In this document: one piece after another, positions 1-32,000 of the stretch | Layout of the letters: the number at the start of each line of letters is the position of its first letter | How positions within the stretch are numbered: the stretch's first letter is position 1 | From: Pyrolobus fumarii 1A | GTDB taxonomy: Archaea; Thermoproteota; Thermoprotei_A; Sulfolobales; Pyrodictiaceae | Length of the DNA stretch: 32,000 nt | Direction: 5' to 3' | Assembly (NCBI RefSeq): GCF_000223395.1 | Contig: NC_015931.1 | Span: 720,001 to 752,000, forward strand | Notes under the pieces: model-generated | The model's input: the letters and a program-made list of their open reading frames with translations, nothing else | The model's database searches: none | What the model was told of the DNA's origin: nothing | Program-made: the position numbers and the translations under genes

Positions 1-207
1 AAGTTCGTAATTGGCTCCAGAGACGATCTCATCGAGGTTGACGAGTTTGTAGACAGGCATGGTATCAATCCCCAGGATGTATGGCTAATGCCCCTGTCAA
101 CGTCTATCGAGGAGCAGACCAGGCTATTGCCACTACTAGCAGGTCACGCTATAAGACGCGGATATAACGTCACGCCTAGATTGCAGCACTTGGCGCGCAT
201 AAAGTGA
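1..207 (+). CDS. 3' end of a QueE-like (7-carboxy-7-deazaguanine synthase) radical SAM protein; partial, enters from the left edge
   Basis: Frame 1 is open from base 1 to TGA at 205-207 (absent from the ORF track because it has no start). Translation: KFVIGSRDDLIEVDEFVDRHGINPQDVWLMPLSTSIEEQTRLLPLLAGHAIRRGYNVTPRLQHLARIK. The KFVI..D...LMP...V.PRLQ.L pattern matches QueE C-termini as I recall them. Confidence 0.5.
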   Translation, partial: KFVIGSRDDLIEVDEFVDRHGINPQDVWLMPLSTSIEEQTRLLPLLAGHAIRRGYNVTPRLQHLARIK

Positions 208-583
208 CGCTAGTCATAAACAAGCAAACCTAGAACTGTTGATGCTGACAGATGCTAACCATTACCTCCGGCAATAGAAGTCGTATAAAGCTAGCGATTA
301 AATCATTATTCCCACTCTGGTTCTCTTCGCGGGAGGACACTTACAATGGTTAAGACCCTATAACGCCTAGCGAGATTATCATAGATTTGCGGCTCTTAGC
401 TCTTACAGTGACCATTGAGGCCACCAGAGAGTCTACATGCTATACACACCTTGAAAGCATACCAGTAGATTATGTCTTCTCGCCCGAGTTGCCCACCCCC
501 TATCAGCGGGAGCTAAAGAGCCCAGTCTCCTAAGCTACTGGGTGTAAGCTTACCGTAAGTGGCTTGATCCGCTAGGCGCCTCC

Positions 584-1024
584 ATGGTTACCGGGAGTGC
601 TCTTATGCCGCGATATAAGCTTCCTGAAGAGTGGGTTGAGAAGGCTAGGGTTTTCGTTGAGGATGCTGAGAGGCATATAGAGGCGGGTCACTATTGGCTT
701 GCATGCTTTGAGGCTCAACAAGCTGCCGAGTTGTACCTTAAGGCGTTGATAACTGCTGTTGCGGGTGTCCATCCATTCACACACGACCTTGTTGAGCTTC
801 TCGAGGCTCTACGTGACCTCGGTTTCAACGTGCCCGAAGAGCTATACGTATATGCAGATGCACTTACACCCCACTATACACTGGCTAGATACCCGGGTAG
901 AAAGCCGGTAACGTATAACAAGGGGCTCGCCAAGAGGTGCGTTAGATATGCAAGAATACTCATCGAGTGGGTTGAGAGCCAAGCTGCTCAAAGCGATGGC
1001 GGAGAGACTAAGGAGACAGGATAA
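584..1024 (+). CDS. HEPN domain protein (toxin-like partner of a HEPN-MNT pair)
   Basis: 146-aa ORF. Contains EAGHYWLACFEAQQAAELYLKALI ... HDLVELLEAL ... TLARYPG, the classic HEPN helices and RYP tail. An alternative ATG lies at 605. Confidence 0.8.
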   Translation: MVTGSALMPRYKLPEEWVEKARVFVEDAERHIEAGHYWLACFEAQQAAELYLKALITAVAGVHPFTHDLVELLEALRDLGFNVPEELYVYADALTPHYTLARYPGRKPVTYNKGLAKRCVRYARILIEWVESQAAQSDGGETKETG

Positions 1025-1337
1025 GCTTCTAATGGAGTACGTGAAGAGAATCCTTGACAACTACCCTCACGCAAGGGTGATACTTATAGGCTCTCGTGCA
1101 CGAGGCACCCAACTACCCTACAGCGATTTTGATCTCGTGGTCGTGCTACCCAGGGTACACGATAAGCTCACGCTAATAGAGGAGCTGAGGAGACTCAAGC
1201 CTAGAGGGCTAAACCTAGACCTCATAGTACTCGAGGAAAGCGAGTTATCCGATCCGATAGTGAAGAAGATGCTCAAGAACAGCATAGATCTTCACAATCC
1301 TCATAATGCACGTAATGTAGATACACGTTCCTCTTAG
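948..1337 (+). CDS. Minimal nucleotidyltransferase (MNT), partner of the upstream HEPN protein
   Basis: ILIGSRARGTQLPYSDFDLVVVL is the GSxxxG...DxD pol-beta-type nucleotidyltransferase motif. GAGGTG lies 8 nt upstream of ATG 948. Alternative ATGs at 996 and 1032 would shorten the 77-nt overlap with the HEPN gene. Confidence 0.75.
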   Translation: MQEYSSSGLRAKLLKAMAERLRRQDKLLMEYVKRILDNYPHARVILIGSRARGTQLPYSDFDLVVVLPRVHDKLTLIEELRRLKPRGLNLDLIVLEESELSDPIVKKMLKNSIDLHNPHNARNVDTRSS

Positions 1338-1457
1338 GAGGCGCTCTAAACGTCAATAGAGGGACGTAAAAGTCTATCCATGGATCGTATAGAGCATATA
1401 GGGGTAAAATGAGGACATCCACGCCATGGAGCACGCCACGAACGCATCAATTTATTC

Positions 1458-1469
1458 AAAAAAAAAAAA
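1458..1469 (-). terminator. T12 tract (A12 on the + strand) downstream of the large surface-protein gene; candidate archaeal oligo-T terminator
   Basis: An uninterrupted run of 12 A on the + strand at 1458-1469. This is T12 on the minus strand, 56-67 nt beyond the stop at 1525. Confidence 0.4.
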
Positions 1470-1524
1470 TGTGCGATTAACGGCGGATATCTATCATGCC
1501 TACATACAATTAGCATTCTAGGCG

Positions 1525-4500
1525 TCATGATTGATGACGGCGTAGGTGTAACGCTACGGACGCGGCCAGAGTCGCGCCAGTTACGCCTATTATAGCTTGG
1601 AGCATCGACGTTTGTGTAGTCAATGTGTCCTCTACTTTACTGAGTCTGCCCTTCACGTTTGTCACCTCACTCTTCAAGTAGTTTACATCGGCTTCGATCT
1701 TTGACGTCTTGTCTATAACCTGGTCTATTTTGCCGGTGACTCGCTCCTCCATAGCCGATATACTACCCTTGACATCCGCCACAGCTTTGCCGATGCTATC
1801 CTCTACATACTTCTCAATGTGTGCTCGTGCCGTTTCTATCTCGCTTGCTAGCTTCTCTCCTACCTTCTTGACAGTCTCGCTGACACTGCTTATACTACTG
1901 GCGAGTTTCGCCTGTACCTCGTTCAGCGCGGTGATGATCGCATCCTGGCTCTCTGCAATCCTTCCAGATATCTCGTTTGCCACCGCCTCTAGTTTCTGCT
2001 CTACACGAGTCTCTATCTCGCTCAGCTTGTTGTTCAGCTTGTTTTCAAGCTCCGTTGCGACACTCGCAGCTAGCTTGTCAACAGTGACGCTTTGTATAGT
2101 GATGCCCTCGCCAGCCACATACTCGCCTTTATACACTGCCCTCACGGTAATGGTGTATGTCCCGGGTTCTACACCAGCGAGTTTGACTAGGTACGCTCCT
2201 TTCCCTAGACGCTCTACATGCACAGTAGGCTTGACCGGTCCTTCGACGCTCACGTCTAGTTCTGCATCAACCGGCTTATCATCTAGCGAGACTTGCACCG
2301 GGACAACTACAGTATCCTTAGCGTTGACGAGAACAGCGCCAATGCTTATCTTCAACGGCTTAGCTAGTCTAACTGCGATCCTCTCCGTGAATAGCTCCTG
2401 GATTAGCTCGAGATAGTTGTTTGCGAGGCTCGGGTAGTACATTACTATCGGCGACGGCAGCCTGGGCATCACGTATACTACATGGACGCCCGGCTTGTCA
2501 TAGCTCACACTGAACTCTATACTATCGTTCAACGAGGTTACAACCAGGTCGCCATCTATGTACACCTCGACGGGTGTCGCTGGCATAGTAAGTAGCTGGG
2601 CAGCCCATACCTTAACATTCAGCCTGCCATCCTCGTGGTGGGCATATAGGCCTAGAGCGGATGCCGTCATGAGCACATAGCCGGACTTGTGCACAACACC
2701 TACCAGCATGTTGCCGGTCAGCTTGCCTCCAAGTTTTACTTGCTCGCCTGGCTTCGCTATCGTAATTGGCTTCAGAGCCGTAAGCTGGATGCCGAAGTTA
2801 CGCTCGACAGCCACAGATGCAAGCTTGACACCGTCGCCCGCGACGACAAGGCTCTCTGTGTAACCAGGCTTGTAAATCGGCATCTTGCCCTCGACGTAAA
2901 GTGGCATGTATAGCACGGAGGCGTCAAATAACTTGAAGAACCTTGACAGCGTAACATTTGGCGCCGGCTTGGGCTCTGGTAGCGGCGCTGGCAGTGATAG
3001 TAGCGGGTCGCCCAGAAGCGTCAACTGGAGCACTGTTGTATGACCAAGGGTCACTGTCATACCACCCATACTGAGCTCCGGATATAGCTGCGATAGCGTA
3101 TCATTGAGGTAGAGGACTGTTCCCTTCCAGACAGCCTCGCCTAGCGTCCTAGCTCCCGAGGCCCACGCCTTAGCCAGGTAACCGTGGAGGAGTATAGCGC
3201 CACCTATGTTTGCACTCACCAGACCATTCTTTACGGCGAATATTGGGATCTTGAACCACTCGAAGGCGGACCTTGCGTGACCAACGTATGCTACTCCACC
3301 CCATCCAGCTGCGATAGCCCACCCTACACTCGGCGGGCTAAACCATGGCGACGGGACTAGGTCGAAGTCCCATGCGCCATTCATACAGGCAACGCTCGTT
3401 ACCACACCTATCTTTGTCCTCTTAGCGCTCTTCTCTAGCAGGTCGGTTGCGTTCACTAACTCCTCCCAAGTTATCATATTCACAGTCTCATTGTACACTA
3501 GGTCTGCCCATGAGTTGCCACTGCCATGCGCAATCACTGTTATCCATGCTGGCTGCTCCTTCTCGAGGAAGAGGCTACGGAAGTTCTCTCTAGTGTAGTT
3601 GCCGAGAACCCTAGTCATGAACTGAGGCTCTAGGTTTCTGAAGATGCCTAGCTTTACGCTGTATGTCGAGATGCCAGCCTCTCCTACGGGTGGCGCCATA
3701 GCGAACGGGTATCCTCCTATGACGAGTATGGTGGGGCTCCGCTGGTACTCCTCGTACAGCTTTACCTTCTCGAAGTACATCTGGATTAGGTATGGGTTGC
3801 TAAACGGCAGCCTCCCGACGTAGACATCTGGGTTGAAGTCGAGGTCGAGATCAGCATAGAGGTAGTCGGTTGGTATCCACCCGTTGTACGGGTCTACGAA
3901 GAAGTATTCTATGATGCTGAGGTAGTAGTAGCTCGGCGGTATTTCGGACGCGGAGCCCACTATGAGCACATGGGTTACTCCGTATGCCTGCTTCGCAAGC
4001 GCGATGAAGCCCCTTACCTGGGCAGCCAGAGTGAAATTATAGTATTGCATGATCTCTGGTGGCGGCGGGTACACTGGCATTAGTATGCCGGGTAGCGGTA
4101 TCTGCGGGAATAGAGGTGGCGCCTTTGTCACGTTCTCGAGGCTTGCAGCCACCACCTTAACGTTTGGATGGACGCTCTTCTCCAGCTCGGCTACCAGCTT
4201 CGCAATTTCCATGGTAGGGGCGATTACGAGCAGGACTGGCGAAGTACTACTCTCACTCTGCATCTCTACCTTCTCGGCGTACACCTTGACGCGCAGCATC
4301 GACGTGTATACTACCTTACCATCGTGATGTTGAACCGGGTATATGTAGATGTGTAGTACCTTCTTGCCGTTGAGTTTCAATGCGAAGTACGTGTAGTAGA
4401 CTCCTGGTGTCACTCGCTCATAGAAGCTCTCTACAGTGCCACGTACCAGAGGCTTGTCCGTATCGAGGCGCAGGGGAGAAGGCATAGGCTCGACGGGCTT

Positions 4501-4881
4501 AACCAGCTTAAGCTCTTGGATTGATAACGGCTCGACGACTACTACCGGGCGCGTGTCCAGTGGTAACTCGAACACCATGTGTATCGCTGGGAGTCTCGGG
4601 CCTCCAGGCAACCCGACATACACTACCTTGCCTGTGCTCGCGTGTAGCTCTAGCTTACTCCAGTTACCATCTTCATCGACATTGAGTCCTATGTAGATAG
4701 TCTTCTCGTACAGAAGGGTCGAGTCGCGCGGGACCACGGGGTTCGGCATTGCTACGCCAAGCGACGCTAGGGTCTCCGCGGGGCTCGAGGCTGCAGCTAA
4801 TATCGGCGTTACTGCGAGCAACACTACGAGCGTAATAATAGCAGCTAGTACTCTACGATGACCAGACATACTTTCATCCAT
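1525..4881 (-). CDS. Large cell-surface protein: signal/TM, peptidase C25 (gingipain)-like domain, beta-sandwich domains, long coiled-coil stalk, C-terminal TM anchor
   Basis: The ORF is open to 4941, but MDESMSGHRRVLAAIITLVVLLAV (ATG 4881, or 4869) gives a normal signal and avoids overlap with xpd. C25-like motifs are HVLIVGSASEIPPSYYY, DYLYADLDLDFNPDVYVGRLP, VIAHGSGNSW and SVACMNGAWD. The last ~190 aa are heptad/hendecad-patterned, followed by AIIGVTGATLAASVALHLRRHQS. Confidence 0.7.
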   Translation of the reverse strand: MDESMSGHRRVLAAIITLVVLLAVTPILAAASSPAETLASLGVAMPNPVVPRDSTLLYEKTIYIGLNVDEDGNWSKLELHASTGKVVYVGLPGGPRLPAIHMVFELPLDTRPVVVVEPLSIQELKLVKPVEPMPSPLRLDTDKPLVRGTVESFYERVTPGVYYTYFALKLNGKKVLHIYIYPVQHHDGKVVYTSMLRVKVYAEKVEMQSESSTSPVLLVIAPTMEIAKLVAELEKSVHPNVKVVAASLENVTKAPPLFPQIPLPGILMPVYPPPPEIMQYYNFTLAAQVRGFIALAKQAYGVTHVLIVGSASEIPPSYYYLSIIEYFFVDPYNGWIPTDYLYADLDLDFNPDVYVGRLPFSNPYLIQMYFEKVKLYEEYQRSPTILVIGGYPFAMAPPVGEAGISTYSVKLGIFRNLEPQFMTRVLGNYTRENFRSLFLEKEQPAWITVIAHGSGNSWADLVYNETVNMITWEELVNATDLLEKSAKRTKIGVVTSVACMNGAWDFDLVPSPWFSPPSVGWAIAAGWGGVAYVGHARSAFEWFKIPIFAVKNGLVSANIGGAILLHGYLAKAWASGARTLGEAVWKGTVLYLNDTLSQLYPELSMGGMTVTLGHTTVLQLTLLGDPLLSLPAPLPEPKPAPNVTLSRFFKLFDASVLYMPLYVEGKMPIYKPGYTESLVVAGDGVKLASVAVERNFGIQLTALKPITIAKPGEQVKLGGKLTGNMLVGVVHKSGYVLMTASALGLYAHHEDGRLNVKVWAAQLLTMPATPVEVYIDGDLVVTSLNDSIEFSVSYDKPGVHVVYVMPRLPSPIVMYYPSLANNYLELIQELFTERIAVRLAKPLKISIGAVLVNAKDTVVVPVQVSLDDKPVDAELDVSVEGPVKPTVHVERLGKGAYLVKLAGVEPGTYTITVRAVYKGEYVAGEGITIQSVTVDKLAASVATELENKLNNKLSEIETRVEQKLEAVANEISGRIAESQDAIITALNEVQAKLASSISSVSETVKKVGEKLASEIETARAHIEKYVEDSIGKAVADVKGSISAMEERVTGKIDQVIDKTSKIEADVNYLKSEVTNVKGRLSKVEDTLTTQTSMLQAIIGVTGATLAASVALHLRRHQS

Positions 4882-4900
4882 ATCGGAGGGGCTCTGTAAC

Positions 4901-4908
4901 TTGTATAA
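4901..4908 (-). promoter_or_regulatory. TATA-box candidate (TTATACAA on the minus strand) for the surface-protein gene, inside the 3' end of xpd
   Basis: The + strand ttgtataa at 4901-4908 lies 20-27 nt upstream of ATG 4881. This spacing fits a leaderless crenarchaeal transcript. Confidence 0.35.
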
Positions 4909-4913
4909 CAGCG

Positions 4914-6815
4914 TTACTGGATGTGCACACTCGTATCCCACAATCTCCTAACGGCCACGCGCAGAGCTTCACGTAACTCTTCTATGCTTTTGACAACCCT
5001 GTGGTATTTCAACCTGAGTAGCTCGCGGATACGAGGATTGAGGTACCTACGGTCCCCGAGAATGTATATTGCGCGATCCTCGTCGCTACGTATTGCTCTA
5101 CCCAGCGCCTGCCTGGCCTTCACGTAAGCCGTGACAGTGTATACGTAGTAACTGGCCTGAACCGGACCAACCTTCTCTGCAAGCTTCTCTATAACAGCCT
5201 TTGTGTAGTCATCGGGTTGCGGGTACGGGACGCCAGCCAGCATAACAGCGCTTATCAAACTCCTACCGTCACGGGTCAACTCTACTCCTTCCACGAGTTT
5301 CCCTCCAGCCACAGCATTCACTACCACCACTCTATGCTTCTCTAGGAGTTTCTCCACCTCCTTTCTCAAAGCATCAATGTTTGTATCCCTCTCTTCGCTA
5401 ACCATCACCACGTTACTAGAGAGCCTCGATACAATCTCTTTCATGAACTCGTAGCTCGGATAGACTACTAGTATGGCGCCCCTCAGTTCCTCCGCCAGCG
5501 TCTTCACGTACGAGGCGTACATATTGTACATCTCGCCGCTGCGTTCCCCGTAGCGTGACGTCAACTCGAGCGTCACAATCGTGTAGTACTTGCCGGATAT
5601 GTTGGATCCGTAGAGCAGCTCGGTGTCTATACTTACGCTACGCCTCTCGACGCAAAGAACGTCCCTGATGAACCTCTCGGGTGGCAGCGTCCCGCTCATC
5701 AGTATCACAGCCTTTGCGTTCATCAACGGTTCTCTGGTCACAACACAGTGGTCTACGGGCAGCGCTACTAGTTCTGCCTCGCCACTCTTACCCCTAGTGA
5801 CGAACACCTCTACACCCTCGAGAGACACTAGAGACGCGAAGACGGCAACCCTCGTCGCCGCGACACGTATGCGTGCTGCACTCGACGCACCCCCGCCAAG
5901 TGCTTCCCTGAACTTCTCGAGTCGAATCTCGGCAGCTAGGTCTGCTAATGCACCAGGATCCTCAACGGCACGGAGAACGATGGTCTTGTTTATGCGGCGT
6001 AGGCGGCCCTCGGGGGGCGGTTTCAGCTTAGCTAGTATACTGCGGAGTCTGGCAGCGACCGTCCTTCCCCACTCGGAGTCCGGTGCATACCTCTCAACCT
6101 CGGCGGCGAATGCCTCCACGTCGCGCCTCCGCAGCCTCTCCTCCAGTATCGAGCTAACGTCCATCAATGCATGCGCCTCATCCACGACGATGACATAGTC
6201 GCTGTACTCGTGCGGCTCGAACACAGACTCGAAGATGTCACGCTTGAAGACATAAGGGTACGTCGCTACTATGAATTTCACATCATCCACTAGCATCTTG
6301 AGCGCGAAGAATGGACATAGTCCCAGCTTCTCTAACTCCCGTACAGCGGCATACGGGCTAGGAGCGACCCTCCTAACCGCGTTGATTACAGGGCCTTTCA
6401 CATCACCCATCTGGACTAGGTTCTCGTAGTAGGGGCAGACGCCCTTCAAGCGGGCCAAGCGGCAATTCTCCCAGAACTCGTCGGGAGGCGGCGCCTCGCC
6501 ACGCTCCCCGCGCAGCAGAGGGCACATCCTCCTAGCACTATAGAGGAAGACGTAGTCGACACCGAAGCGGCTTAACTCGCGAAGCACCGGCTCTATCTCG
6601 TTACGCGTCCTCACAAGATACAACACGCGCTCTACCCCAGCCAGGAGCAGCCCGTATATCACTGCAGCCGTCTTGCCGAAGCCCGTCGGCGCCCTCAGCA
6701 GTAGAACCTCGCCCCTCTCAACAACCCTCTTTACAACCTCGGCTACCTCGCGCTGCCCTCGGCGGAACCTATCATACGGGAACCTCACGTTCTCTTGCTT
6801 GCCAGCGTTGCTCAC
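4914..6815 (-). CDS. xpd: XPD/Rad3-family 5'-3' DNA helicase with Fe-S cluster domain
   Basis: Walker A LLLRAPTGFGKTA and DEAH box VVDEAHAL. Four Cys lie between them (MCPLL, ENCRLA, VCPYY, LCPFF), as in the XPD 4Fe-4S domain. GTG start is preceded by GGGGAGGGG. Confidence 0.85.
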   Translation of the reverse strand: MSNAGKQENVRFPYDRFRRGQREVAEVVKRVVERGEVLLLRAPTGFGKTAAVIYGLLLAGVERVLYLVRTRNEIEPVLRELSRFGVDYVFLYSARRMCPLLRGERGEAPPPDEFWENCRLARLKGVCPYYENLVQMGDVKGPVINAVRRVAPSPYAAVRELEKLGLCPFFALKMLVDDVKFIVATYPYVFKRDIFESVFEPHEYSDYVIVVDEAHALMDVSSILEERLRRRDVEAFAAEVERYAPDSEWGRTVAARLRSILAKLKPPPEGRLRRINKTIVLRAVEDPGALADLAAEIRLEKFREALGGGASSAARIRVAATRVAVFASLVSLEGVEVFVTRGKSGEAELVALPVDHCVVTREPLMNAKAVILMSGTLPPERFIRDVLCVERRSVSIDTELLYGSNISGKYYTIVTLELTSRYGERSGEMYNMYASYVKTLAEELRGAILVVYPSYEFMKEIVSRLSSNVVMVSEERDTNIDALRKEVEKLLEKHRVVVVNAVAGGKLVEGVELTRDGRSLISAVMLAGVPYPQPDDYTKAVIEKLAEKVGPVQASYYVYTVTAYVKARQALGRAIRSDEDRAIYILGDRRYLNPRIRELLRLKYHRVVKSIEELREALRVAVRRLWDTSVHIQ

Positions 6816-7017
6816 TACCCCTCCCCTTACTTCTAGCCAAGCCTACAGGCTAGCCTCGGCCCCCGGTAAGCGGTACGGACGACAGGCTGTAGACACCGAC
6901 CCGCTAATGCACGACAGTGTTTAGGGCCGCGAGAACACGAGATTCGAATCCTGGGCCGTGACGACACCTCGTTGAGCTGACCCGTGATGAGGGGTTGCCG
7001 GGTCGCGAGCCCCGCCC

Positions 7018-7665
7018 TTAGCGCCGCGCTATCAAGTCGAGTATGGCTTGTAAAAGCTCCTCCGGCGTCGCCACCCTCTCACCACAACTATATCCACTCC
7101 AGGCGTATCCACGCGGATATGGAGGGCGGTACGCGAAGCGTATAGACTCGACACGCTCCACGCTAGAAGCTATACACGTGTTGCCCGGCTTATCATCCAC
7201 GTAGATGAGTTTATCTAGATGCTCGTCCTCCACTAGGTTCTTCAGCGCGTCCCTTAGCCCCCCGGGCTCATACACTACAACCCTATCAACCAACATGTTG
7301 ACCCCGTATGCCTCCACTCTTCTCATCTTCTCGTCGCGTGTCGCATCCGCGCCACACACGATGTACAGCTTAACGCCGAGACCTCGCAACTTCCACAACA
7401 AGTCGACAACACCAGTGGGCCTCCCCAGGGCTACCCTCGACACCCATATGACGTCATGGATTAACGGCGGTAAGTTGAACACACTGTAGGCTCTCCTCCT
7501 ATCCCACGCACCAAGGTACTCCGCTATATCCTCGAGATGCTGGAGAATCTCCGGCGGCAGGCGTAACGCTGTTGCCAACTCGGCTAGTAGACTAGGCATG
7601 AACCAATAGGTATCGTAGAGTACACCATCGAAATCAAACGCCACGCCAAGCTTCAAAACTCTCAC
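7018..7665 (-). CDS. HAD-superfamily hydrolase
   Basis: N-terminal VAFDFDGVLYDT (DxDG motif I) and a distal YVDDKPGN-type motif. 215 aa, GTG start. Confidence 0.7.
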   Translation of the reverse strand: MRVLKLGVAFDFDGVLYDTYWFMPSLLAELATALRLPPEILQHLEDIAEYLGAWDRRRAYSVFNLPPLIHDVIWVSRVALGRPTGVVDLLWKLRGLGVKLYIVCGADATRDEKMRRVEAYGVNMLVDRVVVYEPGGLRDALKNLVEDEHLDKLIYVDDKPGNTCIASSVERVESIRFAYRPPYPRGYAWSGYSCGERVATPEELLQAILDLIARR

Positions 7666-7826
7666 CCATTCTGGGGCTCGTGCCGGTCGGTAAAGCCAGG
7701 GTTCAGCATAGGCATGTCCTCAGGATTCCCGCCCGGGAGGACCTCCTCATCCCGTGTTCTTGACTAGCGGTAAAACACGCCTGCCTAAAAACAAGCTTGG
7801 GTTCATACAACGAGCCTTGGCTCGCT

Positions 7827-8564
7827 TCACCCGCTGGTTGCCCCGCTCGATACAACACCAGTTTGACCGCTTTCCAGCTTCGAGAGAGCTATACCAGAGT
7901 AATAGTAGACTAGTATGGATGTGACCAGGAGTAGTGCAGCACCAACCGACATGTTGAAGATGGACAGCACCATGCCTACGAGCAGCAAGATACCTGCTAT
8001 CTTCAACCCTCCTTCGATCTTATCAAGGCGTAGGAGCATTATCGCGAACATTACTCCACCTATGAAGCTTATCAATGCGCCGAGGAACATCCCACCAAAG
8101 GCGGCAAGTGCAAGCCCGACTACGCCGCTACTGACCAGAGCTATGGCAACCACTATTGACAATAGTATTATCACGTACCCGATTAGCACGAGGAGTGCTC
8201 CGGTGGCGCCTATCCCGTAGCTAGGGTCGTACAGTGAAAGGTGTGTTGCAGCACGACGCCATACAATCCATGCCAGGATGGCGAGTACAAGCCCAAGGGC
8301 TATTGCGGCGAAATACGGGATTGTAGCCAGGAGGACCCTACCGATTATCCGGGTTGCATGCTCTGGCCCCATTGGCGCTTCTGCAGGCACAGCAATGCCG
8401 CCCATCGCAGCTAAGGAACTCGCTATCATGAACACCCCGCCAGCCACTATAAGCACGAAGGAGATTATGTTGTATAGCGCTCCTCTGCGCAGCGCCGCGA
8501 GACCCTCACGCAGCGCATTGTGTTTATCGTTTCCTAAGGCTCCCGTCTCTGATGTTATAGCCAC
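7827..8564 (-). CDS. Polytopic membrane protein of unknown function (possibly DUF973-like)
   Basis: 245 aa with about 6 hydrophobic helices (for example IISFVLIVAGGVFMIASS and LVLAILAWIVW). No catalytic motif recognised. The family guess is from memory only. Confidence 0.55.
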   Translation of the reverse strand: MAITSETGALGNDKHNALREGLAALRRGALYNIISFVLIVAGGVFMIASSLAAMGGIAVPAEAPMGPEHATRIIGRVLLATIPYFAAIALGLVLAILAWIVWRRAATHLSLYDPSYGIGATGALLVLIGYVIILLSIVVAIALVSSGVVGLALAAFGGMFLGALISFIGGVMFAIMLLRLDKIEGGLKIAGILLLVGMVLSIFNMSVGAALLLVTSILVYYYSGIALSKLESGQTGVVSSGATSG

Positions 8565-8631
8565 TGGGCTACACCTCTATACCATGTTGTAATACCAGTA
8601 GGTGACTAAAGGGAGTTATGGCTCAACGTTC

Positions 8632-9276
8632 TCACCTATGAGTACCCACTATGCACACAAACCCTGCCCTCTCACTACATTCGAGGCGAGGCTCTTCAAC
8701 ATCACGTGGCCCCGGGGGATTCGTGTATAGCGTTGATACGCAACGTTCCACGCTTAACCCTGCTCCTTTCATTATCGCTGCTACCTCGCCTACCGTGTAG
8801 AAGCGCGCATACTTGTAGAACGGATTTCGAGACAAACGCGTCTTGTACATCACTCCCCACGGCGAGTCTCTAGGTACTATGCACGCTACGACTTTCCGTG
8901 CCACTCTAGCAGCCTCTGTCAACACTCGTTGAGGTTCACGCACGAAACACAGCGTGACAACCAGTAGCACTACATCCAGGCTATTGCCTCGCAGTGGCAG
9001 CGTCTCGCCCACACCCTGTACAACGTCAACGCCCCTCCTCTTAGCAAGGCCCAACATGGACAAAGATGGGTCGATGCCTAGCAGTACGCCTAGCCTAGCG
9101 GCGAAACGCCCTGTCCCTACCCCAACCTCGACAGCACGTAACGTCTCGCTACCCTCCAACGCCTTTGCAACCGCCCTCACCTCGCTCTCGTATAGCACGC
9201 GGTTACGCTCATACCATTCATCGTATCTAGCCCAGTACTCGTCAAAAACACGCACTTCAGGCCTGTCCACGGTCAA
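8632..9276 (-). CDS. Class I SAM-dependent methyltransferase (Methyltransf_11-like)
   Basis: VEVGVGTGRFAARLGV..GIDPS is SAM-binding motif I. The ORF is open to 9471, but the first 65 codons are Arg/Gly-rich junk lying over a 77% GC element. In-frame TTG 9276 or GTG 9270 precede VRVFDEYWARYDEWYERN, a typical N-terminus. Confidence 0.7.
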   Translation of the reverse strand: MTVDRPEVRVFDEYWARYDEWYERNRVLYESEVRAVAKALEGSETLRAVEVGVGTGRFAARLGVLLGIDPSLSMLGLAKRRGVDVVQGVGETLPLRGNSLDVVLLVVTLCFVREPQRVLTEAARVARKVVACIVPRDSPWGVMYKTRLSRNPFYKYARFYTVGEVAAIMKGAGLSVERCVSTLYTNPPGPRDVEEPRLECSERAGFVCIVGTHR

Positions 9277-9345
9277 AGCCCAACCGCTCCCAAGATGCAA
9301 GAGGCTACAGCCAAACGTTAAACAGAGCAGGGTGCACAACACGTC

Positions 9346-9433
9346 TCTGCCGGGGGCTTGCGCCCCTCGGCCGACGCCCGGCTGACACCGGCCGCTATGC
9401 CGAGCCCGGGATGAAGCCGGGTCCTGCTCGGGC
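9346..9433. ncRNA. Candidate structured GC-rich element (three consecutive hairpins); strand and function unknown
   Basis: 77 G+C in the 100 nt from 9341 to 9440 (hand count). Hairpins: 9350-9370 (8 bp, UUGC loop), 9378-9391, and 9400-9431 (CCGAG-CCCGG-GAUGAAG-CCGGG-UCCUG-CUCGG). Confidence 0.25.
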
Positions 9434-9507
9434 ACCCCGCGCCTAACAATACGGATACGGGAGTTCGCCACTACACTCTACCAGGGTAACGTTGAGGGTG
9501 TACCAAC

Positions 9508-10842
9508 GTGCCTAGAGGCGCAGTTATACTTGTTGAGCATCGTGACACCAAGTATAGCATTAACGCTCTTGTGGCGTCGCTTGACGCTGCCCGCGTAGCA
9601 GATGTCATGGTATCTAGGTGGCTTAGCGAGGCGCTTAGCACTCTGACCGGGATCGTCGAACGCTATGAGCGTATAGTTGTCGGCGTTTCTCTCATGACCG
9701 AGCATTTCGTCACAGAGTTTAGCGCTATACGCGAGTTTGTGTCAAAGGCTAGGCGGGTGGCAGGAGAGAAGCTCCTTCTGGTTGCAGGCGGGCCCCACGC
9801 TACTGGCGACCCTCTCGGCACGCTACGGACTGGTTTTGATGCCGTTGTTGTCGGTGAGGGCGAGGTTACACTACCCCTGCTCGTAGAGGCGTGGTTCGAG
9901 GAAGGCTGGGACGGCGTCACTCGCGTTAAGGGCGTCGCATTCCTCGAAGAGGATAGACTCGTGTATACTGGCCACCGGCCCAGGATCAACCTTGACGAGT
10001 ACTGGTCCTTCCCGTGGTGGAGACGCCGCTTCTCACCCATCGAGATAACCAGGGGTTGCCACTGGGGCTGCAGGTACTGCGAAACCTGGTTCATACATGG
10101 TGGTAGGGAGAGACACAGGAGTATAGAGAGTATACTGGAGCACGTGAGGATAATGCTGAAGCATGGATTACGAGATATACGGTTTATCACACCGAACGCG
10201 CTTGGCTATGGGGAGCGTGTAAGGGGAGAGAGATGCCTAGATCTTGTCGGCGACCTGCTTGAGACTATCCACAGAGTCGGTAGCCGCGAGGGCGCACGCA
10301 TATTCTTCGGTAGCTTCCCTAGCGAGGTCCGACCAGAGTACGTTGACGACGAGGCGGCTAGGCTGTTAAAACGCTATGTCGCAAACAAGCGCGTGATTAT
10401 AGGCGCCCAGTCTGGCAGCGAGAGGATACTAAAATTGCTGAATAGGGGACACACGCCAGAGGACGTGCTAAACGCCGTGCATGTGCTAGTGAGGCACGGC
10501 TTCCGCCCCGAGGTGGACTTCATTTTCGGTCTGCCCGGCGAGACTAGAGAAGACATAGAGGCGAGCCTCAACCTGATGAAACAGATTGTCAAGCTTGGTG
10601 GCCGTGTACACGCACACACCTTCATGCCGTTACCAGGGACACCGTTGGAATCAGCACCGGGCGGTAGGATACCACAGTGGCTGCGCCGGGAGATACACAG
10701 GCTAATAGGCTTTGGCGGCCTTTATGGTCAGTGGGAGAAGCAGGAGAAGCTTGCTCAACTGATACACGATTTCTACCGTAAGGGGTTGATACAGGGGCTA
10801 CGCGGCTGGAGCAACGCCATACTAAGGCCCGGCAGTATGTGA
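9508..10842 (+). CDS. B12-binding-domain radical SAM protein
   Basis: ITRGCHWGCRYC is the CxxxCxxC radical SAM cluster motif. The N-terminal LLLVAGGPHATGDP is a Rossmann-like B12-binding-type domain. GTG start. Confidence 0.85.
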   Translation: MPRGAVILVEHRDTKYSINALVASLDAARVADVMVSRWLSEALSTLTGIVERYERIVVGVSLMTEHFVTEFSAIREFVSKARRVAGEKLLLVAGGPHATGDPLGTLRTGFDAVVVGEGEVTLPLLVEAWFEEGWDGVTRVKGVAFLEEDRLVYTGHRPRINLDEYWSFPWWRRRFSPIEITRGCHWGCRYCETWFIHGGRERHRSIESILEHVRIMLKHGLRDIRFITPNALGYGERVRGERCLDLVGDLLETIHRVGSREGARIFFGSFPSEVRPEYVDDEAARLLKRYVANKRVIIGAQSGSERILKLLNRGHTPEDVLNAVHVLVRHGFRPEVDFIFGLPGETREDIEASLNLMKQIVKLGGRVHAHTFMPLPGTPLESAPGGRIPQWLRREIHRLIGFGGLYGQWEKQEKLAQLIHDFYRKGLIQGLRGWSNAILRPGSM

Positions 10843-11058
10843 CCCAACTGCTCTGGATCTCTCTTCAGAGGCGCGTCTAGCTACCGGCCTAGTATCGACT
10901 TCAAAACATATCTGCTGCAAGCGATATACTCCGTGTAAAAGGCGCTAGTTTCCATTGTATACCATCGTATGCTTTGCTCACCCTTTACCACCAAGCAAAT
11001 TAAGAGGATGAGGAGAATAACTACCGGCATAGAAAAACGTGTCATATGAGGCAAGGGC

Positions 11059-11799
11059 TTATTTCAGTAATAGGCTCGCCCATGGATCCTCTGTTAGATC
11101 GGCGAGTGTCTTTGGTATACGGTTGACTAGTATCTTTGAGATCAGCGCTAGCGCTGTTCCTATGGTGCGGTAGGCTAGACCTCTAAACACTAACGAGTAT
11201 ATCAGCCAGATAGAGCCCACGGCTATGTGTGGGGCTAGCGCCTGAAGCCCCGGAGCTAGCGCATTCATTGATGCTAGGTACGGGCCTATGATTGCCACCG
11301 CCCATGCTGTTAACAACGTCGCTATGAACAGCAGGTGGTCTAGTATGTCTCTACCCGTGTATCCTCTTGGAAACAGGACTCGCTCTAGCCATTTACTGCG
11401 CAGTAGATAGGCGCCCACCACGGCAGCCGTGTAGGCTGGCGCCGCGAAGTAGAGCCCGGTTATTATGTGAGCGTGGTAGCCCATTCCTATGGCTAGCTGA
11501 GGCCAGCTTATGAAGAACTTCTCTAGCTCTGGCGAGATTATGGGCAACGCGTGTGGACGCAGGACGGTATTAGCAGCGTAGATCACTCCCCTAGTAGCAC
11601 CAACTATTATCGCCGTTAATGCTGCAGCGACTATGCCTAGGTATAACAGCCAGGTTACTAGCCACTCGCCAACATCCCTCCTCTTCAACAAGACCCTAAG
11701 GTTTAGCACTAAATCAAACAACGCCACTATCCTTGGCATTACGTGCTCGGAGACCCAACTATACTCGGAACGAGCCCGAGCCTCCACCCCACTCATCAC
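11059..11799 (-). CDS. Integral membrane protein (4-5 TM) with intramembrane His residues; possible b-type cytochrome or quinol-interacting partner of the 14-haem cytochrome
   Basis: Its start overlaps the stop of the upstream cytochrome gene (minus strand reads GTGATG at 11799-11794). TM-embedded His occur in GYHAHIITGLYF, LDHLLFIATLL and APHIAVGSIW. The functional call is inference. Confidence 0.6.
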   Translation of the reverse strand: MMSGVEARARSEYSWVSEHVMPRIVALFDLVLNLRVLLKRRDVGEWLVTWLLYLGIVAAALTAIIVGATRGVIYAANTVLRPHALPIISPELEKFFISWPQLAIGMGYHAHIITGLYFAAPAYTAAVVGAYLLRSKWLERVLFPRGYTGRDILDHLLFIATLLTAWAVAIIGPYLASMNALAPGLQALAPHIAVGSIWLIYSLVFRGLAYRTIGTALALISKILVNRIPKTLADLTEDPWASLLLK

Positions 11800-13076
11800 C
11801 TCTCACCCCCTTCATACACGTAAACAACTCGTGGAGTCTGGACGAGATGCCATTCATAGTGGCACTCGAAACAATTACCATCAGCCTTCTTGACCATCAT
11901 CTCGTGCATGATACCATAGCCGCTTACAAGTGCTGCGTGCATAGCTAGTCCACGCAGAGCGTCACTCTTGAGTCCACCATACTCGTCGTGGCACTTGCCG
12001 CATAGCTCTACATCCGCTGCCGATTTTACAAAGACAGTATGGTTGATTGGATTGGGCTCGTGGCATACGCTACAGTTGTAACTATAAGCCGCTGCATGTA
12101 CAAGGTGTAACCCCACGCTCACTGCTTCACGTATGGTGTCACCATGACAACCCTTACAACCGCGGAGAGCAACCAATGTAACATTCGGTGCCACGAAGCC
12201 TCTATGGCACTTACTACAATCCTGTAACTCCTCATACTTGTCGTGTAGCTTAGTCTTACGGGGGTCGTGGCACTCGACACAAATGTCGATACCAGGTTTC
12301 CAGCCGTGAGGCATGTCGGATAGATGGCAGTCGATGCACACTATTGTCCTATGCTCATACTCCTTACCGTAGTGCTTCTGGTGCCCATCGTTTAGAGGTT
12401 CTGTGTGGCAGGCGAGGCATGGGTTCACAGGTCTATATGTGAAGCCCAGCTTCTCCATCAGCATTCCTACAGCCATGTTGACGCCTCCATAGCTGGTGGC
12501 GTTTGGCGCTAGTTGCGCAGCAGGCACCACGGGGCTCTCAGAGTGACACGCGGTACAGGCTGCGCGTATGGTCTTGACCATATCACCGTGTATCTCAGCC
12601 GCATCGTGACACTTCAAACAGACCTTATTGCGTGGCTTATCCGTGTGGTGACCATGGTACGCATTAACATGACAATCCACGCATTGGACCGGGCGCGCGA
12701 GTCCCATCTTCGCTAGTTCCTCCTCACTAGCCTCTAGGTGTTTCCAGTGGAACTCTCCAGGAACACGGTGACACATTAGACACTCTCCATGCTCCTCAAC
12801 AAGGTGCTCTAACTTGACGTCGCGATAGAAGGGTATGCCTGGAAGTATCTCGCTCTTTACGCCGAAGCCGTGGCACCCGATACACCAGAACGGCCCGGTT
12901 ATGTTCTTAGGATCGAGAACCTTCGTGTCGTGGCAGCCTTCGCTGCAGAGCGACACGCTCTCAAAGTACCCTGGTATTGTAGCCTTCCAGTACCCCCACA
13001 TAGCCACTACAAACACAGCTATTATCAAGATTGTTTTCACAAGTTTCGTAGCAACGCTTGCCGTCATAGCATCCAC
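11796..13076 (-). CDS. Membrane-anchored multihaem cytochrome c (14 haem-binding motifs)
   Basis: N-terminal TM KTILIIAVFVVAMWGYW. There are 13 CxxCH motifs (CIGCH, CLMCH, CVDCH, CLKCH, CTACH, CLACH, CIDCH, CVECH, CSKCH, CKGCH, CSVCH, CGKCH, CFECH) and one CxxxCH (CSEGCH) in 426 aa. GGTG lies upstream of the ATG. Confidence 0.9.
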   Translation of the reverse strand: MDAMTASVATKLVKTILIIAVFVVAMWGYWKATIPGYFESVSLCSEGCHDTKVLDPKNITGPFWCIGCHGFGVKSEILPGIPFYRDVKLEHLVEEHGECLMCHRVPGEFHWKHLEASEEELAKMGLARPVQCVDCHVNAYHGHHTDKPRNKVCLKCHDAAEIHGDMVKTIRAACTACHSESPVVPAAQLAPNATSYGGVNMAVGMLMEKLGFTYRPVNPCLACHTEPLNDGHQKHYGKEYEHRTIVCIDCHLSDMPHGWKPGIDICVECHDPRKTKLHDKYEELQDCSKCHRGFVAPNVTLVALRGCKGCHGDTIREAVSVGLHLVHAAAYSYNCSVCHEPNPINHTVFVKSAADVELCGKCHDEYGGLKSDALRGLAMHAALVSGYGIMHEMMVKKADGNCFECHYEWHLVQTPRVVYVYEGGER

Positions 13077-13160
13077 ACCCTTAGAACTACTTTACTCCAG
13101 TTTGTCTCAGAAAATAATGCTTATACTCAAATTTTTCCATCGTTCTTTAAGTAAGTAGCT

Positions 13161-14891
13161 TTAACTGCGTTCTTTGCGATTAATCGCAACACCCTCTAGA
13201 ATAGGGGCAGCGATAATACCCGCTATACCAACTGCATGAAGAAGGCCTGCGAGAGGCACGCGATACACGGTTACTACGGCATTCACATACTCTATGCTAG
13301 CGTTCTTCGAGAACGCGTAGTTCAACAGTAGTTTTGCAGTGCCCGTCAGGTCGCCTCTCTCACCCCAGCTGACAACCATGGCTGTATAGAGAGCGTAACG
13401 TAGCGCATCGTTACCTGTTAACTTCGGGTCAGAGAGCATGATGAGATAGTCCCTTGCTAGCTTACATGACTCGTTCTTGCTGAGCTCGATGCTGTCTAGC
13501 CACTCTAAGCTCCACAGGTCTAGACGCACATACGTTCCATTCGGCGTGATGCTCGACGGACAGGCTGCAACCGCCGGCGGGAGTACTAAGCTAGTCCCTA
13601 GACAGTCTATCTCTACTATCATTTGCGGTATGCTCGAAGGATGCTTAGAGGATATATTCAGTGCAGATACGTTGATACCCTTTGCCTCAGCCGCAAGACG
13701 CAACACGTGCGTAAACCGCGCGAATTCCAACGCAGCCTCCTTTCCAACGCTGCCCGCAAGCCAAGAGTAGACTATTGTCTGGTTTATCACGCCCCAGTAT
13801 AACGGATAGAAGTAGTGGACTATACTAGTGTCTGGTATCGGCGCTGGCCCGGTCTCGCCTAGCGAAACGGGCTTGACGCTACATTCTACGGCTATAGGCA
13901 CACGTGGGGCTGCCAGGAGGGCTAGGAGAGCTAGAACACCCACACAGATGCCGACCTTAGGCAGGATATCTGCTAGTCTAGTTCTCCTAGTGCTCATTAT
14001 GCTGGCTGCTACACCCGCCAGGCTTATACCCATGACCGTAACTAGCAGTGCACCAGCCCTGGCTACTAGAGGCACTGGAGCTACCGCTTCTATGGGCGTG
14101 GCTACACCCAAACCGATTAGCTGTAAGTCGCTGGGCGTTACACGCGCCTCCCTACGCACTAAAACTGGTAGTATAGTCCAAGCGCCCACAGCGACACCGA
14201 CAATGCCGGGCACCGCCTCGATGCCAGACCCGTAGACCCTCATGTACGGAGTGTAGCCGGCTAGAGCTAGTGAGGAGAGCACACCCATTGATGCAAGAGC
14301 GACCCCCCGACCGACATTGGCTCTGCTCGCGCAACCACCGACAACACATAGGGAGGCTACAACCAACATCAATGCTACTAGCGGCTCACCTACCAGCGGT
14401 ACATGGATGCGCGTGGTAAGAATCATCCACGTTGATAACACTCCTAGTATACAAGCAGATGCCACTCCCGAGGATAGGATCACAGTGTATTTAATCTTGT
14501 CGTTCCGGGCTACAAGACTACCAGCTGCAAAACCAGCAACTAGATACACGAGAGGCACTATGATGTCAAGAATGCCTGCGCCACGAGCATCATATTCTAC
14601 CAGCCCGCCTCCAAGGAGCCATGCTATGCCAGCGGAGATCGCCGCTATACTTCCTGGCATGTAGCTTCCACCTAAACGGGATGCTACGAGGATACCTAGC
14701 AGGAAGAGCGTTACGTGAAGCGGTGTCACTTGAGACAATGGACCAGCCACAAGCATAACGACGAGGATTGCCAATACTACGGGGCTTACAACTAATACTG
14801 CACTAGGCACTCTTCTTCCTCGTACAACGTGGTAGACGATAATCAACTCAAGGGTTATGGCGAGTAGCGCCAACGTGAAAGCGACATCCAT
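13161..14891 (-). CDS. Large polytopic membrane protein (~10 TM) with ~200-aa sequon-rich ectodomain and C-terminal TM; unknown function
   Basis: 576 aa. The N-terminal ~330 aa are almost entirely hydrophobic helices. The ectodomain carries NQT, NVS, NIS, NGT, NES and NAS sequons. The C-terminus is HAVGIAGIIAAPILEGVAINRKERS. No family recognised. Confidence 0.65.
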   Translation of the reverse strand: MDVAFTLALLAITLELIIVYHVVRGRRVPSAVLVVSPVVLAILVVMLVAGPLSQVTPLHVTLFLLGILVASRLGGSYMPGSIAAISAGIAWLLGGGLVEYDARGAGILDIIVPLVYLVAGFAAGSLVARNDKIKYTVILSSGVASACILGVLSTWMILTTRIHVPLVGEPLVALMLVVASLCVVGGCASRANVGRGVALASMGVLSSLALAGYTPYMRVYGSGIEAVPGIVGVAVGAWTILPVLVRREARVTPSDLQLIGLGVATPIEAVAPVPLVARAGALLVTVMGISLAGVAASIMSTRRTRLADILPKVGICVGVLALLALLAAPRVPIAVECSVKPVSLGETGPAPIPDTSIVHYFYPLYWGVINQTIVYSWLAGSVGKEAALEFARFTHVLRLAAEAKGINVSALNISSKHPSSIPQMIVEIDCLGTSLVLPPAVAACPSSITPNGTYVRLDLWSLEWLDSIELSKNESCKLARDYLIMLSDPKLTGNDALRYALYTAMVVSWGERGDLTGTAKLLLNYAFSKNASIEYVNAVVTVYRVPLAGLLHAVGIAGIIAAPILEGVAINRKERS

Positions 14892-14980
14892 ACACTTCAG
14901 CCATTAAAAATTATGAAAATAGTACATAAAAGTATTTCTATCATGTAGAATGTTTTGTGAGAAAAACGTAACGCGTATGT

Positions 14981-14986
14981 AAAAAA
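14981..14986 (-). terminator. T6 tract downstream of the octahaem cytochrome gene (candidate oligo-T terminator)
   Basis: A6 on the + strand at 14981-14986 (T6 on minus), 36-41 nt past the stop at 15022. It lies within a 130-nt AT-rich spacer. Confidence 0.3.
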
Positions 14987-15021
14987 GAAGTGGGGATGGG
15001 GTTAACCACAATGCCGCTTGT

Positions 15022-17022
15022 TTAGGCTACCCTCCTGACCGCGAACGCGACCATACCGAATGCTAGCGCTAGTAGGGAGGCAAGAGCGTTGGTGCTGCCG
15101 CCCTCCTCGCCAACGTCGACCTTTAGCACCTTAACCGCGCCGTCGGTCTTGACTGGGACGTCGGTTACTAGCGGCTTCACAATCGCCTCCTTAGCCTCGC
15201 TACCCTCAATCTTCTTGACGTACTCCTTGACCTCTGGTAGCTGAGTTATTAGGGTGTTGACTGTCTTCTCAATCTCGCTAACCACCAGCTCCTTCTCGAC
15301 CTTGCTCATGGTGGCAGTCGCGCCAGTTGCGCCAGTCTCACCCTCGAACTGCTCCTTGAGCCATGGCAGTATGTGCTCGATCTCCTCGATTATCTCTGGG
15401 GCCTTCTTGCGGATCGCTGGCCTCTCGTATAGGTCGATTAGCCACTCCTCGATCTTCTCGGCGAAGTGCATTATGCCCTCCCACCAGACGAAGTCTGGGC
15501 CGAAGTGGGCTGCAGACATCTTGGTCGGCCTGTTAGCCATGGCACCGAGGTTCCTCACTATCCACTTGTCCATTGGCGTGAAGAGGCCCTTCTCCTGCAG
15601 CTTCGTTACTATGTCTAGCACGTACTTGTCTCTCATGTAGTCGACTAGTATGATCATCCAGTCGTAGGTCTTTAGCCAGCTGGCAGCATACCTCTTCGTG
15701 TGGCACTGGGCACACATGTCGATAGCGCGCTGCCTCCTAGCCTTCCAGTCGGGCTCCGGATAGACTAGCTTGATCTCCTCGCCGGTTGTCGGGCTCTTGA
15801 AGACTGCTGGCTGTGTGGCAGTGGCGCCTGGGAAGGCTGGGTCTGGTAGGCCTGGCAGCCTTGGTAGTGTGACTAGCCAGCGACCTAGCTTGAACTTGCT
15901 GATGATCGCAACATCGTGGCTGCTCGCGTACTTGACCTCACCTCTCTCGTTGTACACCGCAGCCATGTGGCAGGTTACACAGGTTGGCGCCCTGAAGTCG
16001 CGACCTGGCACCCAGTTGTTGACTGGCTTGTCCCAGTCCCAGTCCTCAGCCTCGCCCCAGAAGATAGCGCCGTGGACGCTCTTGCTCCACTGTTCGTCGT
16101 TCGGGTGGTCTGGGCCAGTGTGGCAGCGGCCACAGGCCTGGTAGGCGCCCTTCCTAGCGATCTTGACGCTGAAGCTGTGGTATGGGTGGCACGCCTCACA
16201 GCTGCCTAGGCTGCCGTCCGGGTTGACGCGACCAATGCCGTGGTTGGTGACGAATGCTGGGTCGAAGATCACCTTGTCTGGCGCCTTACCCTCCTTCATG
16301 TACTTCATTAGCTCGTCTAGGCTCGGGTAGGCGAATGCATCCTTGACGTCTAGCCTTACACCGTGGCAGCCTAGACAGCCCCTGATACCCCAGATGTATA
16401 GCGCCTTGGTAACCCTGTAGTTGTCGATGTCTAGGCCTAGCGGGTTGTAGGGTATGATCGCGTTGGTTGGATCGCCATAGAGTACCTCCTTACCGTACTC
16501 GTTGTCGCCGGTGAACTCGCGGACGATCTCTGGCACCCACTCGGTCACTATGTACTCCTTGGGTAGCTTGAAGTCCTCAGTCCAGCCGAACTGTGCCGCA
16601 ACGATGGTCCAGTATGCTGGGAACTCGGATAGCGCGTAAGCGTGTAGGCCTGCGAAGGCGTGGACGCTCTTCTGGAACTCCTCAGCAATTGATGGGTGGC
16701 AGCGGCCGCACTGCTTGGGAGTCACTACGAGCGTTATGTAGTAGCCATAGTGCTCGAAGACGTCTGGCCTGGTACCGGGCTGGGCTGCGTGACACTCGTA
16801 GCAGCCTACACCCACTATGCGGTGCTTGCTCTTATACCAGTCGTAGACGATGAATGGTGTTGCACGCAGGTGACACTCGACACAGTCCTGCGACTCTTTC
16901 GTCAGCTTCACGCCCGCCAGGTTGATGTAGTCGCCCCACTCGAAGGTCATTGCAGTAGCGATGCCGCTGGCTAGTAGTAGGGCAATGAATAGGGATAGGG
17001 TGGCTAGTGCTACGCGTCTCAT
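15022..17022 (-). CDS. Octahaem cytochrome c of the hydroxylamine oxidoreductase (HAO)-like family, with C-terminal linker/stalk and TM anchor
   Basis: Eight CxxCH motifs: CVECH, CYECH, CGRCH, CLGCH, CEACH, CGRCH, CVTCH, CAQCH. HAO-like context includes CVECH...VYDWYKSKH and AAHFGPDFVWWEG. The ORF is open to GTG 17067, but ATG 17022 gives MRRVALATLSLFIALLLASGIATA. C-terminus is ALASLLALAFGMVAFAVRRVA. Confidence 0.85.
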   Translation of the reverse strand: MRRVALATLSLFIALLLASGIATAMTFEWGDYINLAGVKLTKESQDCVECHLRATPFIVYDWYKSKHRIVGVGCYECHAAQPGTRPDVFEHYGYYITLVVTPKQCGRCHPSIAEEFQKSVHAFAGLHAYALSEFPAYWTIVAAQFGWTEDFKLPKEYIVTEWVPEIVREFTGDNEYGKEVLYGDPTNAIIPYNPLGLDIDNYRVTKALYIWGIRGCLGCHGVRLDVKDAFAYPSLDELMKYMKEGKAPDKVIFDPAFVTNHGIGRVNPDGSLGSCEACHPYHSFSVKIARKGAYQACGRCHTGPDHPNDEQWSKSVHGAIFWGEAEDWDWDKPVNNWVPGRDFRAPTCVTCHMAAVYNERGEVKYASSHDVAIISKFKLGRWLVTLPRLPGLPDPAFPGATATQPAVFKSPTTGEEIKLVYPEPDWKARRQRAIDMCAQCHTKRYAASWLKTYDWMIILVDYMRDKYVLDIVTKLQEKGLFTPMDKWIVRNLGAMANRPTKMSAAHFGPDFVWWEGIMHFAEKIEEWLIDLYERPAIRKKAPEIIEEIEHILPWLKEQFEGETGATGATATMSKVEKELVVSEIEKTVNTLITQLPEVKEYVKKIEGSEAKEAIVKPLVTDVPVKTDGAVKVLKVDVGEEGGSTNALASLLALAFGMVAFAVRRVA

Positions 17023-17077
17023 ACCCCAGACACCCGCCGTCACTTTTCCATGTCTTTGATTGTTCACAATATGCGAC

Positions 17078-17085
17078 TATTTAAA
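17078..17085 (-). promoter_or_regulatory. TATA box (TTTAAATA on the minus strand) for the octahaem cytochrome gene
   Basis: The + strand tatttaaa at 17078-17085 matches the archaeal consensus. Its position implies a TSS near 17055, downstream of GTG 17067, which favours ATG 17022 as the start. Confidence 0.45.
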
Positions 17086-17285
17086 CAAAACTTTACGCGA
17101 GCAATCTATTCACAAAAACACACGTTAATTTCAAATCGTTAATTTCTGTTAAGGTTAGAGAGGGGTGTTCGCGATTACGTCATGTACAAAACATGATCGC
17201 GGCTTCAACGTGTATTATTATCACGCAATCACGAATAGGTAGACAAGCATACACGCTTCAACATAAAAACACAAGGTTGGAAAAA

Positions 17286-18044
17286 TCACTTTTTCCTACG
17301 AGAATAGATATAGTCGGCTACCGTGTAGATGGCTAGCGCTGCACCAACAGCCAATGCGACGTTGAGCAGCATTGATGTTAACATTGTATTATTATCTCTA
17401 CCTTCCTCCCTAACGACAACTATGTTTACTGTGGGTGCCGTGTCGGACGTCGTGTATATGTTGATGTCACCTCCTGGTATCTTCTGGCCAGTCTCGTTGT
17501 CGAAAAGCGCTAGCCGTATCTTGAAGAAGTACTGAGCCTCGTGTACACCAGGAGTCGCGTTGAAGTATCGCTCATGGGCTATTATCGATATTTGGCGTGT
17601 AACCGTGTTCTCGTACACAGGCCTTATAGCAGCATGTAAGGCCCCGGATCCTATTACTGCTCCGCCCTCGCCCCACTCCCACATAGACTCTACTGGTTTG
17701 AAGAGTGTTGGGTCTATCCGATATCCTGGGTCTACCACTTGTATTGTGATTATTCCGTCCCAGGGGCCAGTCCAGTTGACATGTACAGTAACGTTGACAA
17801 CTCCTAGTATGTTGGGAGGCCGCAGGTATAGAGTGTCAGGATAGTATATGTCTGCGTATACCTCGATTGTAGTGTTATCCGTCAATCTCTGGTATACTGG
17901 GCCCATGCGCGCATGTAGTATGTGGATTGTTATTTCGCGGCTGTTAGCGAAGCTCGTCATGTACACCAGGGGTATCAGTATCAACAGGATTGCCGAGACC
18001 GCTACTATAGGATGGACGCTGCGCCTAGCCTCCACGGCTATCAC
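17286..18044 (-). CDS. Bitopic surface protein (N-terminal TM, beta-rich sequon-rich ectodomain, C-terminal TM and basic tail); unknown function
   Basis: 252 aa. N-terminal helix is IVAVSAILLILIPLVYM and the C-terminus is LLNVALAVGAALAIYTVADYIYSRRKK. Sequons NTT, NVT, NWT, NAT, NET and NNT are present. The GTGA start/stop overlaps the upstream gene at 18041-18044. Confidence 0.6.
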   Translation of the reverse strand: MIAVEARRSVHPIVAVSAILLILIPLVYMTSFANSREITIHILHARMGPVYQRLTDNTTIEVYADIYYPDTLYLRPPNILGVVNVTVHVNWTGPWDGIITIQVVDPGYRIDPTLFKPVESMWEWGEGGAVIGSGALHAAIRPVYENTVTRQISIIAHERYFNATPGVHEAQYFFKIRLALFDNETGQKIPGGDINIYTTSDTAPTVNIVVVREEGRDNNTMLTSMLLNVALAVGAALAIYTVADYIYSRRKK

Positions 18045-19018
18045 CTCGCAATGTTCTCAAGGTAGTCCATCACGGTGTATATGTCGCCACGCTGGTATAC
18101 CTTGTTGTTGAATACTAGAACAGTGTCAATGTCGCTCCACCTTAGACCGATATAGGCGAATAGTTTGTCAATGCCATTCTTGACGCTGTTGCTCGTCTCG
18201 AAGAACTCTAGCGTAGGGTCTGCGATGACGAATGTCTTTAGAGGCTTGACATATGCTATGCTCACACAATGGTTGTATCCTTCTTTACCAAAGAAGCACA
18301 TGACCCAGGCGTCTCCAAAGCTACCGAGATACTCTAGATAGAGGCTTGTTAGGAGGATAGCCTTGTCCTCGCAGTCGCCAGCCTTGCGTATCAAAGTCTC
18401 AAGCGGTGTTTGTATATAGTTATCGGTCTTCTTTATCTTGAATGCATATACATATTTCTTTCCATTCATGTCTACGTACTTCACGTCACTTATTACTACA
18501 AATGGGTGGTCGGGGCTCGTCTTCACCTCCCTGACCGTGTAGTTATAGAGCATCTCCATGTGTTTCAGCGCCTTTTTGGGGTTGAATAGGGGGACTCCAA
18601 CGACCTCCATTACTATATCTGCAACCCTACCTGGGGTCACGTACTGTCTAACATCCTGCGTGTAGTATGCCCGGGGATATGTTAGCTTGAACAACTCTGT
18701 TATACTCGCATTGAGGTTCTCTAGTATCCTCGTGACGACGAGCGCCTCTTTGAGAGTCTCATTAGCTGTTGTTACCAGCTCTGCGAGCCTCCTTAATCGC
18801 TCGCGCAGCGTCTTTATCTGAAGTAGCAGGGCTGTATTGTTATCCTCTAGTTTTGCGGCACGTTTAGCGAGTAGCGTAAACGTCTCGTTAAGGCTGCTGT
18901 AAGCTTCGAGGAGTTTGTTGTACTTGTTCACTTGTTGAGTATAGAGTGTTGCCCAAACAGCGTTGCTCGCGGCCAGCGCAACTAGCAGGAGGAGCACTAC
19001 ACCGCGCTTGTCTACCAT
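18041..19018 (-). CDS. Membrane-anchored transglutaminase-like (Cys-His-Asp papain-fold) protein with coiled-coil N-terminal region
   Basis: Signal/TM is VVLLLLVALAASNAVWA. A heptad-rich segment follows (LLEAYSSLNETFTLLAKRAAKLEDNNTALLLQIKTLRERLRRLAEL). The TGase-core pattern is AGDCEDKAILLTSLYL ... YNHCVSIAYV ... IADPT. Confidence 0.65.
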   Translation of the reverse strand: MVDKRGVVLLLLVALAASNAVWATLYTQQVNKYNKLLEAYSSLNETFTLLAKRAAKLEDNNTALLLQIKTLRERLRRLAELVTTANETLKEALVVTRILENLNASITELFKLTYPRAYYTQDVRQYVTPGRVADIVMEVVGVPLFNPKKALKHMEMLYNYTVREVKTSPDHPFVVISDVKYVDMNGKKYVYAFKIKKTDNYIQTPLETLIRKAGDCEDKAILLTSLYLEYLGSFGDAWVMCFFGKEGYNHCVSIAYVKPLKTFVIADPTLEFFETSNSVKNGIDKLFAYIGLRWSDIDTVLVFNNKVYQRGDIYTVMDYLENIAR

Positions 19019-19106
19019 TATTCTTGACCCGTTACTTCTCTTTGAAAAAACGGTGAGATAATTTTGTTAATTTTATTCTCGCTTGTTGCTAGAATAAATC
19101 GAAATC

Positions 19107-19823
19107 TTACTGCTCTGACTTCTTTCTGCGGAAGCGCGCGTAAACCATTGCATGGTCCTTGTCGAATGGCTCTAGATGGACCATATCTACGATCTCGAAA
19201 CCTCTCTGTTTCAGTACCTCGATCTCGCGCTTGAACACCTCGCTGGGCTCCTTGGTGACGTCGATGCTTCTTGCCTTGATTGCTAGTAGTAGCCAGCCGC
19301 CATCACGCAGGAAGAAGTCGGCATTGTCAGCCACTAGGGCTGCCTGCTCCGGCTGTGCAACGTCCGCATAGATGCCGTCCACCATCTCCACTATGTAGCG
19401 ATACTCGTGTGGCTTGCGCGCATCGCCTAGAATCGGGTAGAGGTTTGGCCTAGACTCTGCAACAACGACCAACTCTCTCATGACACGGGGGGCAAACTCT
19501 ACTGCAAACACCTTACCCTTCTCGCCGACAATGTCGGACACGTGGCTGGGTGTTGTACCAGTCGCAGCACCAAGGTATAGGACGCGGTCACCCTCCTTCA
19601 CCGGCAGCTCCTCGAGGCCCTTTAGGAGTGCTGCCGCGAGCTTGCTACGGTACGGGTTCCACTCGCGATACTCAGCATCCTTCCACTTGAAGAGCCTCTC
19701 GCCATAGACCCTCTGGCCCGGCACGAGGTTCTTGGTGGCGAGCCTGGTAGAGCCGTCCTCGAGCTCGACAATATACACGCCCTTGTATTTCTCGTGCTCG
19801 TAGATGTTTACTACCTCGGACAT
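19107..19823 (-). CDS. flpA: Fibrillarin, C/D box sRNP 2'-O-methyltransferase
   Basis: Fibrillarin-typical sequences [40 protein letters not shown] and DVAQPEQA. 238 aa. Confidence 0.9.
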
Positions 19824-19857
19824 TATGCTCCCCTACCTCGCAAGGCTCTACTAGGGC

Positions 19858-19866
19858 TTATATATA
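19858..19866. promoter_or_regulatory. Near-palindromic TATA element (TTATATATA) in the divergent flpA / M28-peptidase intergenic region
   Basis: It lies 35-43 nt from the flpA ATG (19823) and 49 nt from the peptidase TTG (19915), which is preceded by GGGGGTGG. It could serve either or both directions. Confidence 0.35.
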
Positions 19867-19914
19867 GTATCGCGGCTTGTGTAGCGCGAGGCGCTTCCTT
19901 GGGGGTGGCCATAG

Positions 19915-21621
19915 TTGCAACTTAACGTGCGCCAAGTCCTTGAGAGGCTAGCGGGCTTCGGGGAGGCTGTTGCGGGCTCTGAGGAGGCGAGAGCATTATC
20001 CGAGGAGCTTGCACGCCTCGTAGAGGAGGTTACCGGTACAGCACCCCGCGTTGTTAGGTTCCCGGTGGCCACGTGGAGAGACGAAGGCGCCATAGTTGAG
20101 TGTGGTGGGTTGCGTCTCGAGGCTCGTGTTCTACCCCAGACTCTAGGTGGCATAGAGGCTGGTAGGCTGGTAGAAGTGCACTGTACCACGCCACGCTGCT
20201 TCCAGCATGTTTCTCCCGGTGACGTGGTTGTTGCACGACTGCCAGAGGATCCGGATGACGTGACTACCCTCTATGTACACGCGTTGGAGGCTGGCGCCTC
20301 AGCCCTGATAGTTTATGATCGGTGGCCCGGTAGGTTCAGGCGTATCGTTGTCAGCGGGCGCTGGGATTACGCGTGGCTTCCGTCACCAGCCCCCATGCCA
20401 GCTGTGCACATGCGAGCCGAGGATGGCTCAAAGCTTGTAAAGCTGTGCACGGGTATGAGGGTGCGCGTGGAGGCCAGCGCTTCGATTAGGGAGGGTCAGG
20501 GTAGAACACTGGAGCTGTTGCTGAATGAGGGTGAAGAGCGCGAGATAATTATCATGGCGCATTACGATCATTGGCTGAGTGGCGCTGGTGATAACCTTGC
20601 TGGTGTTGTGTCACTCCTCGAGGCGCTTAGAGTTATCCGAGGAGAGGGTGTGAAGGGTTTCACACTGCGCGCGTTACTCCTCGACGCTGAGGAGTTTGGA
20701 GACCCGATGCTACCAGCATGGTATTGGTCGTACGGCTCTAGATGGTATGCTAAGATGCTCTCTGATACCGAGCTGCTAGACCAGGTTGTACTTGCGTTGA
20801 ACCTCGATCTTCCTGTATTGAGGCGGTTAAAGCTGGCCGCTACTCCCGAGGTTCGCGGCCTAGTGGAGCGCCTAGCTAGCAACACGCTAGAGTTTGACGT
20901 TGAGGAGTTCGAGACGTGCTATTCTGACGGTTACCAGTTTGCGAAGCTGGGCGTCCCCTCGGCAACGCTATACAACGTTGAGGATTACGTTGAGTGGTAT
21001 CATACCGATGCGGATACCCCAAGTGTACCCGATGAAGTCGCCATTATCGAGGCTGGGAGGCTTGCTGGCCGAGTAGCCCTGGAGGCCGGGAGGCTGGGGC
21101 CAAAGGCGCTCGACTACAGGGGCTACATTCGCGTCTTGGAGAGTATCGCTCACGAGGCTCCTCTAGAGTACCGCCGCGGTGTATACATGCTGTCCGAGGA
21201 GGCGCGTCTCGCGCTTGAACGCGAAGACTATGACGGGTTGCACCGTGCATTTCGCCTGGTGAACATGACACTTGGCCACTGCGTGTTCCTCGGTGATTAC
21301 AAGTGGGACTCGGGTGGGTTCCGTGCGATGCTTGCACCCAGGCTTAGAGTGGTACTTGAGGAGTTTAGGAGAGTTCTTGACAAGCGTGTAGGGGGGCCTG
21401 GCGACGTTGTCATCCCCGGCGTAGAGGATCACCTAGCAGTAGCGTTACCGCAACCCGTGAAGCTCTGGGTGTATAAGAGGGGTGCTGCCTTAACCCGCCA
21501 GTTCTGGGAGGCTCTCGAGAGTGCATTTAAACACGCTGTTGTTGACGCCGCAAGGAGTGTAGCCGAGGCTCTTGTCGAGGCCTACGAGGTGCTACGGGCA
21601 CGCCGCGAAACTGCACGTTGA
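19915..21621 (+). CDS. M28-family metallopeptidase with PA-like domain
   Basis: IIIMAHYDHWLSGAGDNLAGVVSLLEA and LLLDAEEFG are the M28 zinc-ligand motifs (H.D...GA.DN.sG, .EE.G). TTG start. Confidence 0.8.
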   Translation: MQLNVRQVLERLAGFGEAVAGSEEARALSEELARLVEEVTGTAPRVVRFPVATWRDEGAIVECGGLRLEARVLPQTLGGIEAGRLVEVHCTTPRCFQHVSPGDVVVARLPEDPDDVTTLYVHALEAGASALIVYDRWPGRFRRIVVSGRWDYAWLPSPAPMPAVHMRAEDGSKLVKLCTGMRVRVEASASIREGQGRTLELLLNEGEEREIIIMAHYDHWLSGAGDNLAGVVSLLEALRVIRGEGVKGFTLRALLLDAEEFGDPMLPAWYWSYGSRWYAKMLSDTELLDQVVLALNLDLPVLRRLKLAATPEVRGLVERLASNTLEFDVEEFETCYSDGYQFAKLGVPSATLYNVEDYVEWYHTDADTPSVPDEVAIIEAGRLAGRVALEAGRLGPKALDYRGYIRVLESIAHEAPLEYRRGVYMLSEEARLALEREDYDGLHRAFRLVNMTLGHCVFLGDYKWDSGGFRAMLAPRLRVVLEEFRRVLDKRVGGPGDVVIPGVEDHLAVALPQPVKLWVYKRGAALTRQFWEALESAFKHAVVDAARSVAEALVEAYEVLRARRETAR

Positions 21622-22457
21622 AGAGCCTCTAATGCCGCTTTTCTAGCTGCCTGGTATAGCTTCTCGCTAGGATCTATTCCGAGCCATATACGGTCTGCCT
21701 CAAGCGCCTGCCAGACAAGCATGCACAGCCCGTCTACAGTCCGTGCATTTCTTTCCCTAGCTGCACGGATTAGAGGCGTTTCTAACGGCTTATAGATAGC
21801 GTCAAACACGACATGCTTAGGGCTTATCGCATCCGTGTCTACTGGTGGCGCACCCCCGACCCCCTCCATGCCAAGAGGTGTCGCGTTGAACAACACATCC
21901 GCCTCCTCTATGGCCTCTCGGGGCGGAGGCCACGCTACGACACGTGCACGTAGTCCTAGGGCCTCCGCGATACCCGCAAGCTGGACAGCCCTGCTCCTGG
22001 TACGATTAGAGATTATGACTGTAGATGCCCCAAGATGCTGCGCGGCTAGCACCGCCGCTTTGGCTGCGCCACCCGCCCCTAGTACTAGCATCGTAAACCC
22101 GTCCGACGCTAGACCCCTCAAACACCTCTCTACACCATACACGTCTGTGTTGAAGCAGTGGAGTTTTGCACCCTCAACCTTTACCGTGTTTACCGCGCCG
22201 AGGATGCTTACCTCGCTGGACTCGCTATCACAGTGCGCCCGGACGCGTTCCTTGTGTGGAATGGTTACGTTGAAACCGTTAGCTAGGTTTCTCAAACCCT
22301 CGACAACAAAATGCACCTCGCGCCCCTCTACGTCCCAGAGGAGGTAAACTGCCTCGACACCCACTTTACGATAGACACTCTCGTGTATAACTGGGCTGAG
22401 GCTTTGAGCCACGGGGTGACCGATAAGACCATAGAGTCGCTTAGGACCCACCAGCAC
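21582..22457 (-). CDS. aroE: Shikimate 5-dehydrogenase
   Basis: LYGLIGHPVAQSLSPVIHE, NVTIPHK, NTD and LVLGAGGAAKA are canonical AroE motifs. Confidence 0.85.
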   Translation of the reverse strand: MLVGPKRLYGLIGHPVAQSLSPVIHESVYRKVGVEAVYLLWDVEGREVHFVVEGLRNLANGFNVTIPHKERVRAHCDSESSEVSILGAVNTVKVEGAKLHCFNTDVYGVERCLRGLASDGFTMLVLGAGGAAKAAVLAAQHLGASTVIISNRTRSRAVQLAGIAEALGLRARVVAWPPPREAIEEADVLFNATPLGMEGVGGAPPVDTDAISPKHVVFDAIYKPLETPLIRAARERNARTVDGLCMLVWQALEADRIWLGIDPSEKLYQAARKAALEALQRAVSRRARSTS

Positions 22458-23559
22458 GGTTAGACACCAGCCAGCAGGCTGTCCTATGCCCTGCTCCCAC
22501 CTCTACTAGCGGAGGCTCTCTAGTCTCACAGGCTGTACGCACCTCTGGATGCTCGTCTAGCGCGACGCATCTCGGTGCAAATCTACAACCCCTCGGGAGG
22601 TTTATCGGGTTCGGCACCTCGCCCTTGATCGGCACCTCACGATACTTCAGTCGGTTGCTCGGATCGGGTTCCGGCACGGCTGCTAGGAGGGCACGCGTGT
22701 ACGGATGACGCGGGTTCCCTATCACCTCGTCAGCTGGTCCCTCCTCCACAATGCGTCCGAGGTACATCACGGCTATCCTATCACAGACGTATCTTGCAGT
22801 AGCGAGATCATGCGTTATGAAGAGGAATGATATACCCATGTCGCGCTGCAAGCTCTTCAACAACTCGAGTATCTCTGCACGTATGCTAACATCGAGCATT
22901 GATACCGGCTCATCCGCCACTATGAACCTAGGATGCAACACAAGCGCTCTTGCTATTGCAACTCTTTGCCTCTGTCCTCCGCTCAGCTGATGCGGATAGC
23001 GGCTCATGTACTCCTCCGGCGGGGTCAATTTTACCGCCTCAAGAGCCTCAATTACGATTTTACGACGCTTACCTGGATCCTTTACACCATGCACGATGAG
23101 CGGCTCCTCTAGTATCTGGCGTATCCTGTACCTCGGGTTGAGGCTACCGTAAGGATCCTGGTGCACTAGCTGCATGTCGCGCCTAACGATCCTCATAGCC
23201 TTTTCCGGTATCCTGACTATATCGACAAACCCGTCGCTGAACACAGCGCCATTCTTTCCACCTAGTAACTTTCGAAGAGCGTCTATAATCTCGTCCCTCG
23301 GCCTGAAGTAAATGTCGCCACTAGTGATCGGCACTAGGCGTAGTATGGCTCTACCCGTTGTGGTTTTACCACAACCACTCTCTCCAACGAGGCAGTAGAA
23401 CTCCGAGCGATGTATCACGAAGCTAACACCGTCAACCGCATGTACAACGCGCGGAGGCCTCCTCTTGACTATCTCCGTTAGACTCCTACGTAACGGGAAG
23501 TACACCTTGAGATTCTTAACTACGAGGAGCCTCTCGCTCCCCGCCACGGTATGCTTCAC
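22441..23559 (-). CDS. ABC transporter ATP-binding protein of the Opp/Dpp/Nik (OppF-like) type
   Basis: Walker A GESGCGKTT, signature LSGGQRQRVAIARAL and Walker B IVADEPVSMLD. The C-terminal extension with NPRHPYTRALL matches the oligopeptide-type NBD tail. Confidence 0.9.
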   Translation of the reverse strand: MKHTVAGSERLLVVKNLKVYFPLRRSLTEIVKRRPPRVVHAVDGVSFVIHRSEFYCLVGESGCGKTTTGRAILRLVPITSGDIYFRPRDEIIDALRKLLGGKNGAVFSDGFVDIVRIPEKAMRIVRRDMQLVHQDPYGSLNPRYRIRQILEEPLIVHGVKDPGKRRKIVIEALEAVKLTPPEEYMSRYPHQLSGGQRQRVAIARALVLHPRFIVADEPVSMLDVSIRAEILELLKSLQRDMGISFLFITHDLATARYVCDRIAVMYLGRIVEEGPADEVIGNPRHPYTRALLAAVPEPDPSNRLKYREVPIKGEVPNPINLPRGCRFAPRCVALDEHPEVRTACETREPPLVEVGAGHRTACWLVSNRAGGS

Positions 23560-23977
23560 GCTCCCCGCTCAACTGCAAGACGCTGAGGGGTATGTACCTC
23601 GCTGTGCAACCCGGCAACGAGAGAATGCTCCTAGCGAGGCTCGTTATCCTATCAGACTCGCCAGCAACCACAAGCAAGTCAATGCAATACTCGTCTAGAT
23701 GTGTATGCATATGCCCACGCACAACATCCATATATTCTTCTACGATCTCACGAAGCTTACTCGTTTCACCCTCTTTCGACCAGACTATTATCACGCCACG
23801 ACAATAATGAGGCTTTGCAAGATGCACATAGTCGTGTATGAATGTCCGTAGCGCCTCAGTTATCAAGCTAGAGCGATCCTTTCCGAGCAGCTTTGCTAGA
23901 GTATCAAGGCTTGCCGCCAAATCAGCTGGTATTGATACTCCGAAACGCCTTCTCCTAGCCTGTTGCGAGGCCAACAC
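23516..23977 (-). CDS. nikR: NikR-type nickel-responsive transcriptional regulator (RHH plus metal-binding ACT-like domain)
   Basis: The N-terminal RFGVSIPADLAASLDTLAKLLGKDRSSLITEALRTFI is a ribbon-helix-helix. The C-terminal RGHMHTHLDEYCIDLLVVAG carries the NikR HxH....C nickel-site pattern. GTG start. Confidence 0.8.
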   Translation of the reverse strand: MLASQQARRRRFGVSIPADLAASLDTLAKLLGKDRSSLITEALRTFIHDYVHLAKPHYCRGVIIVWSKEGETSKLREIVEEYMDVVRGHMHTHLDEYCIDLLVVAGESDRITSLARSILSLPGCTARYIPLSVLQLSGEREAYRGGEREAPRS

Positions 23978-23980
23978 GCT

Positions 23981-25657
23981 TCACCTTCTCGCGGCTAAAG
24001 CGGCCACATAGAACCCTACTAGCAACCCCCCTATTGCGGCAGCCGGTGCAACACCCGCTGTTATCGCTAACGCTAACCCAGCTATACCCGCAGTTAAGGA
24101 CACGAGCACACCGAGCACTAGCGTTTTCCACATGCCCCGCGCGATCGTCGACGCTATTGCGCCTGGCAATAATATCATTACATGCTCCACAACGAAGCCC
24201 ACCGTGCGTAACAGCAGAACGGATGCCGCCGCTAACACCGAGATAAACAACACGTCGTAGAGCTTCACGCGTAGACCCGCGAGTCGCACACTACTCGGGT
24301 CTAACCCTATACACACCTGCTCTCGGTAAGTGAGTATAACCACCGACCCGACCAGTGCGGCTACTACTAGCGCCACCAGCACATCCTCCATGCCTACTAG
24401 TAGCGGGTCGCCCAGGATGTACGCCCAAAGCCCAGCCTGCAACGGGAATCTCGTAAGCACGTAGTACATCACAGCTACGGAGGCTGACGCGGTAGCAGAG
24501 ACGTAGACGGAAGCAGCTACATCAGGATCTATACCCTTCTCCACTAGCACGCTAAAAGCATGAACCATCCCAACAGCTATCAACGCTGCCCAGAGGTACT
24601 CTGGGCCACCAACTACCATGGAGATTGGTATCGCTAACGTAGCTGCGAGTAAACTAGAGTGCGGGAGCCCCGCCGCAAGGAAGTACAATCTTCGCGCCGC
24701 GACTACAACGCTCAGCACACCAAAGGCTAGCGAAGCACCGCCCACAACCAGGAACCACTTTACAACCTCGGGGACCAGGTTGGCACTCGCTGCCACCCAT
24801 CCGCGTTTCTGAATATCCCGAATCTGATTGACAATAAAGGCTAGCTTTTCGGGTATAGTACCCAACTCTGATGGCGATGGGACGAGGATAACTGGTGCAC
24901 CACGACTCTCAGCCAACCGCACAAGCTCTTGAGAAGCAGGCGATTTTACAGGCTTGGTTACGACGGCTACACCACCATCCTCTAACACTTCAACACTCTT
25001 GTCGTACAGCACGGGTTGTGTGGGCATACCCGGCTCGGGCACGAGAACTATCCTCACACGCACACCTAGCCATTCAACTGCATACTGTACCACAGGTGTA
25101 TCAGCCACAGCGTCCACATCGAGCCTAGGAGCGTTCTCTAGAAGCGCCTCGACACTAGAGATTATCATCGCAGCTTTCTCTCGATACACGCTTGCGCACT
25201 CCGGTCTTAGCCTCTCAAGCTCCGTAGCCAATACCTTGACAAACGCGATGTAGTTACGAGGGTCATAGATGGGCATATGGAGGTTTGGCCTGCCAGTCAC
25301 CGGGTTCTCGACGAGTCTTACCCCAGGTACACGCCATATAACAACGAGCTTTGCACTGATATCCCCCTTCTCTACAAGCTCTTCGATACGCTTTTCGAAT
25401 GGCGCGTGCCCGGTGGATATGATCAGGTCCGCACTTTCGAGCTTGACTATGTCATTAGGCGACAATTGATACTCGTGGGGGTCCACAGAGGGCGGGACTA
25501 TACTATCAACCCTATCGCCTTTGCACAACAGTTGCTCAACTTCCTGAGCTAGGCTAGGGAAAGTAACTATGATGTATACGCCTCTATCAGCGGCCGCATG
25601 CTGCGACAAGGACAGTACGAGCAATAACGTTATCAACAGCGTCACTGTTACTCTCAT
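23981..25657 (-). CDS. Fusion protein: ZnuA/TroA-type metal solute-binding domain plus ABC-3 (ZnuB/TroC-type) permease domain
   Basis: Signal peptide MRVTVTLLITLLLVLSLSQHAAA (ATG 25657 preceded by GGTGAGG; the ORF is open to GTG 25678). SBP motifs are VDPHEYQLSPNDIVKLESADLIISTG and NLHMPIYDPRNY. About 8 TM follow, with the ABC-3-like sequence LDPSSVRLAGLRVKLYDVLF. Confidence 0.8.
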   Translation of the reverse strand: MRVTVTLLITLLLVLSLSQHAAADRGVYIIVTFPSLAQEVEQLLCKGDRVDSIVPPSVDPHEYQLSPNDIVKLESADLIISTGHAPFEKRIEELVEKGDISAKLVVIWRVPGVRLVENPVTGRPNLHMPIYDPRNYIAFVKVLATELERLRPECASVYREKAAMIISSVEALLENAPRLDVDAVADTPVVQYAVEWLGVRVRIVLVPEPGMPTQPVLYDKSVEVLEDGGVAVVTKPVKSPASQELVRLAESRGAPVILVPSPSELGTIPEKLAFIVNQIRDIQKRGWVAASANLVPEVVKWFLVVGGASLAFGVLSVVVAARRLYFLAAGLPHSSLLAATLAIPISMVVGGPEYLWAALIAVGMVHAFSVLVEKGIDPDVAASVYVSATASASVAVMYYVLTRFPLQAGLWAYILGDPLLVGMEDVLVALVVAALVGSVVILTYREQVCIGLDPSSVRLAGLRVKLYDVLFISVLAAASVLLLRTVGFVVEHVMILLPGAIASTIARGMWKTLVLGVLVSLTAGIAGLALAITAGVAPAAAIGGLLVGFYVAALAARR

Positions 25658-25700
25658 GCTTACCTCACCCTTGTGCACATCCCTCTTTACCTCCTTATCA

Positions 25701-25772
25701 ATGTGTGTACGGCCTCAAGACCCCCAAGAGGCAAGAAGGTAGCGTAAATGCGGGTGCCAGCCGTACACACAT
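25701..25772. promoter_or_regulatory. Perfect 13-bp inverted repeat (ATGTGTGTACGGC / GCCGTACACACAT) with a 46-nt spacer in a divergent promoter region
   Basis: The arms at 25701-25713 and 25760-25772 are exact reverse complements. The right arm covers the likely ATG (25771) of the KaiC-like gene. Confidence 0.4.
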
Positions 25773-26616
25773 GATAGGTGTGGTCTTGCACCGTGTAAAG
25801 ATAGAGCGACTATCAACTGGTGTACGTGGCATAGACGAGATGATACAGGGTGGTATTCCGAGAGGCTTCTTCGTGGCTGTCGTAGGCGAGCCTGGCACGG
25901 GCAAAACGATATTCTGTATACACTTTATAGCTCAGGGTATACGCGAGGGCGACAAGAACATCTATGTGACCACAGAGGAGTCTAGAGAGTCTATTATCAA
26001 GCAAGCTGCACAGTTCGGCTTTGATTTCGAGAGAGCTATTGAGGAGAACCGCCTCATAATCATAGATGCGCTCATGGGAGGCAGAGACGATCCCTGGAGC
26101 TTAAGGGATCTCACACCTGAGGCGCTCGTAGAGAAAGTTATAGAGGCTAAGAAGAGCTTGGGGCGCGGCAGAGCGAGACTAGTGGTTGACTCTATGAGTG
26201 CATTCTGGCTCGACAAGCCGGCTATGGCGCGCAAGTACAGCTATTATGTGAAGCGCGTGTTATACCGTTGGGATTTCACGGCACTTCTTGTGGCGCAATA
26301 CGCTGTAACGACAAGCCTGGGTTTCGGTTTCGGCGTAGAGCACGTGGCGGACGGAATCATACGTTTCCGTAAGGCCGTAGTAGGTGGGGTTCTACGCCGT
26401 TACGTCATAATAGAGAAGATGCGTCAGACACAACACGATCTACGCATGCACGAGATCGAAATTGTTGATGGCGTCGGTATGAGAGTGAAGCAGCCAACCC
26501 CCTACCGCAAGGAGGATTACGCGTTGCCACGCAGTGTTGTTGAGAGGATACTGGAGGCTGAGGCGCGACGCCGCAAGGAGATTCTTGGTAGCGAGGAGAG
26601 CGAGACGATACTCTAA
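25771..26616 (+). CDS. KaiC-like / RecA-superfamily ATPase (single KaiC domain)
   Basis: STGVRGIDEMIQGGIPRGFFVAVVGEPGTGKTIFCIHFI (Walker A) and RLVVDSMSAF (Walker B). The ORF is open to GTG 25705, but ATG 25771 gives the usual short N-terminus. Confidence 0.75.
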   Translation: MIGVVLHRVKIERLSTGVRGIDEMIQGGIPRGFFVAVVGEPGTGKTIFCIHFIAQGIREGDKNIYVTTEESRESIIKQAAQFGFDFERAIEENRLIIIDALMGGRDDPWSLRDLTPEALVEKVIEAKKSLGRGRARLVVDSMSAFWLDKPAMARKYSYYVKRVLYRWDFTALLVAQYAVTTSLGFGFGVEHVADGIIRFRKAVVGGVLRRYVIIEKMRQTQHDLRMHEIEIVDGVGMRVKQPTPYRKEDYALPRSVVERILEAEARRRKEILGSEESETIL

Positions 26617-26725
26617 GCCCTGAGCGAGGATATCAATAGTTACTTGTTATGATATTCTTCGCGTATCCTCAAAAGATGGGGGTGTGTCGAGGGACAGGGA
26701 TAGCGAGTTACATTTTCACGCCGCT

Positions 26726-27073
26726 TTACTCCTCGCCGGGCTCCAGCACTAGCAGTATCCTTCTGTACGGCGCTTTGCATATCTTGCGTACGCCGCGAGA
26801 GCCAGGCTTATACTCGGTCTGTACGAGCCCTGCCTCCTCCAGCCTTCTTATCTGCGCGCTTGCATTCGCCTTGCTTTGACCAAGCAGTTCAGCTATCTCT
26901 CCCACATCGGCTTCTGTGCGCAAGAGTAGCTTGAGTATCTTCAGTCTCGTAGGGCTCGATAGCGCGTTAGCCACTCTTAGTATGTACTCGTCGCCTACTA
27001 CTACGAGTGTATCCCTCTCCTCGTAGATGCCAGGCTTTCTTCGGGCCTCCAATTCTCCCGCGACTGTAGCCAT
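26726..27073 (-). CDS. ArsR-family winged-helix transcriptional regulator
   Basis: ALSSPTRLKILKLLLRTEADVGEIAELLGQSKANASAQIRRLEEAGLV is a typical ArsR HTH. Confidence 0.75.
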   Translation of the reverse strand: MATVAGELEARRKPGIYEERDTLVVVGDEYILRVANALSSPTRLKILKLLLRTEADVGEIAELLGQSKANASAQIRRLEEAGLVQTEYKPGSRGVRKICKAPYRRILLVLEPGEE

Positions 27074-27201
27074 GGTTCGACTTACCTCTTCGTTCTCGCT
27101 TACATGTTCGACAGTTGCTTTACCGTATAATAACGCTTACTGAGTTCCGCATTAAGGATTACACGATTTTCCCACCACCCGAGGCTAATACTGGAGCCCC
27201 T

Positions 27202-28107
27202 TTACCAAAGTGTCTCGACCTCGCCCTTGACGAACTTGATAGCCTTCTCGATATCGAGTGTGACGCGAAACCTCCTTCGGAAGAACCTCACGACGTATTC
27301 CACGTCGCGGCGGAGCAGGTGTTCAGCCATGGGGTGGTCTTTCTCAACGTACTGCGGCCAGTCTATTATGAGGGGTTCCTCCTCGCCCTCCTCTGTGAGC
27401 GTCACGAGTATGTTATACTCGCTTAGGTCTCCATGTACGATTCCCACTTCGAGATACGCCTTCTTTACAGTATCGAGTATCTTCTCGAGCATCCCCTCCG
27501 GGTCCTGCGCCTCTCTATACTCGTAGAGTTCGACACCCTCCACATAGTCTATGACGACAGCGTGTCTACTCCTCGCTATCGGCTTGGGCACTCTCGCGCC
27601 AACCTTGAACAGCTCCTCTAGCGCGCGATACTCCCTCTCCGCGCTAAGCTTAGCCACGAACATCCAGCTTGCCCATGGTCTCTCGGCGGCATAGGGCCTG
27701 AACTTAACCACGTGCTGGAAGCTCGTTCTTCCTATCTTGTGGAACTTTATGATGACGCGCTTTCCTCCAGGCGCGAGCGCTGAATAGACATCGCTCTCCT
27801 TTCCAACACCCAGCTTGTCACCCAAAGCCTCTATGATGCCACGGTCGACTAGGCTTTTCAACGCGAGTATATCGAAACCCATCCACGTTAGCCTGTAGCC
27901 TATGTAAGCACCTAGTCTTCTCTGCAACAGCTTCAACTTGTTCAGCTTGTCGAGGCTCAGTTTGACGTGGCTAGATGGGAGGCCGGAAACCCTCTCTATA
28001 ACCTCTACTGGGACATACTCGTAGCGCGGCATTTCCCTTTCCACGGCGTACAACACTCGGAAGTCGCGGTCAACGAGTTTCTTGTAGGTCAGTGCAAGTA
28101 TGACCAC
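27202..28107 (-). CDS. rio2: RIO-type serine/threonine kinase Rio2 (N-terminal wHTH plus RIO domain)
   Basis: LGVGKESDVY, VIIKFHKIGRTSF, IVHGDLSEYNILV and IIDWPQ are RIO kinase motifs. The N-terminal ~85 aa are wHTH-like, as in Rio2. GTG start. Confidence 0.85.
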   Translation of the reverse strand: MVILALTYKKLVDRDFRVLYAVEREMPRYEYVPVEVIERVSGLPSSHVKLSLDKLNKLKLLQRRLGAYIGYRLTWMGFDILALKSLVDRGIIEALGDKLGVGKESDVYSALAPGGKRVIIKFHKIGRTSFQHVVKFRPYAAERPWASWMFVAKLSAEREYRALEELFKVGARVPKPIARSRHAVVIDYVEGVELYEYREAQDPEGMLEKILDTVKKAYLEVGIVHGDLSEYNILVTLTEEGEEEPLIIDWPQYVEKDHPMAEHLLRRDVEYVVRFFRRRFRVTLDIEKAIKFVKGEVETLW

Positions 28108-28130
28108 TACCTACTCCACCCGAAGCGCTA

Positions 28131-29075
28131 GTGGCTGCCACCGCCAGGCAATTACCCAAGCGGGTGCCGCCACTAATGACTAGCCGTGTGGTTATCCGCG
28201 CGTTATACCCCAAGCTGGAGGAGGTCGACACGTTCGAGCTAGAGTATAGGCCGTATACCCTCTTCGCAACCAGAGACACCGTGCATATCAAACTACACGT
28301 CTACCATGTTGATGCAAGCCTAGTGGTCGAGGACAACGATTCTCTGGTTGAAGTCGGGAGAGGTTGGCGTCTCCATGCTAGAAGCCTTGGGCCTAGATTG
28401 TGCCGGTACCATGAGGGGCCTAGGGGCGAGCCTCTCAAACAACGCTGGTGTCACGCTATAGCTGTGAAGGGAGGTTGGTGTGCCCGCCACCTTTCGTCTC
28501 CACTTGCACTCTACGAGAGGTGCACCGCGAGCAACGATTTTGACGCATGCAGGGCCATAGATGCTCTTTGGCCGGACGAGGAGTATATAGTGTATCTTGT
28601 GTATCACGGCGCAGGCTTTAAGATTGGCGTCACGAGGGCATGGAGGTTTTACACGAGACTCCTGGAGCAGCCTCATCTCGCAGCTGCCGTAATAGCGAGG
28701 TTGAGAAGCGCTCTTGAAGCGCGAAAACTGGAGAAGAAGCTAGCATCCACTAGGGGCTTTAGCGAGGGTATTGGCGTGTCTAGGAGTGTTCGTATGCGCG
28801 CCTCACTGCTATCAAAACGAGGGTACGATGTAGTTGCGAGAAGTCTCGCCGAGGGTATAGCTAGGCTCGGGTTAAGCGGATACTTCGAAGCTTACTCGTT
28901 AACACCCCTCGACTGTCCCGTTCAACCACTCCTCTCGCCATTGAGAGAGCTGCCCAGAGGACACTTGGAGTATCTCTGCACTTGGGGCGGTATACTCGTC
29001 TTTAGGATGAGTTCGGGCCTCGTAGGCGTCACCCGCGATGCGGTTATACATCGAGTTATCAACGCTCAACAATGA
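28131..29075 (+). CDS. Conserved hypothetical protein with a Cys/His cluster (possibly DUF2797-like)
   Basis: The Cys/His cluster is CRYHEGPRGEPLKQRWCHAIAVKGGWCARH...ERC...DACR. It is followed by YIVYLVYHGAGFKIGVTRAWRFYTRLLEQ. The family assignment is from memory only. An alternative ATG lies at 28176. Confidence 0.5.
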   Translation: MAATARQLPKRVPPLMTSRVVIRALYPKLEEVDTFELEYRPYTLFATRDTVHIKLHVYHVDASLVVEDNDSLVEVGRGWRLHARSLGPRLCRYHEGPRGEPLKQRWCHAIAVKGGWCARHLSSPLALYERCTASNDFDACRAIDALWPDEEYIVYLVYHGAGFKIGVTRAWRFYTRLLEQPHLAAAVIARLRSALEARKLEKKLASTRGFSEGIGVSRSVRMRASLLSKRGYDVVARSLAEGIARLGLSGYFEAYSLTPLDCPVQPLLSPLRELPRGHLEYLCTWGGILVFRMSSGLVGVTRDAVIHRVINAQQ

Positions 29076-29170
29076 GAAGATTCATTTAATATACTAGTAT
29101 GATTATCAAACTCTCATATCCGGGTTTATCAGTTCTCGGCTTCAGTGTGTGAACTGCGGCTGACCAAAAC

Positions 29171-30397
29171 ATGAAGCCCCTGATCACAGCGACGTTGACG
29201 AGCATACTATGGTATGCCGACCACGCGTTACTCTTCATACTAGCGCCTCTCGTTGTACTCGACACTGGTGGCCAGGACTACCTCATAGGCCTGGCTGCAC
29301 TACTATACGACGCGTTCTACATTGTGGTGTCTCCTAGCGCTGGAAGGCTTGGCGATCTAGGCTGGCGTAGACTAACGATAGCCGTATCATCGGTGTTGAT
29401 GCTGTTCGCCGGCCTAACGCTGTACGCCTCACTAACCACACACAATGCTATCCTAGCGCTCATGGGGAAGCTATTGCTTGGCATAGCAGGCGGGTTAGCA
29501 ATACCGAACATCTCTTCGCTCATAGTTGACCTGGGTGTAGGCAAAGGACGCAGACCTGAAGAACTTCTCTCGAAGTACTACGGTTTCTCGTCAGCAGCTG
29601 GATGGCTTATGGGTTACCTACTAGGCTGGCTAGCTACACGCTCGTACGGCCTCCAAGCCGCCATCATGCTAACGCTGTGCCTTGCCATCGTATTGACGCT
29701 CGCCACTAGGCTACTCCCGCCACCACCGACAACCCTCGAGCACAGCGTGCCCGTCATAAAAGCCCGCATAAGGCTCCTCCACGAGCGTATCATGAGAGCA
29801 CGGTTCCCCCACATAGCCGACATTAGACGCTTATTCCGCGCACCACCACTACTATGGTTCTACTTGAGCATCGCAGCCGGGTTCACCGGGATAAGCTTCT
29901 TCTTCACTATGCTGCCCTACTACTGGGTAGAGGAGAGAGGGCTAACATACGACGAGGTTATGCTGTACGCATCTATACACACGCTCGCATCATCTCTAAC
30001 GTTCCTCGTTGCTCATCGTCTAATAGAGGCGCTAGGCGCACACAATACTCTCATAATGGCGTTTCTGGCGAGAAGCTTAGTGTTCGCACAACCTCTAGTG
30101 ACAGAGCATATACTCCCTCCACAACACCAAGCCGCACTAACATACATGTTGACCGGGTTGACATGGGCCATTCTAAACACATCTCTCAATACTGTTGCAC
30201 TCGAGCTGCGGATAGGTGGACGCGGGACAAGGCTCGGAATAGCACAATCTGCCAGCGCAACAGGTCTCGTTATGGGAGATGCCGGTGCCAGCATAGTATC
30301 ATACATCACAAGTGTGAGGCTATGCTTTGCAATAGCATCCGTACTGGAGATAGCAGCAGCCACGCTATACGCATGGTTCACTAGGGGTAAGAGGTGA
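29171..30397 (+). CDS. Major facilitator superfamily transporter
   Basis: About 12 TM in 408 aa. The MFS loop 2-3 motif is SPSAGRLGDLGWRR, and there is a central cytoplasmic loop. Confidence 0.8.
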   Translation: MKPLITATLTSILWYADHALLFILAPLVVLDTGGQDYLIGLAALLYDAFYIVVSPSAGRLGDLGWRRLTIAVSSVLMLFAGLTLYASLTTHNAILALMGKLLLGIAGGLAIPNISSLIVDLGVGKGRRPEELLSKYYGFSSAAGWLMGYLLGWLATRSYGLQAAIMLTLCLAIVLTLATRLLPPPPTTLEHSVPVIKARIRLLHERIMRARFPHIADIRRLFRAPPLLWFYLSIAAGFTGISFFFTMLPYYWVEERGLTYDEVMLYASIHTLASSLTFLVAHRLIEALGAHNTLIMAFLARSLVFAQPLVTEHILPPQHQAALTYMLTGLTWAILNTSLNTVALELRIGGRGTRLGIAQSASATGLVMGDAGASIVSYITSVRLCFAIASVLEIAAATLYAWFTRGKR

Positions 30398-30408
30398 GGA
30401 GAGGAGGA

Positions 30409-30514
30409 TGGTGCCGCCGCGGGGATTCGAACCCCGGACCTCCCGGTCTGTGGCCCCGCACCCCTCACTGGGTGTGCGGATCAGCCGGGCGCTCTCCCGC
30501 TGAGCTACGGCGGC
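30409..30514 (-). tRNA. tRNA-Phe(GAA) with a 31-nt intron at non-canonical position 35/36; CCA encoded
   Basis: The minus strand reads GCCGCCG-TA-GCTC-AGCGGGA-GAGC-G-CCCGG-CTGA[intron]AGA-CCGGG-AGGTC-CGGGG-TTCGAAT-CCCCG-CGGCGGC-A-CCA. The body closely resembles tRNA-Phe sequences (GAGAGCGCC..CTGAAGA..GGAGGTCC, A73). A bulge-helix-bulge fold predicts exactly this junction. Confidence 0.75.
30450..30480 (-). other. tRNA intron (31 nt) with bulge-helix-bulge splicing motif
   Basis: Intron sequence is UCCGCACACCCAGUGAGGGGUGCGGGGCCAC. The inner helix is CCGCAC(A)CCC/GGGGUGCGG. The central 4-bp helix pairs tRNA G30-G31-C32-U33 with intron GGCC. The flanking 3-nt bulges are G34-A35-U and A-C-A36. 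Confidence 0.6.
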
Positions 30515-30546
30515 ACTGTACCATTGATGGCTTGTGGGAGGTCCGG

Positions 30547-30555
30547 TTTTATAAC
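30547..30555 (-). promoter_or_regulatory. TATA-box candidate (GTTATAAAA on the minus strand) for the tRNA gene
   Basis: The + strand ttttataac at 30547-30555 lies 33-41 nt upstream of the mature tRNA 5' end at 30514. Confidence 0.45.
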
Positions 30556-30637
30556 ATTACTCCCCTCGGATTTGAGAAACTACGTGATACTCCACACGAT
30601 TACACACAAAACACTGCATAATACACCATGCATTACG

Positions 30638-31075
30638 TTATTGTCGATCCAAGCCTCGTAACCTGAGAACCTTCCACGTCACTTCGCGAAAAGCCTCAAC
30701 AGCTCTAATCGCGTCTTGGATGTCTACATCGCGGCAGCGCTCTAGGCACCACTCCCAGGGGTGTAACGCATGATTCCTGACACACCTTATCGCTTGCAAA
30801 ATACTCTTAAGTCTAGCCATATCCTCTTGTGATATCACCTGTAGCTTCCTGGCGTCCATCAGCGCCATACTTATCATTCTTTTTGTCGAGAGACTACATA
30901 GCTTGCCTCTTCTACGTCTCTTTGGAGAGGATGCAAGTATTGCACCGGCATAAGCCTCTACGGCAGACGCAAGGAGTATAATCGAGAGGCTCTTGTCACT
31001 GAGTTTGCGCACCTCCTCTAGGAGTTTATCGCCACGCCTGGCTAGTGATACTGCTTTCCCTAGGGGCTCCGCCAT
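30638..31075 (-). CDS. Small all-alpha protein with an RNxxxH (HEPN-like) motif
   Basis: 145 aa with helix-forming composition. IRCVRNHALHPWEW contains R-x4-H as in HEPN RNase-type domains. It overlaps the upstream B3/4 gene by 16 nt. Confidence 0.45.
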   Translation of the reverse strand: MAEPLGKAVSLARRGDKLLEEVRKLSDKSLSIILLASAVEAYAGAILASSPKRRRRGKLCSLSTKRMISMALMDARKLQVISQEDMARLKSILQAIRCVRNHALHPWEWCLERCRDVDIQDAIRAVEAFREVTWKVLRLRGLDRQ

Positions 31076-31788
31076 ACTCCATGTGCCTCGCCACCCGCAT
31101 ACCTCTCTATGAGATTTAGTGTATCGCGGGCTGCTTTCTCGACTCTTTCGCGTGGCACACCTTCAACACCCGCAGCGACAACAAGTACGCTTCTAGTTTC
31201 GTCTTTAACACATGTGTCTATACTATCACGATGAGGATAGAGGTGCATAACAACGCCCTTGGCGTCGACCATTATCGGGATACCCGGTTTGAGCTTCTCC
31301 TCTCCGCGCCCGCCTATCGGACGAAACACCTCACCACCACGACTCAACGTTATACGCGCAGGAGGCTCGAACTTGTCAAGGTCATAGATTCCGATTGGCA
31401 CGAAGAGCCTAGCTGACACGACGTTACCTGCATCAACGACGTTGTTTATGCTCGGCAAGCCCCGGCCTCTTAACAGTCTCCGCGCCAGAGCCTCACCCGC
31501 AGGTCTAGTCTTGGTAGGATCTATGCCTATGCGCCAATAGAACTTCCGATACGCTTGGATGACCGGGTCGCGGCTTAGCTCCTCAGGCCTACCATATACC
31601 TGTTTAAGCTCTTCGGCTACACGGTCAAACTCTTGGAGAAGTTCAGCTGGTGAAGCCTCTACATGGACACCGATAACCACGCCATAGTAGACGTATATTC
31701 CTAGGCTGCTAGCCTCCGGCTCGACCCGCACTATACCCTCATACCTGCCGGCCAACCTCTTGCCACCACTATTACCTTCACAACACAC
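31060..31788 (-). CDS. Stand-alone B3/B4 domain protein (related to the PheRS beta-subunit tRNA-binding/editing domain)
   Basis: DPVIQAYRKFYWRIGIDPTKTRPAGEALARRLLRGRGLPSINNVVDAGNVVSARLFVPIGIYDLDK matches the B3_4 domain core. The start is uncertain: GTG 31788, or internal TTG/GTG codons just before IVRVEPE. Confidence 0.7.
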   Translation of the reverse strand: MCCEGNSGGKRLAGRYEGIVRVEPEASSLGIYVYYGVVIGVHVEASPAELLQEFDRVAEELKQVYGRPEELSRDPVIQAYRKFYWRIGIDPTKTRPAGEALARRLLRGRGLPSINNVVDAGNVVSARLFVPIGIYDLDKFEPPARITLSRGGEVFRPIGGRGEEKLKPGIPIMVDAKGVVMHLYPHRDSIDTCVKDETRSVLVVAAGVEGVPRERVEKAARDTLNLIERYAGGEAHGVWRSP

Positions 31789-32000
31789 AACCCACTAGTT
31801 TGACCCTAGTTCTTGTACGTGGAGAGAAGCAGAGAGCCCCCTTAGCTCATCCACACTCACACGGAGAAGCTCAACCATCACCGAATTAAAAACATTGATC
31901 CGAGGAAGTGCAACACACAGATTAGATGCCGTGAAAAATACGAGAACACAACTTCGCAACGTAATGCTTATGGGGAGGGTTGGAAGCTGGCAGGTGTAAA

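What the first reader, a model, noticed from the sequence alone, without database searches (positions are those of the whole stretch)
11059..17067. Four-gene multihaem cytochrome c cluster (22 haem motifs) in a crenarchaeal-looking genome
Four consecutive minus-strand genes form the cluster. They encode an HAO-like octahaem cytochrome, a 576-aa orphan polytopic membrane glycoprotein, a cytochrome with 14 haem motifs, and a His-bearing 4-5 TM protein. AT-rich spacers with TATA-like and oligo-T elements separate the first three genes, and the last two are translationally coupled. The architecture resembles a complete membrane-to-surface electron conduit: a quinol-side membrane subunit, an anchored multihaem wire, and a terminal haem enzyme held on a stalk outside the membrane. 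Multihaem c-type cytochromes are best described in bacteria and a few Euryarchaeota. To my knowledge such a cluster in this lineage is poorly characterised. It could support nitrite/hydroxylamine chemistry or mineral (Fe(III)) reduction at high temperature.
Basis: partly seen in the sequence, partly recalled or inferred. Interest (0 to 1): 0.85.

Follow-up and report, generated by a model that had tools for sequence, protein, structure and literature searches.

The report
Pyrolobus fumarii Mcc multihaem cytochrome cluster
The four genes are real and encode a 22-haem membrane cytochrome c system in the 113 °C archaeon Pyrolobus fumarii, but the locus (Pyrfu_0785-0788) is already catalogued and named in the literature as the counterpart of the 'Mcc' respiratory complex of Pyrodictium delaneyi, and its electron acceptor is still untested.

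Summary
The window is Pyrolobus fumarii 1A. The four minus-strand genes are Pyrfu_0788 (A, HAO-family octahaem), Pyrfu_0787 (B, orphan polytopic protein), Pyrfu_0786 (C, 13 CXXCH + 1 CX3CH) and Pyrfu_0785 (D, five-helix protein with five invariant His).

The cluster is not new. Kletzin et al. 2015 catalogued both cytochromes. Kashyap & Holden 2021 described the orthologous Pyrde_0784-0787 cluster as the 'Mcc' complex. Its octahaem subunit was 60-fold more abundant on ferrihydrite than on nitrate, and they cited Pyrfu_0785-0788 as its homologue.

This analysis adds several points:
- The conserved unit is six genes in seven Pyrodictiaceae genomes. A transglutaminase-like protein and an anchored protein always precede A.
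- The block splits into U1-U2-A and B-C-D modules.
- B, D, U1 and U2 were found only in Pyrodictiaceae-type loci.
- D matches no known cytochrome b or quinol-dehydrogenase family.
- A keeps the HAO catalytic Asp-His pair, which IhOCC lacks.

The most likely mechanism is a methylmenaquinol-fed, outward-facing electron outlet (D, then C, then A). The acceptor in P. fumarii is unresolved: nitrite/hydroxylamine, Fe(III), or relay to other reductases. Novelty is low. Biological interest is moderate.

The parts
18041..19018 (-). U1 = Pyrfu_0790 (325 aa). It has an N-terminal TM anchor, a coiled-coil region with 5 sequons, and a transglutaminase-like / LapG-like Cys-protease core (GDCEDKA).
   Evidence: Pfam DUF553 E = 6e-4. 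NCBIfam LapG E = 2e-4, below the cut-off. Exact match to Pyrfu_0790. Orthologue immediately upstream of U2-A in all 7 genomes, 28-56% identity.
17286..18044 (-). U2 = Pyrfu_0789 (249 aa as annotated, start at 18035). It has an N-terminal hydrophobic signal or anchor, a roughly 190-aa domain with 6 sequons, and a C-terminal TM anchor. It overlaps U1 by 4 nt and always lies directly upstream of A.
   Evidence: Orthologues are 42-65% identical in all 7 genomes. No Pfam or NCBIfam family.
17068..17285 (-). U2-A intergenic spacer (218 nt, GC 0.36). It starts with oligo-T and carries AT-rich TATA-like elements before A. It is the likely independent promoter of A.
   Evidence: Sequence and GC content. 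In P. delaneyi the A orthologue is regulated 60-fold independently of B and D (PMC8105010).
15022..17067 (-). A = Pyrfu_0788 (666 aa from M16 as annotated). It has a Sec-type signal peptide, an HAO-family octahaem domain (CXXCH at 62, 89, 120, 231, 290, 312, 363, 452 in ORF numbering; catalytic Asp320-His321), a helical and low-complexity stalk (about 570-655), and a C-terminal TM anchor (about 659-680).
   Evidence: 4qo5 E = 3e-67; D/H conserved as in HAO, HDH and HAOr; all nine significant fold hits are HAO family.
14892..15021 (-). A-B spacer (130 nt, GC 0.34). It has a T6 run about 35 nt after the A stop and TATA-like boxes 20-45 nt before the B start.
   Evidence: Insertions of 2 kb (L090) and 5 kb (L085) occur at this junction in relatives.
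13161..14891 (-). B = Pyrfu_0787 (576 aa). It is a poorly conserved Val/Leu/Ala/Gly-rich polytopic membrane region (about 10-12 segments, residues 1-330) followed by a conserved ecto-domain of about 200 aa with 6 sequons and a C-terminal TM. The membrane part has no conserved Cys or His. It is a lineage-restricted orphan.
   Evidence: only itself found; 24-32% identity to orthologues; invariant D101, R103, Y216, H359.
13077..13160 (-). B-C spacer (84 nt, GC 0.32) with a TATA-like box (GTATAAG).
11796..13076 (-). C = Pyrfu_0786 (423 aa from M4 as annotated). It has an N-terminal signal-anchor helix followed by 14 haem c sites (CX3CH at 44; CXXCH at 65, 99, 132, 153, 174, 220, 247, 266, 287, 307, 335, 359, 402). 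There are 13 further invariant His, enough for bis-His ligation of 13 of the 14 haems. It resembles an Hmc-like wire.
   Evidence: Cytochrome_C7, c3_2; HmcA model E = 2e-10, far below the equivalog cut-off. Kletzin 2015 supplement: 13 CxxCH, modelled on 2e84.
11059..11799 (-). D = Pyrfu_0785 (245 aa as annotated). It is an integral membrane protein with five long helices and five invariant His (H83, H109, H111, H155, H191). Its start overlaps the stop of C. It is the candidate quinol/haem b subunit, which is unproven.
   Evidence: 100% identical to Pyrfu_0785; pLDDT 83; 4 real clusters among 1.84 billion representatives; no PDB relative; NarI only at E = 1.4, TM 0.24.

Best explanation
This is the Pyrolobus fumarii copy of the Pyrodictiaceae-specific 'Mcc' membrane cytochrome c system. 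It is an outward-facing electron outlet of the respiratory chain.

Proposed electron path (inferred, not shown): methylmenaquinol reduced by the uptake hydrogenase is oxidised at the outer face of the membrane by the C-D sub-complex. D is a five-helix membrane protein whose invariant histidines cluster toward the outer face. It is translationally coupled to C, a signal-anchored 14-haem wire. Electrons run along C through the pseudo-periplasm to A. A is an HAO-family octahaem protein held on a C-terminal helical stalk and membrane anchor. Its catalytic haem site, with a conserved Asp-His pair, is the exit point.

B has no conserved redox ligands and an N-glycosylated ecto-domain, so it is most likely a scaffold or assembly subunit. 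The two conserved upstream genes encode a transglutaminase/LapG-like Cys-protease-fold membrane protein and an anchored partner. They most likely mature, process or position A.

The complex is conserved in species that use different acceptors. Its conserved role is therefore best read as a general quinol-to-extracytoplasmic electron-distribution module, not as a dedicated single-substrate enzyme.
For: Shown:
- The window is P. fumarii 1A and the genes are Pyrfu_0785-0790.
- 22 haem c motifs are invariant across seven genomes.
- A belongs to the HAO/IhOCC clade, with the catalytic Asp-His conserved and 10 invariant non-motif His. That number fits seven bis-His haems plus one open haem.
- A has an N-terminal signal and a C-terminal TM. 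C has an N-terminal anchor. Sequons are enriched in the ecto-parts of B, C, U1 and U2.
- The six-gene block is syntenic in P. delaneyi (two strains), P. abyssi and four MAGs.
- The C/D and U1/U2 overlaps indicate coupled synthesis.
- CcmF-type and thioredoxin genes adjoin the block in three relatives.

From the literature:
- The orthologue Pyrde_0784 is a haem-staining membrane protein that is 60-fold more abundant on ferrihydrite than on nitrate.
- The authors propose MMKH2 to Mcc to terminal reductases, and they name Pyrfu_0785-0788 as the homologue (PMC8105010).
- P. fumarii contains methylmenaquinone (cited).
- IhOCC is reducible by the native hydrogenase (PMC4429474).
Against: - No evidence here or in the literature shows that the proteins form one complex. 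In P. delaneyi only A was found in the excised haem band, and A was regulated independently of B and D.
- Promoter-like spacers and insertions between A and B argue for separable modules.
- D matches no known quinol-oxidising or cytochrome b family. Its His pattern has four near one face and one near the other, which is not that of a classical di-haem b subunit. Quinol oxidation by D is therefore a guess.
- B is too poorly conserved to assign any role.
- A retains a complete catalytic site, which a pure relay protein would not need.
Confidence: 0.55

Rival explanations
1. In P. fumarii the cluster is specifically the ammonifying nitrite/hydroxylamine reductase system. D and C deliver quinol electrons to A, which reduces nitrite made by nitrate reductase to ammonium by six electrons at its open haem. 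This would be analogous to epsilon-Hao/HaoB or NrfHA.
For: A is an HAO-family enzyme whose closest solved relatives are reductive, cross-link-free members. These are IhOCC, described as an octahaem nitrite reductase, and Kuenenia HAOr. The catalytic Asp-His is conserved. From my own knowledge (Bloechl et al. 1997), P. fumarii reduces nitrate to ammonium, so it needs such an enzyme. A quinol-linked membrane cytochrome plus an HAO-type enzyme is the known logic of HaoAB and NrfHA.
Against: The P. delaneyi orthologue is 60-fold lower on nitrate than on ferrihydrite. P. delaneyi strain Hulk carries the cluster but does not respire nitrite. The block is conserved in P. abyssi, which as far as I know is not a nitrate ammonifier. 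P. fumarii has two further HAO paralogues, Pyrfu_1334 and Pyrfu_1339, that could do this job. A 14-haem wire is more than a periplasmic nitrite reductase needs.
Confidence: 0.25
2. The cluster is a dedicated extracellular electron-transfer conduit for insoluble Fe(III) oxide. C and A form a haem wire from the membrane to the S-layer, and A touches the mineral directly.
For: The orthologue is strongly induced on ferrihydrite, and P. delaneyi needs direct mineral contact. The system has 22 haems, membrane anchors at both ends and a stalk on A. In the archaeal survey, multihaem cytochrome numbers track metal respiration.
Against: Apart from a passing remark in PMC4429474, I know of no report that P. 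fumarii grows by Fe(III) reduction. Kashyap & Holden themselves assign the terminal Fe(III) reductase role to molybdopterin enzymes, not to Mcc. Whether A reaches beyond the S-layer was not assessed. A keeps an enzyme-type active site.
Confidence: 0.15
3. There are two unrelated systems that merely sit side by side. U1-U2-A is a surface-anchored HAO-type enzyme with its own processing factors. B-C-D is a separate membrane cytochrome complex with a different partner.
For: A is separated from B-C-D by 5 kb of unrelated genes in L085 and by 2 kb in L090, while U1-U2-A and B-C-D each stay intact. AT-rich promoter-like spacers flank A. A was regulated independently of B and D.
Against: Both modules co-occur in every one of the seven genomes, always in the same order and orientation and always within 5 kb. 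Both are restricted to the same lineage. C needs an electron acceptor and A needs a donor.
Confidence: 0.2
4. A works in the oxidative direction, as a true hydroxylamine or hydrazine oxidoreductase that feeds electrons inward.
For: Family membership and the conserved Asp-His pair.
Against: The nearest relatives are the reductive, cross-link-free branch. The Tyr cross-link is reported to be confined to the HAO/HDH sub-clade (PMC9250108). P. fumarii is an obligate H2 oxidiser with no ammonia-oxidation pathway (own knowledge). No conserved Tyr could be aligned to the cross-link position.
Confidence: 0.03

Closest known systems
Mcc complex of Pyrodictium delaneyi (Pyrde_0784-0787; Kashyap & Holden 2021, PMC8105010)
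   Same: It is orthologous gene for gene, in the same order: A 73%, B about 32% (C-terminal part only), C 54% and D 66% identity. Haem counts are identical (8; 13+1). The same two upstream genes are present.
   Different: In P. delaneyi a CcmF-type gene and a thioredoxin gene lie directly upstream. In P. fumarii the neighbours are fibrillarin and a radical-SAM gene. P. fumarii is known for nitrate, thiosulfate and O2 respiration rather than iron. The paper gives '11 and 6 haems' for P. fumarii, which the sequence contradicts.
IhOCC, Igni_0955 of Ignicoccus hospitalis (PDB 4QO5)
   Same: It is the closest solved structure (E = 3e-67 with a profile). It has the eight-haem HAO-type core, comes from a crenarchaeon, and belongs to the cross-link-free reductive branch.
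   Different: Identity is only about 24-40% in the aligned blocks. IhOCC has Asp-Val where A and all HAO, HDH and HAOr proteins have Asp-His. A carries extra insertions, a stalk of about 100 aa and a C-terminal TM. IhOCC was found in both soluble and membrane fractions. I found no evidence that Ignicoccus has the B, C, D, U1 or U2 partners. The D profile found only Pyrodictiaceae-type sequences.
Reductive HAO systems: Kuenenia HAOr (Kustc0457/0458, PDB 6H5L) and epsilon-Hao/HaoB of Campylobacterota
   Same: Each is an octahaem HAO-family enzyme without the Tyr cross-link, working reductively on nitrite and fed by a partner cytochrome (epsilon-Hao from my own knowledge).
   Different: Their partners are a dihaem cytochrome or a NapC/NrfH-type tetrahaem quinol dehydrogenase. 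Here the partners are a 14-haem anchored cytochrome plus two orphan membrane proteins.
Hmc/Nhc/Tmc transmembrane cytochrome complexes of sulfate reducers (HmcA 16-haem, PDB 2E84)
   Same: A large c3-type multihaem wire on the outside is coupled to integral membrane subunits. C gives its best NCBIfam hit to HmcA (E = 2e-10) and was modelled on 2e84 by Kletzin et al..
   Different: The score of 39.7 bits is far below the 400-bit equivalog cut-off. There is no FeS subunit. By Pfam there is no NrfD-like or NarI/HdrE-like subunit. Fold search does not support a NarI fold for D.
NrfH/NapC/CymA quinol dehydrogenases and the NarI cytochrome b
   Same: The presumed role is the same: the entry point for quinol electrons into an extracytoplasmic haem chain.
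   Different: D has no haem c motif and no Cys, so it is not NrfH/NapC-like. It has no significant sequence or fold match to NarI (E = 1.4, TM 0.24). Its invariant His pattern differs from the two-plus-two pattern of di-haem b subunits.

Membership tests
HAO / octahaem cytochrome c family (PF13447; HAO-HDH-IhOCC clade) | Eight CXXCH motifs in the family's order, with significant sequence similarity to solved members | tested here: met
   A has 8 CXXCH. PF13447 scores 76 bits against a 21.9-bit cut-off. Profile E-values are 3e-67 for 4qo5, 3e-31 for 6h5l and about 1e-20 for HDH and HAO. All nine fold hits with E < 1e-3 are HAO family (the model is low confidence).
HAO / octahaem cytochrome c family (PF13447; HAO-HDH-IhOCC clade) | Catalytic Asp-His pair after the sixth haem motif (CHxGxDH) | tested here: met
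   The motif is CHTGPDHPNDEQW. D320 and H321 are invariant in the 20-sequence alignment A1 and align with the DH of 1fgj, 4n4j, 6hif and 6h5l. IhOCC has DV.
HAO / octahaem cytochrome c family (PF13447; HAO-HDH-IhOCC clade) | One five-coordinate catalytic haem and seven bis-His haems | tested here: inconclusive
   The 10 invariant non-motif His in seven orthologues would allow 7 distal ligands plus H321. Ligation itself cannot be read from sequence, and the model (pLDDT 57, no haems) is too poor to use.
Oxidative HAO/HDH (P460 enzymes) | Tyrosine that cross-links to the catalytic haem of the neighbouring subunit | tested here: inconclusive
   Alignments to 1fgj and 4n4j stop before the cross-link region. 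No invariant Tyr lies in residues 460-570 of A; the invariant Tyr residues are 107, 144, 172, 380 and 436. The closest relatives lack the cross-link.
Oxidative HAO/HDH (P460 enzymes) | Homotrimeric ring assembly | not testable with these tools
   Only a monomer prediction was possible.
Pyrodictiaceae Mcc complex (Pyrde_0784-0787) | Orthology of all four genes, in conserved order | tested here: met
   BLASTP gives A 73%, C 54%, D 66% and B 32% identity to L081, with the same order and strand. Kashyap & Holden cite the locus as the homologue.
Pyrodictiaceae Mcc complex (Pyrde_0784-0787) | Expression as haem-staining membrane protein(s), induced on ferrihydrite | not testable with these tools
   This is known only for P. 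delaneyi Pyrde_0784. I found no P. fumarii expression data.
Hmc-type high-molecular-weight cytochrome complex | HmcA-equivalent cytochrome together with an FeS subunit and NrfD-like and NarI/HdrE-like membrane subunits | tested here: not met
   C scores 39.7 bits against the 400-bit cut-off of NF045713. The block has no FeS protein. B and D have no Pfam or NCBIfam hit at E <= 1.
NarI-type di-haem cytochrome b (candidate identity of D) | Sequence or fold similarity to NarI, and two His pairs on two helices | tested here: not met
   No Pfam hit. The profile against PDB sequences gave nothing. Foldseek's best NarI hit has E = 1.4 and TM 0.24. The invariant His residues lie at 83 (loop), 109 and 111 (start of helix 107-131), 155 and 191.
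NrfD/PsrC-type quinol-interacting subunit (candidate identity of B) | Match to PF03916 or a solved NrfD-like protein | tested here: not met
   None of the seven B orthologues hits it at E <= 1. The profile against the PDB gave nothing.
[quoted passage not shown] | Presence of CcmC/F-type haem lyase genes | not tested
   None is in this 32-kb window. A 995-aa PF01578 protein and a thioredoxin adjoin the block in P. delaneyi, P. abyssi and L085. Kletzin et al. report Ccm proteins in archaea that encode cytochromes c. The P. fumarii genome itself could not be scanned.

The most novel reading that the evidence does not exclude
The C-D pair is a new kind of quinol:multihaem-c oxidoreductase. Its membrane subunit D, with five invariant His and no detectable relative outside the Pyrodictiaceae, would bind its cofactor in a way unrelated to NarI, NrfD, NrfH or cytochrome b. 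The HAO-type enzyme A would have been recruited, with its own protease-like maturation factors U1 and U2, as the surface-exposed terminal reductase of a hyperthermophilic electron conduit working above 100 °C. It would be either the missing archaeal ammonifying nitrite reductase or a mineral-contacting ferric reductase.
Probability: 0.25. Interest if true: 0.7.

Novelty: already known. Interest (0 to 1): 0.35.

Why it matters
P. fumarii grows up to 113 °C, and the terminal parts of its respiratory chain are unknown. This lineage-specific 22-haem system is one of the few candidates for how Pyrodictiaceae pass electrons out of the membrane, whether to nitrite, iron minerals or other reductases.

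Establishing its acceptor would show whether HAO-type enzymes serve ammonification or mineral respiration in Archaea. That bears on proposals that the ancestral octahaem cytochrome was a nitrite reductase (PMC9250108).

As a discovery the locus is not new. The value of this analysis lies in refinement: the six-gene unit, its two modules, the orphan status of B and D, and corrected haem counts.

Tried and rejected
It returned only distant HAO-like loci at 26-33% identity, mostly bacterial, and no Pyrodictiaceae. I rebuilt synteny from the look-up of encoding contigs instead.
2. The exact-product look-up of the 681-aa ORF failed because the annotated start is M16.
3. The word-indexed homology search for B returned only B itself. 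No approved alignment existed, so B's structure was not predicted.
4. The D model (pLDDT 83) found no PDB fold at E < 1. The repeated NarI entries at E = 1.4-4.8 and TM <= 0.25 were judged insufficient.
5. P0147, a 1106-aa hit of the D profile, is a low-complexity repeat translation and was discarded.
6. The AlphaFold model of A was poor (pLDDT 57) and was used only as a weak consistency check.
7. I suspected an archaeosortase-type sorting signal in the VPAAxP-like C-termini of Pyrodictium A orthologues. No NCBIfam model matched, and the motif is absent in P. fumarii.
8. The sigma-70 and intrinsic-terminator scan is not informative for an archaeon: counts were at or below shuffle expectation. 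I read the spacers directly instead.
9. No cytochrome c maturation gene was found in the window.

Full report
**1. Observation**

- A (15022-17067) has eight CXXCH motifs.
- C (11796-13076) has thirteen CXXCH plus one CX3CH (CSEGCH).
- B and D have none.
- Residue shuffles give 0.01 and 0.14 motifs on average, so the 22 motifs are far beyond chance.

A matches Pfam Multi-haem_cyto (PF13447, E = 4e-21) and, weakly, the hydrazine dehydrogenase model. C matches only generic c7/c3 models and, at 39.7 bits, the 16-haem HmcA model. B and D match nothing in Pfam or NCBIfam even at E <= 1.

The A-B and B-C spacers have GC 0.34 and 0.32, against 0.53 for the window. They carry oligo-T runs and TATA-like boxes. 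C and D overlap. Every descriptive statement in the finding is therefore confirmed.

**2. Source and prior knowledge**

D is 100% identical to Pyrfu_0785. The window is 99.994-100% identical to assemblies of Pyrolobus fumarii 1A sequencing runs.

Exact look-ups identify:
- A as Pyrfu_0788 (annotated from M16, 666 aa, 'multiheme c-type cytochrome');
- B as Pyrfu_0787;
- C as Pyrfu_0786 (from M4, 423 aa);
- the two genes upstream of A as Pyrfu_0789 and Pyrfu_0790.

The supplement of Kletzin et al. 2015 (PMC4429474) already lists Pyrfu_0788 in 'Cluster 04 HAO' with eight CxxCH, beside the paralogues Pyrfu_1334 and Pyrfu_1339. It lists Pyrfu_0786 as a 13-CxxCH protein modelled on the Desulfovibrio Hmc cytochrome 2e84.

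Kashyap & Holden 2021 (PMC8105010) describe the orthologous Pyrde_0784-0787 as a putative membrane cytochrome complex, 'Mcc', unique to the Pyrodictiaceae:
- They identify the octahaem subunit in a haem-stained band.
- They find it 60-fold more abundant on ferrihydrite than on nitrate.
- They find B and D not differentially produced.
- They propose the path methylmenaquinol to Mcc to terminal reductases.
- They name Pyrfu_0785-0788 as the homologous cluster.

They do not mention the HAO relationship. They also give 11 and 6 haems for P. fumarii, which the sequence contradicts.

**3. The real unit**

I recovered loci around close homologues from P. delaneyi Su06 and Hulk (L081, L082), P. abyssi (L089) and four MAGs (L083, L084, L085, L090). 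All carry the same six genes in the same order:
- U1, a transglutaminase-like membrane protein of about 325 aa;
- U2, an anchored protein of about 250 aa;
- A, B, C and D.

Identities to the window are A 47-82%, C 44-63%, D 45-75%, U2 42-65% and U1 28-56%. B reaches only 32-40%, over its C-terminal third.

In L085 about 5 kb of unrelated genes separate U1-U2-A from B-C-D, and in L090 about 2 kb do. Each half stays intact, so the block consists of two modules.

None of U1, U2, B or D has a homologue in 80 loci from other lineages that encode HAO-like proteins. These loci are mostly bacterial, with several from other archaeal MAGs. A profile of D found only four genuine clusters among 1.84 billion representative proteins, all matching the Pyrodictiaceae-type sequences already in hand.

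In P. delaneyi, P. abyssi and L085 a 995-aa PF01578 (CcmF-type) protein and a membrane thioredoxin lie beside the block. Demey et al. 2017 call the P. delaneyi gene ccmF. No maturation gene lies in this window.

**4. The parts**

*A.* A's closest solved relative is IhOCC of Ignicoccus hospitalis (4qo5, E = 3e-67 with a profile). Kuenenia HAOr, HDH and the HAOs follow. The AlphaFold model is poor (pLDDT 57), but all nine of its significant fold matches are HAO-family structures.

The Asp-His pair that follows the sixth haem motif in HAO, HDH and HAOr is invariant in the A family (D320, H321). IhOCC has Asp-Val there.

Ten invariant non-motif histidines fit seven bis-His haems plus an open catalytic haem. 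The cross-linking tyrosine of oxidative HAOs could not be aligned. The nearest relatives lack it, and it is reported to be confined to the HAO/HDH sub-clade.

A has a signal peptide. After the conserved core, which ends near residue 570, it has a low-complexity and helical segment and a C-terminal TM helix.

*C.* C has an N-terminal signal anchor, 14 invariant haem sites and 13 further invariant histidines. One haem may therefore lack an intrinsic distal His.

*D.* D models confidently (pLDDT 83) as five long helices. Its invariant His residues are 83, 109, 111, 155 and 191. By the positive-inside rule, four of these lie toward the outer face.

D has no sequence or fold relative in the PDB. 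NarI appears only at E = 1.4 with TM 0.24.

*B.* B is a Val/Leu/Ala/Gly-rich polytopic region with almost no conserved residues. It is followed by a conserved ecto-domain of about 200 aa that holds all six sequons. The membrane part has no conserved Cys or His.

*U1.* U1 has the Cys-protease/transglutaminase core (DUF553 E = 6e-4; LapG E = 2e-4, below the cut-off).

**5. Mechanism**

The best-supported reading is the published Mcc idea, refined as follows.
- C-D is a tightly coupled sub-complex that takes electrons from the methylmenaquinol pool at the outer face and conducts them along 14 haems.
- A is an HAO-type enzyme tethered by a C-terminal stalk, and it is the outlet.
- B is a scaffold.
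- U1 and U2 are accessory factors for A.

What is shown: the haem sites, the family of A, the topology signals, the synteny, the lineage restriction, and (in the orthologue) expression and regulation. What is inferred: quinol oxidation by D, physical association of the proteins, and the acceptor.

The block is kept in species with different acceptors: P. fumarii, P. delaneyi and P. abyssi. P. delaneyi strain Hulk has it but does not respire nitrite. I therefore rank a general outlet (0.55) above a dedicated nitrite/hydroxylamine reductase (0.25) or a dedicated Fe(III) conduit (0.15).

The intact catalytic site of A keeps the nitrite option open for P. fumarii, which makes ammonium from nitrate (own knowledge, Bloechl et al. 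1997). Two paralogues compete for that role.

A fourth possibility is that the two modules are functionally separate (0.2). The insertions and the independent regulation support it. Strict co-occurrence argues against it.

**6. Comparison with known systems**

The cluster is a member of the Mcc orthologue group, and A is a member of the HAO family. It is not an Hmc-type complex: it has no FeS subunit and no NrfD- or NarI-like subunit. D is not a recognisable NarI, NrfH or cytochrome b protein.

Functionally it resembles HaoAB, NrfHA and Kuenenia Kustc0457/0458, in which a partner cytochrome feeds a reductive multihaem enzyme. It differs in having a much longer wire and orphan membrane subunits.

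**7. Verdict**

Novelty: already known. Interest is moderate (0.35) because the acceptor, the role of D and the U1-U2 link are open and testable.

Noticed in passing
window 15022-17067 (gene A); L086 about 5979: The Logan assembly of run SRR064176 differs from the window by a single missing G inside gene A. This splits Pyrfu_0788 into 418-aa and 231-aa calls. The window's frame agrees with all orthologues, including the eighth haem motif downstream, so the deletion is probably an assembly or read error rather than a pseudogene.
   Followed up: yes
window 11796-13076 and 15022-17067: Kashyap & Holden 2021 state that the P. fumarii cluster contains '11- and 6-heme' cytochromes. The sequence has 13 CXXCH + 1 CX3CH and 8 CXXCH, identical to P. 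delaneyi and matching the Kletzin 2015 supplement. The conserved CX3CH site, which makes C a 14-haem protein, is not counted in either paper.
   Followed up: yes
window 17286-19018 (-): Two overlapping genes always precede the octahaem gene in seven genomes, even where B-C-D has been displaced. They are Pyrfu_0790, a transglutaminase/LapG-like Cys-protease-fold membrane protein, and Pyrfu_0789, an anchored protein rich in sequons. They may process or attach the cytochrome.
   Followed up: partly
window 11796-13076 (-): C has 14 invariant haem-motif His but only 13 invariant additional His. One haem may be five-coordinate, or may be ligated by another residue or by a partner subunit such as D, whose invariant His cluster lies toward the outer face.
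   Followed up: no
L081 3547-7750; L089 1-2153; L085 1558-6162: In P. delaneyi, P. abyssi and one MAG a 992-995-aa PF01578 (CcmF-type) cytochrome c assembly protein and a membrane thioredoxin sit next to the block. In P. fumarii and its close relative L090 that position is occupied by fibrillarin and an M28 peptidase.
   Followed up: partly
L081, L083, L084, L085, L089: C-termini of the A orthologues: The Pyrodictium-type A orthologues end in a VPAAxP-like motif just before or within the last hydrophobic helix, which resembles archaeosortase sorting signals. No NCBIfam model matched, and P. fumarii lacks the motif.
   Followed up: partly
window 1525-4941 (-): This is an 1138-aa protein with a Peptidase_C25 (gingipain-type) domain and a long C-terminal coiled-coil region. 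It is conserved in the related MAG L090 (1100 aa). It is a large putative surface protease in a hyperthermophilic archaeon.
   Followed up: no
window 22441-25678 (-): This is a metal-uptake operon. It has a single 565-aa fusion of a ZnuA-type binding protein with an ABC-3 permease, a NikR-like RHH regulator (153 aa), and an ABC ATPase carrying an oligo_HPY C-terminal domain.
   Followed up: no
window 9508-10842 (+): A B12-binding radical-SAM protein is convergent with D. A radical-SAM gene also lies just downstream of D in P. delaneyi, P. abyssi and L090, in varying orientation. This may be coincidental conservation of neighbourhood.
   Followed up: no

Follow-up and report, generated by a model that had tools for sequence, protein, structure and literature searches.

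How do hyperthermophilic Crenarchaeota pass electrons from the quinone pool to acceptors outside the cytoplasm? Such acceptors include nitrite, Fe(III) oxides and sulfur compounds, and the route to them is poorly understood in these organisms, whose multihaem systems have little in common with the Shewanella and Geobacter models. We approached this question through two adjacent genes of Pyrolobus fumarii 1A, a nitrate-ammonifying, 113 °C archaeon. The genes are Pyrfu_0786, encoding a multihaem cytochrome, and Pyrfu_0785, encoding a membrane protein of 246 amino acids. Both lie in a window of 32,000 nucleotides (NC_015931.1, positions 720,001 to 752,000, assembly GCF_000223395.1), and all coordinates below are positions in that window (Table 1). 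An earlier note had singled out the pair, and the two-gene observation is confirmed for this DNA.

The surrounding four-gene cluster is already known as a proposed respiratory complex. Kashyap & Holden (2021, PMC8105010) put forward the 'Mcc' genes Pyrde_0784-0787 of Pyrodictium delaneyi as a "novel respiratory complex", a putative complex only, fed by methylmenaquinol, and named Pyrfu_0785-0788 as the homologous cluster. Two features described here are not discussed in that paper, namely the CxxxCH site of the cytochrome and the histidines conserved in the small membrane protein.

Table 1. Coordinates of the features discussed, with the basis for each
Feature	Position in window	Strand	Basis
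Pyrfu_0785, integral membrane protein	11059..11799	-	246 aa from GTG; annotated 245 aa from ATG
H191 codon of Pyrfu_0785 (PHI), invariant, outer third of TM5	11227..11229	-	alignment and charge bias
DILDH of Pyrfu_0785, residues 151-155, invariant D154-H155, predicted cytoplasmic end of TM4	11335..11349	-	alignment and charge bias
Best-conserved stretch of Pyrfu_0785, residues 78-123, TVLRPHALPIISPELEKFFISWPQLAIGMGYHAHIITGLYFAAPAY, predicted outer-face loop and outer end of TM3	11431..11568	-	conservation 0.82-0.98
Gene junction: GGGGGTGAG Shine-Dalgarno-like run (11802-11810) and GTGATG (11794-11799)	11794..11810	-	sequence
Pyrfu_0786, 14-haem-motif c-type cytochrome	11796..13076	-	426 aa from GTG (ORF list)
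Membrane-proximal part of Pyrfu_0786, residues 35-110, PGYF...CSEGCH...CIGCHGFGVKSEILPGIP...CLMCH	12747..12974	-	conservation blocks
CSEGCH, atypical CxxxCH, residues 44-49, first and membrane-proximal site	12930..12947	-	motif scan, alignment
N-terminal hydrophobic helix of Pyrfu_0786, ~residues 12-31, predicted uncleaved anchor	12984..13043	-	hydropathy
Pyrfu_0787, polytopic membrane protein, 576 aa, third core gene	13161..14891	-	ORF list, hydropathy
Pyrfu_0788, octahaem HAO-family cytochrome, 8 CxxCH	15022..17067	-	profile matches, hydropathy
Two conserved upstream genes, 325 aa and 252 aa, 4-nt overlap	17286..19018	-	ORF list, synteny

The first of the 14 haem motifs is an invariant CxxxCH site

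Motif counting on the translation of Pyrfu_0786 gave 13 CxxCH motifs, with their first cysteines at residues 65, 99, 132, 153, 174, 220, 247, 266, 287, 307, 335, 359, and 402, plus the single CxxxCH of CSEGCH. All 28 cysteines lie inside these motifs, one motif per 30 residues, in agreement with the dense "wire" of 14 haem motifs that had been described. A scan of the sequence for CxxCK and CxxxxCH found neither. In GenBank the protein has 423 aa and starts at the ATG of codon 4. The N-terminal anchor that had been proposed is matched by the predicted hydrophobic helix, and residues 2-33 are helical in the AF2 model. CSEGCH begins 13 residues past the predicted helix and is followed by the 13 canonical motifs, so the motif scan bore out its position as first motif after the membrane segment.

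In an alignment of 13 relatives with identities down to 34-36%, all 14 haem motifs were invariant, including C44, C48, and H49 of CSEGCH. Further loci (L007, L009, L010, and the 20-haem L011) each encode one CxxxCH near the N-terminus. Conservation of the site had been regarded as decisive for its meaning; it was present in every orthologue examined and was the first motif in each, whether the protein carried 14, 16, or 20 haems. Because all 14 motifs are invariant at this level of divergence and further loci also keep the CxxxCH, the motif pattern is not a chance one. Covalent haem at the 14 sites, CSEGCH among them, is predicted from the presence and invariance of the motifs.

Conservation is highest along residues 61-110, at 0.73-0.88 per block compared to 0.33-0.75 elsewhere. 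Outside the motifs, 11 histidines are invariant for 14 haems, H257 is kept in 10 of the 13 relatives, and the alignment contains no conserved Met; at least two haems would therefore have no conserved distal His within the chain. In Pfam the protein matched the c7, c3, and paired-CXXCH cytochrome domains. Mean pLDDT of its AF2 model is 62, with low confidence at residues 33-84, and a Foldseek search with this model gave no match. Given these two results, we kept the model out of inference.

Three genes form a conserved core

In each of the 13 loci of our gene-neighbourhood comparison, the 246-aa gene directly follows the cytochrome gene and shares its strand. At the P. fumarii junction, which reads ...GGGGGTGAGAGGTGATGAGT, the TGA stop of the cytochrome is embedded in the GTGATG that starts the next gene, as had been read earlier. 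The overlap is 4 nt with the GTG start and 1 nt with the ATG start, and the Shine-Dalgarno-like GGGGGTGAG run sits 2-10 nt upstream of the Pyrfu_0785 start. The translational coupling proposed for the pair stands for the P. fumarii genome but not as a family trait: L003 also has an overlapping stop and start, whereas the genes are separated by 5-80 nt in the other loci.

The third gene, Pyrfu_0787, is syntenic in every locus with enough sequence. Its polytopic product includes a non-membrane domain of ~200 aa and a C-terminal helix. The syntenic genes that we took as its relatives for alignment encode proteins only 25-35% identical, with a single invariant His (H359) outside the membrane segments, and searches with Pfam, NCBIfam, and PDB-sequence profiles gave no match. 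Pyrfu_0786, Pyrfu_0785, and Pyrfu_0787 are the conserved core, which occurs only in Pyrodictiaceae and a small number of related hyperthermophilic Thermoproteota.

Next to this core lies Pyrfu_0788, whose product has a signal sequence at its N-terminus and a membrane helix at its C-terminus (15025-15099). Among solved structures the best match is 4QO5 (E=1e-47), and HAO-like proteins, HAO, and HDH come next. The octahaem gene is found in Pyrodictiaceae-type loci and L011 and is missing from L001. The 325-aa/252-aa gene pair farther upstream is syntenic in the Pyrodictiaceae-type loci L004-L007, L009, and L015; the 325-aa product had weak transglutaminase-like or cysteine-protease matches only. 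Because the intergenic regions are AT-rich and a T-rich tract lies past the octahaem gene, the four cluster genes may not share one transcript. A scan for bacterial-type promoters and terminators, which is inapplicable to archaea, returned counts at or below the shuffled expectation.

The P. delaneyi cluster (L007) has the identical order of octahaem cytochrome, large membrane protein, 13+1-haem cytochrome, and ~248-aa membrane protein, the latter two being 54% and ~65% identical to their P. fumarii counterparts. On ferrihydrite its octahaem subunit was 60-fold more abundant than on nitrate, and this was the sole significantly regulated subunit (PMC8105010). A proteome of just 660 proteins included the orthologue of the 246-aa protein, at an intensity near that of the other subunits. 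The published tally considered CxxCH only and gave 13 haems for P. delaneyi and an "11- and 6-haem" pair for P. fumarii (PMC8105010); our recount of 13+1 for Pyrfu_0786 and 8 for Pyrfu_0788 corrects these numbers.

The 246-aa protein has invariant histidines, mostly towards the predicted outer face

What is the membrane partner of this cytochrome? Pyrfu_0785 has zero cysteines; its transmembrane cores are clear and number four, and four of its histidines are invariant. The strings HAH (109-111), DHLL (154-157), and PHI (190-192), whose histidines had looked conserved, contain H109, H111, H155, and H191, which are invariant in 16 relatives with identities down to 37%; the pattern is therefore not due to chance. 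We derived the topology from the charge bias of these 16 sequences and from the helices of the AF2 model (mean pLDDT 82), and the positive-inside bias places the loop within residues 78-123 outside. This conserved stretch includes H109, H111, and H83, the last replaced by Asp in one relative (P0029). The outer loop has an invariant SWPQ with the single invariant tryptophan, and the invariant G105 and G107 stand before H109. H109 and H111, with a single residue between them, lie at the outer end of TM3, and H155 is the sole conserved inner-face His, with no conserved partner.

The expectation that the histidines map to helices and not to loops agrees with the AF2 model, in which H111, H155, and H191 are in confident helices and H109 is at the start of a lower-confidence one. 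Model confidence is low along residues 76-106, and residues 101-110 have low pLDDT. With a nearest relative at 74% identity, compared to 63% for the cytochrome and 25-35% for the large membrane protein, Pyrfu_0785 is better conserved than either.

Database searches placed the protein in no known family. Pfam and NCBIfam scans of Pyrfu_0785 gave no match, and its family profile found nothing among PDB sequences. When 1.84 billion representative proteins were searched with a HMMER profile, five matches came back, four of which were real members; P0031, a repetitive protein, was spurious. As judged by these searches, this is a tiny orphan family confined to hyperthermophilic Thermoproteota. A thiol-redox protein of the CcdA/DsbD-like kind is ruled out by the zero cysteines, and for an NrfD/PsrC-type protein the size is wrong and a profile match is absent.

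To the earlier note, the histidines had suggested bis-His b-haem ligation of the NarI/FdnI type. Could the protein be a di-haem b cytochrome of the NarI/FdnI/DsrM kind, oxidizing quinol and relaying electrons across the membrane to the c-haems? Four invariant histidines in predicted helices and the approximate size and helix number would suit such a protein, and other systems, such as CbcL, Hmc, and Dsr, commonly pair a membrane b cytochrome with a multihaem c cytochrome. The idea nevertheless fails on profile, fold, and His pattern. The comparison that had been suggested with NarI, DsrM, and FdnI families gave nothing: no Pfam model, b-cytochrome families included, matched any of 14 members even at E<=10, and hhalign probabilities were 0.2% against E. 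coli NarI and 0.45% against FdnI. Foldseek with the AF2 model (pLDDT 82) returned only meaningless helical-bundle matches from the PDB (best E-value 0.9), where the long-solved NarI and FdnI structures should be among the targets. No helix carries two histidines 10-14 residues apart. His pairs at matching membrane depths, which would mark a transmembrane di-haem pattern, are likewise missing, with three histidines on the outer side and one on the inner side. Nor is there a conserved transmembrane His in the cytochrome anchor, the 576-aa protein, or the octahaem anchor to accompany H155. We therefore regard a di-haem b cytochrome as highly improbable. With H109, H111, and H191 outside and H155 alone inside, the protein has room for at most one bis-His site, at the outer face, and the lack of an inner-face pair makes it unlikely that the module moves electrons across the membrane by a di-haem b relay.

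A more modest reading is a single haem b, or another metal, held at the outer face by H109 or H111 together with H191 and acting as the immediate redox partner of the CX3CH haem; this would be a narrower form of the module proposed below. H109/H111 and H191 are placed at about the same depth of the outer leaflet, the protein is most conserved in this part, and G105 and G107 would be expected in a helix packed close to a cofactor. The estimated depths nonetheless differ by several angstroms, H109 and H111, being two residues apart, point to opposite sides of the helix, the pLDDT of residues 101-110 is low, and our Pfam, PDB-sequence, and fold searches provide no precedent in a known family. We hold this cofactor site to be a tentative possibility, on the doubtful side.

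Might the protein instead assist haem attachment at the CxxxCH site, as NrfEFG or specialised CcsA proteins do beside cytochromes with atypical motifs? Its strict co-inheritance with a cytochrome bearing one CxxxCH, its conserved outer-face histidines and SWPQ tryptophan motif, and its size, close to that of CcmC, would all fit, as would the presence in P. abyssi and P. delaneyi of a gene for cytochrome c biogenesis at a distance of three genes upstream of the octahaem gene. Yet none of the 14 members scanned matched Cytochrom_C_asm (PF01578), hhalign gave a probability of 0.3% against E. coli CcmC, and a WWD-type motif is absent, the SWPQ tryptophan being the only invariant one in the outer loop. 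General Ccm systems have been reported to process CX3CH and CX4CH motifs, and the orthologue in P. delaneyi was about as abundant as the structural subunits, albeit in a shallow proteome. An assembly or haem-handling factor thus seems very unlikely.

The protein could also be a redox-inert membrane dock or scaffold whose histidines have structural or proton-related roles, with quinol oxidation, if any, left to the cytochrome alone or to another enzyme. NrfH and CymA are not known to need an extra membrane subunit, and the Pfam, PDB-sequence, and fold searches revealed no cofactor-binding signature, as a scaffold would predict. Four invariant membrane-embedded histidines and an invariant Asp-His pair at 37% identity would, however, be unusual for a passive role, as would conservation stronger than that of the other cluster genes compared. 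We consider a scaffold unlikely.

Electrons from quinol may enter the haem chain at the membrane surface

We propose that Pyrfu_0786 and Pyrfu_0785, with Pyrfu_0787, are the conserved core of a respiratory electron-transfer module in which quinol delivers electrons at the membrane surface, an explanation to which we give about an even chance. The N-terminal helix would hold the cytochrome in the membrane, with its haem domain facing outward into the space under the S-layer and the first haem, on the invariant CxxxCH, at the membrane surface. This haem, the next two c-haems, and the outer loop and H109/H111/H191 of the 246-aa protein would together form the entry site, where electrons from membrane (methyl)menaquinol would join the haem chain. 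The function would be like that of ImcH, CymA, or NrfH, except that additional helices would come from a separate small membrane subunit, which might also contribute axial ligands for c-haems or a single haem b at the outer face. The remaining haems of the cytochrome would serve as a wire to a terminal partner, which in P. fumarii and most relatives is probably the co-encoded, membrane-tethered HAO-like octahaem cytochrome. The final acceptor would probably be nitrite or hydroxylamine in P. fumarii, which by its original description is not known to reduce Fe(III), and Fe(III) oxide in P. delaneyi.

Several observations bear on such a module. The most conserved parts of the two proteins, residues 61-110 of the cytochrome near the membrane and the outer loop and TM3 start of the 246-aa protein, speak for it, as do the strict adjacency at 13/13 loci and the stronger conservation of the 246-aa protein (74%, compared to 63% for the cytochrome). 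The invariant motifs with CX3CH always in first place, the shortage of intrachain distal histidines, the parallels with ImcH and the CymA homologues, the internal NapC-like module, the HmcA homology, and the P. delaneyi findings also favour it. Against it are the N-terminal part of the cytochrome, which matches no NapC/NirT or NrfH model, the low confidence of both AF2 models in the proposed site region (residues 76-106 and 33-84), the lack of the NrfH-type Met after the haem-1 motif, the hints that the four genes may not share a transcript, and the P. delaneyi result in which the octahaem subunit alone was significantly regulated.

A bolder version of the module, which we offer as speculative and would not bet on, makes the 246-aa protein a new class of quinol-interacting subunit. 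Its outer-face H109, H111, and H191, with or without H83, would hold one haem b or directly give the missing axial ligands to c-haems near the membrane, that of CX3CH among them. With the anchor of the cytochrome they would make up a quinol:multihaem-cytochrome oxidoreductase site unlike the NrfH, NrfD, and NarI solutions, evolved in archaea at >=100 °C and reusable with 14-, 16-, and 20-haem wires. If the partner were such a subunit, it would add a fourth solution for quinol coupling to the NrfH-, NrfD-, and cytochrome-b-type ones.

Pyrodictiaceae and hyperthermophilic Thermoproteota related to them have kept the module, and P. delaneyi expresses it, with the octahaem subunit induced on iron oxide. 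The ImcH-like membrane-proximal CX3CH haem, the shortage of intrachain distal histidines, and the obligatory orphan partner with its four invariant histidines are defined targets for mutagenesis and structure determination.

Relation to known systems

By analogy of function, the nearest known systems would be the quinol-oxidizing cytochromes of the ImcH/CymA/NrfH type. In homologues of ImcH, the inner-membrane quinol oxidase of Geobacter, a CX3CH stands beside a membrane segment and 5-9 CX2CH motifs come after it; a membrane-proximal CX3CH is likewise present in two CymA homologues of Rhodoferax (PMC6295460). Pyrfu_0786 shares with ImcH the N-terminal membrane segment, the adjoining CX3CH, and the run of CX2CH motifs, although its 13 such motifs fall outside the reported range and it has one helix where ImcH mostly has three; this likeness is one of described layout. 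No ImcH-named NCBIfam model was among the matches of Pyrfu_0786 at E<=0.1. The ImcH, CymA, NapC, and NrfH cytochromes carry 4-10 haems compared to 14 here, and Pyrfu_0786 alone has an obligatory separate membrane partner.

The resemblance to NapC, NrfH, and CymA that the earlier note had pointed out holds for the layout but not for the N-terminal part. Pyrfu_0786 did not match PF03264 (NapC/NirT) at E<=0.1, and its match to TIGR03153 (NrfH) was at E=0.024 with 14.7 bits, against a cut-off of 134, over residues 209-253. A NapC-like tetrahaem module is found at residues 147-253 (hhalign probability 88%, E=3e-6), and the NrfH match from the PDB aligns to residues 259-368. In NapC/NirT/NrfH proteins the module comes directly after the anchor, whereas three haem motifs separate the two in Pyrfu_0786; those proteins hold four (rarely five) haems in ~130-200 aa, compared to 14 in 426 aa. 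NrfH has a haem-1 motif of the form CxxCHxM, the Met of which is absent from the haem-1 context of Pyrfu_0786, CSEGCHDTK.

By sequence, the central part of Pyrfu_0786 resembles HmcA, the 16-haem high-molecular-weight cytochrome c of Desulfovibrio, at the level of module homology only. Residues 90-341 match HmcA in both the PDB (2e84, E=2e-7) and NCBIfam (E=2e-10), with 39.7 bits to the HmcA equivalog NF045713, far below its cut-off of 400. HmcA is a soluble periplasmic subunit not known to have a membrane anchor, and among its partners HmcB-F are NrfD-like and NarI-like subunits; these subunits are absent from the Pyrfu cluster. Kletzin et al. (2015) modelled Pyrfu_0786 on the same 2e84 template.

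Pyrfu_0785 is like NarI, FdnI, DsrM, and HmcE in being a small polytopic protein with conserved intramembrane histidines, encoded beside its redox partner. It differs from them in showing no sequence, profile, or fold similarity and in a His spacing and depth unfit for two bis-His haems.

The HAO/c554/cM552 clusters and the reductive octahaem enzymes of the epsilon-HAO type offer a final comparison. HaoB, c554, and cM552 have no homology to the Pyrfu partner proteins at the level tested, the Pyrfu_0788 octahaem is tethered by its own C-terminal helix, and some Pyrfu-type loci keep the three-gene core without the octahaem gene. What these clusters share with the Pyrfu cluster is the combination of an HAO-family octahaem cytochrome with a membrane protein and an anchored multihaem cytochrome, and through them a possible link to the quinone pool.

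A conserved 14-haem cytochrome with an atypical first site

GenBank starts the multihaem cytochrome, Pyrfu_0786, at an ATG near the GTG used here, giving 423 aa, and the adjoining small membrane protein, Pyrfu_0785, likewise at a nearby ATG, giving 245 aa. The cytochrome had been described in the earlier note as a haem wire of 14 motifs, one of them CxxxCH. Motif counting over the protein bears this out: its 28 cysteines all fall in one of 13 CxxCH motifs or in CSEGCH (residues 44-49), CxxCK and CxxxxCH being absent, and hydropathy shows one hydrophobic helix, which spans about residues 12-31. All 14 motifs, C44, C48 and H49 among them, are kept in 13 aligned relatives at identities down to 34-36%. 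The cytochrome at L011, a locus from a Thermoproteota MAG, carries 19 CxxCH and one CxxxCH, making 20 haems, and the CxxxCH is again the first. The earlier note was right on the haem wire and on the significance of this site.

Three of the 13 aligned relatives are 16-haem versions, in which an insertion adds two CxxCH motifs. Among length variants with 14, 16 and 20 haems (the L011 cytochrome and relative proteins P0025-P0027), the CX3CH N-terminus and the 246-aa partner are always retained. The family is an example of modular haem-wire growth.

The most conserved part of Pyrfu_0786 is residues 61-110, directly C-terminal of the CxxxCH site. Does every haem have a distal ligand within the chain? 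Only 11 histidines outside the motifs are invariant for 14 haems, H257 is additionally found in 10 of the 13 relatives, and the sole conserved methionine lies within a haem motif. At least two haems therefore have no conserved intrachain distal histidine, a shortage that is a count and not a structural assignment. It would fit a high-spin haem at a quinol site, or ligands given by the membrane subunit. In the NrfHA structure, haem 1 of NrfH is high-spin and its haem 4 is ligated by a lysine of NrfA.

Family relations of the cytochrome

Pfam recognizes generic c7, c3 and paired-CXXCH domains in Pyrfu_0786. Its top match in NCBIfam is to HmcA and scores 39.7 bits, where the family cut-off is 400. 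When compared with the PDB, the family profile matched the HmcA structure 2e84 (E=2e-7, residues 90-341) and, weakly, NrfH (residues 259-368). The hhalign comparison with E. coli NapC gave a probability of 88% (E=3e-6), and because residues 147-253 are those that align, Pyrfu_0786 contains an internal NapC/NirT-like tetrahaem module. This module sits mid-protein, away from the membrane anchor. The anchor region and the first three haem motifs matched no known family in Pfam, NCBIfam, the PDB profile search or the hhalign comparison with NapC. Foldseek returned zero matches for the AF2 model, which at a pLDDT of 62 is too weak for use. Both cytochromes of the cluster already appear in Kletzin et al. 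(2015), Pyrfu_0786 as a singleton with 13 CxxCH that was modelled on HmcA and Pyrfu_0788 among the octahaems of the HAO family.

Organization of the gene cluster

The 246-aa gene lies directly 3' of the cytochrome gene and on the same strand in every locus with enough sequence, 13 in all (the window and the relatives' loci L001, L003-L007, L009-L011 and L015-L017). The pairing of cytochrome and membrane protein pointed out previously is correct and non-random. The stop-start sequence reads ...GGGGGTGAGAGGTGATGAGT, with the cytochrome TGA embedded in GTGATG as claimed and a Shine-Dalgarno-like GGGGGTGAG run just 5' of it. Across the 13 loci, the two genes overlap by as much as 4 nt or stand as much as 80 nt apart. 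We infer that the two genes form a bicistronic unit, the sole tightly joined pair in the cluster.

Features of the window and of three related loci
Sequence	Positions	Strand	Feature	Remarks
Window	1525-4941	-	1138-aa protein, peptidase C25 (gingipain-like) domain	long C-terminal helical region
Window	9508-10842	+	B12-binding radical SAM protein, uncharacterised TIGR04013 family	opposite strand, just downstream of cluster
Window	11059-11799	-	246-aa ORF, from GTG	identical to Pyrfu_0785
Window	11796-13076	-	cytochrome ORF, 426 aa from GTG	identical to Pyrfu_0786
Window	12318-12638	-	NapC/NirT-like tetrahaem module, haems 4-7	residues 147-253 vs NapC 51-185
Window	13077-13160		intergenic	GC 0.32-0.34
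Window	13161-14891	-	576-aa polytopic membrane protein (Pyrfu_0787)	~200-aa non-membrane domain; no known family
Window	14892-15021		intergenic	GC 0.32-0.34
Window	15022-17067	-	HAO-family octahaem (Pyrfu_0788), 8 CxxCH	signal sequence, charged helical linker, C-terminal membrane helix
Window	17286-19018	-	gene pair with a 4-nt overlap	cluster companions in Pyrodictiaceae-type loci
Window	23516-25678	-	NikR-like regulator gene beside single 565-aa ORF	ORF: ZnuA-type metal-binding domain + ABC-3 permease domain
L011	6296-7939		cytochrome length variant
L001	8863-10269		rhomboid-family membrane protease	Pfam match
L010	2973-4415		rhomboid-family membrane protease	by eye, N-terminal sequence

A gene for a large membrane protein (576-631 aa) is found 5' of the cytochrome gene wherever upstream sequence exists. 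This protein is fast-evolving (25-35% identity), and its sole invariant histidine, H359, lies outside the membrane segments. Loci of the Pyrodictiaceae type, and L011 too, have the octahaem gene upstream. L001 has an oppositely oriented MFS gene in its place, so the conserved core comprises three genes and the octahaem is frequent, not obligatory; its absence is shown for L001, and the upstream sequence of L010 ends early. In these two loci, the most distant ones, the first gene after the three-gene core encodes a rhomboid-family protease.

Cluster genes have a GC content of 0.52-0.58 and the intergenic regions one of 0.32-0.36. T-rich tracts come after the octahaem stop codon, and some 20 nt 5' of the octahaem gene start there is a TTTAAATA element. 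The AT-rich intergenic regions and T-rich tracts suggest separate transcription units, not one four-gene operon. As for the overlapping companion genes, the 325-aa product has a TM helix, a coiled coil and weak transglutaminase or cysteine-protease-like matches, and orthologues of the 252-aa product have signal-peptide-like N-termini. A cytochrome c biogenesis gene lies 5' of this pair in P. abyssi and P. delaneyi, and fibrillarin in P. fumarii; the fibrillarin gene and a DUF973 gene, both neighbours in the window, agree with an archaeal origin.

The cluster in the literature

The cluster was already known as a candidate complex, since Kashyap & Holden (2021, PMC8105010) described its Pyrodictium delaneyi counterpart, Pyrde_0784-0787, as a putative new respiratory complex ("Mcc"), multihaem and bound to the membrane, with methylmenaquinol as its electron source. 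In that study, cells on ferrihydrite had 60-fold more of the octahaem subunit than cells on nitrate, and the "13-heme" subunit was detected, unquantified. The orthologue of Pyrfu_0785, Pyrde_0787, had intensities similar to those of Pyrde_0785 and a log2 fold change of 2.26 that was not significant (PMC8105010 supplementary table). The authors named Pyrfu_0785-0788 as the homologous cluster and gave its cytochromes as "11- and 6-heme", versus 13+1 and 8 counted here from sequence; the published counts of 13 (P. delaneyi; Kletzin 2015) omit the CxxxCH site. The literature on this cluster discusses neither that site nor the small subunit's histidine pattern.

Among solved structures, the best relative of Pyrfu_0788 is PDB 4QO5 (E=1e-47); HAO-like proteins, HAO and HDH come next. 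The octahaem is a candidate for the nitrite or hydroxylamine reductase with which P. fumarii would form ammonium, but the P. delaneyi orthologue is induced on Fe(III) oxide.

The 246-aa partner is an orphan with invariant membrane histidines

Pyrfu_0785 has zero cysteines and six histidines and belongs to a very small family. In a set of 5.8 billion proteins the family makes up 14 clusters, and when its profile was run against 1.84 billion representative proteins, only four of the matches were real. Pattern matching over 185,579 species, with one genome for each, located five loci, which carry the labels Pyrodictium delaneyi (two contigs, one MAG), Hyperthermus sp., Desulfurococcales archaeon and Thermoproteota archaeon. 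No Pfam or NCBIfam model, PDB sequence or PDB fold matched the protein, whose AF2 model is reasonable (mean pLDDT 82, pTM 0.77). The family is a true orphan.

Sixteen family sequences, at identities down to 37%, share invariant H109, H111, D154-H155 and H191, as well as G105, G107, SWPQ (98-101) and P82/A84-L85-P86; one clade has Asp in place of H83. Four clear transmembrane cores (46-67, 102-132, 156-177 and 185-205) emerge from hydropathy and from the positive-inside bias across the family, with predicted cytoplasmic loops at 39-44, 133-150 and 206-211 and outside segments at 68-101 and 178-184. The other helices, either of which might also span the membrane, are an amphipathic N-terminal one (15-38) and a short hydrophobic one (212-226). 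On this predicted topology, the outer loop holds H83; TM3 carries H109 and H111 at its outer end, TM5 has H191 in its outer third, and TM4 has D154-H155 at its inner end.

Is Pyrfu_0785 a b-type cytochrome, as the earlier note had read it? The histidines are conserved as that reading supposed, and they do map to predicted helices and not to loops. Profile, fold and histidine geometry all speak against membership of the NarI/FdnI type, on which the earlier note was wrong, the hhalign probabilities against E. coli NarI and FdnI being ≤0.45%. H109/H111 and H191 lie towards the outer face, and H155 is alone at the inner face. Because this one conserved inner-face histidine is partnerless in every co-encoded membrane segment, a true di-haem b cytochrome relaying electrons across the membrane is very unlikely. 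A single outer-face site formed by H109 or H111 with H191 is possible. Pyrfu_0785 might alternatively be a maturation factor devoted to the CxxxCH haem, against which stands its similarly low hhalign probability (≤0.45%) with E. coli CcmC; in another rival reading, it would be an inert scaffold.

Conservation in Pyrfu_0785 peaks (0.82-0.98) over residues 81-120, a stretch that comprises the outer loop and the outer end of TM3. Most of it falls within residues 76-106, where AF2 confidence is low, as would be expected of the model if the stretch folds against a partner.

A proposed quinol entry site and its parallel in ImcH

In the model that we favour, and to which we give roughly even chances as a whole, quinol electrons would pass from an outer-surface entry site along the haem wire to acceptors. 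Quinol-derived electrons would enter at the outer membrane surface, at a site to which the cytochrome contributes its anchor and haems 1-3 and the 246-aa protein its conserved outer-face part, and the remaining haems would carry them to the HAO-like octahaem or other acceptors.

ImcH homologues have one or more membrane segments, an adjoining atypical CX3CH and then 5-9 CX2CH motifs, and two Rhodoferax CymA homologues have a membrane-proximal CX3CH too (PMC6295460). It is from this parallel that we favour quinol entry. Like ImcH, Pyrfu_0786 has a membrane helix, a membrane-proximal CX3CH and then a run of CX2CH motifs, and ImcH is the closest functional parallel found. The P. fumarii system is a lineage-restricted variant of a general scheme.

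Follow-up and report, generated by a model that had tools for sequence, protein, structure and literature searches.

The Pyrolobus fumarii gene Pyrfu_0788 encodes an exported eight-haem HAO-family cytochrome with a C-terminal spacer and hydrophobic tail

Introduction

The locus analysed here raises the question of what an octahaem cytochrome of the hydroxylamine oxidoreductase (HAO) family does in a hyperthermophilic archaeon, in which direction it catalyses and how it might be held at the membrane. Pyrfu_0788 of Pyrolobus fumarii 1A lies in a 32,000-nt window (the whole stretch of DNA analysed, to which all coordinates refer) and encodes an exported eight-haem HAO-family cytochrome with a C-terminal spacer and hydrophobic tail. 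The gene, its HAO membership, the gene cluster and archaeal C-terminal cytochrome c anchors are already in the literature; the novelty implied by an earlier note on this DNA is not borne out, since the exact protein was filed as HAO-like in 2015 (Kletzin et al., PMC4429474). It was listed there in the archaeal ‘Cluster 04 HAO’ together with Igni_0955, Igni_1359, Pyrfu_1334, Pyrfu_1339, Hbut_1389, Ferp_0649/0711/1198, Mbur_0467, ANME2D_03302 and GACE_0430/1826, a cluster with eight haems that was modelled on 1fgj_A with 100% confidence. A C-terminal transmembrane helix was noted for most members, anchors were discussed and coiled-coil C-terminal extensions were recorded for Pyrfu_1334 and Hbut_1389, but the stalk of Pyrfu_0788 received no comment (PMC4429474). 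The orthologue from Pyrodictium delaneyi, Pyrde_0784, was described as a membrane-bound octahaem cytochrome of a proposed ‘Mcc’ complex, Pyrde_0784-0787, with Pyrfu_0785-0788 named as the homologous cluster (Kashyap & Holden 2021, PMC8105010). The HAO relationship goes unmentioned in that paper (0 occurrences of ‘hydroxylamine’), and the P. fumarii proteins appear there as ‘11- and 6-heme’, although 13+1 and 8 motifs can be counted in their sequences.

Gene start and signal peptide

The open reading frame (ORF) occupies 15022..17067 on the minus strand, with 681 codons counted from GTG 17067. This extent, given in the earlier note, stands as an ORF containing all eight haem motifs and the quoted strings, but not as regards the start. 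ATG 17022 (residue 16) is more likely the start than GTG 17067, because the 666-aa product from ATG 17022 exactly matches WP_014026334.1 / AEM38657.1 / Pyrfu_0788 of P. fumarii 1A, the start Met residues of homologues align with M16 of the 681-aa ORF, and a TATA-like box lies at a position favouring the ATG.

15022..17022, minus strand: coding sequence of Pyrfu_0788, 666 aa plus stop, counted from the ATG that is probably its true start
17078..17085, minus strand: TATA-like box TTTAAATA, a putative promoter element 63 nt upstream of ATG 17022 and only 18 nt from the GTG
16951..17022, minus strand: N-terminal Sec-type signal peptide MRRVALATLSLFIALLLASGIATA from hydropathy, with an AxA motif before MTFEWG and probable cleavage there

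An AxA-type motif directly preceding a conserved [AE]T[FY]xWG is also found in the orthologues.

Haem motifs and family assignment

Pyrfu_0788 contains exactly eight CxxCH motifs, the number claimed in the earlier note, at residues 62, 89, 120, 231, 290, 312, 363 and 452 (681-codon numbering). The composition of the protein predicts 0.011, and none of 20,000 shuffles gave more than 2, a number attained once. All 16 cysteines lie inside these motifs. The strings quoted in that note (CVECH..VYDWYKSKH, FGPDFVWWEG, EGETGATGATAT and ALASLLALAFGMVAFAVRRVA) are likewise present. The eight motifs, located by motif scan, do not vary across a family alignment of 91 sequences and align one for one with those of 4qo5 and 1fgj.

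16870..16884, minus strand: haem 1, CVECH, invariant in 91 homologues
16789..16803, minus strand: haem 2, CYECH, invariant in 91 homologues
16696..16710, minus strand: haem 3, CGRCH, invariant in 91 homologues
16363..16377, minus strand: haem 4, CLGCH, invariant in 91 homologues, located where HAO-family enzymes have their five-coordinate catalytic haem
16186..16200, minus strand: haem 5, CEACH, invariant in 91 homologues
16120..16134, minus strand: haem 6, CGRCH, invariant in 91 homologues
15967..15981, minus strand: haem 7, CVTCH, invariant in 91 homologues
15700..15714, minus strand: haem 8, CAQCH, invariant in 91 homologues
15346..16950, minus strand: HAO-fold octahaem core, residues 40-574, from AlphaFold2 (AF2), Foldseek and profile-versus-PDB searches

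Pyrfu_0788 is an HAO-family octahaem cytochrome c, as had been claimed. Pfam PF13447 (Multi-haem_cyto) matches it with 76 bits (E 3.8e-21; gathering cut-off 21.9), and every significant match in a PDB sequence search (E <= 2.6e-11) is an HAO-family chain. The closest solved structure is IhOCC of Ignicoccus hospitalis (Igni_0955, 4QO5; phmmer E 9.7e-48, profile-versus-PDB E 2.2e-129). The AF2 model reaches a mean pLDDT of 81.4, exceeds 85 over most of the core and includes the three long C-terminal core helices that serve oligomerisation in the HAO fold (458-492, 498-521 and 524-547). HAO-family entries fill the first 11 places among the Foldseek matches in the PDB, at E 5.9e-22 to 1.6e-07, and NrfA comes next, well separated at E 0.16. 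The list is headed by 4qo5 (E 5.9e-22, TM 0.67 by target length), ahead of 6h5l, 1fgj, 4n4j and 6hif. Since the model contains no haems, TM-scores by target length stay moderate, at 0.45-0.67. Profiles, model and fold search thus all place the protein in the HAO family rather than in another multihaem family.

Exactly seven conserved His/Met candidates for haem ligands lie outside the motifs (H82, H106, H136, H297, H332, H384 and H521), as judged indirectly from the alignment; in the H521 column, 70 of the other sequences carry Met instead. Seven candidates for seven six-coordinate haems would leave one haem open, a count taken from the alignment since the AF2 model carries no haems. By homology to NeHAO (the Nitrosomonas europaea enzyme; CTMCH) and IhOCC, the catalytic role would fall to haem 4, CLGCH.

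Active site and direction of catalysis

The earlier note proposed comparing the distal residues and the cross-linking Tyr with characterised HAO; both positions could be located.

16105..16110, minus strand: Asp320-His321, aligned with the distal pair Asp267-His268 of N. europaea HAO (1fgj)
15481..15486, minus strand: Trp528-Trp529, with W529 aligned to Tyr467, the cross-linking residue in N. europaea HAO (WTY467TEG versus vWW529EG)

The D320 column holds Asp in 90 and the H321 column His in 70 of 91 homologues, and the pair is kept in all 14 Pyrodictiaceae orthologues, down to 46% identity. The Asp-His pair is common to oxidising and reductive HAO members and is therefore not diagnostic of direction.

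In the W529 column, 72 of 91 sequences have Trp, 16 have Phe and none has Tyr. The displayed segment upstream of W529 is devoid of Tyr, and the first one downstream, in DLYERP, is ~19 residues off. The alignment of W529 with Tyr467 of NeHAO comes from a low-scoring HMMER domain, while that with IhOCC over the same columns is strong. In N. europaea HAO (1FGJ/4FAS/6M0P), which is like Pyrfu_0788 in fold (Foldseek E 2.5e-09), haem-motif order and Asp-His pair, Tyr467 cross-links the catalytic haem of the neighbouring subunit and makes the enzyme an oxidase, whereas Pyrfu_0788 has Trp529. Among HAO-family members, those without the cross-linking Tyr (IhOCC and Kuenenia stuttgartiensis HAOr) are described as nitrite reducers that leave hydroxylamine unoxidised (PMC9250108). 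Thus, no P460-type cross-link is expected in Pyrfu_0788, and the replacement of the cross-linking Tyr by Trp529 points to a reductive enzyme of the IhOCC / epsilon-Hao / HAOr type, not an oxidising P460 enzyme. The view that direction cannot be read from the sequence was too pessimistic, since Trp529 at the Tyr467 position argues for reduction.

The two closest solved relatives were compared with Pyrfu_0788. IhOCC, described as a nitrite reductase (PMC9250108), is likewise archaeal, with eight HAO-arranged haems and no P460 cross-link. However, identity in the structural alignment is only ~24%, the distal pair is Asp-Val instead of Asp-His, and the chain ends ~15 residues past the aligned core, with no C-terminal extension. 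No transmembrane segment was predicted for IhOCC, and it is Pyrfu_1339 that represents the genuine IhOCC-like paralogue of P. fumarii (Kletzin et al. 2015, PMC4429474). IhOCC has been described as membrane-associated (title of Parey et al. 2016). The second-best solved relative, Kustc0458 (HAOr, 6H5L), also lacks the Tyr cross-link, has WW at the aligned site, and is reported to convert nitrite to NO without oxidising hydroxylamine (PMC9250108). It differs from Pyrfu_0788 in being bacterial (anammox), in having a separate partner, Kustc0457, and in its ~17% identity; no C-terminal anchor is seen in its 517-residue chain.

C-terminal spacer and hydrophobic helix

Beyond the core, the earlier note described a linker, a charged stretch of ~90 aa and a transmembrane helix. 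The extension is indeed there, with 85 residues between the core end (~574) and the hydrophobic helix (660-677), part of them unmodelled.

15301..15345, minus strand: Gly/Thr/Ala-rich linker EGETGATGATATMSK, residues 575-589, pLDDT < 50
15202..15300, minus strand: variable spacer with two predicted charged helices (590-609 and 611-622; AF2)
15091..15201, minus strand: unmodelled segment 623-659, pLDDT < 50, holding the stalk motif KPLVTDVPVKTDGAVKV
15025..15090, minus strand: C-terminal hydrophobic helix NALASLLALAFGMVAFAV, residues 660-677, followed by the basic end RRVA and probably serving as membrane anchor, from hydropathy and an AF2 helix at 660-680

The C-terminal extension with its hydrophobic helix is present in all 14 Pyrodictiaceae orthologues (Pyrfu_0788 and 13 others). 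Its parts are unequally conserved: the EG-x-x-[ST]TG-type linker is kept in closer orthologues and deleted in a deeper clade, the charged-helix spacer differs in length and sequence, and P-[LT]-V-x2-V-x-V-x3-G-x-V (KPLVTDVPVKTDGAVKV) is the only conserved stalk motif across the 14. Pyrde_0784, 73% identical to Pyrfu_0788 over 97% of the length, shares the eight CxxCH motifs, the signal peptide, the C-terminal spacer with hydrophobic tail and the six-gene neighbourhood, but its stalk is shorter and largely unalignable. No homologues of the spacer outside its own cluster were found among 1.84 billion representatives.

The hydrophobic helix is only moderately hydrophobic, with an Ala/Leu-rich core of 17 residues (Kyte-Doolittle mean 2.39, summed Hessa dG -1.32). 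Two published runs of TMHMM-type predictors called the N-terminal segment of Pyrfu_0788 only, 5-27 / 4-26 (Kletzin et al. 2015, Table S1, PMC4429474), so that the C-terminal helix lacks the predictor call by which the earlier note would have judged it. The helix and its RRVA tail nonetheless speak for the membrane tether, and we consider the segment a probable anchor, likely but not proven. The term ‘tail anchor’ was loose: a cleavable Sec-type signal (..ATA/MTFEWG) makes the predicted topology type I bitopic. A Get3/TRC40-type tail-anchored protein was considered and is ruled out by the N-terminal signal and by the attachment of c-type haem, which happens on the outside. Other exported ORFs in the window have a similar C-terminal anchor design.

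The premise that bacterial HAO-like enzymes are soluble proved unsafe. The deposited N. europaea HAO sequence ends in a linker, a hydrophobic stretch and a basic tail, as Pyrfu_0788 does, although its linker has ~25 residues against ~85 and identity is ~16%. Furthermore, one homologue from bacteria, P0110, ends in a hydrophobic tail, and ~10 bacterial homologues, 590-738 aa long, carry CopD-type membrane domains as fusions, in some cases together with cytochrome b5 domains. To judge from the encoded proteins, fusion of HAO to a C-terminal hydrophobic tail is not unusual, because Nitrosomonas HAO encodes one as well.

A conserved six-gene block

Pyrfu_0788 belongs to a block that is conserved in five Pyrodictiaceae lineages and comprises six genes, not four as previously named. 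The gene order is identical in loci L004/L005, L008 and L009; L006 has an insertion.

13161..14891, minus strand: Pyrfu_0787, 576-aa polytopic membrane protein, downstream neighbour, from hydropathy and synteny in L004, L006, L008 and L009
11796..13076, minus strand: Pyrfu_0786, multihaem cytochrome c, neighbour by motif scan, conserved by synteny
11059..11799, minus strand: Pyrfu_0785, 246-aa helical membrane protein, conserved neighbour in Pyrodictiaceae only
17286..18044, minus strand: 252-aa protein with a hydrophobic segment at either terminus, upstream neighbour, 42% identical to its L006 counterpart
18041..19018, minus strand: 325-aa membrane-anchored coiled-coil and transglutaminase-like protein, upstream neighbour, DUF553/LapG-like with an AGDCED motif

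Hydropathy gives Pyrfu_0787 ~10 transmembrane segments at the N-terminus, a domain outside the cytoplasm and a hydrophobic segment at the C-terminus; it has no Pfam or NCBIfam match. Pyrfu_0786, assigned to cluster 23 and modelled on 2e84 (Kletzin et al. 2015, PMC4429474), contains 13 CxxCH motifs and one CxxxCH motif behind an N-terminal transmembrane anchor and has a weak HmcA-like match. Pyrfu_0785 has five invariant His, and a fold search with it gave no match, cytochrome-b-like folds included. The 325-aa protein is homologous to the genes at the same position in L004 and L006, the latter having PF04473; its own Pfam DUF553 score of 19.7 bits is below the cut-off of 20.5, and its LapG match is weak. 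Its gene overlaps that of the 252-aa protein by 4 nt, and a ~240 nt gap with its own TATA-like box separates this pair from the cytochrome gene. Genes of the block are separated by spacers of 84-130 nt, with a T-run after the cytochrome gene.

Proposed role and alternatives

We tentatively favour a reading in which Pyrfu_0788 is a reductive HAO-fold enzyme, C-terminally anchored, and the outward-facing terminal reductase of the block, with N-oxides as its likeliest acceptors. Attachment of c-type haem takes place outside the cytoplasm (Ccm system). Pyrfu_0788 would be exported via Sec, with its signal peptide probably cut after ..ATA, would receive its eight haems outside the cytoplasm and is probably a trimer like other family members. 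The flexible spacer and C-terminal helix would hold it on the outer face of the cytoplasmic membrane, with RRVA in the cytoplasm. As the terminal reductase of the six-gene Pyrodictiaceae block, it would draw electrons from the membrane through Pyrfu_0785/0787, the 13-14-haem Pyrfu_0786 and its own haem chain to the open haem 4 and the Asp320-His321 pocket there. The acceptors in P. fumarii would most likely be nitrite, hydroxylamine or NO, reduced towards ammonium; a passage in PMC12303954, citing Blochl et al. 1997, credits the organism with nitrate ammonification. Parts of this scheme meet contrary evidence. A physical complex is unproven, because of the intergenic spacers, the T-run and the P. 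delaneyi neighbours, which were not co-regulated (PMC8105010), and Pyrfu_0785 as entry subunit has no cytochrome-b-like fold match. Moreover, nitrite could instead be reduced by one of at least two other HAO-family paralogues, Pyrfu_1334 and Pyrfu_1339, or by the NrfA-like tetrahaem Pyrfu_1102.

A different reading concerns the substrate. The only experimental datum on the orthologue group is a 60-fold higher abundance of Pyrde_0784 in cells grown on ferrihydrite than in those on nitrate; the protein was uniquely identified in a haem-stained band of ferrihydrite-grown P. delaneyi and put in the proposed ‘Mcc’ iron-respiration chain (PMC8105010). P. delaneyi strain Hulk, which encodes a protein identical to Pyrde_0784, does not use nitrite as an acceptor. 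Both observations weigh against an N-oxide role and favour electron transfer to extracellular Fe(III) minerals or chelates, possibly alongside N-oxide reduction and with unchanged topology, and the spacer would raise the haem domain towards the S-layer. Promiscuous surface terminal reductases exist, e.g. OcwA of Thermincola. However, the abundance change is a correlation, not function, the P. delaneyi neighbours were not co-induced (PMC8105010), and a pure electron conduit would not need a strictly kept Asp-His pocket. Furthermore, P. fumarii is grouped with iron-metabolising archaea in one secondary statement only. We regard this iron-reducing role as possible, if somewhat doubtful, for Pyrfu_0788. 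Oxidation of hydroxylamine or hydrazine by an HAO/HDH-type enzyme is, by contrast, highly improbable: the fold and the Asp-His pair are shared with NeHAO, KsHOX and HDH, and there is a weak NCBIfam match to hydrazine dehydrogenase, but this equivalog (NF052343) gives only 61.8 bits where 900 are required, which rejects that assignment, the cross-linking Tyr is absent, IhOCC, the closest relative in structure, is reductive, and the same passage in PMC12303954 has P. fumarii as a hydrogen-oxidising nitrate ammonifier.

A further alternative concerns the tail, which might be a removable sorting or retention signal, cut for example by the putative membrane-bound cysteine protease of LapG/DUF553-like type encoded in the block, to yield a soluble enzyme in a pseudo-periplasm. 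Its marginal hydrophobicity and the published predictions without a transmembrane call are consistent with this, as are the tails of the deeper clade, where ~17 residues are followed by acidic stretches (EGRREEEQ, ESESEEEEE) unusual for a stop-transfer anchor. Several orthologue tails contain [VI]PxxxP, the AGDCED transglutaminase-like gene is syntenic in 5/5 lineages examined, Ignicoccus homologues were found in soluble and membrane fractions, and N. europaea HAO has a similar tail, with only ~499-504 of its 546 residues modelled in structures. However, full-length Pyrfu_0788 matches no NCBIfam model of CTERM sorting signals (PGF-CTERM, PEF-CTERM, VPXXXP-CTERM and others), and the sole match of five orthologue tails to such models, MYXO-CTERM (E 0.11, 12.9 bits), is below the cut-off of 20. 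The protease assignment comes from sub-threshold matches, Pyrde_0784 was described as membrane-bound (PMC8105010), and the ~240 nt with a TATA-like box set the upstream pair apart from the cytochrome gene. A removable tail is therefore unlikely in our estimation, and we retain the anchored reductase as the working model. A bolder extension of that model, decidedly improbable as a whole, would make Pyrfu_0788 the missing nitrite/hydroxylamine-to-ammonium reductase of P. fumarii at up to 113 C and a dual N-oxide/Fe(III) stalked reductase across Pyrodictiaceae, with tether length and release set by the transglutaminase-like protease and the 252-aa partner.

Significance

To what was known, the present analysis adds the lack of the cross-link Tyr, the conservation of the Asp-His pocket, a revised start codon, the six- rather than four-gene block and the analogous tail encoded by the classic Nitrosomonas HAO. 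Were the function of the Pyrfu_0788 group settled, a terminal reductase of a respiratory chain working above 100 C would be identified, either that of nitrate ammonification, in Pyrolobus, or that of Fe(III) reduction, in Pyrodictium. How soluble-type multihaem enzymes are retained at the surface of archaea that have no closed periplasm would become clear as well.

Haem motifs and start codon of Pyrfu_0788

The octahaem cytochrome gene Pyrfu_0788 lies within a single ORF of 681 codons with a GTG start (window positions 15022..17067, minus strand), to which residue numbers refer. The protein has exactly eight CxxCH motifs (residues 62, 89, 120, 231, 290, 312, 363 and 452), and each of its cysteines belongs to one of them. 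Since the composition of Pyrfu_0788 predicts only 0.011 such motifs and the maximum in 20,000 shuffles was two, reached once, a chance origin is excluded. The N-terminus carries a signal-like hydrophobic segment, whereas the C-terminus consists of EGETGATGATAT, about 70 mostly charged residues and then NALASLLALAFGMVAFAV-RRVA. Thus, the motifs, linker, charged stretch and hydrophobic C-terminal segment described in the earlier note are all present.

The 666-aa product from the ATG at 17022 exactly matches the deposited Pyrfu_0788 of Pyrolobus fumarii 1A (AEM38657.1, WP_014026334.1, G0EDH2), whereas no database record was found for a product initiated at GTG 17067. Moreover, homologue N-termini align at the Met of ATG 17022, and a TATA-like TTTAAATA box at 17078..17085, the presumed promoter element of the gene, is suitably spaced for this ATG and too near the GTG. 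On these three grounds ATG 17022 is preferred as the start, and the 15 additional residues (window 17023-17067) are probably not translated.

HAO family membership and direction of catalysis

Assignment to the hydroxylamine oxidoreductase (HAO) family, as originally proposed, is established by several comparisons. Pyrfu_0788 matches PF13447 (Multi-haem_cyto) with 76 bits against a Pfam cut-off of 21.9, and in a PDB sequence search all matches at E <= 2.6e-11 are HAO-family chains, the remainder being two unrelated chains at E 0.1. The best match is the Ignicoccus hospitalis octahaem nitrite reductase, IhOCC (4qo5, E 9.7e-48), followed by 6h5l (the Kuenenia reducing HAO-like protein, HAOr), 6t5e, 4n4j, 1fgj (Nitrosomonas europaea HAO, NeHAO) and 6hif. 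With a profile of 91 homologues, the match to 4qo5 rises to E 2.2e-129 and the alignment is full-length. The confident AlphaFold2 model built from the same 91-homologue alignment (mean pLDDT 81.4, pTM 0.73, core mostly >85) retrieved only HAO-family proteins as its first 11 structures in Foldseek, with 4qo5 at the top (E 5.9e-22, TM 0.67 on target length) and then 6h5l, 1fgj, 4n4j and 6hif, separated by a gap from NrfA at E 0.16.

The earlier note held that the direction of catalysis could not be read from the sequence; the catalytic residues argue otherwise. Asp267-His268 of NeHAO align with D320-H321 in the 1fgj profile alignment, whereas the cross-linking Tyr467 (WTY467TEG) aligns with W529 (VWW529EG), in a stretch that forms a weak HMMER domain for NeHAO but is strong for IhOCC across the same columns. 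Thus, among the residues singled out for comparison, the Asp-His pair is kept and the cross-linking Tyr is missing. Indeed, the W529 column contains Trp in 72 of the 91 homologues, Phe in 16 and Tyr in none; no Tyr precedes W529 in the displayed alignment segment, and the nearest downstream one, in DLYERP, is about 19 residues away. D320 is present in 90 of 91 homologues and H321 in 70 of 91, including all 14 from Pyrodictiaceae, whereas IhOCC has Val at the latter position. Outside the motifs, conserved His or Met residues usable as distal ligands occupy seven positions, which would suffice for seven six-coordinate haems and leave one haem open. IhOCC lacks the P460 cross-link, and the Tyr-less family members IhOCC and HAOr are nitrite reducers with no hydroxylamine-oxidising activity (PMC9250108). 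Because Pyrfu_0788 likewise lacks the cross-linking Tyr, its sequence assigns it to the reductive type. Hydrazine dehydrogenase was rejected (61.8 against 900 bits for the NCBIfam equivalog, and the missing Tyr), and the score and the missing Tyr also speak against the oxidising HAO subfamily, so that an oxidising HAO is effectively excluded.

C-terminal extension and membrane anchor

The folded core of the AlphaFold2 model ends at about residue 574 and is followed by these elements:

Residues 575-589: Gly/Thr/Ala linker, low confidence in the model
Residues 590-609 and 611-622: two spacer helices, pLDDT about 70-79
Residues 623-659: unmodelled stretch
Residues 660-680: terminal helix

A C-terminal hydrophobic stretch with a charged tail is also found in 13 out of 13 other Pyrodictiaceae orthologues (46-82% identity) and in a single one of the 77 aligned bacterial homologues. 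Across orthologues, the helical portion of the spacer differs in length and can scarcely be aligned, the sole conserved element of the extension being P-[LT]-V-x2-V-x-V-x3-G-x-V, directly before the hydrophobic segment. We also considered the stalk as a reusable module on other proteins; a phmmer search with residues 575-681 against 1.84 billion representatives returned only its own cluster. Since the extension barely aligns and has no matches beyond this cluster, it behaves like a rapidly evolving spacer rather than a domain.

The hydrophobic core comprises 17 Ala/Leu-rich residues (Kyte-Doolittle mean 2.39, summed Hessa dG -1.32) and is about as hydrophobic as the h-region of the protein's own signal. 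Both transmembrane predictors used by Kletzin et al. 2015 (PMC4429474, Table S1) nevertheless give only the N-terminal segment (5-27 and 4-26). That study is internally inconsistent (Tables S1 and S2): by its summary table Pyrfu_0788 would have a C-terminal TMH, whereas the per-protein predictor columns give only the N-terminal one. Thus, of the C-terminal transmembrane helix initially claimed, the hydrophobic helix is present but is not called by the two predictors, and its role as a membrane anchor is likely, not proven. Curated NCBIfam C-terminal sorting signals matched neither the whole protein nor five orthologue tails, the nearest model in the tail search being MYXO-CTERM at E 0.11. With its signal peptide and its c-type haems, Pyrfu_0788 is a type I bitopic protein; the term ‘tail anchor’ previously used for it does not apply in the Get3 sense.

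In the deeper clade of orthologues (P0008-P0013; e.g. L006:8001-9950), the hydrophobic stretch is only about 17 residues long, with a conserved IPAAL/VPAAL, and the tail after it is acidic (EGRREEEQ, ESESEEEEE), not basic; several closer orthologues have [VI]PxxxP within the tail. These tails resemble a sorting signal more closely than a stop-transfer anchor, although they match no known CTERM model.

Precedents for membrane tethering

The fusion of an HAO enzyme to a C-terminal hydrophobic tail is not unusual, as illustrated by NeHAO, by bacterial homologues with membrane domains and by other ORFs in the window. The deposited NeHAO sequence (1fgj_A, 546 aa) likewise ends in a linker that leads into a hydrophobic stretch with a basic tail, and only about 499-504 residues are modelled in the solved structures. 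Furthermore, about 10 bacterial HAO-like homologues of 590-738 aa (P0036, P0046, P0051, P0053, P0063, P0069, P0086, P0089, P0094 and P0120, by Pfam) contain CopD-type (PF05425) membrane domains, some together with cytochrome b5 (PF00173), which is a different means of membrane attachment for an HAO-type enzyme; the named examples are from Thermodesulfobacteriota. Both cases speak against the contrast drawn at the outset with soluble bacterial HAO-like enzymes. Within the window, the same combination of N-terminal signal, C-terminal hydrophobic segment and basic tail occurs in further exported proteins:

1525..4941: C25 peptidase, 1138-aa
13161..14891: exported ORF
17286..18044: exported ORF
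23981..25678: exported ORF

It appears to be the general surface-retention design of P. fumarii.

Conserved six-gene block

Pyrfu_0788 belongs to a block conserved in Pyrodictium delaneyi (two strains), two further Pyrodictiaceae assemblies and one deeper clade:

Gene 1: ~325-aa membrane-anchored coiled-coil and transglutaminase-like protein with an AGDCED motif; sub-threshold DUF553 and LapG matches
Gene 2: ~250-aa protein with hydrophobic segments at each end
Gene 3: octahaem cytochrome (Pyrfu_0788)
Gene 4: polytopic membrane protein, ~580-630-aa
Gene 5: 13-14-haem cytochrome with an N-terminal anchor
Gene 6: helical membrane protein, ~246-aa

Genes 3-6 correspond to the ‘Mcc’ cluster Pyrde_0784-0787 of P. 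delaneyi, of which Pyrfu_0785-0788 is the named homologue (Kashyap & Holden 2021, PMC8105010). Upstream, at window positions 17286-19018, the 325-aa transglutaminase-like gene (the LapG hit is to a cysteine protease) overlaps the 252-aa gene by 4 nt, and the pair is syntenic with the octahaem cytochrome in five of five lineages examined. In the deeper clade, about 5 kb of small ORFs (L006:10089-14950), including PIN, PaREP1 and an MFS transporter, lie between the octahaem and polytopic membrane genes, which suggests a mobile insertion with the flanking cluster genes kept. A 995-aa cytochrome c assembly protein (PF01578) is encoded a few kb from the cluster in P. delaneyi (L004:2763-5750) and in the deeper clade (L006:1-2545); in the P. 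fumarii window it is absent, and the next gene beyond the block encodes fibrillarin (19107-19823). The gene context of the nearest non-archaeal homologue, bacterial P0016, contains no related cluster. The 84-130 nt intergenic spacers, the T-run after the cytochrome gene and its own TATA-like box suggest that the block genes are transcribed separately, consistent with the finding that the Pyrde_0784 neighbours are not co-regulated in P. delaneyi (PMC8105010).

The same study gives ‘11- and 6-heme’ cytochromes for the P. fumarii cluster, counts that look wrong: Pyrfu_0786 (11796-13076) has 13 CxxCH motifs and one CxxxCH (CSEGCH), and Pyrfu_0788 (15022-17022) has eight CxxCH. A PDB sequence search with Pyrfu_0786 gave no matches. 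Pyrfu_0785 (11059-11799; 246-aa) is all-helical, restricted to Pyrodictiaceae (14 homologues) and confidently modelled by AlphaFold2. Its five invariant histidines (H83, H109, H111, H155, H191) and helical model prompted us to consider a NarI/HmcE-like dihaem cytochrome b oxidising quinol. This proved unsupported: Pfam gave no match even at E 10, the PDB sequence search gave none, and Foldseek found no structural relative (best E 0.76; NarI E 2.8, TM 0.15). A cofactor-binding role, perhaps with haem b, is thus tempting but unsupported.

Physiological acceptor

Pyrfu_0788 would act as a tethered terminal reductase of the reductive type. An N-oxide is, tentatively, a slightly likelier acceptor in P. 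fumarii than Fe(III): the residues of the catalytic pocket are conserved, nitrite is the substrate of the nearest characterised relatives (PMC9250108), and nitrate ammonification is reported for P. fumarii (PMC12303954). A strong rival, with a substantial chance of being right, is nonetheless reduction of Fe(III) or extracellular electron transfer. In the sole experiment on the orthologue group, the P. delaneyi orthologue Pyrde_0784 was 60-fold more abundant on ferrihydrite than on nitrate (PMC8105010); P. delaneyi strain Hulk encodes the identical protein, yet does not respire nitrite; and P. fumarii has alternative candidates for nitrite reduction (Pyrfu_1334, Pyrfu_1339, Pyrfu_1102). A tether that is processed and releasable is a minor, orthogonal possibility and rather unlikely. 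The proteins of the upstream 325-aa/252-aa pair may act on the tethered cytochrome by processing or cross-linking it, or may serve as its scaffold.

Overall, the finding on Pyrfu_0788 is correct and was already known, the cluster having been named previously (PMC8105010). Our analysis makes incremental additions to this: the signature of a reductive type, the corrected start codon, synteny over a longer block, the precedent set by the NeHAO tail and the anatomy of the spacer.
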